From the NCBI GenBank assembly GCA_963666115.2, contig CAXXET010000004.1, positions 1 to 64,000 of the forward strand: DNA of 64,000 nt, read 5' to 3'. The stretch is from Dehalococcoidia bacterium. Its GTDB lineage: Bacteria; Chloroflexota; Dehalococcoidia; UBA6926. Below the pieces are notes generated by a model. It saw nothing but the letters and a program-made list of their open reading frames with translations. It ran no database searches and was not told the origin of the DNA. Of the stretch, positions 1 to 64,000 are shown piece after piece. The position numbers and the translations under genes are program-made. Each line of letters begins with the position of its first letter. Position 1 is the first letter of the stretch.

Positions 1-1993
1 CGCCCCCTCCCACCGCCCGGCCTCAGCAGCAATGATGACTTCACGGTTGAGCCCGCGCCGCACCCCGACGCGCAGGGCGAGGGATTCGGCATGGACGCCG
101 ATGAGATCGATGCGCCGCCGGAGCAGGATCCGCTCGCCATCACGGACGATGCTGAGGACGAAGACGCCTTCTGGAATACCGAACCTGGCACGGAGGTAGA
201 GACACCGAGCGAGGATGCAGTTGTCGAAGACGAACTCGTTCTTGTGGATGATCAGGACGTGGAGGCGACGGTCGACGAGGATGTGGAGGCAGTGGACGAA
301 GAGGAACCAGACGCGGAGGACGAGGAGCAGGCGGTTGCCGCCATCGTTCGCAGCGACCAGGAACTGCTGGACTCCCTCGACCCGTTTGCCGGCCTGCCCA
401 ACGTGAAGTGGACGTTCCCGGGGCTCAGCCTATTTGACGACCAGCCGCCGGCGGAGGTTGACACCGAATCACACCTGGAGACGGCGGAGGCCATCCAGGA
501 AACGCTGCAGGAATACGGCATTGAGGTTGAGGTAACGGAGGTTCGCCCCGGCCCAACCGTCACGCTGTACGGCGTGCGGCCCGGGTGGGACAGGCGCTAC
601 CGAACGGTGCGGGAGCGGAACGAGGAGGGGCAAATCGTCGCGCGGCGGCAGGAAGTGGGGCGCACGCGCGTCAAGGTGGACGCGATATCGAAGCTCGATG
701 ACGACCTTGCGCTCCAGTTGAAGGCCGCCAGCGTCCGCATCGAGCCGATTCCCAGCACAAACCTGGTGGGGCGTCGAGGTGCCGAACGTGTCGCCGGAGA
801 CGGTCTACATGCGCCCGCAGTTGGAGAGCGACGCCTACCGCAAGGCGCGCGGCAAGAGCCTGTTGGCGTTCCCGCTGGGCAAGGGCAGCGGCGGCGAGGC
901 GGTGGTCGCTGACCTGGCGCGGATGCCCCACCTGCTCGTGGCGGGTTCAACGGGCAGCGGAAAGAGCGTCTTCGTCAACAGCCTGATCACAAGCCTCATC
1001 ACGCGCGCCGCGCCGGAGGACCTCCGCTTCGTGATGATCGACCCCAAGCGAGTCGAGTTGACCATCTACAACGGCATTCCGCACCTCATCACGCCCGTCA
1101 TCGTGGACACGCAGAAGGTGGTCAACGCGCTCCAGTGGATGGTGCAGCAGATGGAGGATCGGCTTGAGCAGCTTGCACAGGAGGGCGCGCGCGACATCGC
1201 CTCCTACAACGACAAGGTCAGCAAGAGCAAGCGCATGCCCTATCTCGTCCTCATCGTGGATGAGCTGGCGGACCTGATGATGACGGCGGGCAAGGCCGTC
1301 GAGAACGGCCTGGTGCGGCTGGCCCAGATGGGACGCGCGACGGGCATCCACCTGGTCGTGGCAACGCAGCGTCCGTCCGTGAACGTCATCACCGGACTCA
1401 TCAAGGCGAACTTCCCCACGCGCATCAGCTTCATGGTGACGTCGCTGGTCGATTCACGGACGATCCTGGACGGGTCGGGCGCGGAGAAGCTGCTGGGGCG
1501 CGGCGATATGCTCTACATGCCGCAGGACGCCTCCCGCCCCATCCGCATCCAGAGCGCGTTTATCTCATCGCATGAATCGGACGCCGTCGTCGACGCGTGG
1601 CGCGAGCAGACCGGGGGCTACGTGCCGCCCGAGCTGCCCGACCTGGTTCAGCCGGAGGACATCGGCCTGCAGTCGCGGGGCCGGAACGGCACGACGGAGG
1701 GCGGCGCGGTGGAGCCGAATGGGAACGGCGCGAAGCGCAACGGCGCGGGCGGCGACGACATCATGGAGCAGGCGCGCGAACTGGCCGATATCTACAACGG
1801 CAAGGTCTCGACATCGCTGCTGCAACGGCGGCTGGGCATCGGCTATCCACGAGCGGCGCGGCTGCGCGACAGGCTGGTGGAAGAGGGGCTGGCGGGGGCG
1901 GAGATACCCAACGCGCCGGCGGAGACGGGCGGGCGCGGCACACGGCGAGTACGTGAGGCGGCGGAAGCTGCAGTGGTGGGGGAAGAAGAATAG
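1..1993 (+). CDS. ftsK: DNA translocase FtsK/SpoIIIE, 5'-truncated by the window edge, with an apparent +1 frameshift at ~768-771
   Basis: Frame 1 is open from base 1 and contains the acidic linker and alpha domain (GPTVTLYGVRPG...RVKV..I..L.DDLALQL). Frame 2 (779-1993) has PHLLVAGSTGSGKS, MIDPKRVEL, DELADLMM, ATQRPS, GAEKLLGRGDML and the gamma domain (STSLLQRRLGIGYPRAARL). Removing one G from the G4 run at 768-771 gives the continuous motif LVGVEVPN. Confidence 0.93.
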
Positions 1994-2033
1994 GCGCCCC
2001 CCCTGCCCTGCCCCGCGCTCCCGTTCCGAATCC

Positions 2034-2054
2034 CCCGCGCAGGCGGGAATCCAG
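2034..2054 (+). repeat. Short palindromic repeat family A (consensus GTCATTCCCGCG.A.GCGGGAATCCAG), partial copy
   Basis: CCCGCGCAGGCGGGAATCCAG; related copies at 17865-17890 (reverse) and 22169-22195. Confidence 0.65.
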
Positions 2055-2107
2055 CAGGCCAACGCGGCGAACCGTTGCCATGCACACGTTGGTCTGTATA
2101 GTGGGCA

Positions 2108-3823
2108 GTGACTCGTCATGCGTACTGGATGAGAACGAGAGCCATGCCACACATCGCGCCCAAGACCTCCGTCGGCTTCAGTCTTCTAGCCATGTTCGTC
2201 GCAGGCATCACGCTCGCAACCGCGTGCATCACAATAGAGAGCAACCCGCAGGACACCGAGGCGGATAGCGCCACTGAAGACATGCCTGTGTGTGAAGAAG
2301 GGGGAGGCACAGCCGGGGTCCAAGGCATCTATGGGCCTCCACCCTATCCGACATCGCTAGACTATACAGTCGTGTTTTCAGACGTTATCGTACGGGCGCA
2401 ATTCAGGTCAGCGACGGCCAGAATCTCGGAACGACAAACGGTCGGAGCGTGCGCTGAGTATTGGCCGCTCAACGATTTGACCTTTGACGTCATCGAGTAC
2501 CTGCATGGTTCTGGGGGCGAGCAAATCACCGTGACCGTACTGGGTGATTTTATAATGGGCGACTTGATGGGGGCTAAGGAGAAGGCCGCGGAAGTTGCGG
2601 AATGGCATCTTGCCCGAAGAGATACGCGATGGGATGATCGTGAGGCCATCCTGTTTCTCCAACATTGGGACGTCGGAAACAACGAGCGAGTTCTCACTTT
2701 TGCCCTGAGAAACCGCGCCAACTCCCAATGGGATTACATGGCGGGATCGCTCTCACCCGCATGGTTCCCCCTTGCTGACCCAGCAGTTCCCATTCAGTCG
2801 GATGATGCAACAGGCCAGACTGTCCCAACCTACCTTCAGTTCGGCTATGACCTGGAAAACCCGGAGAGCATCAAGGGAAGATGGTCGACGTTTACGGCTG
2901 CCGAGGTCATCGCCTTGAGCGCAGGAACGGGTGGTGAACAGCGGACAGACAACGATGCAACGCTGCGAAAGGCAACGGAGGCCGAATGTGAATCGATACA
3001 GCGCGCTGAACCGCATGGCGATTACGGACCGGAGACCGCGCCGCGCAGCAGCGTCATTGAACACGATGTACACCTACGATCCGGTCTGCCGGCCGGGTCC
3101 AGTTTCGCGGTGTTTACATTCGAGGAATGGCCCCTGGATGAATATCCGGAGCCATGGGTATATGACACCGATCTCTTTCGCGCGATGATCAGAGATTCTG
3201 ATTCAGACGCGCGGAACGGCTTCCAGGGATGGGCGGCAACCACACGTCCTTTGCCGGGAACGTGGCTATTCGACTTTGATTTTCAATGGGGCGTCCAACA
3301 TCCGTTCCTGACTTCATGCGCCCATAGGCCGCTGTCTTCCTCCGAGACCGTTTCCGTTAGGGTCACAGGTCCACCCGGCACTATCTATGAAGCTTTCTTT
3401 GAGCCGCTCGACTATACGACATTCGTCGGCGTGCCCCTCTGGGAAGAGCTCGTTACCGGCGCATCCGATACGCCCACCGTACTGGGAGGTATCCATTATT
3501 CCTCCGGCACAGTGTGGATGTCATTCGACCGGGAATCTGGTCTCGCTGACAAGGAAGTCGAGTTCATCTTGCCGGACGGCACGGTCAGCCTTCGCTTGCC
3601 ATTCTCGCTGGCCACGGTGGGGCACTCGACCGAGTCTCCGACATTCCATCCAATACACTATTCTTGGAATACTTGCTCTGCTCCGTGGGCAGCAGGGGAT
3701 AAACTCATGGTGCGCATTCGAACAAGTGAAGTCTCCCAGGCAGAGACGCCCCCGCCGTGCTTCGTGGTGGTACCTCCTACGGCAAATTCCGGGTTCTGCA
3801 ACATTTTGAGGGGGGATTGCTAG
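2108..3823 (+). CDS. Hypothetical exported protein, probable lipoprotein
   Basis: 571-aa ORF with a hydrophobic N-terminus ending in a lipobox-like LATAC. Codon usage is visibly less GC-biased than in the flanks. Alternative start ATG 2144. Confidence 0.7.
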   Translation: MTRHAYWMRTRAMPHIAPKTSVGFSLLAMFVAGITLATACITIESNPQDTEADSATEDMPVCEEGGGTAGVQGIYGPPPYPTSLDYTVVFSDVIVRAQFRSATARISERQTVGACAEYWPLNDLTFDVIEYLHGSGGEQITVTVLGDFIMGDLMGAKEKAAEVAEWHLARRDTRWDDREAILFLQHWDVGNNERVLTFALRNRANSQWDYMAGSLSPAWFPLADPAVPIQSDDATGQTVPTYLQFGYDLENPESIKGRWSTFTAAEVIALSAGTGGEQRTDNDATLRKATEAECESIQRAEPHGDYGPETAPRSSVIEHDVHLRSGLPAGSSFAVFTFEEWPLDEYPEPWVYDTDLFRAMIRDSDSDARNGFQGWAATTRPLPGTWLFDFDFQWGVQHPFLTSCAHRPLSSSETVSVRVTGPPGTIYEAFFEPLDYTTFVGVPLWEELVTGASDTPTVLGGIHYSSGTVWMSFDRESGLADKEVEFILPDGTVSLRLPFSLATVGHSTESPTFHPIHYSWNTCSAPWAAGDKLMVRIRTSEVSQAETPPPCFVVVPPTANSGFCNILRGDC

Positions 3824-3971
3824 TCTAAGTGCATGAGCCATAGATGCAGGGCCAGTTGTCGGCGCAGGAATGGGACACGTTCGTTTTATGAGGCATGCGG
3901 ACAGCAGCGCCTGCCCTGATGCGGGACTCAGATGAGGGCGCGGGGTATTCGGAGGGGGCGCGGAGATCGCA

Positions 3972-4388
3972 CTAGGGGTCTCTCAGCAGCGCGGTGAAGC
4001 CTGCCTGCTCAAAGTCCCGGTCGTAGGCCAGCGCCTCCGTGATTCCGCGCTCTCGCATCAGGGCGAAACTGGCGCAATCGGTAAGGCTCCATGATTGATC
4101 CGCGACACGGGCATACATTGCCCCAGCGCTGTTCAACTGCCCGGTGGTTTGCGGCACAAGCAGAAAACCTGGATCATCATTGACGTGCTGCCACAATTGC
4201 CACGCGCGCGATCTGCCCCACGCGCCCTCGCCAGACATATGGTTGAGGACTTCCACCATAACCAGGTGAGATGTCACAATCGTCCGGGTTTCCAGCCGGC
4301 GGCTTGCGGCGATGGCGGCGTCATGCAGGTAGTCGCGGCGTCTAAGCAAGGCAACCCAATAGCCTGTGTCCGCAAAAACCTCGCTCAC
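3972..4388 (-). CDS. vapC: VapC-type PIN-domain toxin
   Basis: VFADTGYW, VMVEVLN, SLTDCASF and ALAYDRDF supply the PIN acidic residues. The start overlaps the upstream small gene by 4 nt. Confidence 0.88.
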   Translation of the reverse strand: MSEVFADTGYWVALLRRRDYLHDAAIAASRRLETRTIVTSHLVMVEVLNHMSGEGAWGRSRAWQLWQHVNDDPGFLLVPQTTGQLNSAGAMYARVADQSWSLTDCASFALMRERGITEALAYDRDFEQAGFTALLRDP

Positions 4389-4624
4389 CTATCGTCTTCT
4401 TTCGGATGACCATAGAGGTAATGCTTGTAATTCTGTGCGCCATCGCGTGGAATCCGGTACTCCCCAGGCTCGGGCGTGTTGCGATGGATAGCTTCGATGA
4501 TCGCCAGGATGGGATGCTCTGTCATTCCATCGACTGCGACGACAACCTCCACGCCCTCTTCAAGCTCCAGAGGCTCCAGCGGCGTCAGGACGCCTTTCTC
4601 GTATCTTGCCCGCACGGTTGCCAT
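4385..4624 (-). CDS. Antitoxin, DUF104/AF2212-like
   Basis: MATVRARYEKGVLTPLEPLELEEGVEV signature and C-terminal AQNYKHYLYG; directly upstream of the PIN toxin. Confidence 0.8.
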   Translation of the reverse strand: MATVRARYEKGVLTPLEPLELEEGVEVVVAVDGMTEHPILAIIEAIHRNTPEPGEYRIPRDGAQNYKHYLYGHPKEDDR

Positions 4625-4656
4625 TACTGACGATTACTCCTCTGTAGATCGGCGTG

Positions 4657-5499
4657 CTAGGACGCGATTTGGGCGGCGGGGGTTACTTCCTGGACGCGGG
4701 TTATCATACCTTCGGCGATTTCGCGGTAGCGCTTTTGGGCCTTCTTGTGCTTGATGACCGCCAGGTCGGGGCCGATGTCGCTGAAGTCTCGTGAGAGTTC
4801 CAGGCGGCCCAGGAACGGGACGGTGAGATCGGCGGCCAGCCTCTCGCCGCCGCCCTTGCCGAAGATGTCGCCGGACATGTTTTCGACCACGCCGAGGATA
4901 TCGATGTTCATCTTCTTGATCATGTTGATGGAGCGCTTGGCGTCCAGCACGGCCAGGTCCTGCGGCGTTGTGACGACGACAAAGCCGTGCAGTTGCAGCG
5001 TCTGCATGATGGTCAGCGGCGCGTCAGACGTGCCGGGCGGGAGGTCTACGACCAGGTACTCAAGATCGCCCCATTCGGTGAGTTCGAGGAACTGGTTGAT
5101 GGCGTTGGTCACCATGGGGCCGCGCCAGATGATGGCCTCGTCCTCGTTCTCCTGGAACGACGCCATGGAGATGGTCTTGACGCCGGCGCGCTGCGGCGGG
5201 TGGAGCGTGCCGTCCACGTAGCGGGGCCGCTCGGTGACGCCCAGCAGCTTGTCAGCGTTCGGGCAGTCGATGTCAGCATCCAGCAGGCCGACGGAATGTC
5301 CCATCTGCGAGAGGGCGACGGCGAGGTTGACGGCCACCGTCGTCTTGCCGACGCCGCCCTTGCCGCTGTAGACGGCGATGCGGTACTGAATCTGGTTCAG
5401 GTGCTCCGCGATCTTCTTGCGGCGCTCCCACGTCTTCATCATGGAACCGAGGCGCGCGCGGGCCTGATCATTCGCTGCGGCGGGCTGACTCTGAATCAC
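4657..5499 (-). CDS. mrp: Mrp/NBP35 (ApbC) Fe-S carrier P-loop ATPase
   Basis: SGKGGVGKTT, DADID, IWRGPM, DLPPGTSD, VVTTPQ and GVVENMS motifs. The usual CxxC after ENMS is absent. Confidence 0.9.
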   Translation of the reverse strand: MIQSQPAAANDQARARLGSMMKTWERRKKIAEHLNQIQYRIAVYSGKGGVGKTTVAVNLAVALSQMGHSVGLLDADIDCPNADKLLGVTERPRYVDGTLHPPQRAGVKTISMASFQENEDEAIIWRGPMVTNAINQFLELTEWGDLEYLVVDLPPGTSDAPLTIMQTLQLHGFVVVTTPQDLAVLDAKRSINMIKKMNIDILGVVENMSGDIFGKGGGERLAADLTVPFLGRLELSRDFSDIGPDLAVIKHKKAQKRYREIAEGMITRVQEVTPAAQIAS

Positions 5500-5559
5500 G
5501 GCGAGAATCTCCTCTGCCTTGTCGGGGCGCTTGTCCCCATTCTAGCGCGTATGCGGGTA

Positions 5560-6579
5560 TCAGTTGGGTATCAGTTCGAGTATCTGCGCGGCGTCTGCCG
5601 GGCTTGCCGATGCCGCCACCTGTATGTCGCCCTGCCTGACCTGGGCGAGCACGACTGCGCCATCGGCCTCGTAACGATAGTAGCGGCCGGTTGGGGATTC
5701 GACCCTGTTCAGGCCGGCTCGCAGGGCTCCGACGTTGAATCCCAACGAGACAAGGGGAGCCGGCACGCCGGTTCGCGCGATGGCAAGGCCGGTGAGGCCG
5801 TGGGCCGCCAACTCCTCGAACGCGGTATTAACGCTCAGTTCGGGGAGTGAGTCGCCGTACACGGCAAAGACCGCGTTGTCCAACTGGAGTGTCTCAAGCA
5901 TCTCCCCGAACTCCGTCAGGTCGATGATGCCCTGCCCCGCGAGCCAGTCAAGAACCTCGTTCATGCGCTGCGGTGGAAGCTGGGTGAATCCGGCGGCGAC
6001 CACCGGCTTTGGCGGCGCTTGCGGCAGGTTGAGGACGCTGCGCCACATTCCCGTTTCGGCAAGCCGCTCATCCGGCACGTAGAGGTTCGTGTTCAGCGCA
6101 ATTCGCATGGACTGCACCTGCGCCCGGTCGCCAAGCACAACCTCCGCGTCACGCCCGTTCCTGTGCGTCCACGTCGACACGCCCGCATCGACGCGGGACA
6201 GCACGTTGTGCGCCGCAATCGCATCGAACTCGCTGCCGAACGAGAAGCGAATGGTCGTAGTAATCGGCTGCTGGTCCGCGCCGGCCGGACTCAGCCAGAG
6301 GGAGATCGAGCGGGCTTCCGCGCGCCAGGGCACAGTCGAGCCGTCCTGCTGACTCAGGCTCGCGCTGACGGCGATGGTGGAATCATCGCCGGGGGGCTTC
6401 ACGTAGATGTAGCCGCCCAGGGGAACCTCCGGCACCCGTTCGCCGAAGCCCTCGGGAACGCCGGGCACGCCGTCAACGGACAGGCGCTCGACGCACCCCG
6501 CCACAGCGACGGCGCTGAGGGTCAGGAGCGCCGCCGGCAGCAGCCGGGCGAGCCGGAGGAGTGTGGGCAGCGCAGGCAT
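5560..6579 (-). CDS. Hypothetical lipoprotein
   Basis: 339-aa ORF with a signal peptide and AVAGC lipobox, 3 nt downstream of uvrB. Confidence 0.7.
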   Translation of the reverse strand: MPALPTLLRLARLLPAALLTLSAVAVAGCVERLSVDGVPGVPEGFGERVPEVPLGGYIYVKPPGDDSTIAVSASLSQQDGSTVPWRAEARSISLWLSPAGADQQPITTTIRFSFGSEFDAIAAHNVLSRVDAGVSTWTHRNGRDAEVVLGDRAQVQSMRIALNTNLYVPDERLAETGMWRSVLNLPQAPPKPVVAAGFTQLPPQRMNEVLDWLAGQGIIDLTEFGEMLETLQLDNAVFAVYGDSLPELSVNTAFEELAAHGLTGLAIARTGVPAPLVSLGFNVGALRAGLNRVESPTGRYYRYEADGAVVLAQVRQGDIQVAASASPADAAQILELIPN

Positions 6580-6582
6580 GGC

Positions 6583-8589
6583 TCACTCGATCATCAACCG
6601 TCGGAGTTCAACCATCTGGTCTCGCAGCGCGGCGGCCTTTTCAAACTCCAGGTTGCGGGCCGCCTGCTTCATCTGCTTCTCAAGCTCTCGCACCGTCGAC
6701 GCGACATTATCCAGAGAAATCTCACCCGGCGCGGCATCGTACACGGCGCGGGATTCCGCCACCTGCCGCACGCGCTCCGTGATGTCATGCACCGCCTTTT
6801 GGATTCCCTGCGGCACAACGCCGTGATCCGTGTTGTAATCCTCCTGCAGGTCGCGGCGCCGGTATGTTTCCTCGATGGCGTTGCGCATGGAATCCGTCAC
6901 GCGGTCGGCATACATGATGACGTGGCCGTTGACGTGGCGGGCCGCGCGTCCGACGGTCTGGATGAGGGACGTTCCCGAGCGCAGATAGCCCTCCTTGTCG
7001 GCATCGAGAATGGCGACGAGGCTGACCTCCGGCAGGTCCAGCCCCTCGCGCAGGAGGTTGATGCCGACAACAACGTCATAGACGCCGAGGCGGAGGTCGC
7101 GCAGTATCTCGCTGCGTTCCAGCGTCTTAACGTCCGCGTGGATGTAATGCGTCTTGACGCCCATTTCCTGGAGGTAGTCGGCAAGCTGCTCGGCCATGCG
7201 CTTGGTCAGCGTTGTCACGAGGGCGCGCTCGCCGCGGTCCACCCGCTCCTTGATCTGGGCGAGCAGATCGTCCACCTGCCCCCGCGTGGGTTTGACTTCC
7301 ACGGTTGGGTCCAGGAGTCCCGTTGGGCGGATGACCTGCTCAACGATGCTGTTGCTGACCTCAAGCTCATAGGGGCCGGGCGTGGCGGACACGAAGACGA
7401 TCTGCCCGAAAAGCTGCTCAAACTCCGTGTAGTTGAGGGGGCGGTTGTCCAGCGCAGACGGCAGGCGGAAACCGTAATCGACGAGCACCTGCTTGCGGGC
7501 CACGTCACCGTGGAACATGCCGCGCAACTGCGGGATGGTCATGTGCGACTCATCGATGAAGATCAGGTAGTCCTTGGGAAAGTAGTCGAGGAGCGTCCAG
7601 GGGCGGCTCTTGGCTTCGCGGCGTTGCAGATGGCGCGAGTAGTTCTCGACACCCGAGCAGTAGCCCGCCTCGCGCAGCATCTCCAGATCGTAGCGGGTGC
7701 GCTGTTCAAGGCGCTGCGCCTCAACCAGCTTGTCCTGCTCCCGGAACCATGTAACGCGCTCGTGCAGCTCCTCCTCGATGTCAACGATGGCGGAGCGCAG
7801 CTTCTCTTCGCCGGTCACCCAGTGCTTGGCGGGATAGACGGCCACCTTTTGGCGTTCGCCCAATACCTGCCCTGTCGTCGTATCGACGGTGACGATCCGC
7901 TCGATCTCATCGCCGAAAAACTCAATGCGGACAGCGGTCTCCTCGTAGGCGGGCTGTAGTTCAATCGTGTCGCCGTTGACGCGGAATCGCCCGCGCGTGA
8001 AATCAAAGTCGTTTCGCGCGTACTGCATGTCGATGAGGCGGCGAATGACATCATCGCGCCGCTGCCGCGTTCCGCGCTCCAACATGAGGATGAACGCGGC
8101 GTACTCATCCGGCGCGCCGAGGCCGTAGATGCATGAGACGGAGGCGACGATCAGCGTATCGCGGCGCTCCCACAGCGCCTTCGTGGCGGCGTGGCGCAGC
8201 CGGTCGATCTCATCGTTGATCTGGGCGTCCTTTTCGATGTAGGTGTCCGAACGTGGGACGTACGCCTCCGGTTGGTAATAGTCGTAGTACGAAACGAAGT
8301 ACTCGACGGCGTTGTTGGGGAAGAAGTCGCGGAATTCCATCGCCAACTGCGCGGCGAGAGTCTTGTTGTGGGCGATGACGAGAGCGGGACGCTGGGACTG
8401 GGCGATGATGTTGGCCATCGTGAACGTCTTGCCGCTGCCGGTGACGCCCTTGAGCGTCTGGTAGCGGCGGCCGTCTCCAAGCCCGTCCACAATTGTGCCG
8501 ACAGCGGCAGGCTGGTCGCCCATCATGCCGAACGGGGACTCAAGCCGAAACTGCTGCTCTGCCGCCGGGTATTCTGCAATCGCCATCAT
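6583..8589 (-). CDS. uvrB: Excinuclease ABC subunit B
   Basis: [58 protein letters not shown] and C-terminal FEKAAALRD. Confidence 0.98.
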
Positions 8590-8667
8590 CTGATCCTGAT
8601 TCCGGGCTCCGCACGCGCGCCCAACACCATAGTATAACTAGGGTTTGAACTGAGAGTCTCGCAATCT

Positions 8668-9096
8668 TTACGATTGGCGAGCGTGTTCCTTCAGCGCCCG
8701 CAGGAACTCCTCGGAGGTCACGAACTCAACGCCGCCGTATCCCCACATCCGCAGCACCTCGCGATCCGCCGTGACAAGGTAGCGCGCGCCGCCTGCGTGG
8801 GCAGCCTCAACGAGGCGGCGGTCTCCCGCGTCTTTCAGCGTCAACTCGGCGAGAATGGGCGCCTCAACAAAGACCGAGCGGCGTCGCAGTTCCGCCAACA
8901 GGTTGTCCCGCTCCTCACTGCTGCTGAGCCGTTCGACCCACCGAGACCCGACGACCAGTTCCGCCTCGCGCAGGGTGGCTTTTGAGGCCACGTGCTCAAA
9001 GCGGCCCTTGCGCCATTGGTCAAGAATGCGGCTTGCGGCGCCGCCGCGCTTTGCGAGCGCGCTGACGAGGAGATTGGTGTCGATGATGACGCGCAC
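8668..9096 (-). CDS. PIN-family putative toxin (PIN_3-like)
   Basis: MRVIIDTNLLVSAL, D.GDRRLVEAA..GGARYLVTADR and VTSEEFL. Confidence 0.82.
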   Translation of the reverse strand: MRVIIDTNLLVSALAKRGGAASRILDQWRKGRFEHVASKATLREAELVVGSRWVERLSSSEERDNLLAELRRRSVFVEAPILAELTLKDAGDRRLVEAAHAGGARYLVTADREVLRMWGYGGVEFVTSEEFLRALKEHARQS

Positions 9097-9100
9097 GGGC

Positions 9101-9553
9101 TTACCGCCCCGGCTTGGGAACCATGATGCGCGTGATGGCCCATCTCACCATGAGCAGGGGGGTGATGATGGCGGCGATGATGGGCCCGCGATCGACGTCC
9201 GGCAGCTGCTCATCAACGTTGATTGCGGCGTAGATGCTCACGACGATGAGGATGATTTCCATCATGAGCTCGCGGTTGCCGGGGCGCTTGAGGAGGCCGG
9301 CGTTCCAGAAGGAGATTTCGCGGAAGGCCGCGAGTAGGCTTGCGCCGATGGCAATGGCAATCAGTATCCACGCGATCATCGTGAACGACGGTAGCAGCAG
9401 GCCGATGACGTGAAGGTTGAGGAGGACTGCCATGAGGCCGATGACGGCCCACCAGGGATTGGACGTGGCCATGCCATACCGCCCGCCCGTGTAGAGAACC
9501 CACGCGCACAGCAGGCTTATCAAGGCCAGGAGGACGAAAAAGCTCTCAAGCAT
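9101..9553 (-). CDS. Hypothetical integral membrane protein (4-5 TM)
   Basis: 150-aa strongly hydrophobic ORF, tightly packed between ruvA and the PIN gene. Confidence 0.7.
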   Translation of the reverse strand: MLESFFVLLALISLLCAWVLYTGGRYGMATSNPWWAVIGLMAVLLNLHVIGLLLPSFTMIAWILIAIAIGASLLAAFREISFWNAGLLKRPGNRELMMEIILIVVSIYAAINVDEQLPDVDRGPIIAAIITPLLMVRWAITRIMVPKPGR

Positions 9554-9559
9554 GTGTCT

Positions 9560-10174
9560 CTATGCTCCGCCCTCGCTGAGGGTTGCCAGGGCCAGCCGGA
9601 CGCGCTCGTCCAACGGCTGCGGCTCCTCTGACTCCGGGTTGACGACCGCCGAGACGGCCAGTCGAATCTCCTGCGCGGTGTAGCCCAATGATTGCAGCAC
9701 GGCGGTCAGTTCGGCGTCCAGGACGGTGGGCGCGCGGGTTGGGGCGGCGGTGAGTCCGGCAAGATCCAGTTCGTCCAGCTTGCCCTTGAGTTCCACGATG
9801 ACGCGGGACGCGCTGCGCTTGCCGACGCCGGGGGCGCGCGCCAATGAGGCAGCATCCCCCTGCTCTATCGCCTCCACCAGGTCTGCGGGCGTCAAGACAG
9901 ACAGGATGACCAGTCCGAGGCGCGGGCCGATGCCGGAGACGCCGAGCAGGGCGTTGAACGCCGTCTTTTCCTCGGCGCTGCGGAACCCGTAGAGCGTGAT
10001 GTTCTCATCCCGGACGATGAGATGGGTGAAGAGGCGGACGGGGGCGCCGATGGGGCCGAGATCGGATATGGCGGATGAGGGAACCTGGGCGCGAACGCTG
10101 ACGCCGCCGATAGCGACGTCAACCCAATCCTCGCCGCGCGCCTCAAGAAGACCCTGAATACTGGAGATCATCAC
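9560..10174 (-). CDS. ruvA: Holliday junction branch migration protein RuvA
   Basis: LFTHLIVRDE.ITLYGF, GVSGIGPRLG, APGVGKRSASRVIVELKGK and C-terminal L.SLGY. Confidence 0.96.
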   Translation of the reverse strand: MMISSIQGLLEARGEDWVDVAIGGVSVRAQVPSSAISDLGPIGAPVRLFTHLIVRDENITLYGFRSAEEKTAFNALLGVSGIGPRLGLVILSVLTPADLVEAIEQGDAASLARAPGVGKRSASRVIVELKGKLDELDLAGLTAAPTRAPTVLDAELTAVLQSLGYTAQEIRLAVSAVVNPESEEPQPLDERVRLALATLSEGGA

Positions 10175-10209
10175 TCACAGCGTAGCAGAGCGGGCGGTTA
10201 GATGGGACG

Positions 10210-10572
10210 CTATTCTGCGATCAGCAGCACCCTCATCTTGCCGACGAATTCGGAGACCTCATCGAGGCTTTTCCTGACTTCGTCTCCATCCAGGACTCCC
10301 TCATAGAAGTTGAAGTGCAGGTGTCCTGCCGTTCTAAACAGGTCCATGAGATCGTCTATGCCATACTCGGCTCTCACATGACGAACGACCGCGTAGAGCT
10401 CGACATGGCCACCGTGGTCAAGTCCGCGCTCTTCGGCGACGGCCTTTACGATCTGGGCAGCCGCGCCCCATCCCTTCTCCGAAGCCTGATGCGAGTCGTC
10501 TCGCTCCAGTTCTTCGTAGGCCTGCCGGAGGAAGATTCGGCTCTGTTCTGCGTATCTGTTTGCGACAACCAT
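10210..10572 (-). CDS. PaREP1-family (HEPN-like) protein
   Basis: FLRQAYEEL..D..QASEKGWGAAAQIVKAVA and LHFNFYE signatures. Confidence 0.8.
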   Translation of the reverse strand: MVVANRYAEQSRIFLRQAYEELERDDSHQASEKGWGAAAQIVKAVAEERGLDHGGHVELYAVVRHVRAEYGIDDLMDLFRTAGHLHFNFYEGVLDGDEVRKSLDEVSEFVGKMRVLLIAE

Positions 10573-10599
10573 GTATCTATCCTACACGGATTCGCGGGC

Positions 10600-11808
10600 C
10601 TATCGCGGGAGGCCCAGGCCGCGCCAGGCTATTATGTTGGCGCCGAGGGCGATGCCTCCGCCGCCGCCGGACTCGTTCTGGGAGAGCATGTAGTGTGTGC
10701 CGTAGATGCCGTCGCCGGGCGCGCGATGCTCGCCCTTGTGCAGCGCAACATACGGCCCCAGCGCCCGCGCGAACGTCGGCCAGAGCCAGTACTTGGACGT
10801 GTGGAGCACGCGCCAGCCGGACATCGCGCCCTCCGCCTGGGGAACCTCTCCCGCCGCCTGCATCGCCGCCACGCGATACGCCAGCATCCGGTCGATTTCA
10901 AGCGTGACGCGCAGGTCTGCCAACTGGTGCCGCGTGACGCCGTTGTCCAGGATCGACTCCCCGTTGAAGTTCAGATCGCGCGCCATGGCGATGAACCGGT
11001 CAAAGACGCCGATCTGCCGCGCGGCGTTGTCGATGCCCGTCCGCTCGAAATTGAGCGTCGTCATAGCCGCGTACCAGCCGCGGTTCATCTCGCCGATGAG
11101 ATACCGCTTCGGCACGCGAACTTCATCCATGAAGACCTCATTCCACCGGCGGGTGCCGAAGAAGTCATAGAGGGGCCGCAGCGTGATGCCGGGCATCATG
11201 TTGCCGTCGTCGTCCTTCAACTGCATGGCCAGGTACGTGATGCCGCGATGCTTCGGCGCGTTCGGGTCGGTGCGGACGAGGATGTGATACCAGTTGGAGA
11301 AATGCGACCCGGACGACCATATCTTTTGGCCGGTCACAACGATGTCGTCGCCGTCTTCCACGCCGCGCGTCTGGAGGCTGGCAAGGTCTGTTCCCGCGTT
11401 CGGCTCGCTGTAGCCCTGCGCCCAGTCGATATCCGCAGTGGCCATCCCGGGGAGGAATTGTTCCTTGAGCCAGTCGGAGCCGTGGAACATGATCGCGCCG
11501 GTGATGTTGGCGCTCGGCGTGCCCTCCGGGGCGTCCGCGTATCCAAGTTCCTCCATGTAGACGAACTGGTTGTCAAACGGGGCATTCGCGCCGCCGAACT
11601 CCTCCGGCCAGTGCATCGTGTACCAGCCCTTATCGACGAGCTTCTTGATGAACTCATGGTCATTTTGCCGCGATTCGGCGTTCGCGAAGTCCATCGAGCG
11701 GACGTTGATGGAGTGGGCCTCGAAGTCCTTCGGGTCCCAGTTGTCTTTCAGGAACGAGCGAACTTCGTCGCGGAATGTCTCGGCTTCGGTCGATAGTCGA
11801 AAGTCCAT
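10600..11808 (-). CDS. Acyl-CoA dehydrogenase (FadE26-like group)
   Basis: WPEEFGG, QGYSEPNAGTDLASL, GQKIWSS, KHRGIT, NEVFMDEVRVP, TLNFER and C-terminal LGLPR. Confidence 0.9.
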   Translation of the reverse strand: MDFRLSTEAETFRDEVRSFLKDNWDPKDFEAHSINVRSMDFANAESRQNDHEFIKKLVDKGWYTMHWPEEFGGANAPFDNQFVYMEELGYADAPEGTPSANITGAIMFHGSDWLKEQFLPGMATADIDWAQGYSEPNAGTDLASLQTRGVEDGDDIVVTGQKIWSSGSHFSNWYHILVRTDPNAPKHRGITYLAMQLKDDDGNMMPGITLRPLYDFFGTRRWNEVFMDEVRVPKRYLIGEMNRGWYAAMTTLNFERTGIDNAARQIGVFDRFIAMARDLNFNGESILDNGVTRHQLADLRVTLEIDRMLAYRVAAMQAAGEVPQAEGAMSGWRVLHTSKYWLWPTFARALGPYVALHKGEHRAPGDGIYGTHYMLSQNESGGGGGIALGANIIAWRGLGLPR

Positions 11809-11826
11809 CAGAGGCCTCCTTTTGGG

Positions 11827-12357
11827 TTAGCGTAGCAGATTGGGGGACTGGGACTGAATGGATGAGGATTGGACGGCGTCGCACATGGCGACTGCCAGGG
11901 CGTCGGTGGCGTCTGCCGGCACGTTGCCCTCCGGCATCGTCACCTGGAGGCGCAGCAGCCGCGCGACATCATCCTTGGTTGCCCTGCCGTGGCCGGCGAC
12001 GGTGCTCTTGACCTTCGCGGGCGCATACTGGCGCACGGGGATGCCGCGCTCCGCCGCGATGACGAGCGCGACGCCGCGCGCCTCGCCCACGGAAAAGGCG
12101 GCCTTGACGTTTCGCCCGACGAACGGGCTTTCAATGGCGATGGCGTCCGGACTCAGCCGCCCGACAACCTCCAGCAGTCCCTCGCGCAGCCGCAGGAGCC
12201 GCATCTCCAACGGATCATCCCGCTTGAGGCGAACGACGCCGCACTCCACGAATGAATGGGGGCTGCCGTCGTCCCGCGTATCGAGCACGCCGTAGCCCGC
12301 AACTTGTGTTCCGGGATCGATGCCGAGGACGCGCGCCATGACGGGCCGCCGTGTCAC
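11827..12357 (-). CDS. ruvC: Crossover junction endodeoxyribonuclease RuvC
   Basis: VLGIDPG, AIESPF, GEARGV, G.GRATK and DATDALAVA. Confidence 0.96.
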   Translation of the reverse strand: MTRRPVMARVLGIDPGTQVAGYGVLDTRDDGSPHSFVECGVVRLKRDDPLEMRLLRLREGLLEVVGRLSPDAIAIESPFVGRNVKAAFSVGEARGVALVIAAERGIPVRQYAPAKVKSTVAGHGRATKDDVARLLRLQVTMPEGNVPADATDALAVAMCDAVQSSSIQSQSPNLLR

Positions 12358-12363
12358 GCGGGC

Positions 12364-13119
12364 CTAGACGGCCGCGGCGTCTTCCAGCACTTCCGCGGGG
12401 AAATTGGCGTTGGTGTAGACCTGCTGAACGTCATCGAGTTCATCGAGCCGCTCCAGCAGGCGGAGATTCTGCTTCGCCGCCGGCACTTCAAGGTCAACCT
12501 GCGTCTTTGGGCGCATGGTGATTTCCGCCTGCACGACCTTCGCGCCCTGCCCCGCCATTGCCTCCCGGACTGACTCAAGCTGCGCCGGGGCGGTGTAGAC
12601 TTCCAGTTGGCCGCCATCCGGGTCGCTCACGTCCTCCGCGCCCGCGTCGATGGCGGACAGCGCCACGTCCTCAAGCTCCTCGTCGGAACCCTCAACGACG
12701 ATGGTGCCTGTGTTGTCGAAGATCCAGTTGACGCTGCCGACCTCACCGATGTTGCCGCCCTGCCTGCTGAACGTGGAGCGAACCTCGTTTGAGGTGCGGT
12801 TGCGGTTGTCCGTCAGCGTGTGCACCAGCACAGCCGCGCCGCCCGCGCCGTACCCCTCGTACCAGATTTCCTCCAGAGAATCGCCGTTGTCGCCGCCCGC
12901 AATCTTCTTGAGGGTGCGGTCGATGTTGTCGTTGGGCATCCCTGAGTCCTTGGCGCGCTGAACGGCCAGGCGCAGGCGCGGGTTGAACTCAGGATTGACG
13001 CCGCCGTCGCGGGCGGCGGTGGATATTTCGCGGGACAGCTTCGTGAACAGTCTGGCGCGCTTGGCGTCATTCGCGCCTTTCTGCCGCTGAATCGTCGACC
13101 AATGAGAGTGTCCTGACAT
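12364..13119 (-). CDS. yebC: YebC/PmpR family protein
   Basis: MSGHSHWSTI..KGANDAKR, NPRLRLA, YEGYG.GG, TDNRNRT and DDVQQVYTN. Confidence 0.96.
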   Translation of the reverse strand: MSGHSHWSTIQRQKGANDAKRARLFTKLSREISTAARDGGVNPEFNPRLRLAVQRAKDSGMPNDNIDRTLKKIAGGDNGDSLEEIWYEGYGAGGAAVLVHTLTDNRNRTSNEVRSTFSRQGGNIGEVGSVNWIFDNTGTIVVEGSDEELEDVALSAIDAGAEDVSDPDGGQLEVYTAPAQLESVREAMAGQGAKVVQAEITMRPKTQVDLEVPAAKQNLRLLERLDELDDVQQVYTNANFPAEVLEDAAAV

Positions 13120-13155
13120 GGTTTTAGTTTACGTCATTTGGGCGAAGTGGGGTTG

Positions 13156-13190
13156 CCCTCACCCTAACCCTCTCCCAGAGGGAGAGGGGA
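13156..13190 (+). repeat. Palindromic repeat family B (CCCTCACCCTAACCCTCTCCCAGAGGGAGAGGGGA)
   Basis: Hairpin CCCTCTCCC-AGA-GGGAGAGGG; 34/35 identical to the copy at 24028-24062; lies just after the rimM stop. Confidence 0.8.
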
Positions 13191-13784
13191 CTAAGAGCGG
13201 CGGCGCCTGCGACGGCGGCGGCGCTGCTGGGTGGGTTGGTCTTGCGGTTGTTCGGGTTCGGTGGACGGGAATAGTCCCTCTATGGGCTGCACTCGGATGA
13301 CGGCGTTCTCACGGTCGATCGTGACGACTTCGTCCGTATTCGGAACGAGCGTTTCCGGTCGGCCCTCCGCGCGGACAACCAGCACGTCGTTCACGCCGGT
13401 CTCGATGATGTCTTCGACAGCGCCGATCTCTTCCCCGTCAGGCTCGGTGACGACGGTCATTCCGATTAGCTGGAACCGGTAGTAGGCGCCGTCCGGCAAG
13501 GGGATGACGTCCTCTTCGCGGATATCGAGCGTTGCGCCGCGCGGGATTGTTTCGGCCTGCGTGCGGGAGCGGACTTCATCGAGTTGGACGATGAGACGGT
13601 TCGGGCCGGTGGCGCGGGCGCCTGCAACGGTCACGGCCTTTTCCGTGAGGAAGAGCTTGCTGCCCGGCTCAAACCGCTGGGGAAAGTCCGTCAGGACTTC
13701 TACCTTGAGTTCGCCCCTGACGCCAAATGCGCCGCTGATGCGACCGACCGCGACGTACGGCGATGAGGTGAAGCGTCGAGCCAC
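13191..13784 (-). CDS. rimM: 16S rRNA processing protein RimM
   Basis: VGRISGAFGVRGELKV..LTDFPQRF, YYRFQLIG and IETGVNDVLVV; conserved position after rpsP-khpA. Confidence 0.94.
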   Translation of the reverse strand: MARRFTSSPYVAVGRISGAFGVRGELKVEVLTDFPQRFEPGSKLFLTEKAVTVAGARATGPNRLIVQLDEVRSRTQAETIPRGATLDIREEDVIPLPDGAYYRFQLIGMTVVTEPDGEEIGAVEDIIETGVNDVLVVRAEGRPETLVPNTDEVVTIDRENAVIRVQPIEGLFPSTEPEQPQDQPTQQRRRRRRRRRS

Positions 13785-13796
13785 AGTCCTGGCGCT

Positions 13797-14027
13797 CTAG
13801 ACGATCTCCAGACTGGCTCTCACGCCGCGCCTGATGGCGGCAATCCTGAGCACTGTGCGGATGGCTTCGGCGACGCGGCCTCCACGGCCAATCACCTTGC
13901 CCTTGTCGCCCTCCGCGACCGTCAGGCTAATCAGGATCCGGCCATCCTCACCGACGCTTTCGGTGACGCGAACCGAATCCTTGTCTTCGACAATGCTCAT
14001 AGCGATAAATTCAACGAGTTCCTTCAC
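13797..14027 (-). CDS. khpA: KH domain RNA-binding protein KhpA
   Basis: MKELVEFIA and DKGKVIGRGGRVAEAIRTVL; located between rpsP and rimM. Confidence 0.92.
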   Translation of the reverse strand: MKELVEFIAMSIVEDKDSVRVTESVGEDGRILISLTVAEGDKGKVIGRGGRVAEAIRTVLRIAAIRRGVRASLEIV

Positions 14028-14061
14028 GATGTCATCCCACCTGCCACTGCCGGGCGTCTTC

Positions 14062-14310
14062 TTATGCCGACGCGATTATGCCCTGCCGCCGAAAGAGCTT
14101 GGTTACAGCTTCACTTGGCTGAGCGCCCCTGCTCAACCACTCACGCGCCTTATCGTGATCAACCTGGAGAGACTCGGGGCCGGTGCGCGGGTTGTAGTGC
14201 CCGATGATCTCGACAAACGCCCCGTCTCGCGGCGCCCGTTGGTCGGCCACCACGACGCGGTAGTGCGGTTGCTTTCGGAAGCCCTTCCGAGTCAGGCGGA
14301 TTCGCAGCAT
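14062..14310 (-). CDS. rpsP: 30S ribosomal protein S16
   Basis: MLRIRLTRKG..KQPHYRVVVAD.RAPRDG, GHYNP and W...GAQPS. Confidence 0.97.
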   Translation of the reverse strand: MLRIRLTRKGFRKQPHYRVVVADQRAPRDGAFVEIIGHYNPRTGPESLQVDHDKAREWLSRGAQPSEAVTKLFRRQGIIASA

Positions 14311-14462
14311 GTGTTCCTTTACCTTTGCAGCCCACGCCGCATGGATGGGTGGAATTGGTCGTGCCTTACCATTTGACCACAGTTAGCCCCATAGGGCAAA
14401 TGGCCTCGCCCATCGTTGACGGAACTTTCGGGCGTCAAATACGATTGTTCCGCGAGGAACCA

Positions 14463-14936
14463 TTGACTGCGCACGATTCCCCCTTTGATGAACAGGACGC
14501 CCCACGGCGCGGGCGATTCAACGTCCGCCTGCTCCTGGGCGCAGGCGTGATTGCCCTTGTTGTCGCGTACCTGATCTTCCTGTCCCTCGATGCCGCCACC
14601 GCCGCCTACATGAACGTGGACGAGCTGGCCGCCGCGCCGGACATCACGGAGGAGCGCCGCCTGCGGGTGGGCGGCACGGTGACGCCGGGCAGCATCGTCC
14701 GCGGGGAGGACCTGCTCTACGAATTCGAGGTGCGCGGCGACGAGGCCGCGATTCCCGTCGTCTACCAGGGAGCGCCCCCGGACATCTTCGGTGACAACGC
14801 GGTCGTGTTCATCGAGGGCTATTACACGCCCGGCGGCACGTTCAATGCCGACGTCCTGCTGACACGCCACCCGGACACCATGGAGCCGCTGCCGGAAGGC
14901 GCGACGGCTCCCAACTACGAGCCGACGTACGAATAG
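14463..14936 (+). CDS. ccmE: Cytochrome c maturation heme chaperone CcmE
   Basis: N-terminal TM, LRVGGTV.PGSI, V.Y.G.PPD.F and F.AD.LLT.H. TTG start at 14463 follows GAGGA (the ORF track extends to 14325). Confidence 0.88.
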   Translation: MTAHDSPFDEQDAPRRGRFNVRLLLGAGVIALVVAYLIFLSLDAATAAYMNVDELAAAPDITEERRLRVGGTVTPGSIVRGEDLLYEFEVRGDEAAIPVVYQGAPPDIFGDNAVVFIEGYYTPGGTFNADVLLTRHPDTMEPLPEGATAPNYEPTYE

Positions 14937-14951
14937 GCAATCGGCGACGCC

Positions 14952-16952
14952 ATGCAGCTTTCCGACGCCGGCTACATCGCGCTGATTCTCGCGCTTGGCG
15001 CCGCGCTGTACGGCAGCGCCGCGTCCGCGTTGGGGGCGCGCCTGTCCATCGCTCCGTTGACGGCCAGCGGGCGCAATGCGGTCTACGTCGTGGCCGCGCT
15101 TCTCGTCATGACGGCTTCGATTCTCGTGTATTCCTTCGTCACGCAGGACTTTGGGCTGCGCTACGTGACGCTCCACTCCAGCACGGCCATGCCCTGGTAC
15201 TACACGCTGTCCGCGTTCTACGCCGGCCAGGAAGGCTCCCTGCTCTACTGGTCAACGCTGCTCGCGGTGTTTGGAAGCGTGATGATGTACGTGATGCGGC
15301 GGCGGTACCCGGCGCTGATGGGCTACGCGAATGCCGTCATCCTTGCCAACCTGGCCTTCTTCCTGGGCGTGCTGGTGTTCTTTGCCAATCCCATGGCGCG
15401 CCTCCCCGCCACGATGCCGGACGGCGTGGGACTGAACCCCCTGCTCCAGGACCCGGGGATGCTGGTGCATCCTCCCATGCTGCTGGCCGGGTACATGAGC
15501 TGGACGCTTCCCTTTGCCATCGGAATCGCCGCGCTGGCGACGGGCCGCGTGGGAGTGGAGTGGACGCGCGCGCTGCGGACGCCGACTCTCATCGCCTGGA
15601 GCATCCAGACCGCCGGGCTCATCCTGGGCGGGTGGTGGGCGTACCACGTGCTGGGATGGGGCGGCTACTGGGGCTGGGACCCGGTGGAGAACGTCGCGTT
15701 CCTGCCCTGGCTCACCGGCACCGCGTTCCTGCACTCCGTGATGGTGGTGGAGCGGCGGGGCAAGCTCAAGGTATGGACGCTGAGCCTCGTGTTTGCGACG
15801 TACCTGCTGGCCATATTCGGAACGTTCATCGTGCGCAGCGGCATCCTGAGTTCCGTCCACAATTTCGCGGAGTCGGACGTTGGCGGGCTGTTCCTGGGGT
15901 ACTTCGTGGGGGCGATGGCGCTGCCGCTCATCCTCCTCTTCTGGCGGCTGCCGCGCATTCGCGACGAGGAGGGGTTTGAGGCCGTCCTCTCGCGGGAGTC
16001 CGGCTTCCTCTTCAACAACGTGCTGCTGGTCAGCATCGCCTTCGCCACGTTCTGGGGCACCGTCTACCCGATGGTGTCCGAGGCTCTTGGCAACCAGCGC
16101 CTGACTGTGAGCGCGCCCTTCTATCTCAAGGTGAACGGGCCGCTGTTTCTCGCCCTGGTCCTGCTGATGGGCGTCGGGCCGCTGCTTGCGTGGCGAAAGT
16201 CGACCGGACAGGGCCTGTGGCGGCATCTGCGCGTGTCAGCGGCGGTTGGCGTCGTGACCGCGCTGATTCTCGCGCCCTTCTTGCGCGACGTGATTACGCC
16301 CATCGCGTTCGGGGCGTGCGCGTTCGTGCTGGCGACAATCGCGCAGGAATACGCGCGGGGCGTCCGCATCAGGCGGGGCACGACGCGGGAATCCTACCAG
16401 TCTGCCGTATCCGGCCTCGTCTCCCGCGACCGCCGCCGCTACGGCGGCTATCTCGTTCACGTTGCCATTGTCGTGCTCGGCATCGGCCTCATTGCCTCAA
16501 CGGCGTTCCAGTCCGCGACGGAGGTGAACCTGCTGCGCGGGGAGTCCGTGACCATCGACGATTACACCATCACGTACGCGGGAACGGCCTCGATACAAGA
16601 GCCGAACCGGCAGGTTTTCAGTTCACAGTTGATCGTCGAAGAGGACGGGGTGGACGTCGGGCAGCTCTTCCCCAAGACGCAGGTCTATCCCAACTTTGAG
16701 ACCCAGCCGACGAACCGCGTCGCCGTCCTCTCCACGTGGCGGCACGATCTCTATGTCTTCCAGGCGGGATTCGACGACGAGTCCGCGACGTTCGCCATCT
16801 TCATCAACCCGCTGATGACCCTGGTGTGGCTTGGCAGCGCCATGATCTTCCTCGCGCTGCTGATCACGGCGTGGCCCGGACGCGCCCCTGCCATGCGGCC
16901 GGTGTGGGAGCCGCTCAACCCGCCGGGCGCTGCCGCCCCAAGGCGTTCGTGA
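14952..16952 (+). CDS. ccmF: Heme lyase CcmF
   Basis: GQEGSLL.W, GLNPLLQ, HPP, LGWGGYWGWDPVEN, RSG...SVH.F and YGGYLVH. Confidence 0.96.
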   Translation: MQLSDAGYIALILALGAALYGSAASALGARLSIAPLTASGRNAVYVVAALLVMTASILVYSFVTQDFGLRYVTLHSSTAMPWYYTLSAFYAGQEGSLLYWSTLLAVFGSVMMYVMRRRYPALMGYANAVILANLAFFLGVLVFFANPMARLPATMPDGVGLNPLLQDPGMLVHPPMLLAGYMSWTLPFAIGIAALATGRVGVEWTRALRTPTLIAWSIQTAGLILGGWWAYHVLGWGGYWGWDPVENVAFLPWLTGTAFLHSVMVVERRGKLKVWTLSLVFATYLLAIFGTFIVRSGILSSVHNFAESDVGGLFLGYFVGAMALPLILLFWRLPRIRDEEGFEAVLSRESGFLFNNVLLVSIAFATFWGTVYPMVSEALGNQRLTVSAPFYLKVNGPLFLALVLLMGVGPLLAWRKSTGQGLWRHLRVSAAVGVVTALILAPFLRDVITPIAFGACAFVLATIAQEYARGVRIRRGTTRESYQSAVSGLVSRDRRRYGGYLVHVAIVVLGIGLIASTAFQSATEVNLLRGESVTIDDYTITYAGTASIQEPNRQVFSSQLIVEEDGVDVGQLFPKTQVYPNFETQPTNRVAVLSTWRHDLYVFQAGFDDESATFAIFINPLMTLVWLGSAMIFLALLITAWPGRAPAMRPVWEPLNPPGAAAPRRS

Positions 16953-16973
16953 ACCGGGGCTGCGAGAACCGCT

Positions 16974-17501
16974 ATGTCCATATCATTGATTGCAGGGCTG
17001 GTCGTGGGACTGATTCTGATACTGGCCGCGCCGACTATCGTGCTCGGTCAAAGCGGCGATTCGGAGGATTTCTCGCGCCAGGAGCTTGAACTCCTGGCGC
17101 TCTCACCGCAGGCACGCGCCATCGCCACCAAGCTCCAGTGCCCCGTCTGCGACGGGCAGCCCATCACGGAGTCCAACGCCACCATCGCCCGCCAGATGAA
17201 AGCCCGCGTCCAGCAGCTCGTCGACGACGGCGCGACCGAGGATGAGATTCTCGACTTTTTCGTTGAGCGGTACGGCCCCGCCGTACTGCGGGAGCCGCGT
17301 CCGGAGGGCATCGGCTGGGGCGTCTGGCTCGCGCCGCCCATCATGGCAGTATTCGGGCTGATCATCGTGTACTTCGGCCTCCGCAGCGGCAGGAGAGGAC
17401 GCGCCCAAACGCAGCCCACGCAGCCCGCCCGGCCATCCATGACGGACGACGATGAAATCGTTGCGCGCGAAATCGGGCGCATAACGAAAGACACGAATTG
17501 A
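16974..17501 (+). CDS. ccmH: Cytochrome c biogenesis protein CcmH
   Basis: LQCPVCDGQPITESNA.IA..M, FFVERYG..VL.EP and W..P followed by a TM. Confidence 0.92.
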   Translation: MSISLIAGLVVGLILILAAPTIVLGQSGDSEDFSRQELELLALSPQARAIATKLQCPVCDGQPITESNATIARQMKARVQQLVDDGATEDEILDFFVERYGPAVLREPRPEGIGWGVWLAPPIMAVFGLIIVYFGLRSGRRGRAQTQPTQPARPSMTDDDEIVAREIGRITKDTN

Positions 17502-17508
17502 GGCGCGG

Positions 17509-17859
17509 GTGGACCTGGTTCCCATCGTCCTAACCCTGCTGGCTGTTGCCGTGACGGTCGTGGGAATCGCATTTCCCCTGATCCGGGCGCGGGGCGCGGA
17601 CGAGGCGACTGCCCGCGCGGACGAGCTTTCGGACCTTGGCCGCATGAGAGAGGCGCGCAACGAGGCGCTGACGGCCATCATGGACCTGGACGACGAGTTG
17701 GAGCGTGGCAACGTTTCCGAGGGCGAATACCGGGCCGCGCGTGTCCTGTTGGTACGCCGCGCCGCCGCCCTGATCCGCGAGATAGAGGGGCGTGAGCAGG
17801 TTCTGGATGAGGAGATTGAGCGGGTGGTGCGGCTTCAGCGGGAACGGCGGCCGCAATGA
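17509..17859 (+). CDS. Small membrane protein resembling the CcmI N-terminus
   Basis: One N-terminal TM and DLDDELERGNVSEGEY; inside the ccm operon, overlapping the next gene by 4 nt. Confidence 0.65.
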   Translation: MDLVPIVLTLLAVAVTVVGIAFPLIRARGADEATARADELSDLGRMREARNEALTAIMDLDDELERGNVSEGEYRAARVLLVRRAAALIREIEGREQVLDEEIERVVRLQRERRPQ

Positions 17860-19097
17860 AGGGGTGGATTCCCGCTTTCGCGGGAATGACGGGGTTGGGG
17901 GCGGGAATGACGGGGGGGGGGTTGCTGGTTCTGGCAACGTTGTTGACGGCTCTGCCTGCGGCGGCGCAGGAAACGGCGCCGGTTACGTTGGATGTTGTGG
18001 TTGTCAATGGGACGGCGGGGGCGTCCGTGCCGGAGGGGCTGATGGTGACACTCCAGGTGTTCGACTTGGCGAACAATTTGGAGCAGCGGCTGGACGTGGA
18101 GGCGGAAGCGGACGGCGTGGTGTCGTTCAACGGGGTCATCGGCGACGAGGACGTCACCTACACACTCTCGGCGGCGCACAACGAGATTCGCTTCTTCAGC
18201 GACGCCTATCTTTCCGGCATCGAACGCGACGGGCCGTTGACGCTGACCATCTTCGAGCCGACGTCCGATCCGTCCGTGATTCGCATCACCGGGGACAGTT
18301 CTGCGGTCACGCCGCCCGACGGTGATTCCGGCGTCCTCCGCGTCCTGCAGGTGACCACGTTCGAGAACGTCAGCGACATGGCTTACGTGGGAAACGATCC
18401 GCTCAACACGCGGCTCACCGTTCAACTCCCCCTGCCCGCCATGGCGTTCGACCTGGAGTCCGTCCACAGCCCCGGCAGCCTCGTGCTCGCGCCGGACAGC
18501 CGCGACGTGTACTCCATCATCCCCGTCATGCCGGGCGTCGAGGAATACATCGTCACGTACGGCATCCTGTACACGACGGACGTGTTCGCGTGGAGCAAGA
18601 CCTATCCCTACCCCACTGAAATCGCCCGCCTGCTGGTTCCCGCAGAGGTCTCGTTTCGCCCCGGCTCCGACTGGGCGCAGATGGAGGACTCAGAGGTGTC
18701 CGGCGTGACGTATGCTCGCTATGAGATGAGGTCGATCATCGCAGGCGAGACCCTCAGCGGCACAATCGCAGACCTGCCGCCAAGCGCCGGCTCACGCAGC
18801 CGCAGCCTGGAGCGGACGCTGCGCGACGTCGCGCTCGGCGTCGCAGCGGTTGCGCTCATCCTGGCGGCGGGTTTCACGGTCTGGTGGGGACGATTCCGCA
18901 ACCGCAGGCGCGGCGCGGCTCCCTCTCCTGCCGATCAGGAATTGGCACAGTCTCAACGAGACGACGCCGTCGCGGAATTGGCGCGGCTGGAGGACGCGAG
19001 AGAGGCCGGGGACATCTCCGACGAGGAGTACGAGGAGGCGTCCGCGCCGCACCGTGAACGACTGCGCCGCATCCTGGAGGAGGAACGCGCGCGATGA
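17856..19097 (+). CDS. Exported membrane-anchored protein in the ccm operon, function unknown
   Basis: Signal peptide, beta-rich domain, C-terminal TM and LARLEDAREAGDISDEEYE tail; ATGA overlaps on both sides. Confidence 0.7.
   Translation: MKGWIPAFAGMTGLGAGMTGGGLLVLATLLTALPAAAQETAPVTLDVVVVNGTAGASVPEGLMVTLQVFDLANNLEQRLDVEAEADGVVSFNGVIGDEDVTYTLSAAHNEIRFFSDAYLSGIERDGPLTLTIFEPTSDPSVIRITGDSSAVTPPDGDSGVLRVLQVTTFENVSDMAYVGNDPLNTRLTVQLPLPAMAFDLESVHSPGSLVLAPDSRDVYSIIPVMPGVEEYIVTYGILYTTDVFAWSKTYPYPTEIARLLVPAEVSFRPGSDWAQMEDSEVSGVTYARYEMRSIIAGETLSGTIADLPPSAGSRSRSLERTLRDVALGVAAVALILAAGFTVWWGRFRNRRRGAAPSPADQELAQSQRDDAVAELARLEDAREAGDISDEEYEEASAPHRERLRRILEEERAR
17865..17911 (-). repeat. Palindromic repeat family A, full plus partial copy, inside the 5' coding region
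   Basis: TGGATTCCCGCTTTCGCGGGAATGAC, followed at a 21-nt offset by a second GCGGGAATGAC. Confidence 0.8.
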
Positions 19098-19849
19098 CCG
19101 CCGAGCGCAGCAGCAGTTCCCCGCCGCAGCCCGTCGTGCGATGCGCCGGCCTGGAGAAATCCTATGGGCGGCGACCCGCGATCCGGAATCTAAATCTGAC
19201 GATCGACGTTGGGGAGCGCATTGCCCTGTTCGGCGAGAACGGGGCGGGAAAGTCAACGCTGCTGCAACTCATCTCAGGCCTCCTGCGCCCAAGCGGCGGC
19301 GGCATTCGCGTCTTTGGAGGGCAGCCGTGGGGTGGTGAGGGCGCCCGCGCGCGAGCGCAAATCGGCGCGCTCAGCCACCAAAGCCACCTGTACGAGGAAC
19401 TGTCCGCGCGGGAGAACCTGGCGCTGTACGGCAAGCTCTACGGCGTGGCCGACCCACACGCCCGCGCGGACGCGCTCATATCCGAGTTCGGCCTGGCGGG
19501 GCGGCGCGTCGATCCGGTGCGAACGCTGTCGCGCGGCATGACACAGCGGGTGTCCCTGATGCGCGCGCTGATCCATCAACCGGCGCTGCTGCTGCTGGAT
19601 GAGCCGGAAACCGGCCTCGATGCCACGTCCCGCGAAAGGCTCGCGCAGCACATCACGGAGGAGGAGGCGGGCGTGACGGTCATCCTGGCAACGCACAACA
19701 TCGAGATGGGGGTCTCGCTGACGACGCGCGACATCGTGCTGCGCAACGGCGAAATCGCCTACGATTCCGCATCGCTCGGCGAGCAGGCAGCAGACGCGGA
19801 CCGCCGGCGTGACGAAGTAACCCGCCGCCTTGCGTCACAGGCGCGTTGA
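19094..19849 (+). CDS. ccmA: Heme ABC exporter ATP-binding protein CcmA
   Basis: GENGAGKS, LYEELSARENL, LSRGMTQR and LLLLDEP; ccm context. Confidence 0.9.
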   Translation: MTAERSSSSPPQPVVRCAGLEKSYGRRPAIRNLNLTIDVGERIALFGENGAGKSTLLQLISGLLRPSGGGIRVFGGQPWGGEGARARAQIGALSHQSHLYEELSARENLALYGKLYGVADPHARADALISEFGLAGRRVDPVRTLSRGMTQRVSLMRALIHQPALLLLDEPETGLDATSRERLAQHITEEEAGVTVILATHNIEMGVSLTTRDIVLRNGEIAYDSASLGEQAADADRRRDEVTRRLASQAR

Positions 19850-20559
19850 GGCAGTCGTCCATGCGCCGCCCTCAACACGCCTCACCGCCCGGCTATTTTG
19901 GCCAGATACGGATACTGCTGGCCAAGGAAATCACCGTCGAGTTCCGGTCACGCGAGACCGCTATCCCCATGGCCGTCTTTGCCGCCGCCGCGCTCATCGC
20001 GTTCCAGTTCTCATTCGACCTGCGCGGCGGCACGCTCAACCTCGTTGCGCCCGGCGTCCTGTGGGTGGCAATCATCTTCGCCAGCCTGCTCGCGCTGGGC
20101 CGCTCCTTTGCGCGGGAGTCGGAGCGCGGCTCGCTGGACGGCCTGCTTGCGAGTCCTATCGATCCGGGAGCGCTCTACCTGGCCAAGGCGGCCGCCAACG
20201 TCATCCTGTTGGTGGCGCTGGAGGCCGTCATCATCCCGTTGGCCGCGATCCTCTTCAACCTGCAGTTATTCCAGCCGGCCCTGCTCCTGGCGCTGCTGCT
20301 GGGAAACATCGGAATCGCGAGCGTGGGGACGATACTGGCCGCGATCAGCGCGCGCGCCCGGGCCCGTGAGGCGCTGCTGCCCATCATGCTGCTGCCCCTG
20401 CTTGTGCCGGTGATCATCGGGGCCGTGCGCGCGACGGCGCTGGCCATCGACGGCGGGCCGTGGGACGACATCCAACCCTGGCTGGCCATCCTGGCGGCGT
20501 ACGACCTGGTCTTCCTGACCGTGTCCTCGCTCCTCTTCTATGTTACGGTTGAAAAATGA
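19846..20559 (+). CDS. ccmB: Heme exporter protein CcmB
   Basis: KE..VEFRSRE, APGVLWV, F.RE.E.GSLDGL and RE.LLP..LLPL..PV. Confidence 0.92.
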   Translation: MRQSSMRRPQHASPPGYFGQIRILLAKEITVEFRSRETAIPMAVFAAAALIAFQFSFDLRGGTLNLVAPGVLWVAIIFASLLALGRSFARESERGSLDGLLASPIDPGALYLAKAAANVILLVALEAVIIPLAAILFNLQLFQPALLLALLLGNIGIASVGTILAAISARARAREALLPIMLLPLLVPVIIGAVRATALAIDGGPWDDIQPWLAILAAYDLVFLTVSSLLFYVTVEK

Positions 20560-21257
20560 GCCTGACCGGTCGACGATTCACCGTTATGGACGCTGTTGGC
20601 ATAGCCGCTTTCGCCGCCATGCTCATTGCGCTGTACCTCGCCATCGTCGAGTCGCCGATCGAGCGCGTGCAGGGCATCCACCAGAAGATCTTCTACATCC
20701 ACGTGCCGACCGCGCTGGTGGGCTACATCGCCTTCGCCGTCGTCGCGTTCGCCAGCGTCATGTACGTCTGGAAGCGCGCGGAGCGGTGGGATCGGCTTGC
20801 CCTTGCGTCGGCGGAGCTGGGCGTCATCTTCACGACGCTCATGCTGGCGACGGGTTCGATCTGGGGGCGGCCCGTGTGGGGCGCGTGGTGGGACTGGTCG
20901 GACGCGCGGCTGGTCACGTCGCTGGTCATGTGGCTGGTCTACGTGGCCTACCTGATGTTCCGCTCGCTCGGCGAACGCGGCCCCGGCACATACCGCTCGG
21001 CGGCGGTCATTGGCATCCTGGGCTTCGTCAGCGTGCCCTTGTCATACTTCTCGATCTGGCTCTGGACCAACGTCCTCCATCCCGTCCCGACGCTGCAATC
21101 GTCGACGGACAGGCCGGAAGGCTCGATATTGATACCGTTCCTGTTCGGGATGCTGGCCTTTACCCTCCTCTACGCCTACCTGGTGTCATTCCGCATGAGG
21201 GTCGAGGAATCACAGCGCGAACTGGACGAACTACGCGCAGAGCGCGAAGCCGCATAG
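20556..21257 (+). CDS. ccmC: Heme exporter protein CcmC
   Basis: KIFYIHVP, TGSIWGRPVWGAWWDWSDARL (WWD domain) and LHP. Confidence 0.94.
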   Translation: MSLTGRRFTVMDAVGIAAFAAMLIALYLAIVESPIERVQGIHQKIFYIHVPTALVGYIAFAVVAFASVMYVWKRAERWDRLALASAELGVIFTTLMLATGSIWGRPVWGAWWDWSDARLVTSLVMWLVYVAYLMFRSLGERGPGTYRSAAVIGILGFVSVPLSYFSIWLWTNVLHPVPTLQSSTDRPEGSILIPFLFGMLAFTLLYAYLVSFRMRVEESQRELDELRAEREAA

Positions 21258-21273
21258 GGAGGTACTTGTAGAC

Positions 21274-21459
21274 GTGGAAAACGGTTTCGGCGATTTCAGC
21301 CCGATCTTTGTCTTTGTATCCTACGCCGCAGTGTGGGTAGTCTTCTTCGCCTACCTGTACTACGTGGCGCGCAGGCAGTCCGATATCCGCTCCCAGCTGG
21401 ACGCGCTGAAGGATTCGGAATCAAACACATCCGAACGCGGCGCAGAGGAAACGGAGTAG
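21274..21459 (+). CDS. ccmD: CcmD-like small membrane protein
   Basis: 61 aa with YAAVWVVFFAYL TM then a charged tail; GGAGG SD; follows ccmC. Confidence 0.8.
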   Translation: MENGFGDFSPIFVFVSYAAVWVVFFAYLYYVARRQSDIRSQLDALKDSESNTSERGAEETE

Positions 21460-21499
21460 CCTCGCGCAGGTGGGGGATACGCTGTCCACGTGAAACCCG

Positions 21500-21509
21500 T
21501 ACAATTGTA
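21500..21509 (+). promoter_or_regulatory. -10 box (TACAAT) embedded in the perfect palindrome TACAATTGTA; probable TA operator
   Basis: 10-bp palindrome just upstream of the antitoxin gene. Autorepression is inferred from general type II TA biology. Confidence 0.5.
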
Positions 21510-21523
21510 GTAAAGCACGCACG

Positions 21524-21766
21524 ATGGATGAGGGACGCACGATGGCTACGCGAGAAGAGTTGTCTTGCCAGGTTGAGCCGGAAGTGGCGGAGTCCGTCCG
21601 GCAGATCGCCCAATCGCAGGGGCGGCCGGTAAGCGACGTGGTGGAGGAGGCCGTCACCGCGTTTGTGGACGGTCGCCCGCGCCACGCGCCGGATGATGTG
21701 GTGATGGCGCACTACCGGGATAGCCTGAAAAAGAACCGTCGACTCGCGGAACTGCTGGCCGAATGA
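21524..21766 (+). CDS. Antitoxin (ribbon-helix-helix-like) partner of Doc
   Basis: 80 aa with V...VRQIAQSQGRPVSDVVEEAV and C-terminal L.ELLAE; ATGA overlap with the doc gene. Likely start 21542. Confidence 0.75.
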   Translation: MDEGRTMATREELSCQVEPEVAESVRQIAQSQGRPVSDVVEEAVTAFVDGRPRHAPDDVVMAHYRDSLKKNRRLAELLAE

Positions 21767-22149
21767 GTCGACTGTATTTGACGGTCGAGCAAGCGCTAGC
21801 CATTCACGACGATCAGATTGCCGAGATCGGCGGGGAATCCGGCCTGCTGAATCCCGACGCGCTGGAGTCGGCGCTCTACCGCCCTCAGATTGGGTACTAC
21901 GACGACCTGCTGGATGAGGCGGCGGCGCTCATGGAGAGCTTGGCGATGAACCATCCATTTGTGGACGGCAACAAGCGCGTCGCGTTCTTCGGCACTGATG
22001 CCTTTCTGCGTATGAACGGCAGCTTCATCGATGCCGACAACGAGGAGGCCCACGCCTTCTTTATGCACCTGTTTGAGACTGGCACGTTCCGCTTCCGAGA
22101 ACTCCGCGCCTGGTTGGGAGAGCACGCGGTTCCGATGCCTGAGGGGTGA
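21763..22149 (+). CDS. doc: Death-on-curing (Doc/Fic) toxin
   Basis: YLTVEQALAIH, LESALYRP and the catalytic motif HPFVDGNKR. Confidence 0.92.
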   Translation: MSRLYLTVEQALAIHDDQIAEIGGESGLLNPDALESALYRPQIGYYDDLLDEAAALMESLAMNHPFVDGNKRVAFFGTDAFLRMNGSFIDADNEEAHAFFMHLFETGTFRFRELRAWLGEHAVPMPEG

Positions 22150-22168
22150 GGGAGAACGGGGCGCGGCA

Positions 22169-22195
22169 GTCATTTCCGTGCACGCGGGAATCCAG
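22169..22195 (+). repeat. Palindromic repeat family A copy
   Basis: GTCATTTCCGTGCACGCGGGAATCCAG downstream of doc. Confidence 0.7.
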
Positions 22196-22223
22196 CGGGG
22201 AGGCGAACTAATCGCGTCTCTGT

Positions 22224-22253
22224 TTGACACTAATAGCACCTTAGAGGTATGTT
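22224..22253 (+). promoter_or_regulatory. Putative sigma70-type promoter
   Basis: TTGACA (22224-22229), 18-nt spacer, TATGTT (22248-22253). The predicted TSS (~22259) coincides with the 5' arm of the closing stem. Confidence 0.5.
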
Positions 22254-22258
22254 TCAAA

Positions 22259-22401
22259 AAAGCAGAGGCCTCCAAGCTTGCGCTTGGAGGCTTCCAGCAA
22301 GACGAACTGATCCAACGTCGATGCGGGTCAGTCTACTGAGCATGAGTAACTCCCGTCGAGGGGTGGCCTCGCTGGAAGTGCTTGGCGAGATTCTCTGCTT
22401 T
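22259..22401 (+). ncRNA. Candidate structured RNA of unknown family
   Basis: Nested pairings: 22259-67/22393-401 (9 bp), 22268-77/22282-91 (10 bp), 22291-98/22371-78 (8 bp), 22306-13/22325-32 (8 bp, 1 G-U), 22349-53/22360-64 (5 bp). Confidence 0.5.
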
Positions 22402-22426
22402 ACTCGCGGAGGAGGTGATGCCATTC

Positions 22427-22474
22427 ATGAAGCAAGAGCAAGACGCCGCTGCCGCTGAGCAACGTGAATTTTGA
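22427..22474 (+). CDS. Putative 15-aa peptide MKQEQDAAAAEQREF
   Basis: Preceded by the extended SD AGGAGGTGAT (22410-22419). An in-frame ATG is also present at 22418. Confidence 0.3.
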   Translation: MKQEQDAAAAEQREF

Positions 22475-22477
22475 CTA

Positions 22478-22525
22478 GGGGGCAGTCTCCTTTACCGGCC
22501 CCATGTGAGGTGCGAGACTGCCCCC
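22478..22525 (+). other. 12-bp perfect stem-loop between the two small ORFs
   Basis: GGGGGCAGTCTC (22478-89) pairs with GAGACTGCCCCC (22514-25); no U-tract follows. Confidence 0.65.
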
Positions 22526-22556
22526 ATGTCTTGTGGCGGACTGAAAGGAGAACAGC

Positions 22557-22685
22557 ATGGCTTTCCCAATCGACGCAAATCGGGAACAACTCGCAGAGCT
22601 TCAAGCAATCAGAGAAGAGCTTGAGAAGCTCGTGGAGTTGATGAAAAGAGCGGTGGAGACACTAGATGCAATTGCCGCCAACTGA
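22557..22685 (+). CDS. Putative 42-aa amphipathic helical protein
   Basis: GAAAGGAG SD, 6-nt spacer, ATG; MAFPIDANREQLAELQAIREELEKLVELMKRAVETLDAIAAN with heptad-like periodicity. Confidence 0.55.
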   Translation: MAFPIDANREQLAELQAIREELEKLVELMKRAVETLDAIAAN

Positions 22686-22879
22686 TTCACACGGACGCGG
22701 TAAACTAGTCTCTCTGTCGCATTCGCCATAAGCCCCAATTCTTTCGGGCCGTTGAAACGCTCGCCTTAATATGGCCATTTCGGACTTCACTAAACTGTCA
22801 ATGGCACCATATGGTCATCGGCTGTCATGGCTCAACTCCTTGTCGTACGTCCACCATAGCATGTTTGCAGGTACAGCCC

Positions 22880-24004
22880 CTACTCATCACACCAGAGCGG
22901 TTCACCATCGCTATCTTCGTTCCCCTCCGGAACTCTGATAGACCCACGTTCCTCCAGATGGCGGAGGCCGGCAGGAATACAGCCGGTCAGTTCATTCCCC
23001 CTCAGAGCTAAGGTGTAAAGGAACTCCAAATCGCCTAACTCTGCGGGGATGCCCCCGGTCAACTTGTTGTCGCTGAGACCCAAGTGTTCCAAGTGCATTA
23101 AGTTACCTAGCTCACGGGGTATCACGCCAGCAAGTCCATTCCCACCAAGATTTAGATCGTCCAGGTTTGCCATGTTGCCTAGCTCGGGTGGAATGTTGCC
23201 AGTTAGTCTGTTCCCGGGGAGGTTAAGCCTCTGGAGGTTAACCAGCTTGCCGAGACTGGATGGTATGCTCCCCGAAAGCTCATTGCCAGGCATATCCAAG
23301 GAGATAAGGTTCGTCAGATTGCCGAACGATTCCGGTATAGGGCCCGATATACGGTTGTCCCAGATCTCCAGAACTTCGAGCCTCGTAAGGTGCCCAAGCT
23401 CTTGAGGTAAGGAACCGCTCAAACGATTGTAAGCGAGATGCACGTAGTCCAGAAACTCCAGCATCCCCAATTCCGGTGGCAGCTCTCCAGTGAGTCTATT
23501 GCCTTGGAGTCGTATGCCTGTAACCCGCCCTCGGTCAGTCCTTACTCCGTACCATTCACGCAGCGGCTCATCGCTCAGCCAGTTTTCATTGTTCTTCCAG
23601 TTGTCGCCGTCTGTGGCGTTGTAGAGGGCGATGAGGGCCTGGCGATCATTCTCAGGGCCGGGGTCTGGAGTGGGCTCCGGTGTTGGCGGGGGAACGGGTG
23701 TCGGCTCTTCAGTGGGTGGTGGAGCAACCGTTGGCGCGGGTGTCGCTGTTGCGCGGGGCGCAGTGGAAGGCGTCGGGGCAGCACCCGCGAGTTGTTCTGC
23801 GACGATGGTGGCCGCCAGCGTCTCGGCGGTGGCGTGGATATCGGGGGCTGGGGTGGGGCTTATGGATGGGGTCGGGGTAGGGGCATCGATGGCGGAGGCG
23901 GGGCTATCGGAGGGCGGCTGGTCTTGTTGGGGTGATTCGACGGGGGTGCAGGCGACGAGGGCCAGGGCGGCGAGGGCGAGGATGGCGACATGGAGGCGAG
24001 TCAT
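22880..24004 (-). CDS. Leucine-rich repeat lipoprotein (plant-type 24-aa LRRs)
   Basis: LVAC lipobox, Pro/Thr linker, DRQALIALYNATDGDNW...WYGV cap, and about eight L.L.GN.LTG.IP.ELG repeats. Confidence 0.9.
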   Translation of the reverse strand: MTRLHVAILALAALALVACTPVESPQQDQPPSDSPASAIDAPTPTPSISPTPAPDIHATAETLAATIVAEQLAGAAPTPSTAPRATATPAPTVAPPPTEEPTPVPPPTPEPTPDPGPENDRQALIALYNATDGDNWKNNENWLSDEPLREWYGVRTDRGRVTGIRLQGNRLTGELPPELGMLEFLDYVHLAYNRLSGSLPQELGHLTRLEVLEIWDNRISGPIPESFGNLTNLISLDMPGNELSGSIPSSLGKLVNLQRLNLPGNRLTGNIPPELGNMANLDDLNLGGNGLAGVIPRELGNLMHLEHLGLSDNKLTGGIPAELGDLEFLYTLALRGNELTGCIPAGLRHLEERGSIRVPEGNEDSDGEPLWCDE

Positions 24005-24027
24005 GTTTCAAGGATAGCGGATTTTGC

Positions 24028-24062
24028 CCCTCACCCGAACCCTCTCCCAGAGGGAGAGGGGA
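24028..24062 (+). repeat. Palindromic repeat family B copy
   Basis: CCCTCACCCGAACCCTCTCCCAGAGGGAGAGGGGA, 34/35 identical to 13156-13190. Confidence 0.8.
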
Positions 24063-24087
24063 TTCTTGCGGCGGTTAGATGGTTTGG

Positions 24088-25965
24088 TCAAGCGTTGATG
24101 AACTGGTCTAGCATTATGGTTAGGAAAAGCAAGGCCAGGTAGAGGATGGAGTACTTGTAGAGGCGGAGGGCGGCGGCGCGGTCCTTTTCCCTCAGCAGGC
24201 GGTAGGCGTAGTAGGTGAACATTCCGCCCAGGGCGATTGCGCCCGCAAGGTAGACGGCGCTGAGGCTCATCGTCGAGATGTAGAGCAGCAGGGCGAGGAT
24301 ATTCACCAGGATGGTGTAGAGGAAGATGCTGATTCGCGTGCTCTCTTCGCCGAGGACGACCGGCATCATCGGCACGCTGGCCCGCTCATAGTCGTCCTTG
24401 ATCATCAGGGAAAGCGCCCAGAAGTGCGGCGGCGTCCAGAAGAAGATGATCAGGAACAGGTACACGGCGGGCAGGCCCAACTCGCCCGTCACGGCGGCCC
24501 ACCCCACCATCGGCGGCACCGCGCCCGCCGCGCCGCCGATGACGATGTTCTGCACCGTGGTCTGCTTGAGCCACAGCGTGTAGACGAAGACGTAGAAGAG
24601 GGCGCCGCACAGGGTGATGGACGCGGCGAGCACGTTCGCGCCGCCCGCCAGCACGGCAAAGGCCAGCGCGTTGAGAGCGATGCCGTAGCCAATCGCCATG
24701 CGGGGGGTGACGCGGCCGCTCGCGACCGGACGGTGGCGCGTTCGCATCATTGCGGAGTCGATGTTGCCCTCGAGGCCGTGGTTGATGGCCCCCGCGCCGC
24801 CGGATGCCAACGCGCCGCCGAGCAGGACCGCCGCGGCGACGGTCAGCGGCGGCAGTCCCTGTGCCGCCAGCACCATGCCGCCGAACGCGGTCAGCAGGAG
24901 CAGCACCATGACGCGTGGCTTGGTGAGCCAGAAGTAGTCGGATGCGGTGGCCCATAACGTCGTGCGGTGCATGGTGTCGGAGGCGCCGGCGGGGGTGGGG
25001 AGAGAGGGGTTTGCACGTGCGCGGGCGGCCAGGATGACTAGGAGGACAGCGGCGGCCCAGGTTAGGGAGGCGAGGGTGATGTGGGCGACGCGGGCGGCGT
25101 GGTGGAACTCCGTCCACGGCACGAGCGCGCCGACGATGATCTGGACGATGAGGAGGTGGAAGGTCGCCTGCCCCACCCGGCTGACCATGCGGTCGTTCGC
25201 TTTCTGCCGCCACGCGAGATACGCAACGAAGCCCGTCACGAGCGTTCCAATAACGACCATCCAGCGATGCCCCATGTGGATATTCGGGTCGAATCCGCTC
25301 GGCATGATCGCGCCATCGCACAGCGGCCACGCGGAGAACCCGCTGCCGCACGCAAGCGTCGCCTCCTCGGCAACGACGTATGAGCCGGAGAGGATCATCA
25401 CCAGCGTCAGCACGGCGGCGGCGACAGCCCAGATGTAGAGTTTGCGGGCATCCGGGTAGGGTATGCCCTGCCCCTCTGCCGGAGGCGATTCGCGCGGCGC
25501 GGCGGCCATCATCGTCACAATGAGCAGCGCGAGAATGGCCTCGGCAAGGAAGAGGTGGAGCGTGACGATTGGCGGGGGCAGCTCCGTTATGACGGCCACG
25601 CCGCCCAGCCCCGCCTGCGTCAGCATGACGATGAGCGTGATCGCGGCGGGAACGAGCGCGCGGCGTGTCGGTTCCTCTCCGGCGCGTGACGCGAGAAAGG
25701 CGACGACGAACATCGCGGCCACCAGCAGCCCGACGATGGCGGCGGTCAGCCGGTGGGAGTACTCGATGAGGACGTGGTATTCGAACGGGGGGATGATGCT
25801 GCCGTGGCAGAGCGGCCAGTCCGGGCAGGCCAGGCCGGAGCCGGTGACGCGCACGAAGCTGCCAAGGCTGATTAAAAAGACGGTCACTATCGCCGCCGCA
25901 AGCGCAAGCCCCAACAAGGCCTTGCGGTAACGCAGGTCGGCAGCGGCAGGCGTGTTGGACATCAC
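24088..25965 (-). CDS. Fused heme A synthase (CtaA/COX15) and heme O synthase (CtaB/CyoE)
   Basis: N-terminal half: GSGLACPDWPLCHG, EYSHR, H.GHR. C-terminal half: LTKPRV, D..M.RT..RP, QNIVIGGAAGA.PP, WTPPHFWAL, DDY. Confidence 0.92.
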   Translation of the reverse strand: MMSNTPAAADLRYRKALLGLALAAAIVTVFLISLGSFVRVTGSGLACPDWPLCHGSIIPPFEYHVLIEYSHRLTAAIVGLLVAAMFVVAFLASRAGEEPTRRALVPAAITLIVMLTQAGLGGVAVITELPPPIVTLHLFLAEAILALLIVTMMAAAPRESPPAEGQGIPYPDARKLYIWAVAAAVLTLVMILSGSYVVAEEATLACGSGFSAWPLCDGAIMPSGFDPNIHMGHRWMVVIGTLVTGFVAYLAWRQKANDRMVSRVGQATFHLLIVQIIVGALVPWTEFHHAARVAHITLASLTWAAAVLLVILAARARANPSLPTPAGASDTMHRTTLWATASDYFWLTKPRVMVLLLLTAFGGMVLAAQGLPPLTVAAAVLLGGALASGGAGAINHGLEGNIDSAMMRTRHRPVASGRVTPRMAIGYGIALNALAFAVLAGGANVLAASITLCGALFYVFVYTLWLKQTTVQNIVIGGAAGAVPPMVGWAAVTGELGLPAVYLFLIIFFWTPPHFWALSLMIKDDYERASVPMMPVVLGEESTRISIFLYTILVNILALLLYISTMSLSAVYLAGAIALGGMFTYYAYRLLREKDRAAALRLYKYSILYLALLFLTIMLDQFINA

Positions 25966-26852
25966 GTTGTCGCCGACCTCTGCGGGGCGTGATTGGGCGG
26001 GTTGTTGTAGAGCGCGGCGCGCGAACGGCGCGTGTCCTCCTCATCACGGCGCACCGCGACAATGAACAGGCCGGCAATCGCCAGGAAATACGGCGCGATG
26101 CCGCCAACCCACATGATGAGCCCGCCGATCTGCTGGTCGGTCATCGCGTCGATGCCCCACAGCGGTTCCTGCCCGATGTACGGCGCATACCAGGGAGTCG
26201 CGGCGAATGTGAGCATGGCGGCCAACGGGAACGTCAGCGACAGCGCCATGACCACGATGACGAGCCTGCCCAGGTACGGCACCTTGCCCTGGATGGGCGT
26301 CGGATCGATGATTGCCCACCAGAAGAGCGTGGCGGCGGTGATGAAGCTGGCGTGTTGCGCGATGTGGACGAAATCGTTGGTGACGGCGGCGGCGTAGGCC
26401 CCCGGAACATGCCACGCCCAGATGGTTGCCACGAAGGCGGCCAGGCAGACGAGCGGGTGGATGAGAATGTGAAAGAGGTAGCGAACCTGGGGCGCGCGGG
26501 CCAGTTTGATGACGGTCAGCCGGCGGATGCCGTAGCCCATGCCGCGCGCAACGGGGAGGACGGGCGCGCCAAGCAGAATCAGCGGCACGGCGACGTGCGT
26601 CAGGAGCATGTGCTGGGCCATGTGAAAGGCGAAGAGGCGCCCGCCGAGCGTGTCAATCGGCGAGATAAGCGCAAGGAGCAGCAGCAGCAGTCCGGCGGCA
26701 AACGAGGCGGCGCGCCAGTTGGTGACCACGCGAACCTTGAGCGGATTCAGCCCGCGCAACCCCCTCGCGTAGGCGAGACCGAGCAGGCCGACGAAGAAGA
26801 GCGTCAGCGGCTCCCACGACCACGCAAGCAGGATGTTGTCAGCGTCGTTCAT
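25962..26852 (-). CDS. ctaG: caa3-type oxidase assembly factor CtaG
   Basis: SPID, HMAQHMLL..VA.PL, WHVP and DQQIGGLIMWV. Confidence 0.9.
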   Translation of the reverse strand: MNDADNILLAWSWEPLTLFFVGLLGLAYARGLRGLNPLKVRVVTNWRAASFAAGLLLLLLALISPIDTLGGRLFAFHMAQHMLLTHVAVPLILLGAPVLPVARGMGYGIRRLTVIKLARAPQVRYLFHILIHPLVCLAAFVATIWAWHVPGAYAAAVTNDFVHIAQHASFITAATLFWWAIIDPTPIQGKVPYLGRLVIVVMALSLTFPLAAMLTFAATPWYAPYIGQEPLWGIDAMTDQQIGGLIMWVGGIAPYFLAIAGLFIVAVRRDEEDTRRSRAALYNNPPNHAPQRSATT

Positions 26853-26881
26853 GCCGCAATCCGCGCCGGGGCGGCATCGGG

Positions 26882-27178
26882 CTAATGAGAGTCGCGGCTC
26901 TCGTTGCTATCGTCGTCCGGCGCAAGCCACGCAGCGGCAACGGCGAAGCCAATGAGGAAGATGAGGGACAGCCCCAGCGCCACAAGCACCTGTGGATAGA
27001 CGTGCTCGCCGCCAACGTTGAAGTACTCGTGGCCGAACAGCAGGAGGAACTCGCCGATGCCGACGATGAGCGCGACGGTGATGACCAGGCAGATGACCGG
27101 CAACAGGATGGGGATCACCAGCCTGTCCTTGACGTTGCCGGTTGCGCCGCGGTCGTTATGCTCGTCGTGATGCGCCAT
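26882..27178 (-). CDS. Small 2-TM protein in the cta operon
   Basis: 98 aa with two hydrophobic segments and a GGAG SD; between subunit IV and ctaG. Confidence 0.65.
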   Translation of the reverse strand: MAHHDEHNDRGATGNVKDRLVIPILLPVICLVITVALIVGIGEFLLLFGHEYFNVGGEHVYPQVLVALGLSLIFLIGFAVAAAWLAPDDDSNESRDSH

Positions 27179-27207
27179 TATCGCTCCGCTATTCGTTCGT
27201 TTATCGC

Positions 27208-27540
27208 CTAGTGCCCGACCGTTCCGCCCGGCAGTGTGAAGTTCTCAAAGAGCGCCACCAGCGCCAACAGGACGGCAATGGCGAGGAAGAGTCCGCCCAG
27301 GAAGAGCGCCTGGTAGAGGCGGTCGTCGAACTTGAGGTGCATGAACCAGCCGACGACGTAGGCGAACTTGACGGCGGAGAGGACCAGGAGCGAGGGGATG
27401 AGGATGAGATTGCCGACGTCAACGATGACAATGGCCACCTCGATGATCGTGATGACGCAGAGGATGATCGCGACTTTGACGTAGGTTCGGGGAGTGGGAT
27501 GCTCCTCTCCCGCGTGCGTCTGTTCCTCTATGCTCGCCAT
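27208..27540 (-). CDS. ctaF: Cytochrome c oxidase subunit IV
   Basis: Y.KVAIIL..IT..EV and KF..VVGWFMHLKFD. Confidence 0.88.
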   Translation of the reverse strand: MASIEEQTHAGEEHPTPRTYVKVAIILCVITIIEVAIVIVDVGNLILIPSLLVLSAVKFAYVVGWFMHLKFDDRLYQALFLGGLFLAIAVLLALVALFENFTLPGGTVGH

Positions 27541-27568
27541 TGCGCCTTCCTCGCTTCTCTGCCTTTGC

Positions 27569-28183
27569 CTATACCGACGGTCCGGACGGGATGAGATACA
27601 CCACCGTAAAGATCACAATCCAGACAATATCGACGAAGTGCCAGTAGAGTCCCACGAGTTCCACGGTGAGATGGTGCTGCGGTTGGAGCCGCCCCATCAT
27701 GGACGCGCCCACGAGGGTTAGCAACATGAACACGCCGATGGCGACGTGCGTTCCGTGGAATCCCGTCAAGACGAAGAAGCTGGTGCCAAAGACGCTCGTG
27801 GTAAGCGTCAGGCCGTGTACTTCAACGAACGTCGTGAACTCGTAGTACTGGCCGCCAAGGAACACCGCGCCGAGCAGCGCCGTGGCCAGCAGCCAGATGC
27901 GCGCCTGCCGCGAGTTGCCACGCTGGAGTGCGGCGAGCGCCAACACCATTGTCAGGGAGCTCATCAGCAAGACGAACGCGCTGACGGACGTGTACGGGAT
28001 GTCAAATATCTCCGGCCCGGGGCCGGTCGGCACGTTGCTCCGGTACACCATGTAGGTGGAGATCAGCGCGCCGAAGAAGAGACAGTCGGACGCCAGGAAG
28101 ACCCACATGAGGATCTTCCGGTGGTCGAGGCCCGTCGTCGTGTAGTGGGCCTCAGACTGTCCCATTGCCGCGTCGTGTGCCAC
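27569..28183 (-). CDS. ctaE: Cytochrome c oxidase subunit III
   Basis: MWVFLASD, LTGFHGTHV and GLYWHFVD.VW. Confidence 0.94.
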   Translation of the reverse strand: MAHDAAMGQSEAHYTTTGLDHRKILMWVFLASDCLFFGALISTYMVYRSNVPTGPGPEIFDIPYTSVSAFVLLMSSLTMVLALAALQRGNSRQARIWLLATALLGAVFLGGQYYEFTTFVEVHGLTLTTSVFGTSFFVLTGFHGTHVAIGVFMLLTLVGASMMGRLQPQHHLTVELVGLYWHFVDIVWIVIFTVVYLIPSGPSV

Positions 28184-28221
28184 GTGCGATGTCCTTTAGC
28201 GTCTCTCGTTCAGTCTCGTTG

Positions 28222-30087
28222 TTAGTCCGGCGGCTCGAATATCCAGCCGTACGAGCCCCAGAGCAGGAGTATCAGGCCGATTGCGCCTGCGGCGATGCCG
28301 AGCGGCTCAGAGGTCCTGTAGAGCAGAAGTGTGATGCCCAGGGCGAAGATGCCAAGCGCGACAATCAGGGGGAAGTAGGACGGGCTCGGCATGTGGATGT
28401 CATGGCGCTCGTCGTCCTCGTGATCGGCGGCGCCGGCGGGAACAGGGCGCGGCGTTTCGTGGCCCTCTTCGGGGTACTTCTGCTCCCAGAGGGCGTCACG
28501 GCCATGGACAACGGGAATCTCGGCGAAGTTGTAATGCGGGGGCGGGGACGACATCGCCCATTCGAGCGTGCGGGCATCCCACGGGTCATCGCCGGCAACC
28601 TCGCCGCTGCGGGCGCTGCGGAGCGCGTTGACCACGAACAGCCCGATGCCAAAGATCATGAACAGGACGCTCAGCGAGGCGACGAGGTTCCAGACATCCC
28701 ATCCCATACCCTCGGGGAACGTGAAGTTCCGCCGCGGCATTCCGACGAGGCCCAGGTAGTGCATGGGGCCAAACGTCATATTCATGCCGATGAAGACTAG
28801 CCAGAAGCTCCACTTGCCCTGGTATTCGTTCATCATGCGCCCGGTCATCTTGGGGAACCAGTAGAAGATGCCGCCCAGGATAGCCATGATCGAGCCGCCG
28901 AAGAGCACATAGTGGATGTGGGCGACGATGTAGTACGTGTCCGTCTGCTGGAGATCGGACGGGGCCGCCGCGTGTGTCATGCCGCTCAGCCCGCCGATGG
29001 TGAACAGGGCGATGAATCCGATCGCAAAGTACATCGGCGTCTTGAGTTGTATGTTGCCTCCCCATAACGTCGCCAGCCAGTTGAACACCTTGACGCCGGT
29101 GGGAATGGCGATGGCCATCGTCGTCGTGGCAAAGACGGCGTCCGGCACGGGGCCGAGGCCGGCGGCGAACATGTGGTGCGCCCACACGGACCAGCCGAGG
29201 AAGGCGATGGTCAGGCCGGAGAACACGACCACCGGGAAACCGAAGAGGGGCTTGCGGGAGAACGTGGGCAGGATCTCCGAGATGATGCCCATTGCCGGCA
29301 GGATCAGGATGTACACCTCGGGATGGCCGAACACCCAGAACAGGTGCTGCCAGAGGAGCACGTCGCCGCCGAGCTCGAAGACGAAGAAGTTGGTGCCGAA
29401 GAAGCGGTCAAAGCCCAGTTCGATCAGCCCGATGGTGATGACCGGCATCGCCAGCGCCAGCAGGAAGGACGTGATGAACGCCATCCACGTAAAGATGGGC
29501 ATTCGCATGAGGCTCATGCCCGGGGCGCGCAGGTTGATGATGGTGACGACGAAGTTGAACGCGCCGAGCAGCGACGACGTTCCCAGCACAAGCAGGCCGA
29601 GTACGTAGAAGTCCATGCCCGCAGAGGGGGAGAACGTGTTGTTCGTCAGGTTGGCATAGGCAAACCAGCCGGCGGCCGGGGCGGTCATGGTGAACCACCC
29701 AAGGTTCAGGATGATCGCGCCGAAGAGGAAGACCCAGTAGCTGAGGGCGTTCAGGCGGGGGAATGCGACGTCCCGCGCGCCGATCTGGAGCGGGACAATC
29801 CAGTTAAAGAACGCGACGCTGAGCGGCATGATGGCCAGGAAGATCATGGTCAGCGCGTGCATCGTGAAGAGCTGGCTGAACACGTTGGCGCTGATGAGGG
29901 TTGAATCCGGCACCGCCAACTGGAGCCGCATCAGGATCGCCTCGATGCCGGCGACAATGAAGAAGAAGAACGCCGTGACAAGGTAGAGCGTGCCGATCCT
30001 CTTGTGATCGATCGTCGTGAGCCAACTCCAGATACCGGTGGTTCCGGTTGGTCTCGCCAGGACGCCCATCAGCATTGCCATCGTCAC
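28222..30087 (-). CDS. ctaD: Cytochrome c oxidase subunit I, type A1
   Basis: DHKRIG, D.AFPRLN, WVFGHPEVY, WAHHMF, PTGVK and VAHIHYV. Confidence 0.97.
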   Translation of the reverse strand: MTMAMLMGVLARPTGTTGIWSWLTTIDHKRIGTLYLVTAFFFFIVAGIEAILMRLQLAVPDSTLISANVFSQLFTMHALTMIFLAIMPLSVAFFNWIVPLQIGARDVAFPRLNALSYWVFLFGAIILNLGWFTMTAPAAGWFAYANLTNNTFSPSAGMDFYVLGLLVLGTSSLLGAFNFVVTIINLRAPGMSLMRMPIFTWMAFITSFLLALAMPVITIGLIELGFDRFFGTNFFVFELGGDVLLWQHLFWVFGHPEVYILILPAMGIISEILPTFSRKPLFGFPVVVFSGLTIAFLGWSVWAHHMFAAGLGPVPDAVFATTTMAIAIPTGVKVFNWLATLWGGNIQLKTPMYFAIGFIALFTIGGLSGMTHAAAPSDLQQTDTYYIVAHIHYVLFGGSIMAILGGIFYWFPKMTGRMMNEYQGKWSFWLVFIGMNMTFGPMHYLGLVGMPRRNFTFPEGMGWDVWNLVASLSVLFMIFGIGLFVVNALRSARSGEVAGDDPWDARTLEWAMSSPPPHYNFAEIPVVHGRDALWEQKYPEEGHETPRPVPAGAADHEDDERHDIHMPSPSYFPLIVALGIFALGITLLLYRTSEPLGIAAGAIGLILLLWGSYGWIFEPPD

Positions 30088-30110
30088 TTACTCCTTCGGC
30101 CTGCCGCCCG

Positions 30111-31238
30111 CTACTTCAGGCTCTCCAGGAAGAATACGAGATCATCAAGCTCCTGGGCTGTGACTTCAATGTTCGGCATCTCCGTGCCGGGCTTGACCTC
30201 CGGCGCATTGTCGAGCCACCGCTTGAGATTCACAGCCTCCGGGTCGCGCTGCATGAAGTCAGGATCGGTCGGCACGTCCTCAAAGAACGCGCCCATGTTC
30301 ATGTCCGCCGGGCCCTTGTGGAGGGTGTTGGCCGCGATGGTGACGCGGGAGCCGAAGTGGGAGAGATTGGGGCCGGTCACGCCAATGGCCAACTCATACT
30401 CATCCTCGGTCGCGCCCTGGATGGTGTGGCAACCGCGGCAGGCGTTCTCCTGGAAGACGACCCAGCCCGGTTCCATTGCCGGCGTCATGGCCACCGCAGG
30501 CTGGCGCTCATTCTCAGCCCACGCCTCGTAGTCGTCAGCCGTGCGCGCAAAGGCCACAGTCCGCATCAGGGCGTGGGAATCCCCGCAGAACTCCTTGCAC
30601 TGCCCTGCGTAAACGCCGGTTTCCGTCGCGTTCAGCCACATGCGGTTCTCGCGGCCTGGCACAACGTCACGGCTGCCGGCGAGGCGCGGAACGGAGAAGC
30701 TGTGAATAACGTCGTTTGAGGACAACTTGAGATTGATGACTGTATCGACGGGGATGTGCAGTTCGTTGGCGGTGATGAAATCAAGGTCGCCGTTCTCATC
30801 AAGGTAGCGGTACTCCCACCACCACTGGTGGCCGATGACTTCGATGGTGAGGGACGGGTCATCGGCGTATTGGGACGGGGCGTCATACGTGGCGCCAATG
30901 CCCGCGACCGTCGGAATGGTGATTGCGATAATGATCAGGGACGGCGCGATGGTCCATCCGATCTCAAGCGGAGTATTGCCGTGAGTCTGTGGAGGGATGT
31001 CATTCTCGTGGCCGCGCCTCGCACGGTACTTGAGCACGGCAATGATCAGGAAGCCCTGGACGCCGATGAAGATGACGACGGCGATCCAGAAGATGAAGAC
31101 GAAGAGGTTCTGTTGGTTCTGGGCTACGTCACCAGCCGGGTGGAGCGTGCTCTGCGGCAGCGCCAACTGGCAGCCAGACAGGAGAACGACGGCCATGAAA
31201 ACCGTCAGCGCCCCGATTAGCTGGGTTCCTTTCCCCAT
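30111..31238 (-). CDS. ctaC: Cytochrome c oxidase subunit II with C-terminal cytochrome c domain (caa3)
   Basis: LSGC lipobox, LEIGWT, GHQWWW, DVIHSF, CuA motif CKEFCGDSHALM and heme-c motif CRGCH...MP. Confidence 0.95.
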   Translation of the reverse strand: MGKGTQLIGALTVFMAVVLLSGCQLALPQSTLHPAGDVAQNQQNLFVFIFWIAVVIFIGVQGFLIIAVLKYRARRGHENDIPPQTHGNTPLEIGWTIAPSLIIIAITIPTVAGIGATYDAPSQYADDPSLTIEVIGHQWWWEYRYLDENGDLDFITANELHIPVDTVINLKLSSNDVIHSFSVPRLAGSRDVVPGRENRMWLNATETGVYAGQCKEFCGDSHALMRTVAFARTADDYEAWAENERQPAVAMTPAMEPGWVVFQENACRGCHTIQGATEDEYELAIGVTGPNLSHFGSRVTIAANTLHKGPADMNMGAFFEDVPTDPDFMQRDPEAVNLKRWLDNAPEVKPGTEMPNIEVTAQELDDLVFFLESLK

Positions 31239-31359
31239 GCGGTTGAGCCTGTTCAGAACAATACCTCAGCAGTTAGCGTTTGGGTCGCAGCCGCGACATT
31301 GCGAGTCTATCTGTCTGCCCGAATTTGTGTCAAGCGTCACAAGCGGCGGACGGCGCGCC

Positions 31360-31365
31360 TATAAT
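31360..31365 (+). promoter_or_regulatory. -10 box of a probable leaderless moaD-moaE transcript
   Basis: TATAAT, 6 nt, then ATG 31372; no SD. Confidence 0.55.
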
Positions 31366-31371
31366 GGCGGC

Positions 31372-32049
31372 ATGGACGTTCGTGTACGGCTGTTTGCGGC
31401 GCTGCGAGAGGCAGCGGGCGCTTCGGAAATCAGCGTTGAAATCCCGGAGGGGGAGCCGGTCTCGCGCCTGCTGGGCGAGGCACAGCGGCAGCATCCGGCG
31501 CTGGCGAATCGCTGCCAGGGCGTTGTCGTCGCCGTCAACCAGGAGTATGTCGATCAGTCAACCGTGATCTCTGCCGGGGACGAAGTCGCGTTGATTCCGC
31601 CCGTGAGCGGAGGGGCCGTCTCGGAGGCGGAGGCCGTGCAGGTTGGCGTGACGCCCGACCCGCTGGACGCCTTGAGAATCGCCGAATCGCTCAAGGAATC
31701 GGCTGACGGGGCGGTTCTCACGTTTGAGGGCATCGTGCGCGACAACAACCTGGGGCGGCGCGTGCTTTTCCTCGAATACGAGGCATACCCCGAAATGGCT
31801 GAGAGCGTGCTGCGGAAGATTGGGGGCGAGACGCTCGAAGACTTCGATATCGGCAGCATCGCATTGTGGCACCGGACGGGACGGCTTGAGATTGGCGAAA
31901 CGTCACTGGTGGTGGCGGTGGCGTCGCCGCACCGGCGCGCGGCCTTCGACGCGTGCCGGGAGGCCGTGGAAAAGGTGAAGGCGCTGGCTCCGGTCTGGAA
32001 ACGCGAGGTCTGGGACGGCGGCTCAGAGTGGCTACGGGGCGCCGGATAG
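31372..32049 (+). CDS. Molybdopterin synthase MoaD-MoaE fusion
   Basis: MDVRVRLFAALREAAG...GDEVALIPPVSGG (MoaD) continues in frame into GA..TFEGIVR, LEYEAY, HR.G.L..GE, SPHR and P.WKRE (MoaE). Confidence 0.92.
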   Translation: MDVRVRLFAALREAAGASEISVEIPEGEPVSRLLGEAQRQHPALANRCQGVVVAVNQEYVDQSTVISAGDEVALIPPVSGGAVSEAEAVQVGVTPDPLDALRIAESLKESADGAVLTFEGIVRDNNLGRRVLFLEYEAYPEMAESVLRKIGGETLEDFDIGSIALWHRTGRLEIGETSLVVAVASPHRRAAFDACREAVEKVKALAPVWKREVWDGGSEWLRGAG

Positions 32050-33810
32050 TCTCTTCGTCATGGCCACGTGCTCAATGTCGGCTTCCATAAACATTTCGCC
32101 CTGTTCCGTATAGCCTGCCTGCGCGTAGAAATCCTTGACGTAGGTCTGAGCATGGAGGAGCGCGTTCTGGAATCCGCGCTCGCGGGCTGCCTCTTCAAGC
32201 AGAGCAAGAATCTTATCGCCAATCCTGTGCCGCCTGAGGTCCTGTCGTACTGCCATGCGGCCGATGCGGCACGTTTCCTCGTCCTGATCCGTTAGCAGGC
32301 GCCCCGTGCCGACAACCTCACCGCCTATGAGTGCCACGGCATGGACGGCGTCCTCATCACGTCCGTCCCACTCTTCATAAGGGTCCACGTTCTGTTCATC
32401 AATAAAGACGACGCGGCGGAGGGCAAAAATCGCCTCCAGGTCATCTGCTCCGGCGATCCGAACCACCACGTCCACCTCATCATCCACAGCAACTCTATGC
32501 CCCATCCCACCCGTGTTGATAATCTCGCGCGCCGCCTGTAGGAGCACGGCGCGCCGCCCAGTGGCAACCGATGACTTCTCCATATAGAGGTTGAGTGCTT
32601 GTTCAGGCTCAAGCGACTCAATTGCCATGCTGCGGTCGAGGCGGGTTCGGGACCTGTCAGGCGCGTCCGCCTGCACCGTGACGCCGGAGACGACGTGCGC
32701 TCCGGCCTGCCTCAACATGTTCCGAATACGAATACGGTCTATGTCGCCTGCAAGTTCGGCGGGAGCCTGGATTTCCACGCGGGTTACCGCATCATTCACG
32801 TCCGCGCCGGCAAGCCTCTTTTCGATTTCTCCCATCACGTCCTGCTCTGTCGAACGCAGCTTTACCTGTATTGTCGTGAACCGGCGACTCCACACAGGTT
32901 GAAACGACCACGAAGCGGCGCGCCGCCCGGGCGGAAGGGCAGGATTGATGTCCACGACACAGAAGCCCTTGTCGTCACTTTCCTCGGAAAAGTCGACACG
33001 GTGGAGGCTGCCGGAGTAGACGACAGGCGGAGCGTCCGCAATGAGCTGGCGGCGGTGGATGTGGCCAAGCGCGGCGTAGTCGACGGGATGGGCCTGGAAT
33101 GCGCTGGGCAGCAGCAGGTAGTCGTTGCCCATCATCATGGTGCGTTCATGGCCGACGGTGGCGGTGGTGGCAGTGGCATGGGCTGATAGGATGGACGGCA
33201 CAGCCGGATCAAGCTCTCCCGCCATGCGATTGATCTCATTGGTGAGGTATTCCTGCATCCACTCATTCACCTCCGTAGCGCTCTTGCCGTGCAGCTCGCC
33301 AAGCGCGGCGGCGGAACTACGGCGGAACCACGGCACGGCCACAATCTGGACCGGGCCGGCCGGGGTCTCAATGCGGTGAACGGCCGGGCGCGATGCGACA
33401 GTAACGTTGTCAACGGCGAGCGCGTCAAAGATGTCCAGCGCGGTTGCCCTGCCCTCCGTGTTGGGCACGTCATGATTGCCGGTGAGGAGAAAGACCGGGA
33501 TGCCCGCAAGCGCCAGGCGGCTGATGCGGCGGGCGAATTCCCGCTGGTGGGTCTGTGAGGGGTCCCGCGAGCGATAGGCGTCGCCGGAAAAGACGACAAG
33601 ATCGACGCGGGGTTCGGTCAGGGCAAAATCGACGAGATCATCGAGAGAGCGGAGGGAATCGATGAGGCGGGACGGCATCCCGGTGTAGGTGGCGGCGCGG
33701 TTGACACCAGGCGCGAACGTTTCCGGCAGCGCGTTGAGTTCGTCCGATGTAACGGGTCGGCTGTGAGTTTCAACGCCGATATGCGAGTCGGCAAAGTGGA
33801 TAATTCGCAT
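32032..33810 (-). CDS. sbcD: SbcD/Mre11-family nuclease fused to a C-terminal GNAT acetyltransferase
   Basis: HFADSH, SGD, GNHD, ALGHIH and YSGS..R.DFSE; then LRR.VF.DEQ.V...E.D..D, IGRMAV, HAQ...FY..GY and F.EA.IEH..M (ElaA/YjcF-like). Confidence 0.88.
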   Translation of the reverse strand: MRIIHFADSHIGVETHSRPVTSDELNALPETFAPGVNRAATYTGMPSRLIDSLRSLDDLVDFALTEPRVDLVVFSGDAYRSRDPSQTHQREFARRISRLALAGIPVFLLTGNHDVPNTEGRATALDIFDALAVDNVTVASRPAVHRIETPAGPVQIVAVPWFRRSSAAALGELHGKSATEVNEWMQEYLTNEINRMAGELDPAVPSILSAHATATTATVGHERTMMMGNDYLLLPSAFQAHPVDYAALGHIHRRQLIADAPPVVYSGSLHRVDFSEESDDKGFCVVDINPALPPGRRAASWSFQPVWSRRFTTIQVKLRSTEQDVMGEIEKRLAGADVNDAVTRVEIQAPAELAGDIDRIRIRNMLRQAGAHVVSGVTVQADAPDRSRTRLDRSMAIESLEPEQALNLYMEKSSVATGRRAVLLQAAREIINTGGMGHRVAVDDEVDVVVRIAGADDLEAIFALRRVVFIDEQNVDPYEEWDGRDEDAVHAVALIGGEVVGTGRLLTDQDEETCRIGRMAVRQDLRRHRIGDKILALLEEAARERGFQNALLHAQTYVKDFYAQAGYTEQGEMFMEADIEHVAMTKRLSGAP

Positions 33811-33815
33811 GGGCG

Positions 33816-35138
33816 CTAGCCCGTTAGGCGGTCTTCAAGCAGCGCGCCAAGCTCAGCTATCGGCACGCGCACTTGCTCCATCGTGTCGCGGTCGCGGACG
33901 GTGACGGCGTTGTCTTCCTCAACGGTCTGGAAGTCGATGGTGACGCAGTACGGCGTGCCGATTTCGTCCTGGCGGCGGTAGCGGCGGCCGATGGACTGGG
34001 AATCGTCATAGTCGGTCATCCACCGCTTGCGGACGATGTCATAGACTTCCCGCGACTTTGGCAAGAGTTTCTCATTGCGAGAGAGGGGGAGGACAGCGAT
34101 CTTATAAGGTGCGAGGTCGTGGTGCAGCTTGAGCACGGTGCGGCTCTCCCCGTTCACCTCCTCCTCTGTATAGCCGTCAACCAGAAAAGCGAGGAGGCAG
34201 CGGTCGACGCCGCTGGCAGGCTCCACAACGTGGGGGATGAACCGCTCTTGCCGTTCATCGTCGAAATACTCCAGCTTGTGGCCGGAACTGTCCTGGTGCT
34301 GGCGAAGATCAAAGTCTCCGCGGTAGGCAATGCCCTCCAGCTCCGACCAGCCAATCGGGAACAGGTACTCAATGTCATAGACGGCGGCGGCGTAGTGGGC
34401 GAGCTCATCCTGCTCATGCTGCCGGAAGCGCAGCCGCTCCGGGTTGATGCCGAGGTCTGTATACCAGCGCATCCGCTCGTTTCGCCAGTAGTCCAGGGAC
34501 GCAAAGCCGTCCTCCGGGCGGACGAAGTACTCCATCTCCATCTGCTCGAACTCGCGGGTACGGAAGATGAAGTTTCCCGTCGTGATCTCGTTGCGGAATG
34601 ACTTTCCGGTCTGCGCGATGCCGAACGGGATCTTCTTCCGCGTGGCCGTCCGCACGTTGTCGAAATTCGTGAAGATGCCCTGCGCGGTCTCAGGCCGCAG
34701 GAACGCCACTGCCGCGTCCTCCTCCACCGGCCCGAGGAACGTCTTGAACATCAGGTTGAACTGCCGTGGCTCCGTGAATTCGTCCACGGCGTCGCAGTCC
34801 GGGCATGCGCCATTCTCGATGTGGTCGGCACGGTGACGGCGATGGCATCTGCGGCACTCAACGAGGGGGTCAGTAAACCCCGCCACGTGGCCGCTGGCCT
34901 CCCAGACTAAGGGGCTTTGGATGATGGCGCTGTCAAGGCCGACGACGTCATCCCGCTCCTGCACCATCGCGCGCCACCATGCGTCGCGCACGTTCCGCTT
35001 GAGTTCCACGCCGAGGGGGCCGTAGTCCCACGACGAGCCGATGCCGCCGTAGATCTCGCTGGCCGGAAACACGAACCCGCGCCGCTTGGCCAGCGACACG
35101 ATGGTGTTCATGTCGGTCAGGGTCGGCTCAATCGTCAC
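33816..35138 (-). CDS. glyQS: Glycine--tRNA ligase (alpha2 type)
   Basis: KRRGFVFP.SEIYGG, FNLMF.T, LRPETAQGIF, FRNEIT.GNFIFRTREFEQME and SIGRRYRRQDEIGTP. Confidence 0.97.
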   Translation of the reverse strand: MTIEPTLTDMNTIVSLAKRRGFVFPASEIYGGIGSSWDYGPLGVELKRNVRDAWWRAMVQERDDVVGLDSAIIQSPLVWEASGHVAGFTDPLVECRRCHRRHRADHIENGACPDCDAVDEFTEPRQFNLMFKTFLGPVEEDAAVAFLRPETAQGIFTNFDNVRTATRKKIPFGIAQTGKSFRNEITTGNFIFRTREFEQMEMEYFVRPEDGFASLDYWRNERMRWYTDLGINPERLRFRQHEQDELAHYAAAVYDIEYLFPIGWSELEGIAYRGDFDLRQHQDSSGHKLEYFDDERQERFIPHVVEPASGVDRCLLAFLVDGYTEEEVNGESRTVLKLHHDLAPYKIAVLPLSRNEKLLPKSREVYDIVRKRWMTDYDDSQSIGRRYRRQDEIGTPYCVTIDFQTVEEDNAVTVRDRDTMEQVRVPIAELGALLEDRLTG

Positions 35139-35165
35139 GAGACGCGCCCTCCGGAGGATTGCGGC

Positions 35166-35522
35166 TTAATCAAGGCCGCGCTTGTCCAGGATTTTGTCGA
35201 CCTCGCCCTCGCGGGCCTGGCCGATCATCTCCTTGACGCGGTCCGGCATCTCGATGCCTGCCTCGTCCATGCGCTTCTCCGCCCACCGGCCGATATTCGA
35301 CGGGTCACGCCAGTAGTCGTAGCCGGGGGCGTCAGGGTCGCCGGATGCCTCGTGGCGGGAGGCGGTGGAGCGGACGTATGCCGCGCGGGACATGACTTTC
35401 TCGGTCTCCGTGGAGCCGCAGTGGGCGCATTCCTGGTTCGTCGGCAACTCCTCCGGCATGACCTTGTAAAAGGCGCTGGAGCGTTTGCCGCACTCGTTGC
35501 AGGTGTACTCGTAAATGGGCAT
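35166..35522 (-). CDS. FmdB-family zinc-ribbon protein
   Basis: MPIYEYTCNECG...CAHCGS. Confidence 0.85.
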   Translation of the reverse strand: MPIYEYTCNECGKRSSAFYKVMPEELPTNQECAHCGSTETEKVMSRAAYVRSTASRHEASGDPDAPGYDYWRDPSNIGRWAEKRMDEAGIEMPDRVKEMIGQAREGEVDKILDKRGLD

Positions 35523-35560
35523 CGCGTCACCGCCCTCTCTGCCGCGCCGCCAGGACGCTG

Positions 35561-35824
35561 CTAATCATACCCGTCATCGAAGTAGCCGTCATCCATTCCA
35601 TCGTAATCATCATCGCTTGGCGCGTCATCGAAGGCGGAAAGGCGGTCATACTCGCGGTAGAGGTCTTGCCGCGATCTCACGACTGCGACGCGGGAAATCT
35701 TGCGCCGCAGCGTGCCGCCGTCGCAGTGGCTGCACGTGAGGTCGCCGATGGGTGAGGAGACGGAGCGCGTGAATACGCTGGTGTCTCGCTCGCAGCCATC
35801 GCATTCGAATTCGTAGATGGGCAT
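35561..35824 (-). CDS. FmdB-family zinc-ribbon protein
   Basis: MPIYEFECDGC...CSHCDG..L.RKIS with an acidic tail. Confidence 0.82.
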   Translation of the reverse strand: MPIYEFECDGCERDTSVFTRSVSSPIGDLTCSHCDGGTLRRKISRVAVVRSRQDLYREYDRLSAFDDAPSDDDYDGMDDGYFDDGYD

Positions 35825-35847
35825 GATGCGTTTGAGTTTAGCAGAGG

Positions 35848-35873
35848 GATTCTTCGCTGCGCTCAGAATGTCA
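35848..35873 (-). repeat. Palindromic repeat family C (TGTCATTCTGAGCGCAGCGAAGAATC)
   Basis: GATTCTTCGCTGCGCTCAGAATGTCA overlaps the yraN stop; related copies at 62507-62553 and 62662-62739. Confidence 0.8.
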
Positions 35874-36281
35874 GATCACATCTGCGATGGCGTTCTTGTG
35901 CCAGGTGAGCCGCGTGACCCTGCCTCGCCGGTCAAAGACGACGGCGACGACATCGATGCGTGTGTTTTCAGGCAATTTCTCAGTCTCGGCTTGGTGATGC
36001 TGCCGGTATATCTGGATGAGGCGGGCGAGGCGGGCGGCCTTGGCAGGAGTGACGGACTCCTCCGGCGTGCCGACGTTGGGCGTGGAGCGGCTGCGCACTT
36101 CCACGGCCACCAGTGTCTCGTCGATGACACCGACGATATCAAGCTCCCCGGCGCGGTAGCGGACGTTCTCCGCCAGGGTCTGAAAACCCTCGGATTCAAG
36201 GCGTCGGCGGGCTAGGCTCTGGGCGTGCAGCCCGCGCCTGGATCGGTTTGTGGGGCCTGGCTTTCGTTCCTGCTTCGTCAC
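35871..36281 (-). CDS. yraN: YraN family putative endonuclease
   Basis: N.R...GELDIV, LVAVEVRSR, PEESVTPAK and RIDVVAV. Confidence 0.88.
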   Translation of the reverse strand: MTKQERKPGPTNRSRRGLHAQSLARRRLESEGFQTLAENVRYRAGELDIVGVIDETLVAVEVRSRSTPNVGTPEESVTPAKAARLARLIQIYRQHHQAETEKLPENTRIDVVAVVFDRRGRVTRLTWHKNAIADVI

Positions 36282-36347
36282 GGCTCAGTCCGTTATCCGC
36301 ATCCCTTATACTAATGTGGCCATTGCGCCGTATTTCGCCAGGAGGAC

Positions 36348-37673
36348 ATGTTGGGCGAAGACTTTACCCACTCGGCCGTGATTCTCGCCATGCAGCTGGG
36401 CATCATCCTTGTGGTCGCCAAGCTCGCGGGTGAGTTCACTGAGCGCATTTTGCGCCAACCGGCCGTCATTGGGGAACTGGTCGCGGGCATCATCATCGGC
36501 CCGTTCGCGCTGGGCGGCATCGAGTTGGCCGGCATCGGCCCAATCGAGCAGATCGGCCCGCTCTTCGAGCAGCCTGCAGAAGACGCCGTCATACCTGTCC
36601 CAAAGACGCTGTTCGTCGTCGGTCAGGTGGCGGCCATCATCCTGCTGCTCGAAACAGGGCTGAACACTGATCTCAAAGCGTTCCTGCGATTCGTGCCTCA
36701 GGCGAGTATTGTGGCCATCGGCGGCGTCGTTGTCCCATTCGCCCTCGGTGCGTATGCGACCGTCCTATTCGGATTCGCAGACTCTGTCTTCTCAGCCCCT
36801 GCCCTGTTTGTGGGAACCATCATGACCGCGACGTCCGTGGGCATCACGGCGCGCGTGCTGGCCGACTTGCTGCGTTTGGATTCGCCGGAGGGCGTAACGA
36901 TCCTGGGCGCAGCCGTTGTGGACGACGTGCTCGGAATCCTGATTCTGACGATTGTCGTTGGCGTCACGGCAAGCAGTTCCGTTGAGGCGGCGACAGCCGC
37001 CGGATCGTTCGAGTGGACGGAAGTAGCCGTCGTTGGCGCGAAGGCGGTTGGGTTCTGGCTGGTGCTAACCGTGGGCGGGATTCTTGGCGCGAAGTACATC
37101 GTCCGGGCAATCAACGGCATCCGCGTAGAGGGCGCGGCGATTGCGATCGTGTTCGGCATCGGGCTGTTTGCGGCGGCGCTGGCGGAAATGTTCGGGCTGG
37201 CGATGATCATCGGCGCGTACTCCGTGGGCCTGGCGCTGTCCCAAACAGAACTGCGGAATCAACTCCATCAGCCCCTGAACGGCCTGTACCACGCGATGGT
37301 CCCCGTGTTCTTCGTCGTAATGGGAATGATGGTGAACATTGAGGCGATGCGAGAGGCTCTCCTGTTCGGCGTGGTCGTCGTCGTACTGGCCGTCATCGGC
37401 AAGGTGGCGGGTTCGGGGCTGCCGGCGCTGGCGGCCGGATTCAGCCGCATCGGGGCGTGGCGCGTGGGCGTCGGGATGGCGCCGCGCGGCGAGGTGGGAC
37501 TGATTGTGGCGGGCATCGGCGTATCGGAGGGGTTGATTGGGCAGGACCTGTTCGGCGTTGCGATCCTCATGACGATTGCGACAACGCTCATCGCGCCCGC
37601 CGTGTTGGTGCGCGCGTTCCGCAACAACGCGCCGGGCCTCCGCAGGGACCAGGCGGCGGAAAGCCAGGCCTAG
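36348..37673 (+). CDS. Cation:proton antiporter (CPA2 family)
   Basis: QPAVIGEL..G, ATSVGIT.RVL, GAAVVDDVLG and GM.PRGEV; strong AGGAGG SD. Confidence 0.92.
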   Translation: MLGEDFTHSAVILAMQLGIILVVAKLAGEFTERILRQPAVIGELVAGIIIGPFALGGIELAGIGPIEQIGPLFEQPAEDAVIPVPKTLFVVGQVAAIILLLETGLNTDLKAFLRFVPQASIVAIGGVVVPFALGAYATVLFGFADSVFSAPALFVGTIMTATSVGITARVLADLLRLDSPEGVTILGAAVVDDVLGILILTIVVGVTASSSVEAATAAGSFEWTEVAVVGAKAVGFWLVLTVGGILGAKYIVRAINGIRVEGAAIAIVFGIGLFAAALAEMFGLAMIIGAYSVGLALSQTELRNQLHQPLNGLYHAMVPVFFVVMGMMVNIEAMREALLFGVVVVVLAVIGKVAGSGLPALAAGFSRIGAWRVGVGMAPRGEVGLIVAGIGVSEGLIGQDLFGVAILMTIATTLIAPAVLVRAFRNNAPGLRRDQAAESQA

Positions 37674-37721
37674 CAGCGAACCGGCGGAGTATGATGGAAG
37701 GGCACTGCGGCGCGTAACCAT

Positions 37722-37793
37722 GCCCCTGTAGCTCAGTGGATAGAGCACCAGCCTCCGGAGCTGGTGGCCCGGGTTCGAGTCCCGGCAGGGGTA
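37722..37793 (+). tRNA. tRNA-Arg (anticodon CCG)
   Basis: Acceptor stem GCCCCTG/CAGGGGT, D arm GCTC-AGTGGATA-GAGC, anticodon arm CCAGC-CT-CCG-GA-GCTGG, T loop GTTCGAGTC; CCA not encoded. Confidence 0.96.
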
Positions 37794-37815
37794 TTTCATC
37801 CGCCCAAGATCAACC

Positions 37816-37943
37816 TTGCAATCTGCCGAGGGTAAAGGTTGCAATTTGCCGCGCCATAACCTTGCAATCTGCCGAGGGTAAACCCTGCAATCTGCCGCAT
37901 CCTAACCTTGCAATCTGCCGAGGGTAAAGGTTACAATCTGCCG
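37816..37943 (+). repeat. Tandem array of six 23-bp units (core TTGCAATCTGCCG plus alternating 10-nt spacers)
   Basis: Cores start at 37816, 37839, 37862, 37885, 37908 and 37931. Spacers: AGGGTAAAGG, CGCCATAACC, AGGGTAAACC, CATCCTAACC, AGGGTAAAGG. Confidence 0.92.
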
Positions 37944-39194
37944 ATGCAGGACCTACCCTATTTCGCCCGATACGCAGAGGCGCCGCTGATGGAGGCGCTG
38001 GCCGATTCACCGGCGGTTCTGATACATGGACCGCGGCAATCGGGCAAGACTACCCTGGCCCGTGTCATTGGAGACCACCACGGTTACGACTACGTCAGCT
38101 TTGATGACGACATTGCCCGCACAGCCGCCGAGTCGGACCCTTCCGGCTTCATCCGGCGCCTGGGAGAGCGGGCGGTCCTGGATGAGGTGCAGCGCGTTCC
38201 CGGTCTCTTCACGGCGTTGAAACAGGAGATAGACTCGATGCGCGCGCCCGGGCGATTCCTGCTCACGGGTTCGGCACAGGTTCTGCTGGTTCCGAATCTC
38301 TCCGACTCTCTCGCAGGCCGCCTGGAGATTCTGCGACTGCATCCGCTCTCCCAGGGTGAGATCCATGGCGGCATTCCGACTTTTCTCGACGACCTGTTTC
38401 ACGGCGACATACCCACCTCGAACGCCGCCCCGCTTGGCGATGATTTGGCGGAGCGGATTGCAGCCGGCGGTTACCCTGCGGCGCTGGCTCGCTCAACACC
38501 ACGGAGACGAATAAACTGGTACCGTAACTTCATCGACACCCAACTCCAGCGGGACGTGCGCGATATGGCGAGAATCAGGGGGCTTGACGTGATGCCCCGT
38601 TTACTCACGGCGGCAGCATCACAGACCGCCCGGCCATACAACCTCTCAGATTTGTCGACGAACTTCCAGGTGAGCCGCACGACCCTTGGGGAATATGTGA
38701 CGCTCCTTGAGCGGCTCTTCCTGATCGAGCCGCTGTCCTCCTGGCACACAAACCAACTGCATCGCCTCCTGAAAGCGCCGAAGCTCCATATAGGAGACAC
38801 AGGCCTTGGGTGCGCCCTGCTTGGGGTAGGCCCTCACGATCTTGCAGGGAACCGGACCCTTCTGGGTCAACTGGTCGAGTCGTTCGTCCTCCAGGAGCTG
38901 CGGAGACAATCCATCGCGCAAGAGACGCCCCCGGCGTTCTACCACTACCGCGACAGGGACCAGGTGGAAGTCGACATCGTGATTGAGTCGGCGGGGCGGA
39001 GGGTGGCCGGTGTGGAGGTGAAGGCTTCGGCCACCGTAACTCGATCCGACTTTCGCGGGCTTCGGAAGCTCAAGAGGGCTGCGGGAGATCGTTTCGCGGC
39101 CGGGGCAGTGCTCTATGACGGCGCGATAAGCGCCGGATTCGGAGATGACATGTTTGCCGTGCCCATCCGCCATCTGTTGGAGGGAAGTCAGTGA
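37944..39194 (+). CDS. AAA_14 ATPase with DUF4143 and a C-terminal PD-(D/E)XK-like domain
   Basis: GPRQSGKT, LDEVQ, LTGS, GGYP, K.PKL...DTGL and YRDRDQVEVDIV.E...GVEVK. ATG 37944 lies 6 nt after TACAAT (the ORF track starts at 37908). Confidence 0.9.
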   Translation: MQDLPYFARYAEAPLMEALADSPAVLIHGPRQSGKTTLARVIGDHHGYDYVSFDDDIARTAAESDPSGFIRRLGERAVLDEVQRVPGLFTALKQEIDSMRAPGRFLLTGSAQVLLVPNLSDSLAGRLEILRLHPLSQGEIHGGIPTFLDDLFHGDIPTSNAAPLGDDLAERIAAGGYPAALARSTPRRRINWYRNFIDTQLQRDVRDMARIRGLDVMPRLLTAAASQTARPYNLSDLSTNFQVSRTTLGEYVTLLERLFLIEPLSSWHTNQLHRLLKAPKLHIGDTGLGCALLGVGPHDLAGNRTLLGQLVESFVLQELRRQSIAQETPPAFYHYRDRDQVEVDIVIESAGRRVAGVEVKASATVTRSDFRGLRKLKRAAGDRFAAGAVLYDGAISAGFGDDMFAVPIRHLLEGSQ

Positions 39195-42100
39195 ACCTGT
39201 CGCCGACCAGGCTGCGACTCATACGCAGCGTCGGCCTGCTGCTCATGCTGGCAGTGTCGGTCGCAGGTTTCATGCTGCTGATCGACCTCCTGGCCGATAC
39301 CGCGTCAGGAAGTTCCGACGACCTCCTGGCTGAGGCCGATTCGGATGAGGTTCTCATCAGCCTGCCGAGTTCCGCCTCCCTCTTTGCGCTCGGCGTGGCC
39401 GCTGTCGCGCTAATCGTAGCCCTCGGAGTCATTGCCGCGCCCTCAAATTGGAGACGATCCGGGGTCGGCCTGCCGCGCCCAAGTTGGCGTCCGCTTGGAA
39501 TTGCCGCGGCGATCGCGCTGATTGTCGCAGCGGCAGGCCTTTTCCTGGCATTCTCGGATTCCTCGCCCCTGTTCCAACAGCAGGCGGAAACGGCGGCCGG
39601 CGCGGCGGGCCAGGGAGCGGCGGGACACCAGGTGGACACGGAATGGCTCGCCCCAATTGGCGTTGTCATCCTCGCCACCTTCTTCTTCACGGTCATCCTC
39701 ATCGGGTTCCTCAGGCCGCGTCTCATCCTGCCGGTTCTCGCCCTGTGGCTGGCCGCGAGCATGTTCTTTGGATTCTTCGACTCGTCGGCCATTGCAGGCC
39801 TCCGCCTCTTCAACCCCGTCATTACACTGCCGGCGTCGGACGCTTTCGCAGTAGAGGTCGCACGGCATCGAACGACAGACCTCTCACCGGACAGCCAGGA
39901 CGTTGGCAACGTCGCGCCGGGCACCGACGACGGCCCGCAGAGTCCCGGAGATGGAGACACAGCGGGCATGCTTGGCGGGGAATATGGGCAGGACGCGCCC
40001 GGGGAAATAACCGAAGAAGCCGTAATCGCGCGGCTGCGCTATGCGCGGGACCCGGCAGACCGCGCGTCCGCCGCAGATCAACTCCCCGGGTTCGGTTCTG
40101 ACGATGCCCTCCGCGCGCTGGCCCACGCGTGGCTGAACGACCCGTCCCCGGTTGTGCGCGAAAGGGCCATCGATGCCGTCACCGAATGGGACTTTGAGAC
40201 GCTTGTTGAAATACTGCAAGAACACCCTGAACGCGTTGTCCGGCAGGCGGCAGCCGCCGCGCTCGGCAGGTTGAATGACCAGCGCGCGGTCGAGCCTCTC
40301 GCCACTGCCCTGCTCACGGATGAATCGCCCGACGTCCGGCAGGAATCCGCCAAGGCGCTCAGCAGGCTCAGAGGCTCAGACGGTGTCAGCGCGCTCATCC
40401 AGTCGTTGCAGCGCGACGCGGCCGACGATGTTCGGGGCGAGTCGGCGCGGGCGCTTGGCATCCTTGGGGATGAACGGGCGGTTCACGGTTTGTTGGAGGC
40501 GCTGGAGCAGGACCTATCGGGCAGCGTCCGTGAAAATTCGGCGAAGTCCCTGGGGACTCTACGCAGTTCCGGGGCGCTGGCTGAACTCGACGCCGCGCGG
40601 GCGGGGGATCATTCGGCAGACGTGCGGTTCGCCGCAGGGGGCGCGCTGGATCGCTACACGTATACCGAACTCATCGAGGCGCTGGGCTCCGCCGTCGATC
40701 CGGATGACCGCGCGACGGCAGCCAGGATTCTTGGGGAGCGACGCATCCGCCCCGCCATCCCCACGCTCATGGAGGCGCTCTTCGATGGCTCGCCGGTTGT
40801 GCGTGAGGCGGCATTGGACGCGCTCGATCAATTCGGAAGCCTGCACCAACTGGAAAACGGCGGCGTTCTCCTGTCCCATCAGGGCGGCGTGACGCTCAAT
40901 CGCGGAACGATAACGTCGCAGCAGGCTGACGGGCAGCCGCAGTTCCCTCTCTTTGTGGTTGAGGGCGCCGCCAATACTGATTTTCTGCGAATGGCGGTCG
41001 GCGACAGGTACGCGGGCCAGCGTTGGTATCTGAGTTCCGAAACGATAGAGCCGTATAGGATCGGCACGACGGTCTCTCACCAATACGCTCCAATCCATCA
41101 ACTGGATTCTATGCCGCGTGATGATGTGACCGTTCGCCAACTGCCAAATGACGATGACGATGTCGCTGATTTCGTTGGTTTCGTGCCAGCCGGTTACGCC
41201 CTCGAAACGGTAAGCGTGAACGCCTCGTATTTCGCGGAGAGCGCAACGTTGTGGCTTGGCAGAACGCCTATTGAATACTCGTTTACTATCAGGGTTCCCC
41301 GCTTTGATGCTGCCACCCTCCAAGCCGCCACGCCTGCGGAGTACGCGGAGGTCACTCTTCCTGACAGCGTGCCGGATCGCGTGCGCCAGCTTGCGAAAGA
41401 CATTACGGCGGGGTATTCCGGGGCCTATGCCAAGGCCAAGGCGATTGAGCAGTATCTGCGCCATAACTACACATACAAGTTCGCGGATTCATCCACGCCG
41501 CCCATTCCGGCCGGCAGTGATCCGGTGGACTGGTTCCTGTTTGAGAGCGGCGAGGGCACGTGCGGCAACTTCAGCAGCGCCTTCGTCGTCCTCGCGCAGT
41601 CCATCGGCCTACCGGCGCGGGTCGTCTCCGGCTACTCGATCACGCCGACGGAGCAGGAGCAGATCGTCTTTGCGGACCAGGCGCACCAGCGGGCGGAGAT
41701 CGCATTCGAGGGACTCGGGTGGGTCCCGTTCGAGCCGACCGCTCCGGACGGGAGCGCGCCGGACAGGGCTCAAGGGTACTTCGAATCCGGCGCTGCGTCG
41801 GTTCAGGGGGAGCAGGACGAATTACAGGAACTCGCCGCGCAACTCTCCAGCCAGGACGCCGACGCCGCACAAGCTGCCCGTGCAGAGCTGGAGGCCCGTG
41901 GCGCCGACGTTATTCCGCTTGAGAACGGTGGCAGCGTCGTAAAGAGGGGCGACCACACTATCGCGACCCCTCCGAGAACAACAACTCAACATGCGCCCAG
42001 TCCGCCGGCCGTTGGCGTCTTTACGGTGACAGGGGCAAAGCGGACTGAATACTTATTGACGGCAACGGGCGATGTCTATGAGAACGGGCAGTGGCAGCAG

Positions 42101-45100
42101 CTCGATCCCGTCTTGCTCGACTACTCACCGCGGGATACGATTCCTGAGCGCGTGCTCAGCGCCATCAAACGCGGCGGGGAGCCGTGGGATGCTTTCCCCA
42201 AGGCGCGGGTTGATTCCTACCTGCTGGCCCCCGACTATGAAGACTATGACGCGGCCAATATGGAACGCGTGCGGATAGCTCCGCTGACCCCGCAGGGCAG
42301 AATCCCGGCAGGTGTTATCCCGGTATCCCGCCACTTGAGCGTCATGGAGCGGGACGGCGTCTACAGCCCGTTTAGCGGCGTCTTCACGATGTCCGAGGCG
42401 GCGCTTGGCTACCAATGGTGGTCCGTCGTTCCGCGATTGCCCCGGGAAACGCTGCGGTACGCAGAGGTGATTGACGACCCAACATACACCGAGTTGCCGT
42501 TCGGCGTGCCGTACAGGATTCGCGAGTTGGCAATGGAGATTACCGCCGGGTGGGTTACTCCCTACGAAAAGGCAAAGGCGATCGAGAATCACCTGCGCCG
42601 CCAGTACTCATATCAATTCGCCGACGATTCAACCGCGCCGCCGCGCCCCGCGGACCATGACCCCGTCGACTGGTTCCTCTTTGAAAGCCGGGAGGGAACG
42701 TCCGGCCAGTTCAGCAGCGCTTTCGTCGTCCTTGCCCGCTCGATCGGGCTTCCGGCGAGAGTGGCATCGGGATGGGTTATAAATCCGAGCAAGCAATCCC
42801 AGGTCGTCCAAACGAACCAGGCGCACCAGTGGGCGGAGGTGGCTTTCGAACGTATCGGCTGGGTCGCATTCGAGCCAACTGCAGAGGGCAATGCGAGGAC
42901 GCGAGTCGGACTACCGGCGCCCTCCGGCAACGGCCCATCCGGCACCGGCTCGGCGGACATCGGCTCCTCAGGAAACGGTGGTTCGGGCGGCGGCTCATCA
43001 GGCGGCGGCGGATCGGGCAACTCCGGCGGCGGGAGCGGAGCGCAAGCAGAACCGGGGCCGCGCATCTACGCCACCGTCACAGACATCACGGACTGGCCCC
43101 CAGTAGTCGTGCGGGGCGAGCCGTTCACTATTGGCGGCACGGTCGAGACGCAGGGCGGCAGACCCGTCAGTGGCATGCAAGTCGAGATATTCGTCAATGA
43201 GATCAAGGCCAACGGCGGCCTCCGCGTCGGTTCAGGCACTGTGACGAATGGCCGCTACACCATAGAGGTGGAGATTCCCTCGCCCATCGAGCGGGGCAAA
43301 TACCAGCTGATCGCTCATGCCATCGGCCATGCCATCGGCGCTGAAACGTACCTTGAATCATGGAGCGATCCCGATATTGCCGTCTTTGCAAAGAGCGGCC
43401 TTGTGCTGTCCGGCCCGCAAGAGGTCGATGTTGGAACCGAGGCGGTTTTCCGTGGGCGTGTGACGGAGGACAACGGCGACGCTGTTGCGGGCCTCCCCGT
43501 CTCGATCGTCATTGACGGCCGTCGCTTGCCCCGGGAGACAACGGACTCGGACGGGAGTTTCAGCTTCACAAACACGTTCCTCTCACCCGGCAGACACTGG
43601 GCGGAAGCGCGCTTCTCGGACACCGACTTCCTGCGCGGCAACTCGGTTCGCCTTAACCTGGACGTCGTCATGCCCACTACCCTTACGCTGGACGTCCCCG
43701 CCCAAACGCGCGTCGATGAGCCGTTCACCATCACCGGCAAGCTGCTTGACATACGCGAGAGTCCATTGCCTGGCCACGAGGTGGTTCTCAGGGTCGGCGA
43801 CAACGAGGAGATTGAGGTTTTCGCCGGCGTTGACGGCACGTTCAGCCATGAAGTCACCCTGCCCGCTGCCGGACAGTTCGCGGTGACCGCCGACTATGGA
43901 GGAGAGCATCCAATTCTGCCGGCCACGGCAGCGGCAAGTGTCATTGCCAGGGACGTAACGGTAGTGTCCTTCGAGGGGCCGCGTGAAATCCTGAGCGGGG
44001 AATCAGCGACGTTCGCCGGCACGGTCACGTCTCCGACGGCATCGGAGGATGCTGCGGTCAGCGTTGAAATTGTGGACGGCGCGGGCGATGTCCTACAGAC
44101 AGTGGACACGACTATCGGCGGCGCTCTCTCGTTTGAGACCGGCGCCCTGACGGAAACCGGCCCGCATACTTTGACCGCCCGCGTGTCGGAGCAGGGATTC
44201 CTCACGTCCGGCGCGGCCACCGTCGCCTACTCCGTCGTCCATCCCACCATGATCACAGTTGACGGCCCGCCTATCGCCATGGTCGGTCAGCATATTGAAT
44301 TTGTGGGGACGCTCACGCAAGCCGACGGGCAGCCCGTTCCCAACGCCTCCGTCCTGCTGGGAGGCGATCCGGTCATCACTGCGGAGGACGGCACGTTCAG
44401 CCGCGTCATCACCATGCCGGAGAGCCTTGGCGAAGCCGCCATAGAAGATCGTATCGGCATCGCCTACGAGTTCGAGGGAACGGACCGCCTGGCGTCGGCC
44501 TCCGGCAGCCGCTCCATCATCGTGGGCGTGCCGCGCCTCACCACTGAACTCGTGTCCCCGGTCGCCCGCGGGGCTGTCGCAGAGGTACGCGGCGCGGCCT
44601 TTACCGGAACCCGCCCGCTGCCCAACGCGGCTGTCACGCTGACCGGCGGCCATGCCGGTGCAACAGGTTCATCGGGGCAGTTCCTCTTTGAGTACCAGGT
44701 TGGGTCGAGCACGCCGATCGGGCCACTGCGGCTGACCGCAGAGCTTGACCAATTCGATATTCAAGCGACTGTTGAGCTGGACATCCGGTCATCGACGCAC
44801 GTGGTGGCCGTGCCGCTGGAAGACGTGCGGCCCGGGCGCGTGGTGGAGGCGCAGGTCGCTCTCTACGACGACACCGGCGCGGGCATCCCCGGCGCGCGCC
44901 TGCAAACCAGCACGGGCCTGAGCCTCGTCACAGATGAGTTTGGCCAGGCCCTGTTTGAACTGACCGTGCCTGAGAACGAGGCGCTCCTCACCATCCCAAT
45001 CACGTTCACCTACAACGGCGACACTCGCCACATGCCGCTCAACTACTTCCTTGGAATCCCTGTCACGCAGCCCTCCTTCAATTGGCTGCTGTGGGTCGTC

Positions 45101-45829
45101 CTGCCCGCGTTCCTGCTCATCGTTGGAGCGGGCGGGTTCGGCGCGTACCGCCTCCGCGCCGCCGGCGTTCCGCTCGATGTTCGACGGCTGACGGGCTCCG
45201 GCGCTCTGGCAGCGGTTGAGCCTGCCCCGCCGCCCGTCGATGACGACGGCGAACCTTTGCCCGCGCCCCTCGAAACGTCCCTGGAGTTGACGCTTGGCGG
45301 GCCCGGCGCGGACACCGGCAATGTGTACGGCCTCAGTGAGGAAGTCATCATCTCCGGCAGGCTCATGTCCGGGGACGGCTCGCCCGTGCAGAATCAAGCT
45401 ATCGAGCTGCGCGAGCCTCTGGGCGACGTTGCAATGATTGACACGGACGAATCGGGAGAGTTCCGGCTCGTGCTGCGCGCCGATGAACGCGGCGAGTTCT
45501 CAGTGGCCGCCCAGTTCGCAGGCGACGAATCCCATTTGGAATCGGCGGCGTCCGCCTCATACCGCATCGTGGATTTCCGCGAGGAGATGGTGCGGCTGTT
45601 CGGCGATTTCATGGAGTGGGCGGCGCATCTCGACGTCGGAATCGCGGGGCAGTCGCCCCGGGAAACCGAGTCGATCCTCGTTGCCGCCGGCGTGCCCGTT
45701 GATCAGCGGGCGCTGGATGAGTTTGTCACCCGCTTTGAGGAAGCCGACTACAGCGAGCATGAGATAGCCCGCAGGCACTACGAGGCCATGTACCGCGCGT
45801 GGCGGACGGTCACCGGAGAACGGGCATGA
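39191..45829 (+). CDS. 2212-aa membrane protein: multi-TM N-terminus, HEAT repeats, two transglutaminase-like domains, Ig-like repeats, TM, DUF4129-like tail
   Basis: HEAT units (VR..AA.ALG.L.D.RAV..L), DPVDWFLFE..EGT(C/S)..FSSAFVVLA.SIGLPARV..G twice, AH..AE..F..GWV.FEPT twice, a G/S linker, and C-terminal SPRE...FEEADYS.H. Confidence 0.88.
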   Translation: MNLSPTRLRLIRSVGLLLMLAVSVAGFMLLIDLLADTASGSSDDLLAEADSDEVLISLPSSASLFALGVAAVALIVALGVIAAPSNWRRSGVGLPRPSWRPLGIAAAIALIVAAAGLFLAFSDSSPLFQQQAETAAGAAGQGAAGHQVDTEWLAPIGVVILATFFFTVILIGFLRPRLILPVLALWLAASMFFGFFDSSAIAGLRLFNPVITLPASDAFAVEVARHRTTDLSPDSQDVGNVAPGTDDGPQSPGDGDTAGMLGGEYGQDAPGEITEEAVIARLRYARDPADRASAADQLPGFGSDDALRALAHAWLNDPSPVVRERAIDAVTEWDFETLVEILQEHPERVVRQAAAAALGRLNDQRAVEPLATALLTDESPDVRQESAKALSRLRGSDGVSALIQSLQRDAADDVRGESARALGILGDERAVHGLLEALEQDLSGSVRENSAKSLGTLRSSGALAELDAARAGDHSADVRFAAGGALDRYTYTELIEALGSAVDPDDRATAARILGERRIRPAIPTLMEALFDGSPVVREAALDALDQFGSLHQLENGGVLLSHQGGVTLNRGTITSQQADGQPQFPLFVVEGAANTDFLRMAVGDRYAGQRWYLSSETIEPYRIGTTVSHQYAPIHQLDSMPRDDVTVRQLPNDDDDVADFVGFVPAGYALETVSVNASYFAESATLWLGRTPIEYSFTIRVPRFDAATLQAATPAEYAEVTLPDSVPDRVRQLAKDITAGYSGAYAKAKAIEQYLRHNYTYKFADSSTPPIPAGSDPVDWFLFESGEGTCGNFSSAFVVLAQSIGLPARVVSGYSITPTEQEQIVFADQAHQRAEIAFEGLGWVPFEPTAPDGSAPDRAQGYFESGAASVQGEQDELQELAAQLSSQDADAAQAARAELEARGADVIPLENGGSVVKRGDHTIATPPRTTTQHAPSPPAVGVFTVTGAKRTEYLLTATGDVYENGQWQQLDPVLLDYSPRDTIPERVLSAIKRGGEPWDAFPKARVDSYLLAPDYEDYDAANMERVRIAPLTPQGRIPAGVIPVSRHLSVMERDGVYSPFSGVFTMSEAALGYQWWSVVPRLPRETLRYAEVIDDPTYTELPFGVPYRIRELAMEITAGWVTPYEKAKAIENHLRRQYSYQFADDSTAPPRPADHDPVDWFLFESREGTSGQFSSAFVVLARSIGLPARVASGWVINPSKQSQVVQTNQAHQWAEVAFERIGWVAFEPTAEGNARTRVGLPAPSGNGPSGTGSADIGSSGNGGSGGGSSGGGGSGNSGGGSGAQAEPGPRIYATVTDITDWPPVVVRGEPFTIGGTVETQGGRPVSGMQVEIFVNEIKANGGLRVGSGTVTNGRYTIEVEIPSPIERGKYQLIAHAIGHAIGAETYLESWSDPDIAVFAKSGLVLSGPQEVDVGTEAVFRGRVTEDNGDAVAGLPVSIVIDGRRLPRETTDSDGSFSFTNTFLSPGRHWAEARFSDTDFLRGNSVRLNLDVVMPTTLTLDVPAQTRVDEPFTITGKLLDIRESPLPGHEVVLRVGDNEEIEVFAGVDGTFSHEVTLPAAGQFAVTADYGGEHPILPATAAASVIARDVTVVSFEGPREILSGESATFAGTVTSPTASEDAAVSVEIVDGAGDVLQTVDTTIGGALSFETGALTETGPHTLTARVSEQGFLTSGAATVAYSVVHPTMITVDGPPIAMVGQHIEFVGTLTQADGQPVPNASVLLGGDPVITAEDGTFSRVITMPESLGEAAIEDRIGIAYEFEGTDRLASASGSRSIIVGVPRLTTELVSPVARGAVAEVRGAAFTGTRPLPNAAVTLTGGHAGATGSSGQFLFEYQVGSSTPIGPLRLTAELDQFDIQATVELDIRSSTHVVAVPLEDVRPGRVVEAQVALYDDTGAGIPGARLQTSTGLSLVTDEFGQALFELTVPENEALLTIPITFTYNGDTRHMPLNYFLGIPVTQPSFNWLLWVVLPAFLLIVGAGGFGAYRLRAAGVPLDVRRLTGSGALAAVEPAPPPVDDDGEPLPAPLETSLELTLGGPGADTGNVYGLSEEVIISGRLMSGDGSPVQNQAIELREPLGDVAMIDTDESGEFRLVLRADERGEFSVAAQFAGDESHLESAASASYRIVDFREEMVRLFGDFMEWAAHLDVGIAGQSPRETESILVAAGVPVDQRALDEFVTRFEEADYSEHEIARRHYEAMYRAWRTVTGERA

Positions 45830-46989
45830 CAGGCGCAATTGTGCGGCTGAATATCGCCTTTGTGATGTTCGTTGGCGTCTTTGCGGGCAGCCGCGTCCTC
45901 GCCTCCACCTATGAGTATCCGACATCCGGCGTGATGCTCGCCTCATTCGCGGCAATTGCCCTGGTCTTCGCCGCGTGGGCCATCCGCCGAACGCTGCGGC
46001 TGGACTATCAATGGCGATTCAGGCGCATCATGGACGCCATGCTGGCGCCCGCCGCCGCGCTGCTGACCGCGTTCGGGCTGACTCTGCCGCTCCTTGCCCT
46101 GCTCAACGACATGCCCGTCATCAATGCCCTGCTGTTGGACTATGTGGAGACGGCGCGCATCGGGCGGCTCTATCAGCCCTATTTCGCCAGCGTCTACGAA
46201 ATTCGCTACCTGATCGCCGTTCTGTTCTTCGTCATCGTGCTTGCCCTGGCGCTGCCGCAGGCCGTCTGGAGGATGCCGACGTGGCAGGCGCGCCCGCTGT
46301 ACGTGTCTGTCGGATTTGCCGCAGCCGGATGCCTCTCGTGGCTGCTTGGGCTTGGCATGGCAGACCTTGGCTACGGGTACGCCCTCGGAGGCTCGGTTGC
46401 CGGGGCGGGCTTCTTCTCCGTCGCCGTCGTCCAGATGGGCATCCAGTTCACGCAGGACTCGGACTCCGTCCTGGCCGACGCCGTTCGCTGGATGGCGGTG
46501 TCCAAGACGCGCTCATTCATGCCCGGCGCAGCTATCGCGGTTTACCTGCTGCTCCTGCGCCCGGTCATGTACGACACGCTTGCCCTGGCCCCCGTCGTGG
46601 AGTGGCTGGCCGTCCTCGCCACTGTCGCGGGCGCGGTCCTCCGGATGCGGAGCCGCCTGCAGACGGAGATCAACGTCGTCCACGCAGGCTCAGAGCCGGA
46701 AATCGAGTGGAGCAGGCATGAGCAGGTTCTTGAGACGCGGCCGGACCCACGCGCCGCCGCTGCGTGGAACGCGCGGCAGGCGTGGATTGAATCCGGCGAC
46801 CCTGATGAAATCCGGGCGTACCTGGACGGCTTGCTGACCAGGGAGGGCGCAACCACGTACATGATCGAGGACGTCGTGTCGCCGCTTTATGACAGGTCTG
46901 TGCGCAGAAGCCGCCGCAATCGCAGCCTCGCGCTTGATGAGTCGTATCGTTTGGCCAACGATGTCATGGCGCGATTGACTCTGTATTGA
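45826..46989 (+). CDS. Hypothetical multi-pass membrane protein
   Basis: ATGA overlap with the upstream gene; about 8 hydrophobic segments and a soluble C-terminus. Confidence 0.75.
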   Translation: MTGAIVRLNIAFVMFVGVFAGSRVLASTYEYPTSGVMLASFAAIALVFAAWAIRRTLRLDYQWRFRRIMDAMLAPAAALLTAFGLTLPLLALLNDMPVINALLLDYVETARIGRLYQPYFASVYEIRYLIAVLFFVIVLALALPQAVWRMPTWQARPLYVSVGFAAAGCLSWLLGLGMADLGYGYALGGSVAGAGFFSVAVVQMGIQFTQDSDSVLADAVRWMAVSKTRSFMPGAAIAVYLLLLRPVMYDTLALAPVVEWLAVLATVAGAVLRMRSRLQTEINVVHAGSEPEIEWSRHEQVLETRPDPRAAAAWNARQAWIESGDPDEIRAYLDGLLTREGATTYMIEDVVSPLYDRSVRRSRRNRSLALDESYRLANDVMARLTLY

Positions 46990-47004
46990 TTCTATAATGG
47001 TAAC

Positions 47005-47997
47005 GTGAACGAGAACGAGTTGGAGCGAGTCCGCCAAACGTGCGATGCCATCATCGACCGTGTTGGCGAGGTATTTGTCGGCAACCGGCTGCTCCTCCGC
47101 AAGCTGCTGGCGGCGGCCCTCGCAAACGGCCACGTCCTGTTTGAGGACTACCCCGGGCTCGGCAAGACCCTGCTCGCCAAGGTCTTTTCCCGCGCCATCG
47201 GCAGTGAGACGAAGCGCGTGCAGTTCACGCCGGACTTGCTGCCGTCAGACATCCTTGGCGTCAACGTATGGCGCCAGAGGGAAGGCGTCTTTGAACTCAT
47301 CAGGGGCCCCGTGTTTACCAACGTCCTGCTTGCCGATGAAATCAATCGCGCGCCCCCAAAGACGCAGGCCGCCCTGCTGGAAGCCATGGAGGAGCGGCAG
47401 GTCACCATCGACGGCGAGACGCTGAGCCTCGGCAGCCCCTTCATCGTCATCGCCACGCAGAACCCCATCGAGCAGGAGGGCACGTACCCCCTGCCGGAGG
47501 CGCAGCTTGACCGCTTTCTCTTCAAACTCGGCACCGGCTACCCCGCGAACGAGGAACTGGAAAGCGATATCCTCAACCGCCGCATCGCGTGGCAAAAGGA
47601 CGATCCCACCGCCGACCTGGAACCGGCGATCAGCGTCGAGGGATTCCTCGATCTCCAGCGTCTCGTCGAAACCTCCGTGTATATCGACACGGTCATCGTC
47701 GATTACATCACCCAGCTCGTCAGGTTGACCAGGGAGCACCCGCGCGTCGCCGTTGGCGTCAGCCCGCGCGGCTCCCTTGCCCTCCTGCGCGTTTCGCGCA
47801 GCATCGCCCTCATCCACGGACGCGATTTCGTCGTGCCCGATGACGTCAAGATGGTCGTGGCCGACGTGCTGGCGCACCGCGTGATTCTCAACATCGAGGA
47901 CACGCTGGAGGGCGTGCGCCCCGAATCGATCATCGACGAGATTCTTGAACTCGTGCCGGTGCCGACGGAGCTGGGAGAGCGGCCCGCGCAGCCATGA
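47005..47997 (+). CDS. moxR: MoxR family AAA+ ATPase
   Basis: EDYPGLGKT, VQFTPDLLPSDI, LADEINRAPPKTQAALLEAM.E and ATQNPIEQEGTYPLPEAQLDRF. TATAAT lies 6 nt before the GTG start. Confidence 0.95.
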   Translation: MNENELERVRQTCDAIIDRVGEVFVGNRLLLRKLLAAALANGHVLFEDYPGLGKTLLAKVFSRAIGSETKRVQFTPDLLPSDILGVNVWRQREGVFELIRGPVFTNVLLADEINRAPPKTQAALLEAMEERQVTIDGETLSLGSPFIVIATQNPIEQEGTYPLPEAQLDRFLFKLGTGYPANEELESDILNRRIAWQKDDPTADLEPAISVEGFLDLQRLVETSVYIDTVIVDYITQLVRLTREHPRVAVGVSPRGSLALLRVSRSIALIHGRDFVVPDDVKMVVADVLAHRVILNIEDTLEGVRPESIIDEILELVPVPTELGERPAQP

Positions 47998-49331
47998 TCA
48001 CCCCCGCCCTGCTGAGTTGGACCTGGCTCAGCCTGCTCCTTCTCGTCGCCGGGCTCTTCTTGGGCAACGTCATTCTCCTTGCCGCTGCCGTGTTCCTCTT
48101 TGTCGCCGTTCTCACGGCGGGCGGCGTCCGCCCTCCCGGTGACGTTGTCATCGAGCGCGGCCTCCCGCGCGTCATCTGCTGGGTCGGCGATTCCCTGGTC
48201 GTCCAACGCCGCCTGACCGCGAAGGGAGGGCTGGGAGCAATCCGCGTCGTTGACCCCCTGCCGCCAGAGGCGACCGTCATCGACGGCAACAATTTCCACG
48301 TCGTCTGGAAATGGCCGGGCGAGACAACGGTCGATCTCTCCTACACCATCGCCTTTGCAAAGCGCGGCGAATACGCGCTGCCCGAGACCGTCTGGGAGTC
48401 CCAGGCGCCCCTCGGAGCGGGACGCGGCGAAAGCGGCCGGGCAGGCCCCGAACTGGGCCTCCTCGTTGCCCCGCGAACGTCGGACATCAGCCGCCTCAAT
48501 TCCGTCCGCGCCCTCACGCGCAGCACGATGCTGCAAGACGACATCTCCCAAATACGGTCGTCCGGCGAGGAGTTCCGCGAACTCCGGCCATACCAGCCCG
48601 GCGACCCCATCAAGAGCATCAACTGGAAGGCGACGGCGCGCACTGGCGAGGCCGCCGACGTGCCGCTGGTGAACGAGTTGGAGCCCGAGGGGCGCAAGGC
48701 CGTGTGGATATTCCTGGACATGGCCTCCTACATGGACGTCGGCACCGCCGTCTCCAGTCCCGTTGAAAACACCATCGAGGCCGCCGGCACGCTGGCGCAG
48801 TTCTACGTCTCGCAGGGCTCCACGCTCGGCGCATACGCCTACAACTCCCTGGGCGGCGGGGAACTCCTCTCGCCGGACTCCGGCCAAAAGCAGTTTCGCA
48901 GGCTTACCCGCATGTTCGCCGGCCTCACCCCCGGCCCGCCCGAACAAGACCTGCTCCGCTCCGTTGAATGGTGCAAGTCCTTCCTCTTCAGGCTCCGCCC
49001 GCAGGTGTTCATCATCACCCGCCTCGATGCCCACTACCCCCGCCCCGGCGACGATACCGATCAGCTCGACCGGCTCACGACCGCCGTGACCCGCCTGACC
49101 GCGCTGCGCGCCCGCTCGCGCCGCGGGGGCCGCGTCCGGGTGATCCACGTTCATCCCCCTGCCGAACAGCAGGTTGGCGAGTCACCCGTGGAAACGGTGG
49201 ACATGGCGCGCTGGGAGACTCGCGCGACCATGACCGCGCTGCAACAGGCGGGCGCCGCCGTGATGGACTGGGACCCCTCCGGCGAGCGATTCATCACGAC
49301 GCTCGTGCGGCACATGGACAGGTACCAGTGA
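47994..49331 (+). CDS. DUF58 (vWA-like) domain protein
   Basis: EFRELRPYQPGDPIKSINWKATAR, L VNELE.E and IFLD.ASYM; N-terminal TMs; coupled to moxR. Confidence 0.92.
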   Translation: MITPALLSWTWLSLLLLVAGLFLGNVILLAAAVFLFVAVLTAGGVRPPGDVVIERGLPRVICWVGDSLVVQRRLTAKGGLGAIRVVDPLPPEATVIDGNNFHVVWKWPGETTVDLSYTIAFAKRGEYALPETVWESQAPLGAGRGESGRAGPELGLLVAPRTSDISRLNSVRALTRSTMLQDDISQIRSSGEEFRELRPYQPGDPIKSINWKATARTGEAADVPLVNELEPEGRKAVWIFLDMASYMDVGTAVSSPVENTIEAAGTLAQFYVSQGSTLGAYAYNSLGGGELLSPDSGQKQFRRLTRMFAGLTPGPPEQDLLRSVEWCKSFLFRLRPQVFIITRLDAHYPRPGDDTDQLDRLTTAVTRLTALRARSRRGGRVRVIHVHPPAEQQVGESPVETVDMARWETRATMTALQQAGAAVMDWDPSGERFITTLVRHMDRYQ

Positions 49332-50080
49332 TATACATCCCGTCTTCCCTCACCGGGCGGCTGGCCTGCGCAGAGGTCGGCCTGGTGGTCCTCATCGCCC
49401 AGGTTGCCTTGTGGATGGCGACCGAATCCATCCGGTTTGCCGACCCCGCCAGGACGATGTGGCCGCCGTTCCTGGTCGAACTCTCGCTGTCCGTTCTGTC
49501 ACTGCGCGCTATGTTGATCATGGCGGCAATAGTCGGAATCTACTTCGCGCTTAGGCGCTCACGCCGAAACCGGCTCGCGTTCTGGGCATTCACCGCGTTC
49601 GCTGTGGGCGCACAGATACCCGACCTGTGGGCGCACAACCGGATCGACTGGCACCGCTTCTTCGACCGCGTGGCCTACTTCTCGGAGCCGCTGCCCCTAC
49701 TGGCCTCCGCAGCCCTGTTCCTGCTCACCCTTGCCGGCCTTGTCGCCCTGCACCGCATTACTCAACTGCGAAGCCTGGCCGACGACATGGACATGCGCGG
49801 CGTGGAGGCCGCGGAGCGCAACGCGATTATCACGAACGAGGCGATCAGCATTGCCGCAACGATCTTCGTGTCTCTTGGCCTAGCGACGCTTGTCGTCATC
49901 GTCGCCATGATCGTCGGACGCGCCGAGCTTGTCTCCGGCCTGGCGGGCTGGGCGGTCGTCATCATCGGAGCCGCCGCGACGCTCTCCCTAGCCACCTTCC
50001 TCCTCTTCCTCTACCGAGGCCTAAGCGGCGGGGAAACGGTATTCCCAGACGAGGACGACGCGGGAGACGCGGAGGCCTGA
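49328..50080 (+). CDS. Hypothetical multi-pass membrane protein
   Basis: GTGA overlap with the DUF58 gene (in frame with track ORF 48968-50080); about 6 TM segments. Confidence 0.72.
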   Translation: MIYIPSSLTGRLACAEVGLVVLIAQVALWMATESIRFADPARTMWPPFLVELSLSVLSLRAMLIMAAIVGIYFALRRSRRNRLAFWAFTAFAVGAQIPDLWAHNRIDWHRFFDRVAYFSEPLPLLASAALFLLTLAGLVALHRITQLRSLADDMDMRGVEAAERNAIITNEAISIAATIFVSLGLATLVVIVAMIVGRAELVSGLAGWAVVIIGAAATLSLATFLLFLYRGLSGGETVFPDEDDAGDAEA

Positions 50081-50086
50081 TCCCCC

Positions 50087-50194
50087 CTACAGCGTTGTTC
50101 CCTCAACCACGTCCTCTACCCCGTTGCCTTTGCGCATTAGACGGCGGAGGATTGCCGCGAGAACCAGGATGATCGCGCCCACCACCGGCAGCCA
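50087..50194 (-). pseudogene. Orphan copy of the adhesin C-terminal anchor-coding sequence
   Basis: Reads WLPVVGAIILVLAAILRRLMRKGNGVEDVVEGTTL-stop. 50111-50155 matches 54146-54190 at 44/45; 50156-50194 matches 62814-62852 at 38/39. Confidence 0.85.
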
Positions 50195-50245
50195 CCGGCG
50201 GTCCGCCTCGTCCTCCACCACTTGCGGATTGCCAGATAGCGTACA

Positions 50246-53200
50246 ATGGCACACATGTCGGCGATGACTAACCCATCCCCCATCCTTGAGCGCGTCTACA
50301 CCGACCTTGACCTGGTCGGAGGGTTGCTGTTGGATGCAGCGGACTCACCCTCGGTTGATGACACGGATCGATGGCGGGAACTAGGCGACTGGCTCCTTCT
50401 AGCAGACCGGGTCCAAGCAGACAGGATATTTTTTCTGAAGGATGACCCCGTCCTGGTCTTTTCATCTCTCCCGTCGGACTCTGATGAGAACGATGTTTTC
50501 GAGTGCTATCGACGCACGTGGAGTCTCGCTAGGCCGCGTTGCCTGTTCCTAGCCATTGGCAATGAACTGCGAGTGTATTCTCTTGCTAATCCACCTGTTC
50601 CTATCGGAGACCGTGCATCTACTCCCGAACCGCTGGAAGTCATCACCCAGGCCACCGAAGTCTTGGAAAAGCTGTCTGGATTTCGCCGCGAGCGGATGGA
50701 GTCCGGGGCGGCTTTCGAAGATCCGGCATTGTCCGAGCAGTCAGGTCGCGCCGATCAACAGTTGCTTCGAGATGTACACGTGGCGACCGCTGCATTGGTC
50801 GACGCTGGTCTTGAGCCACGTGCTGCCCACTCGCTCATCGAACGAGCGATCTTGGTCAGATATCTAGAAGATCGTGAGATTCTTACAGACGAGTATTTTG
50901 ACGAAATCGCCAATCATCACCAGCAAATAATCGAACATTCTTCGCCCGTGGAGCAGATCCCGGATTTCGGAAAGCCCAGTCGATTCATTGGGTTTCTTGC
51001 CGATAAGAGCCTCACTTACGGACTGTTCGACCAACTCGCTAAGGATTTCAATGGCGACCTGTTCGTGACCAGCATTGAAGAAAAAGAGGCTGTTACCAGC
51101 AATCAACTCCAATTGCTAAGTGACCTCCTGGCAGGGAAAACGAGTGCGGTCCAACAACCGCTGTTTCTTTGGGCCTATGACTTCAGCGTTATTCCTACTG
51201 AGCTCATTTCCACTATGTATGAACTGTTCTACCGCGAAGAAGCGAGTCAAGAAAGTTCAAGCACGTACTATACGCCGGCAGCGCTAGTAGAGTTCGTATT
51301 GACTGACCTGCTCAATGAGGAGACACTCGACCGTGAACCCACCGTTTGTGACCCTGCTTGCGGGTCGGGAATTTTCCTGGTTGACGCATACCGCCGGATA
51401 GTCAGGCACGAAATGCGGCGCGAAGGGAAGCCCCTTTCCAGTGAACGACTAAGGGAGCTACTGCTGAGCCGTGTTTCAGGTTGCGACATCGATGCGGCGG
51501 CAATTCGTCTCGCGGCCTTCAGTCTTTACGTGGCTTTCTTGAGCTACCAGTCGCCTCAGGATATTCGCGAAGCTGGGCCGCTGCCCCGGCTGATATATGA
51601 CCGAAACCCGGATTCTGAGCTTGCCCCCCTGGTCGTAGGCGATGCCTTCGCTCCAAGGGAAGGGGAATATACCTCCACTGAGCAGGAGAACTCAGTTTAT
51701 GCGGAAAGGTTGCCCTGGCCAAACACCGGTTTCGATATAGTAGTCGGCAACCCGCCATGGACCGAGATTACTGAGGAAAATAGGACCCGGCCTGAGGAGT
51801 GGGCGCGACAGTTTGACCACCCAGTTGGAAACCGAAATCCCTCACAACTGTTCCTCTGGCGCTCCTTGGATCTTCTGAAGGATGGGGGCATAGCCGCTCT
51901 ACTGATCGGCGCAAAGGCGATGCTCAATACTAGAAAGACGGACCGCCAGTTTAGGGAGCAATGGCTGCAACAAGTGAGACTTGACCACGTGGTCAACTTC
52001 AGTCATGTCAGAAAGGATTTCTTTGCGAGCGGCGTTGCACCCTTCATGCTGGTCCGATTCCGTCGTCGTAAAGCGCTGTCCAATGACATGGTGGTCTACG
52101 AAACTGCTCGACGAGTAACTTCTGGAAGACGCGGCTCAGCCGCACTAGCGCGTCTTGACCGCCAAGTGGTGTCCCAGGCTTCCTTGGTATCTCGGCACTA
52201 TCTGTGGAAAACATACAGCGCGGGCTCGCTCCGGGATGATGCCTTAGTGGCGAGGCTAGAGGCCGAAGACCGCTTGAGTCGATATATCTCAGATAGCCCT
52301 CACGGCTTTGGATTTCAGCGACCACGTACAGGAGAACAGGGTCATGCTGCTCCACAAAGCATCAGTAGCCTACCCATTCTCTCAAAGTTCGATTCGTGGG
52401 GCCCACTAAGGAAGGAGTGGTTCGAATCCGCTCCCTCTCACGTCAAGTATCCTCCCAACGAGCGGCTTTTTGAGGGGCGACGGTTGCTCCTACGATGGGG
52501 CGTCTCACCCAGGTTCGGGCCACATGCGCGACTGGAAGCCGACCCTGTTGCCTTCCGGCACACAACCTATTCCATATCGTTGGATCACCTGTCTCTGTGG
52601 GAAGGCAAGGCCATCCTCGCAACGTTGCTGTCGTCGTTGGGGCGTTACTGGCTATATATGATCTCCGGCTCTTGGGGTACATGGCGAGACCAAGTCCGCA
52701 TAAGCGATGTGCTTGACCTCCCCATCAGACTTACACCGCCCACCAACGGCTTAATGGAACGGATAGAAGAGGCTGTCGACGCACTCTACTACATGACACC
52801 GCAGAGGAGGAGCAGTATTGCCTCCACAGTACCTCCGGAAATGAAGCAAATCGACGACGCCATAGCGGATATGTTCGAGCTTTCAGATGCTGAGCGCAGC
52901 CTCGTCGCGGACTTTTGGGCATCCTTAGAGCCGGAAGCGGACCTGCCAATGCCAGCCGTCGAAATGGTTTCCGGTACTGAGGCCGACCTGGATCCCAACA
53001 GCTTGGACGGGGCCTGGCCATACCTAAACGTTTTGGTGAGGACTTGGAATCGGAGATTGAGGGGCAGAGGAGAGTTCAGTTGGAGGGTATGGCGGGACGT
53101 TGATGCTGGCGTAATTGCTTTGGTCATGGAGACCGGCGACGTCGGGCAGGATTCTCGTCCCATTCCTACCCCGGAGGAAACGGAGAGTTGGTCCGCAGTG

Positions 53201-53392
53201 CTCCATCGCTTAGGGGTTCAATGGGACGTACCGCAGACACAATCAATCCTTCGATACGGTGTGGTTAGAGTCATAACTGATACTGCAATTGTAATAGTCA
53301 AGCGCGACGAGCGACATTTGTGGACGACAACGGCAGCTTGGCAAGACGCTGATGCCACAGCAGCACAAGTAATGGCGGCCAGGCGACCATGA
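50246..53392 (+). CDS. Large N6-adenine DNA methyltransferase (Type IIG/Eco57I-like architecture)
   Basis: FNGDLF, YDFS.IP.ELIS..YE, YYTP..LV, DPACGSGIFL (motif I), GNPPW (motif IV) and a C-terminal TRD-like region. Likely start 50255. GC is lower than in the flanks. Confidence 0.9.
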   Translation: MAHMSAMTNPSPILERVYTDLDLVGGLLLDAADSPSVDDTDRWRELGDWLLLADRVQADRIFFLKDDPVLVFSSLPSDSDENDVFECYRRTWSLARPRCLFLAIGNELRVYSLANPPVPIGDRASTPEPLEVITQATEVLEKLSGFRRERMESGAAFEDPALSEQSGRADQQLLRDVHVATAALVDAGLEPRAAHSLIERAILVRYLEDREILTDEYFDEIANHHQQIIEHSSPVEQIPDFGKPSRFIGFLADKSLTYGLFDQLAKDFNGDLFVTSIEEKEAVTSNQLQLLSDLLAGKTSAVQQPLFLWAYDFSVIPTELISTMYELFYREEASQESSSTYYTPAALVEFVLTDLLNEETLDREPTVCDPACGSGIFLVDAYRRIVRHEMRREGKPLSSERLRELLLSRVSGCDIDAAAIRLAAFSLYVAFLSYQSPQDIREAGPLPRLIYDRNPDSELAPLVVGDAFAPREGEYTSTEQENSVYAERLPWPNTGFDIVVGNPPWTEITEENRTRPEEWARQFDHPVGNRNPSQLFLWRSLDLLKDGGIAALLIGAKAMLNTRKTDRQFREQWLQQVRLDHVVNFSHVRKDFFASGVAPFMLVRFRRRKALSNDMVVYETARRVTSGRRGSAALARLDRQVVSQASLVSRHYLWKTYSAGSLRDDALVARLEAEDRLSRYISDSPHGFGFQRPRTGEQGHAAPQSISSLPILSKFDSWGPLRKEWFESAPSHVKYPPNERLFEGRRLLLRWGVSPRFGPHARLEADPVAFRHTTYSISLDHLSLWEGKAILATLLSSLGRYWLYMISGSWGTWRDQVRISDVLDLPIRLTPPTNGLMERIEEAVDALYYMTPQRRSSIASTVPPEMKQIDDAIADMFELSDAERSLVADFWASLEPEADLPMPAVEMVSGTEADLDPNSLDGAWPYLNVLVRTWNRRLRGRGEFSWRVWRDVDAGVIALVMETGDVGQDSRPIPTPEETESWSAVLHRLGVQWDVPQTQSILRYGVVRVITDTAIVIVKRDERHLWTTTAAWQDADATAAQVMAARRP

Positions 53393-54060
53393 ATCAGCGT
53401 CCACAGTTGTCATCTCTCGACCTATGGAGCGACCACGAACAACTGTGTAAGCAGCTGCTTCGCGATGCATTAGCGGAATTGGAAGACAGCCCCATCGACG
53501 CCGATGAGAATGACCTCAATCGCCTTCTGTATAGGGCCATAATCCGAGTGTCCCAGAGGGCATCTGAGAGTGGAGATCATGTTCCTGTCGTTGTCCCCGA
53601 AGGAAGAAACCCACCGGCCGCATCCGACAAGGAGCGTGCCGAACGTGAATTCAAGACCCCAGATTTCTATTGGGCCTATATCGACCCTCTCGCGAGTGAC
53701 CCCAATGACGCCTCCAAGCAGTTCGTGGTCGAGTGCAAGAGGCTTGCCAAACCGATCTCTCGATACGCCAGAGAATACGTTAAGTCTGGAATCGCCCGGT
53801 TCATCAACATCGGCCACGGATATGGGAAGGGGGTGAGGAGCGGTGCCATGGTCGGGTATCTTCAAGAGGTCTTTCTGGATGAAGCATTGATGGGCGTGAA
53901 TCGTCAAGCTGCCGAAGACGCTATTCCCGATTTGCTTGCCTTACGGAGAGACGGCGAAAGTAGCGCGGAACTTGTTCACCAGGTCACTCGGCAATTTACC
54001 GTCTCCCCCTTTCAATTGACTCACGTCTGGACTCGGATTGGTCCCGAGCCGGTTCCTTGA
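53389..54060 (+). CDS. Hypothetical protein with a PD-(D/E)XK-like motif
   Basis: ENDLN, PDF...FVVECKRL, YV..GI.RF...Y and GAMVGY; ATGA overlap with the methyltransferase gene. Confidence 0.72.
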   Translation: MNQRPQLSSLDLWSDHEQLCKQLLRDALAELEDSPIDADENDLNRLLYRAIIRVSQRASESGDHVPVVVPEGRNPPAASDKERAEREFKTPDFYWAYIDPLASDPNDASKQFVVECKRLAKPISRYAREYVKSGIARFINIGHGYGKGVRSGAMVGYLQEVFLDEALMGVNRQAAEDAIPDLLALRRDGESSAELVHQVTRQFTVSPFQLTHVWTRIGPEPVP

Positions 54061-54121
54061 CTTCCCTATTGCCCAAAGTTGACACAGTTCCCAGCTTGGT
54101 CCGGCCGTGTCCCGGCTCCTC

Positions 54122-57100
54122 CTACCCGGTCGATGATTCGATAATGTCCTCTACCCCGTTGCCCTTGCGCATTAGACGGCGGAGGATTGCGGCCAAGACC
54201 AGGATGATTGCTCCCACGACCGGCAGCCAGTTGATGAGGGTGGAGACGCCGCCCTCGATGAGGCCAACTTCGGCCAGTTCCGGCGTTTCGTTCACCACGA
54301 TGGCAAACTCCGCCGTGACCGGATCGTTCACCTCGTCCGACGCCGTAATCGTCACGCGGTAGGTTCCGGGCGCGGCGTCATCGTACACCGTGCCGCTCAC
54401 CGCGCCGACGCCGTAGGTCAGCCACGCGGGCAGCCCCACCAGCCACACCGTCACCGTGTCCTCCGGGTTCGGATCGGTCACCGTGATGGCGAACGACTCG
54501 ATGGTCTGCCCCTGTAGGAACTCCTTGTCCGCAGGCGTGACGATCGTCGGAGGCGCGTTGACGGGCGGCTCCTCGACGACGTCGTCCTCATCCTCCTCAG
54601 TAGTCACGTCAGCCGCGCCGCTGCCCTCGCCCGTGTCCTCATCCTCCTGGTTCCAGTTGGACGTTCCGGCCGGCCCGCCCGATGACGACGCCGGGCGTGC
54701 CGCCGGCGGGGGCGTCGGCGACGCAGTTGGCGCAGCCGGGGATGTCGAGGAGCTTGGCGTTGGCGTCGCCGTGGTAGTGGGAGTTGGGGCAGCAGGCGTC
54801 GGCGTCGCGGGCGCGGGCGTCGGAACCGGAGTCGATGGCGCGGGCGCAGGTGTTGGAACAGGAGTCGACGGCGGCGCAGGCGTGGCTGTCGGTACGGGAG
54901 TAGCGGGCGGCGTGGGCGCGGGCGTGGCCGTCGCCGTGGGCCTCGGCGTGGGGTTTCGCGACGACACATTCCGCTTGGTGTACACCGTGACCACGTCCGA
55001 CCACTCGCCGTAGCCCTCGCCGTTGTCCGCCATCACTTCAACCTCATAGGCCGTGCCCGGCTTCAGCGGCGCGCTTGGGTTGCTGCTGGTGGGAGCCTCA
55101 TCCATCACCACCTCGGTGGCAGAGCCCGCCCAGGCGGTGACAAAGTCCGTCCCCTTCTCCCAGAACCGCACCCAGTACTCCTTCACCGGCGGCTTGCCGG
55201 TGGTGGCCGGCGCCGTCCACGTGACCGTGATAGTGCTGGTGGTGGCCGACTTGGCCTTGAGTCCCCCCGGCGCGTCCAGCGGCTCATCCACGTCCGTCAC
55301 GGTGATATTCACAAACGCCGAAGCATCGATCACCGTGTCCGCGTTGTCCCACTCATCCTTCAGATCGCTCACCTGCACCGTGACCGTGTAATTCGTCGTG
55401 CTCTCGTGGTTGAGCGACGTGTCATCGCCTACCGTGATCTGGCCCGTCGACGAGTCGATTTCGAACTTGTCCGCGTCCGTGCCGATCATGGTATACGTGA
55501 GCGTGTCGCCCTCCGTGTCCGTTGCGCTGACCGGCGCGCCGACGTTCGCCCCGGCGGCGGAGTTTTCCGCGATCTGCCGCGTCGCGCCGAAGAAGCCGAC
55601 GTCCGTGAACGCCGGCGGCGTGTTCAAATCTTCCGTCGACGCCGTCCCGCTGCCGGACCACGCCCCGTCCCCCTCGTCGTTCACCGCCCGCGCCTGCACG
55701 TCATACGAGGTTCCCGGTGAGAGGCCCGTCAGTGTCGTCGATGTGCCCGTTCCGGTGAAGCTGTGCGACGTCCAAGTGGAATCGCTGCTCTTCTTGTACT
55801 GCACGTCGTAGTCCGTGATCGCGGGCTTGCCCGTCACATCCGGCGCAGTCCAGTTCACGTCAAACTGCGTCTTGGGGTTGGCGGCGTTCCGGTCGACAGT
55901 TGGCGCGTCCGGCGCGGGCGGCGGCTCGGCCGCGTCCGTCACGCTGATCGTCACCGCGATGGTATCGTCGATCTCCGAATCCGGGGCTCCATAGGAATCC
56001 TTGCCGTCGCTGACCTGCACCGTGACCGTGTAGCTTGTCTTGCTCTCATAATCGAGCGTCGTGCCGGCGCCCACCTGTATCTGACCCGTCGATGCAACGA
56101 CGGTGAACTTGCCCGCGTCCGTTCCCGTCAGCGAATACGTCAGCGCGTCGTCCTCCGTGTCCGTGGCGCACACCACCTCGTCCACGTTCGCTCCCGCCGC
56201 GGAGTTCTCCGCGATCTCCCGCGTCACGCTGAGGCTGTTGTACTTGAACTGCGGGTTCACGTTCTTGTCCTGCGTCGTCGCCATGCCGCTGGTCGACCAC
56301 GCGCTGTCGCCCTCATCGTTCGTCGCCATGATCTGAACGTCATACGACGTTCCCTCGTCCAGCCCGGTGATCGTCGTGCTTGTGCCGGTTCCGGTGAAGG
56401 TGTGCGATGTCCACGTGGAATCGGAACTCTTCTTGTACCGCACGTCGTAGTCGCTGATCGCAGGCTTGCCTGTCATGTCCGGCGCAGCCCAGCTTACGTC
56501 CAGCTGCGTCTTTGGAGTCGTCGTGTTCTGGACGACCGTCGGCCCGTCCGGCGCGGCGGGCGGCTCCGCAACGTCCGTCACGCTGATCGTCACCGCGATG
56601 GTGTCGTCAACGGTCGTGTCATCGTTGTCGTCAGAATCCTTGCCGTCGCTTACACCGACGCTCACGCTGTAGGAACTCTTCGCCTCATAATCCAACGCCG
56701 CCTTGACCTTGATCTGGCCTGTGCTGGTGTTCAGGGAGAAGCTGGCCACGTCCACGCCTGTCAGGCTGTACGTCAGCGTGTTGTTCTCCGTGTCCGTGGC
56801 CGTCACCGCCGCGCCGATGGCGGTATTTGCCGCCGAGTTCTCCGCGATGCTCCGCGTCGTCGTGGCGCTTGGGAACGTCGCGTTGACGTTCGGGTCCTGC
56901 GTGGTCGCGGAGCCGCTGGTGGACCAACCGCTAGCGCCCTCATCGTTCTTGGCCTTCACCTGCACGTCGTAGGACGTGCCCTCGTCCAAGCCCGTCAGCC
57001 GCGTTGTCGTGGCCGTGCTGGCAAAGGTGTGGCTTGTCCACGTGTTATCGCTGCTCTTCTTGTATTGGACGTCATAGTCCGAGATGGCGGGCTTGCCCGA

Positions 57101-60100
57101 CATGTCCGGCGCGGTCCAGCTCACGTCCAGCTGCGTCTTGGGCGTGGCCGAGTACTGCCAGACGGAGGGCGCGCTCGGCGCGGCGGGCGGCTCATCCGCG
57201 TCCGTCACGTTGATGGTGACGCTGATCGTGTCGTCGATCGCCGTGTTGGCCGTGCCGTCCCCGGCCTTCTTGTCCGTGACGTTCACCGTCACGCTGTGCG
57301 ACGTCGCGGCCTCATAGTCCGGGATATTCCCCGTCTTGACCGTGATCTGCCCGGTGGTGGAGCCGATGGTGAACTTGCCCGCGTCCGTTCCCGTCAGGCT
57401 GTAGTAGAGCGTGTCGCTCTCCGGATCGGCCCCTGCGGTGACCACCGCGCCAACGTTCGTGCTCGCCGCCGAGTTTTCGGCGATGCTGCGTGTCGCCGTT
57501 GCCGCGCTGAACTCCGCCCCCTCGTTCACGTTTGTGACGTTGATAGTGACGGGGATCACGTAGCTTCCCGGCGCGTTCGGCGCAAGGTTCTCGCTTTGCG
57601 CCTGCGCCACCGCCGCAGTCACCGTGACCGTCACCCTGTAGCTTGTCTTCGTCTCATAATCCAGGCTCGTGCCGCTCTTGACCTTGATCTGGCCCGTGCC
57701 GCCGGTAATCGTGAACTTGCCCGCGTCCGTGCCGCCCAGCGCGTGCGAGAAGGTGTAATTATTCGGGTTCGAGGTAGCCGTCACCGGCGAGCCGATGTTC
57801 GTGTTCGCCGCCGAGTTCTCCGCCACGCTGCGGCTCATGCCGCCCGCCGTCGTGACCGCCGTGCCGCTCGCCGACCACGCGCTATCGCCCTCGTTGTTCG
57901 TAGCCTGCACCTGCACTTCATACGTCTTGCCCGCCGTCAGGCTGCCAATGCTCGTCGACGTGCCCGTTCCCGTGAACGTGTGGCTGCTCCACGTGGAAGC
58001 GCCAACCTGCCGGTACCGCACGTCGTAATCACTCAGGGCAGGCTTGCCGGTCATGCTCGGCAGGGTCCAGGAAACATCGATCTTCGTTGTTGGAGTCGTC
58101 GAATTCGTGCTCACCGTTGGCGCGGCAGGCGCGGCGGGAGGCTCATTCACGTCCGTCACGTTGATGGTCACCGCGATGGTGTCATCGATGACCGTGTTGG
58201 CCGTGCCGTCCGCAGCCTTCTTGTCCGTGACGTTCACGGTCACGCTGTACGAGGTCTTGGCCTCATAGTTGGGAATGTTGCCCGTCTTGACCGTGATCTG
58301 GCCGGTGGTGGCGCCGATGTTGAACTTGCTCGCATCCGTTCCCGTCAGGGAGTACGTGAGGGCGTCGCCCTCCGGGTCCGCCCCCGCAACGACAGCCGCG
58401 CCGATGCTGCTGCCCGCCGCCGAGTTTTCGGCGACGCTGCGCGTGGCCGTCGCGGCGCTGAACTGGGCCTTTTCATTCACGTTGGTCACGTTGATGGTGA
58501 CCGCGATGGTGTCGTCGATGGCCGTGTTGGCCGTGCCGTCGGCGGCCTTCTTGTCCGTGACGTTCACGGTGACGCTGTACGACGTCGTGGTCTCATAATC
58601 CAGCGACGTGCCGCTCGCCACGGTGATCTGCCCCGTGCTGGAGCCGATGCCGAACTTGCTCGCGTCCGTTCCCGTCAGCGTGTAGTAGACCGTGTCGCCC
58701 TCCGGATCGGCCCCGGCGGTGACGACCGCGCCAACCGTCGCGTTGGCCGCTGAGTTCTCCGCGATGCCCCGCGTGGCCGTGGCGGCGCTGAATTCCGGCC
58801 CCTCGTTCACGTTCGTCACGTTGATGGTGACCGCGATGGTGTCATCGATCACCGTGTCCGCCGTGCCGTCCGATGCCTTCTTGTCGCTCACGTTCAGCGT
58901 CACGCTGTAGCTAGTCTTCGTTTCATAGTCGAGAGACGTGCCGCTCGTCACGGTAATCTGGCCGGTGTTGGAGCCGACGGCGAATTTGCTGGCGTCCGTT
59001 CCTGTCAGCGTGTAGTAGAGCGTGTCTGTTGTTGGGTACGGATCGGTGGCCGTGACCGCCGTGCCCACGTTCGTTCCCGCCGCCGAGTTCTCCGCAACGC
59101 TCCGCGTCGCCGTGTCGTCGGAGAACGTGGGATCAAGGTTGTCAACGGTTGAGCCCTTGACGATGGCCGACCATTCGGGGCTGCCTTGGTTCACGTCGTC
59201 CTCAGCCTTCATGCGGAATTGGTACTCGGTGTTCCGATCCAGGCCCGAGATTTCCAGGCTCGTCACCGGCTGGTTGTTTGAGACGGCATCGATGTACTTG
59301 TATGGCGCAGTCGTCCAGTTCGTCTCACTCGCCTTCATGTAGATGATCCAGAACTTCGCGACGTCGCGGTAGTCCGGGTCGCGCGTCGCGTTCGACGAAA
59401 CGCTGTTATCGTTCGGTTCGTCCCAACTGATGATGAGCGTGTCGTAGGGCTGGGTTGTCTTCTGCGCCACGCTGACACCCGTCACCATGGCCGGCAGGTA
59501 TTCCTCGTCGGTCAGGTTGATGGTCACCGCGATGGTATCGTCGATAACTGTGTCCGCCGTGCCGTCCGCGGCCTTCTTGTCGCTCGCGTTCACGGTCACG
59601 CTCAGGCTGCTGTCTGTCTCATAGTCGAGTATCGCGCCGCTCGCCACCGTGATCTGCCCCGTTGTGGAGCCGATGTTGAACTTTGAGGCGTCCGTGCCCG
59701 TCAGCGTGTAGTACACCGTATCGCCGTCTTGATCGCTCGCTGTCACAACCGCGCCCACGTTCTGCCCCGACGCCAGGTTCTCCTTGATGGAGCGCGTGGC
59801 CGTCGCGCCACTGAACTCCGGCGCCTCGTTCACGTCCGTCACGTTGATGGTGACGGCGACGTTGTAGTCGCCCGGCGCGTTTGGATCGAGTGTGAAGCTC
59901 TGCGCGTTCGCCCCTGCCTGCGCCGCCGTCACCGTCACGACCACGCTGTAGCTGCTCTTGGTCTCATAGTCCAGGCTCGTGCCTGTTTTCACCGTAATCT
60001 GGCCGCTGGACGACGCGATGCTGAACTTGGAGGCGTCCGTGCCGCTTAGGCTGTGCGTCAACGTGTAGCCGTTGGTGTTCGCAGAGGTCGTCACCGCCGC

Positions 60101-62575
60101 GCCAACGTTTGTTCCCGCCGCCGAGTTCTCCGCGACCGACCGCGTCACCGCATTCGAGTTGGTAGAGCCCGACCCGGTGTCCGACCACCCGCTCGTTCCC
60201 TCCGCGCTCGTGGCGCGCACCTGCGCGTCGTAGAGCTTGCCGACGGTCAGGCCCGTGATTGTCGTCGTCGTGCCCGCGCCGGTGAAGGACGCGTCCGTCC
60301 AGTCCGTCGTGCCGGACAGCCGGTACTGCACGTCATAGTCGGTGATGTCCGGCCCCGTATTGGTCGGCGCTGTCCATGTAATATCCAGCTTGGTCGTCGG
60401 CGTTGTGGTGTTGGCCGCTACCGTGGGCGCGGACGGCGCGGACGGAACCTCCGTTGTGTCCGTCACGTTGATCGTGACCGCGATGGTGTCGTCGATGGCC
60501 GTGTTCGCCGTGCCGTTAGCGGCCTTCTTGTCGGTGACGTTCACCGTGACGCTGTAGGAGGTCTGGGCCTCATAGTTGGGGACGTTGCCCGTCTTGACGC
60601 TTATCTGGCCGGTGGTTGAGCTGATGGCCAACTTGCTCGCGTCCGTTCCCGTCAGCGAGTAGGTGAGCGTGTCTTCCTCCGGGTCAGCCCCGGCGGCCAC
60701 CGCCGCGCCGATGTTGGTTCCGGCCGCGGAGTTCTCCGCGATGGAGCGGGTGGCGGTGTCGTCGGCGAACACGGGGCCCTCGTTGATGTTCGTCACGTTG
60801 ATCGTGACCGGGATGATATAGCTGCCCGCCGCGTTGGGACTGAGGCCGCTGTTGCCCGTCCCCGTCGAGCTGCCCCCGGACGCCGCCATCGTCACGGTGA
60901 CACTGTACGATGACTTGCTTTCGAAATCCGGGATGTTGCCGGCCTTGACCTGGATCTGGCCGTTGGAGGAACCGATGGTGAACGTGCTCGCGTCAGTTCC
61001 GCCCAGGGAGTAGGCCAGCGTGTAGCTGTTGGGGTTGGAATCGGCGTCCACCGCCGCGCCGATGTTGGTATTCGCCGCCGAGTTCTCGGCGATGCTGCGG
61101 GTCTGCGTCGTGTATTGGGTGATGGCCGTGCCGGAGGACGACCAGGCGCCGGTGCCTTCGGTGTCGGTGCCCCGCACCTGCACCTCGTAGCTCTTGCCGG
61201 CCGTCAGGCCGCTAATCTCCGTGCTGGTTCCCGTCCCGCTGAAGCTGTGGTTCGTCCAACTGCCGGCCCCGGTCTGCCGGTACTGAACGTCGTAGTCCGA
61301 GACGCCATCGGGATGGGAGGGCGTCGCCGCCGTCCACGACACGTCCAGCTTGGTCGTCGGCGAGGTGGCGTCCCTGGACACCGTGGGCGCGGTCGCCGTC
61401 GGCCCAGTGAGGTTGTTGATGCTGATCCTTACCTTGCGGTGGGACTTGTAGGTGGTGCCGCTGTCCACCACGTCGTAATTGACCCTGCCGAGGTAGGTAG
61501 TCTCGGTCTCGTAGTCCAGGGTCGCGCCGGACTTCACCTCGATCAGGCCGGTGCTGCTGCTGATGGTGAATGCTTCGGTGGCGTCCCCGTAAGAGCCGGC
61601 GTCCGCTTGAAACGTCCAGTTGCTGGCGCCGGAGTTGTACACCCCCACCTTGCCCACGTCGGCGCCGGCGGCGGAATTCTCGTTGATTGACATGGATGAC
61701 CCGGAGGTGGTGCAGGTCATTTTGAACTTCCACGTGAAGTCCGCGTAGAGGCCGCCAGGATCCGTCGCTCTGGTCCTGATCGTCACCCACGTGTCGGCGG
61801 GATGGTTCGCGCGAATCCTGACGGGGGTGTCCTGTGTGATGGCCACCAGCCCGGGATGCGAACTAGTCGAAACGATGGTCAGCGTGTCGCCGTCCGGGTC
61901 TGAGAAATAGCTGTTCTCGCCGGTGGGGTACGACACCCCGTGGTTTTTGTAGCACTCGTTGTCTCCGTCATCTACCCGATGGTGGGTATCGTGGGTGCTG
62001 GCGATCACCTGGGGCGCCTGGTTGGACTGGCCGCTCGCGCCATCCTCCGCTTGCCCCTGCGCCTGTGCCTCCTGCGCCAGGGGAACCTTCAACTCCGGCT
62101 TGACCGGCTCTGCCGTCGCCGTCGGCTCAGGCGTGAACGGCCCTGCGGGCGAGGAGTTCGTCCACCCGCCCCACCCCGCGTCGTTCCCCGCGCGCGCGGC
62201 AACAATATAGGATTTCGCGTTATCGACGCCGCCGATGGTGATGGTCGAGGCATTGTGCTCATACGCGGCGAGGCTCCAGCTAACCGCCTCGTCCGAGCTG
62301 TACGTCACGTGATAGCGAGTCGCCCCCTCAACGGGAGTCCAACTGGCCGTCAGCGAGCCGTCCGCGCGCACAACCTTAACAGAAGAAACCGCCCCCGGAG
62401 GAGCGGTTTCGAGGCCGCCGCCGCTCGCCGACGCAGGCACGGGCAAGGCCAGCACGGGAAAAACAACGGCAAAAGCCAAAAACACAGAGAATGCCCGCTG
62501 CACCCATGTCATCCTCGGCGCGCCCCATGTCATTCTGAGCGCAGCGAAGAATCCTCCCGTCGGCATTCCGCCCAC
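54122..62575 (-). CDS. 2817-aa surface protein: ~13 cadherin-like and ~9 fibronectin type III domains, Pro/Thr linker, putative Ig domain, C-terminal TM anchor
   Basis: Repeated (I/V)AENSAA..N.G..V.A.D...LDYE..SY.VTV cadherin units and WTAP...I.DYDVQY...GL..G..Y.VQV.A.N.EG..WS FN3 units; signal peptide. The true start is uncertain (62509-62575). Confidence 0.92.
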   Translation of the reverse strand: MGGMPTGGFFAALRMTWGAPRMTWVQRAFSVFLAFAVVFPVLALPVPASASGGGLETAPPGAVSSVKVVRADGSLTASWTPVEGATRYHVTYSSDEAVSWSLAAYEHNASTITIGGVDNAKSYIVAARAGNDAGWGGWTNSSPAGPFTPEPTATAEPVKPELKVPLAQEAQAQGQAEDGASGQSNQAPQVIASTHDTHHRVDDGDNECYKNHGVSYPTGENSYFSDPDGDTLTIVSTSSHPGLVAITQDTPVRIRANHPADTWVTIRTRATDPGGLYADFTWKFKMTCTTSGSSMSINENSAAGADVGKVGVYNSGASNWTFQADAGSYGDATEAFTISSSTGLIEVKSGATLDYETETTYLGRVNYDVVDSGTTYKSHRKVRISINNLTGPTATAPTVSRDATSPTTKLDVSWTAATPSHPDGVSDYDVQYRQTGAGSWTNHSFSGTGTSTEISGLTAGKSYEVQVRGTDTEGTGAWSSSGTAITQYTTQTRSIAENSAANTNIGAAVDADSNPNSYTLAYSLGGTDASTFTIGSSNGQIQVKAGNIPDFESKSSYSVTVTMAASGGSSTGTGNSGLSPNAAGSYIIPVTINVTNINEGPVFADDTATRSIAENSAAGTNIGAAVAAGADPEEDTLTYSLTGTDASKLAISSTTGQISVKTGNVPNYEAQTSYSVTVNVTDKKAANGTANTAIDDTIAVTINVTDTTEVPSAPSAPTVAANTTTPTTKLDITWTAPTNTGPDITDYDVQYRLSGTTDWTDASFTGAGTTTTITGLTVGKLYDAQVRATSAEGTSGWSDTGSGSTNSNAVTRSVAENSAAGTNVGAAVTTSANTNGYTLTHSLSGTDASKFSIASSSGQITVKTGTSLDYETKSSYSVVVTVTAAQAGANAQSFTLDPNAPGDYNVAVTINVTDVNEAPEFSGATATRSIKENLASGQNVGAVVTASDQDGDTVYYTLTGTDASKFNIGSTTGQITVASGAILDYETDSSLSVTVNASDKKAADGTADTVIDDTIAVTINLTDEEYLPAMVTGVSVAQKTTQPYDTLIISWDEPNDNSVSSNATRDPDYRDVAKFWIIYMKASETNWTTAPYKYIDAVSNNQPVTSLEISGLDRNTEYQFRMKAEDDVNQGSPEWSAIVKGSTVDNLDPTFSDDTATRSVAENSAAGTNVGTAVTATDPYPTTDTLYYTLTGTDASKFAVGSNTGQITVTSGTSLDYETKTSYSVTLNVSDKKASDGTADTVIDDTIAVTINVTNVNEGPEFSAATATRGIAENSAANATVGAVVTAGADPEGDTVYYTLTGTDASKFGIGSSTGQITVASGTSLDYETTTSYSVTVNVTDKKAADGTANTAIDDTIAVTINVTNVNEKAQFSAATATRSVAENSAAGSSIGAAVVAGADPEGDALTYSLTGTDASKFNIGATTGQITVKTGNIPNYEAKTSYSVTVNVTDKKAADGTANTVIDDTIAVTINVTDVNEPPAAPAAPTVSTNSTTPTTKIDVSWTLPSMTGKPALSDYDVRYRQVGASTWSSHTFTGTGTSTSIGSLTAGKTYEVQVQATNNEGDSAWSASGTAVTTAGGMSRSVAENSAANTNIGSPVTATSNPNNYTFSHALGGTDAGKFTITGGTGQIKVKSGTSLDYETKTSYRVTVTVTAAVAQAQSENLAPNAPGSYVIPVTINVTNVNEGAEFSAATATRSIAENSAASTNVGAVVTAGADPESDTLYYSLTGTDAGKFTIGSTTGQITVKTGNIPDYEAATSHSVTVNVTDKKAGDGTANTAIDDTISVTINVTDADEPPAAPSAPSVWQYSATPKTQLDVSWTAPDMSGKPAISDYDVQYKKSSDNTWTSHTFASTATTTRLTGLDEGTSYDVQVKAKNDEGASGWSTSGSATTQDPNVNATFPSATTTRSIAENSAANTAIGAAVTATDTENNTLTYSLTGVDVASFSLNTSTGQIKVKAALDYEAKSSYSVSVGVSDGKDSDDNDDTTVDDTIAVTISVTDVAEPPAAPDGPTVVQNTTTPKTQLDVSWAAPDMTGKPAISDYDVRYKKSSDSTWTSHTFTGTGTSTTITGLDEGTSYDVQIMATNDEGDSAWSTSGMATTQDKNVNPQFKYNSLSVTREIAENSAAGANVDEVVCATDTEDDALTYSLTGTDAGKFTVVASTGQIQVGAGTTLDYESKTSYTVTVQVSDGKDSYGAPDSEIDDTIAVTISVTDAAEPPPAPDAPTVDRNAANPKTQFDVNWTAPDVTGKPAITDYDVQYKKSSDSTWTSHSFTGTGTSTTLTGLSPGTSYDVQARAVNDEGDGAWSGSGTASTEDLNTPPAFTDVGFFGATRQIAENSAAGANVGAPVSATDTEGDTLTYTMIGTDADKFEIDSSTGQITVGDDTSLNHESTTNYTVTVQVSDLKDEWDNADTVIDASAFVNITVTDVDEPLDAPGGLKAKSATTSTITVTWTAPATTGKPPVKEYWVRFWEKGTDFVTAWAGSATEVVMDEAPTSSNPSAPLKPGTAYEVEVMADNGEGYGEWSDVVTVYTKRNVSSRNPTPRPTATATPAPTPPATPVPTATPAPPSTPVPTPAPAPSTPVPTPAPATPTPAAPTPTTTATPTPSSSTSPAAPTASPTPPPAARPASSSGGPAGTSNWNQEDEDTGEGSGAADVTTEEDEDDVVEEPPVNAPPTIVTPADKEFLQGQTIESFAITVTDPNPEDTVTVWLVGLPAWLTYGVGAVSGTVYDDAAPGTYRVTITASDEVNDPVTAEFAIVVNETPELAEVGLIEGGVSTLINWLPVVGAIILVLAAILRRLMRKGNGVEDIIESSTG
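62507..62553 (+). repeat. Palindromic repeat family C, partial plus full copy, at the adhesin 5' end
   Basis: TGTCATCCTCGGCGC, followed at a 21-nt offset by TGTCATTCTGAGCGCAGCGAAGAATC. Confidence 0.8.
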
Positions 62576-62661
62576 AACGATCCCCTGGATTACTTGCGAT
62601 CATCAACACCTGATGAACTACAAATAATACATCCAGCATATCGTTGTCAAGCGCAACTATT

Positions 62662-62739
62662 GATCCTTCGCTGCGCTCAGGATGACAGGCTATGTCATTC
62701 TGAGCGCGCCCTATGTCATTCTGAGCGCAGCGAAGAATC
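62662..62739. repeat. Family C cluster (inverted pair plus partial copy) between the two adhesin genes
   Basis: GATCCTTCGCTGCGCTCAGGATGACA (62662-87) is inverted to 62714-39, with a partial copy at 62693-62707; can form a long hairpin. Confidence 0.82.
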
Positions 62740-62744
62740 TTCCC

Positions 62745-64000
62745 TTATAGTGTCGTTCCCTCTATGGCCTCCTCCACCGCGTTGCCCTTCCGCATCAGCC
62801 GCCGCAGAATCGCCGCAAGAACCAGGATGATCGCGCCCACCACCGGCAGCCAGTTGATGAGCGTGGACACGCCGCCCTCGATGAGTCCAACCTCCGCCAG
62901 TTCCGGCGTCTCCACCACCACAACGGCAAACTCCGCCGCCACGGGGAAGTTCACCTCGTCCGACGCGGTTATCGAGACGCGGTACGTGCCCGTCGAGGCA
63001 TCCTCCTGCACCGTGCCGCTCACCATGCCGTCCTCATAGGCCAGCCACGCGGGCAGCCCCACCAGCGACACCGTCACCGTGTCCTCCGGGTTCGGATCGG
63101 TCACCGTAATCGCGAACGGCTCGATGGCCTCTCCCTGCAGGTACTCCTTGTCCCCCGGCGTGACGATGGTCGGCGGCGTATTGACCGGCGGCTCAATCTC
63201 CTCGTCCTGTTCGGCATCCTCTTCGGCTGGCGCGCTCGCTGCCGGCGCGGGTGTGGGCGTCGGCGTGGGCGGACGCGAAGCCGAGCTGGGCCCGGGCCCG
63301 CCGCCGGACACAATGGGTGGCGGCGTGGCTGCCGGCGTCGCCTGTGGCGCAGGTGTTGGCGTCGGGGTAGTCGGCACAGGCGTGCTTGTCGGAATCGGAG
63401 CAGCCGGCGCAGGCGTGGCTGCCGGAACCGGAGTCGACGTTGGCGGTGCAGGCGCAGGTGTCGGAACAGGCGTAGCGGGCGTTGGCGCGGGAGTGGCCGT
63501 CGACGTCGGGCTGGGCGTCGGCGTCGCGGCGGCCTTGGTATACAGCGTTGCCAGCGCCGACCACGCGCCGTAGCCCTCGCCGTTGTCCGCCATCACCTCC
63601 ACCTCATAGGCCGTGCCCGGCTTCAGGCGCGAGTTCGGGCTGATGTCGTCGTGAACCTGGTCCAGCAGCGCCTCGTTGGTGGTGATCGTCCAGGCGCTGA
63701 GGGTGTCGAGCCCCTTCTCCCAGAGCCGCACCCAGTACTCCTTGACCGGCGGCTTGCCGGTGGTGTCAGGGGCCGTCCAGGTGGCCGTGATGCTGTTCGT
63801 GGTGGCCGACTTGGTCGTGGGCGCCCCGGGAGCGCCCAGCGGCTCATTCACGTCCGTCACCGTGATCGTCACGGTGCTTGTCGCGTCGACGCTGTCATCC
63901 GGGTCGTCGTTGATGTCCTTGCCGTCGCTCACCTGGACTGTGACCTCGTAATCTGTCTTGCTCTCGTAATCGAGCGTCGTGTCGGCGCCAACCGTGATCT
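62745..64000 (-). CDS. Paralogous cadherin/FN3 surface protein, C-terminal part (5' end outside the window)
   Basis: Cadherin end, FN3, Pro/Thr linker, Ig domain, and an anchor nearly identical to the C-terminus of 54122-62575. Confidence 0.9.
   Translation of the reverse strand, partial: ITVGADTTLDYESKTDYEVTVQVSDGKDINDDPDDSVDATSTVTITVTDVNEPLGAPGAPTTKSATTNSITATWTAPDTTGKPPVKEYWVRLWEKGLDTLSAWTITTNEALLDQVHDDISPNSRLKPGTAYEVEVMADNGEGYGAWSALATLYTKAAATPTPSPTSTATPAPTPATPVPTPAPAPPTSTPVPAATPAPAAPIPTSTPVPTTPTPTPAPQATPAATPPPIVSGGGPGPSSASRPPTPTPTPAPAASAPAEEDAEQDEEIEPPVNTPPTIVTPGDKEYLQGEAIEPFAITVTDPNPEDTVTVSLVGLPAWLAYEDGMVSGTVQEDASTGTYRVSITASDEVNFPVAAEFAVVVVETPELAEVGLIEGGVSTLINWLPVVGAIILVLAAILRRLMRKGNAVEEAIEGTTL

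Follow-up and report, generated by a model that had tools for sequence, protein, structure and literature searches.

A 730-bp intergenic gap (22150-22879) in the 64,000-nucleotide stretch of Dehalococcoidia DNA that was analysed, here called the window, raises the question of whether a structured RNA is encoded between two protein genes and, if so, from which strand it would be read and what it would do. The gap is bordered by the stop codon of a Fic/Doc gene on one side and by that of an LRR gene on the other. An earlier note had described it as free of long open reading frames (ORFs), which it is (the longest are 69 aa on the plus strand and 56 aa on the minus strand), and had proposed that it holds an undescribed non-coding RNA or regulatory leader, possibly with kissing loops or repeated protein-binding sites. 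The element extends over about 22256-22415, and its structured part is roughly 145 bases. Its pieces and its neighbours are collected in Table 1.

Table 1. Positions in the window of the parts of the element, of candidate signals and of neighbouring features
Feature	Positions	Strand	Remarks
Fic/Doc (Doc toxin) gene	21763-22149		Pfam Fic, E 5e-15
Short palindromic repeat	22169-22192		multicopy in the genome
Sigma-70-like promoter candidate, TTGACA-N18-TATGTT	22224-22253	+	10/12 matches
Run of six A	22256-22261		U run 3' of P2 on the - strand; left limit of the homology with G007
P1, closing stem, 9 bp	22259-22267 with 22393-22401	+	
P2, perfect 10-bp hairpin with tetraloop	22268-22291		7 G-C pairs
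P3, inner stem	22291-22298 with 22371-22378	+	encloses P4, P5 and P6
P4, hairpin, 8 bp, 11-nt loop with the first CGTCGA	22306-22332	+	from the constrained fold
CGTCGA copies	22316-22321 and 22354-22359		
Internal promoter-like site, TCGACG-N18-TAGACT	22330-22359	-	8/12 matches
P5, hairpin, 4 pairs, none variable	22334-22348	+	within the best-conserved block, 22325-22348
P6, hairpin, loop with the second CGTCGA	22351-22363	+	
P7, hairpin, 8 bp	22368-22375 with 22382-22389	+ only	3 G-U pairs in the window
U-rich tract 3' of P7	22390-22401	+	includes the 3' arm of P1 (22393-22401); right limit of the homology
Ribosome-binding site, GGAGGAGG	22408-22415	+	starts 7 nt past P1; ATG at 22418
18-codon hydrophilic ORF	22418-22474	+	directly 3' of the ribosome-binding site
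12-bp hairpin	22478-22526		
LRR gene	22880-24004		opposite strand, convergent

The architecture that had been drawn from the window was recovered piece by piece. The promoter candidate was said to point to the start of the closing stem, and its predicted start, at about 22259-22261, indeed coincides with the first base of P1. It is the sole site of this quality in 21500-23200, where shuffled sequences average 0.7, and sites scoring 10/12 number five in 60 kb, both strands included. The closing stem (P1), the perfect tetraloop hairpin (P2) and the 8-bp inner stem (P3) were all located as described, and the hairpins that had been placed inside the inner stem turned out to be three (P4-P6). The window layout of P3-P6 has an energy of -61.1 kcal/mol in a constrained fold, compared to -62.6 kcal/mol for the minimum free energy (MFE) structure, a cost of 1.5 kcal/mol. 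The strong Shine-Dalgarno sequence expected just past the structure is also in place. Two of these pieces can be read in a second way. On the minus strand, P2 is followed by a 6-nt spacer (CTCTGC) and then by six T, which makes it terminator-like; it heads the list of such sites for 20001-40000, and its numbers of pairs and of G-C pairs are unsurpassed in the 60 kb scanned. A minus-strand RNA starting at the internal promoter-like site would be about 66 nt long and would end at P2 and the U run. On the plus strand, the 3' part of the element can form P7 instead of P3; the two cannot co-form because they have the strand 22371-22375 in common. P7 of the window is not among the terminator-like sites of the scan.

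The element folds better than expected by chance on both strands. The energy of a 151-nt stretch is -63.3 kcal/mol on the plus strand (z -3.41) and -64.6 kcal/mol on the minus strand (z -5.97), and in both cases none of 200 shuffles was as good. Compared with native sequence by a GC-corrected scan of the 64 kb (about 3,200 pairs of scan window and strand), the stretch ranks in the bottom 0.3% on the plus strand and in the bottom 0.2% on the minus strand.

The element has one homologue. A covariance model made from the window sequence alone (R1) gave a single full-length match (40.6 bits, E 1.2e-7), in the congeneric species G007, so that the element is found in one of the 21 other species of the genus. 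With a model made from the window and G007 sequences together (R2), it is carried by two of the 30 genomes of the order. In blastn, 22257-22400 matches positions 1503-1648 of L089 (G007) with 70.7% identity over 150 nt. The homology stops at the ends of P1, the flanks are unrelated between the two copies, and there is one copy per genome. The weak R1 matches in four other genomes (G004, G015, G016, and G052) look like noise when aligned, and a weak R2 match in G180 was inspected and its likeness judged unconvincing. Searches further afield gave the same distribution. In a blastn search of 61 genomes with 22200-22560, the RNA part matched in its own genome only; G002 matched just the start of the 42-codon ORF that lies downstream, and G043 gave a 27-nt chance match. 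No homologue was found by blastn among plasmids and phages, by blastn of 22150-22560 in the flanks of 80 loci encoding Doc relatives, in metagenome contigs scanned for an exact 21-mer and for the conserved-block pattern, or in viral contigs scanned twice. When the conserved-block pattern was run against 401 genomes of the class, its exact matches were limited to the two known copies. With three mismatches it had nine matches, the best R2 score at those loci being E 0.033; a reversed control pattern matched 18 genomes in the same scan. Across 151 sampled genomes of the phylum, R2 gave four weak matches (E 0.04-0.49), none of them credible. As found here, the family consists of two members, both in accessory DNA of a single genus.

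The G007 copy provides a test of the proposed stems. The three helices described in the earlier note make a fair test because they were predicted from the window alone, and G007 retains 22 of their 26 pairs on the plus strand. In two cases both members of a pair have changed: a G-C pair of P1 is A-U in G007, and a U-A pair of P2 is C-G there. Two others became G-U in G007, one of them in P1. Some of the stems are thus preserved by compensatory changes. Divergence is 0.21 in helix columns and 0.39 in the other columns. In simulations at the non-helix divergence (0.389), at least 22 intact pairs were obtained at a frequency of 0.009 (mean, 15.9 pairs), and the frequency was 0.125 when the simulation was conditioned on the 11 helix columns that changed. 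For the consensus helices (P1, P2, P3, P5, and P6), all 60 cells are paired on the plus strand, with two both-sided changes, and sliding the partners by 1-3 columns leaves 37-61% paired. P7 has 16 of 16 cells paired, with one both-sided change, three one-sided changes and five G-U cells. The covariation carries no statistical weight because there are only two sequences, and shuffles did as well as the observed values in 62-130 of 500 trials (62-122 for the consensus helices and P7 on the plus strand). Moreover, at about 70% identity in G+C-rich sequence, helices that look compensatory are easily found, so individual ones may be spurious; a small hairpin (22385-22389 with 22403-22407) is an example. 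The equivalent of P4 in G007 is 5 bp long, and the junction loops are poorly conserved. A coding reading of the conservation was tried and rejected: gaps of single bases interrupt the alignment, each copy has ORFs of its own, and no frame is shared. The element is non-protein-coding.

One part of the original proposal did not survive the comparison. The two CGTCGA copies are indeed present in loops of the window, where finding both on the same strand in the space of 143 nt is only mildly unusual (by estimate, about 0.6%), and the motif is common in the window at large (99 matches on both strands vs. 84 expected). In G007, the corresponding positions read AAGTCT and TGTCAA. With the self-complementary UCGA core lost, kissing loops and repeated protein sites are left without support. 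The broader idea of an undescribed non-coding RNA or regulatory leader fares better: the G007 copy keeps the stems and has, at equivalent positions, a -10-like hexamer in front of them and a ribosome-binding site after them, as would suit a leader headed by a promoter. As a general reading, an undescribed regulatory RNA is plausible, and the homologue backs it.

The element does not belong to any described RNA family, as had been supposed when it could not be recognized by eye. With Rfam 15 at gathering thresholds there was no match to it, and a tRNA at 37722 was the only match in the window. The best weak match was BjrC68 (RF02353), which scored 20.5 bits (E 0.0094; gathering threshold, 39). 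It lies on the minus strand at 22258-22326, where it covers essentially the terminator-like hairpin P2, and we read it as chance. None of the element's weak matches (E up to 10) recurs on the G007 copy. No reverse transcriptase was found among the scanned neighbours of either the window or the G007 copy, which sets the element apart from retron non-coding RNAs, and no remnant of a tRNA or tmRNA was found. A literature search that stopped short of full texts found nothing in print bearing on the element. The family is new, but its kind, a bacterial structured leader or small RNA, is familiar.

Both copies of the element sit in accessory regions. In the window, G+C content is 52-58% over about 21000-23600, with the element inside, as against 65-70% in the surrounding genome region. 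This stretch is flanked by cytochrome c maturation genes and a CtaA/CtaB fusion gene, and contains, in order, an RHH antitoxin, the Doc toxin, the palindromic repeat, the element, the 18-codon ORF, the 12-bp hairpin, a 42-codon ORF and the LRR gene. No convincing island boundary repeats were found. The element is not linked to the 42-codon ORF, because in G002, a sister species, the shared sequence is limited to 22517-22898 and a portion of the LRR gene, in another genomic context. The copy in G007 lies in a mobile and defence island with a Pycsar-like cyclase and a TIR effector, two large serine recombinases, an IS1595 transposase, a PIN/RHH pair and a Replic_Relax protein. There, the element is followed by an orphan ORF of 56 residues with two hydrophobic segments (by eye). 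This ORF is unrelated to the 18-codon ORF at the equivalent place in the window, which is accordingly not conserved, and no relatives of the 56-residue peptide were found, its Pfam matches being far under the cut-offs (E 0.2 or worse). The host genome has a gene for Rho, and a gene for Hfq was not detected in it. Near-identical pieces of the region occur in sequencing runs labelled as sponge metagenome; one 212-nt contig from such a run (X2) spans 22307-22515 with three differences. The closest relatives of the Doc protein are in Dehalococcoidia and SAR202 assemblies. The lineage is probably a sponge-associated, Dehalococcoidia-like one.

Which strand is read is a question on which the signals conflict. 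On the plus strand, a promoter-like site is aimed at P1 in the window; in G007, a -10-like hexamer (TATCAT) ends 8 nt before the closing stem, with no good -35 (by eye). AGGAG is aligned in G007 at the ribosome-binding site of the window, and an ATG follows the element in both copies. The consensus helices are also better kept on this strand, with 60/60 cells paired compared to 56/60 on the minus strand, owing to four one-sided changes that are G-U on the plus strand and A-C on the minus strand, but this comparison is biased because the helices were chosen on the plus-strand alignment. With the helices of the earlier note, 23 of 26 pairs hold on the minus strand and 22 of 26 on the plus strand, the terminal pairs that fail on the plus strand being G-U on the minus strand. 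P7 can form on the plus strand only, because five of its cells are G-U. On the minus strand, P2 and a U run are present in both species, the z-score is stronger, and both copies have an internal promoter-like site. In G007 this site is TTGACA-N18-TAGATT, which scores 10/12 and has the same position as in the window; the pattern TYGACR-N18-TAGAYT that covers both is found at that place in the two copies and in no other locus examined. As an intrinsic terminator, P2 offers a 10-bp stem, but in the window it stands 6 nt before the six-U run; in G007, T-rich sequence follows immediately after the stem. Terminator-like sites as a class are not enriched in the 60 kb, with 31 found vs. about 37 expected.

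The reading that we prefer, tentatively, is that the element is a plus-strand 5' leader in which two mutually exclusive stems would bring about transcription attenuation, possibly driven by a short antisense RNA. That the helices exist, that P3 and P7 exclude each other, and that both are conserved in the second species can be stated plainly. What is inferred is that the element is transcribed and from which strand, that transcription ends at P7, and that there may be an antisense RNA and a biological target. Transcription would proceed on the plus strand from the promoter-like site. P3, which closes the junction of P4-P6, would serve as the antiterminator, its 5' arm being the 'preemptor'. 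If P3 holds, the polymerase would continue to the ribosome-binding site and the small ORF or ORFs; if P7 forms with its U-rich tract, the polymerase would stop at about 22390-22401, leaving an RNA of about 140 nt with its ends paired as P1. A countertranscript of about 66 nt from the minus strand (from about 22323 to about 22256) would cover the 5' arm of P3 and so favour P7. The energies of the two folds are close: -61.1 (P3) vs. -57.5 kcal/mol (P7) in the window and -63.4 (P3) vs. -66.8 kcal/mol (P7) in G007, a gap of at most 3.6 kcal/mol in either species. In G007, the scan picks up P7 as a terminator-like hairpin of 12 pairs followed by a T-rich tail.

Attenuation in this form would give nearly every conserved piece a role. 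We nevertheless put the chances of the plus-strand attenuator reading below even, because it is based on predicted signals alone, and several findings go against it. P7 of the window is weak, with its three G-U pairs, and does not figure among the terminator-like sites, the plus-strand promoter of G007 lacks a good -35 by eye, the terminator-like sites are not enriched, and Rho is present. The antisense part has against it that the minus-strand promoter of the window scores merely 8/12. Since the ORFs downstream are unrelated tiny orphans, there is no evident regulated function either. The full sense/antisense version, in which the element would be a portable 'attenuator module' of mobile islands in sponge-associated Dehalococcoidia or would supply the RNA for a type I toxin-antitoxin family not yet described, is one we think unlikely, if not negligibly so; as a portable module, the countertranscript would switch the leader from antiterminator to terminator and thereby gate whatever small gene is placed behind it.

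The same signals can be assigned differently if the product is a small RNA in its own right. It could be a minus-strand RNA, about 66 nt or longer, that ends at P2 and the U run (22291-22256) and acts in trans, or in cis on the product of the plus strand. The rank of P2 among the terminator-like sites and its retention in G007, where 10 of its 10 pairs hold on the minus strand (two as G-U) and the T-rich sequence comes straight after the stem, are what such an RNA would have as its 3' end, and the minus-strand z-score, the equivalent placement of the internal promoter-like sites in both copies, and the position of the best-conserved block across the -10 of that site point the same way. An RNA of 66 nt, however, leaves unexplained why 22363-22401, upstream of its promoter, is conserved and paired, while for a full-length one no promoter-like site was found to the right of the element. 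On the minus strand of G007, the closing stem has one A-C mismatch and P3 another. The 6-nt spacer between stem and U run in the window, the lack of enrichment of terminator-like sites, and the failure to find an Hfq gene also count against it, and we regard a minus-strand product as unlikely overall. Alternatively, a free-standing RNA of about 140 nt might be made from the plus strand, from about 22260 to past P7, with its ends paired as P1 and with no dependence on the ORFs. That the homology runs from one arm of P1 to the other, with unrelated flanks and unrelated ORFs downstream, is what would be expected of it, as are the retention of P1 with one both-sided change, a promoter-like site at the 5' edge, and P7 with a T-rich tail at the 3' edge. 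But a ribosome-binding site and a start codon come next in both copies, and the alignment reaches as far as AGGAG; furthermore, P7 of the window would be a weak terminator, and no partner or target is known. These points make a free-standing plus-strand RNA quite unlikely in our estimation.

The accessory setting of both copies bears on two other explanations. One is a locus resembling type I toxin-antitoxin systems, in which the element would be the leader of the mRNA of a small membrane toxin, controlled by a cis antisense RNA, the toxin ORF having been lost from the window. The hydrophobic segments of the 56-residue ORF that follows the element in G007, the presence of toxin-antitoxin pairs in both regions (RHH/Doc in the window and PIN/RHH in G007), and the occurrence of signals for both sense and antisense transcripts are in its favor. 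The window, however, has no hydrophobic ORF downstream in any frame, with the RNA structure intact, and the G007 peptide is without relatives, which together make this a very improbable explanation. The other is that the element is a feature at the DNA level or of chance: a small non-autonomous mobile element bounded by terminal inverted repeats, a site in a mobile island for recombination or single-strand replication, or decaying sequence without function. Its ends are inverted repeats (the arms of P1, with further similarity by eye), its occurrence is sporadic (2/30 genomes of the order), the two copies have different genomic contexts, one of them amid recombinases, the IS1595 transposase and the Replic_Relax protein, and the stems hold equally on both strands. 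A miniature inverted-repeat mobile element would have such terminal repeats, but this element is single copy in each genome, no target-site duplication is visible (by eye), and the inverted repeats of IS1595 are unlike its ends. The internal changes that preserve pairing include G-U, whereas palindromes bound by proteins need no such changes, and the stem columns have diverged less than the others. We therefore allow an explanation at the DNA level or by chance only a small probability.

At present the element is a two-member orphan motif, and a good candidate, although 'not yet a discovery'. To our knowledge, Dehalococcoidia-like symbionts have hardly been explored for structured regulatory RNAs. 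If the element is a self-contained cassette for attenuation or antisense control that moves from island to island, it would reveal a way in which reduced symbiont genomes without Hfq control their accessory genes, and the RNA catalogues would gain a new family.

Three known systems invite comparison. The hok/sok locus is a type I toxin-antitoxin system, and the element resembles it in having a structured leader, signals for both sense and antisense transcripts, and a sporadic presence in accessory DNA, to which the G007 copy adds a small hydrophobic ORF. It differs in that the window has no toxin-like ORF and that the sequence is unrelated to any known family; a literature search found no papers naming 'type I toxin-antitoxin' together with Chloroflexi. 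The pbuE adenine riboswitch is a transcriptional 'ON' riboswitch. As in pbuE, the 3' strand of the helix that closes the junction doubles as the 5' arm of a terminator-like hairpin, and the element lies directly upstream of a ribosome-binding site. Unlike pbuE, it has no Rfam match, only two members and poorly conserved loops, and it has no metabolic or transport gene downstream; nothing points to a ligand. Nor is the same class of gene found behind both copies, as it would be behind a riboswitch: the 18-codon ORF is hydrophilic and the G007 ORF is unrelated to it.

The closest parallel to the attenuator reading is countertranscript-driven attenuation, which operates in the leaders of plasmid replication genes of the pT181, pIP501, and pAMbeta1 type. 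The element differs from pT181 and pIP501 in that no replication gene lies downstream, the ORFs there being small ones (18 and 42 codons in the window, 56 residues in G007), that it is found in chromosomal or island DNA of a Dehalococcoidia-like lineage, that its antisense promoter in the window is weak, and that it has P1 as an extra stem pairing the ends. In spite of these differences, the layout follows that of the plasmid leaders: a leader promoter, then a preemptor (P3) and a terminator (P7) that exclude each other in front of a ribosome-binding site, and inside the leader a short antisense gene whose terminator adjoins the leader promoter, the promoters, the terminators and the antisense gene being candidates here. 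The segment 22371-22375, which enters both P3 and P7, is kept in this double capacity in G007, as in a leader with mutually exclusive preemptor and terminator.

The 42-codon ORF lying 3' of the structured RNA candidate belongs to a block that the window shares with one sister species, G002 (locus L084, 7653-8036). The homology covers window positions 22517-22898 and 23544-23878 at 79-88% identity and takes in the 42-codon ORF, which is predicted to be helical, the non-coding stretch 3' of it and the convergent LRR gene; the block occupies a different genomic location in the sister species. The 42-codon ORF encodes an orphan protein: in a set of 5.8 billion proteins, one entry is near-identical to it. 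A G+C-rich hairpin (22478-22526) with a 12-bp stem and a 24-nt loop separates the 18-codon ORF directly 3' of the candidate from the ribosome-binding site that precedes the 42-codon ORF; the homology with G002 extends into only the final few bases of this hairpin.

In G007, the other species of the genus that carries a homologue of the candidate, about 110 nt of non-coding sequence stood out at positions 1281-1400 of the homologue's locus, L089. It lies upstream of a minus-strand gene for a small membrane protein, includes the ribosome-binding site and start codon of that gene as well as a hairpin, and is kept in G002, G008 and G018 (loci L114, L115 and L116). At gathering scores, Rfam gave no matches in L089, L114 or L116, three of these four loci. 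The stretch may be another leader motif of the genus. Also in G007, locus L111 holds a mobile and defence island, whose contents are listed in the table.

Features of the window and of the G007 island
Feature	Location	Composition
Toxin-antitoxin pair	window 21524-22149	RHH antitoxin and Fic/Doc toxin
CtaA/CtaB fusion	window 24088-25965	COX15/CtaA and UbiA/CtaB domains fused in one 625-codon ORF
Repeats of ~27 nt	window 62524-62745	three direct copies and one inverted partial copy
Pycsar-like cyclase	within L111 3055-17000	with cNMP-binding TIR effector
Large serine recombinases	within L111 3055-17000	two
IS1595 transposase	within L111 3055-17000	
PIN/RHH pair	within L111 3055-17000	
Replic_Relax/HTH protein	within L111 3055-17000	

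Farther along the window, the CtaA/CtaB fusion ORF adjoins a gene for a caa3-type CtaG. The ~27-nt units form a second repeat family, which is the top fold-energy outlier of the entire window. The copies lie close to where a 2817-codon ORF begins, with the 5' end of this ORF overlapping the first copy, and extend to the end of the next gene. The best Rfam match to this region, with E values up to 1 admitted, had an E of 0.14.

On the 5' side of the candidate, the stop and start codons of the RHH antitoxin and Doc genes overlap, and the nearest relatives of Doc, at 60-67% identity, come from Dehalococcoidia and SAR202 assemblies. In the runs labelled sponge metagenome, contig depth is highest over 22109-22195. 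Immediately 3' of the Doc stop codon there is an imperfect palindromic repeat of 24 nt (22169-22192). At least 17 stringent copies (at least 20 nt at 85% identity or higher) are spread across five contigs of the genome, with many more at lower stringency, and the repeat looks like an intergenic repeat of the REP type.
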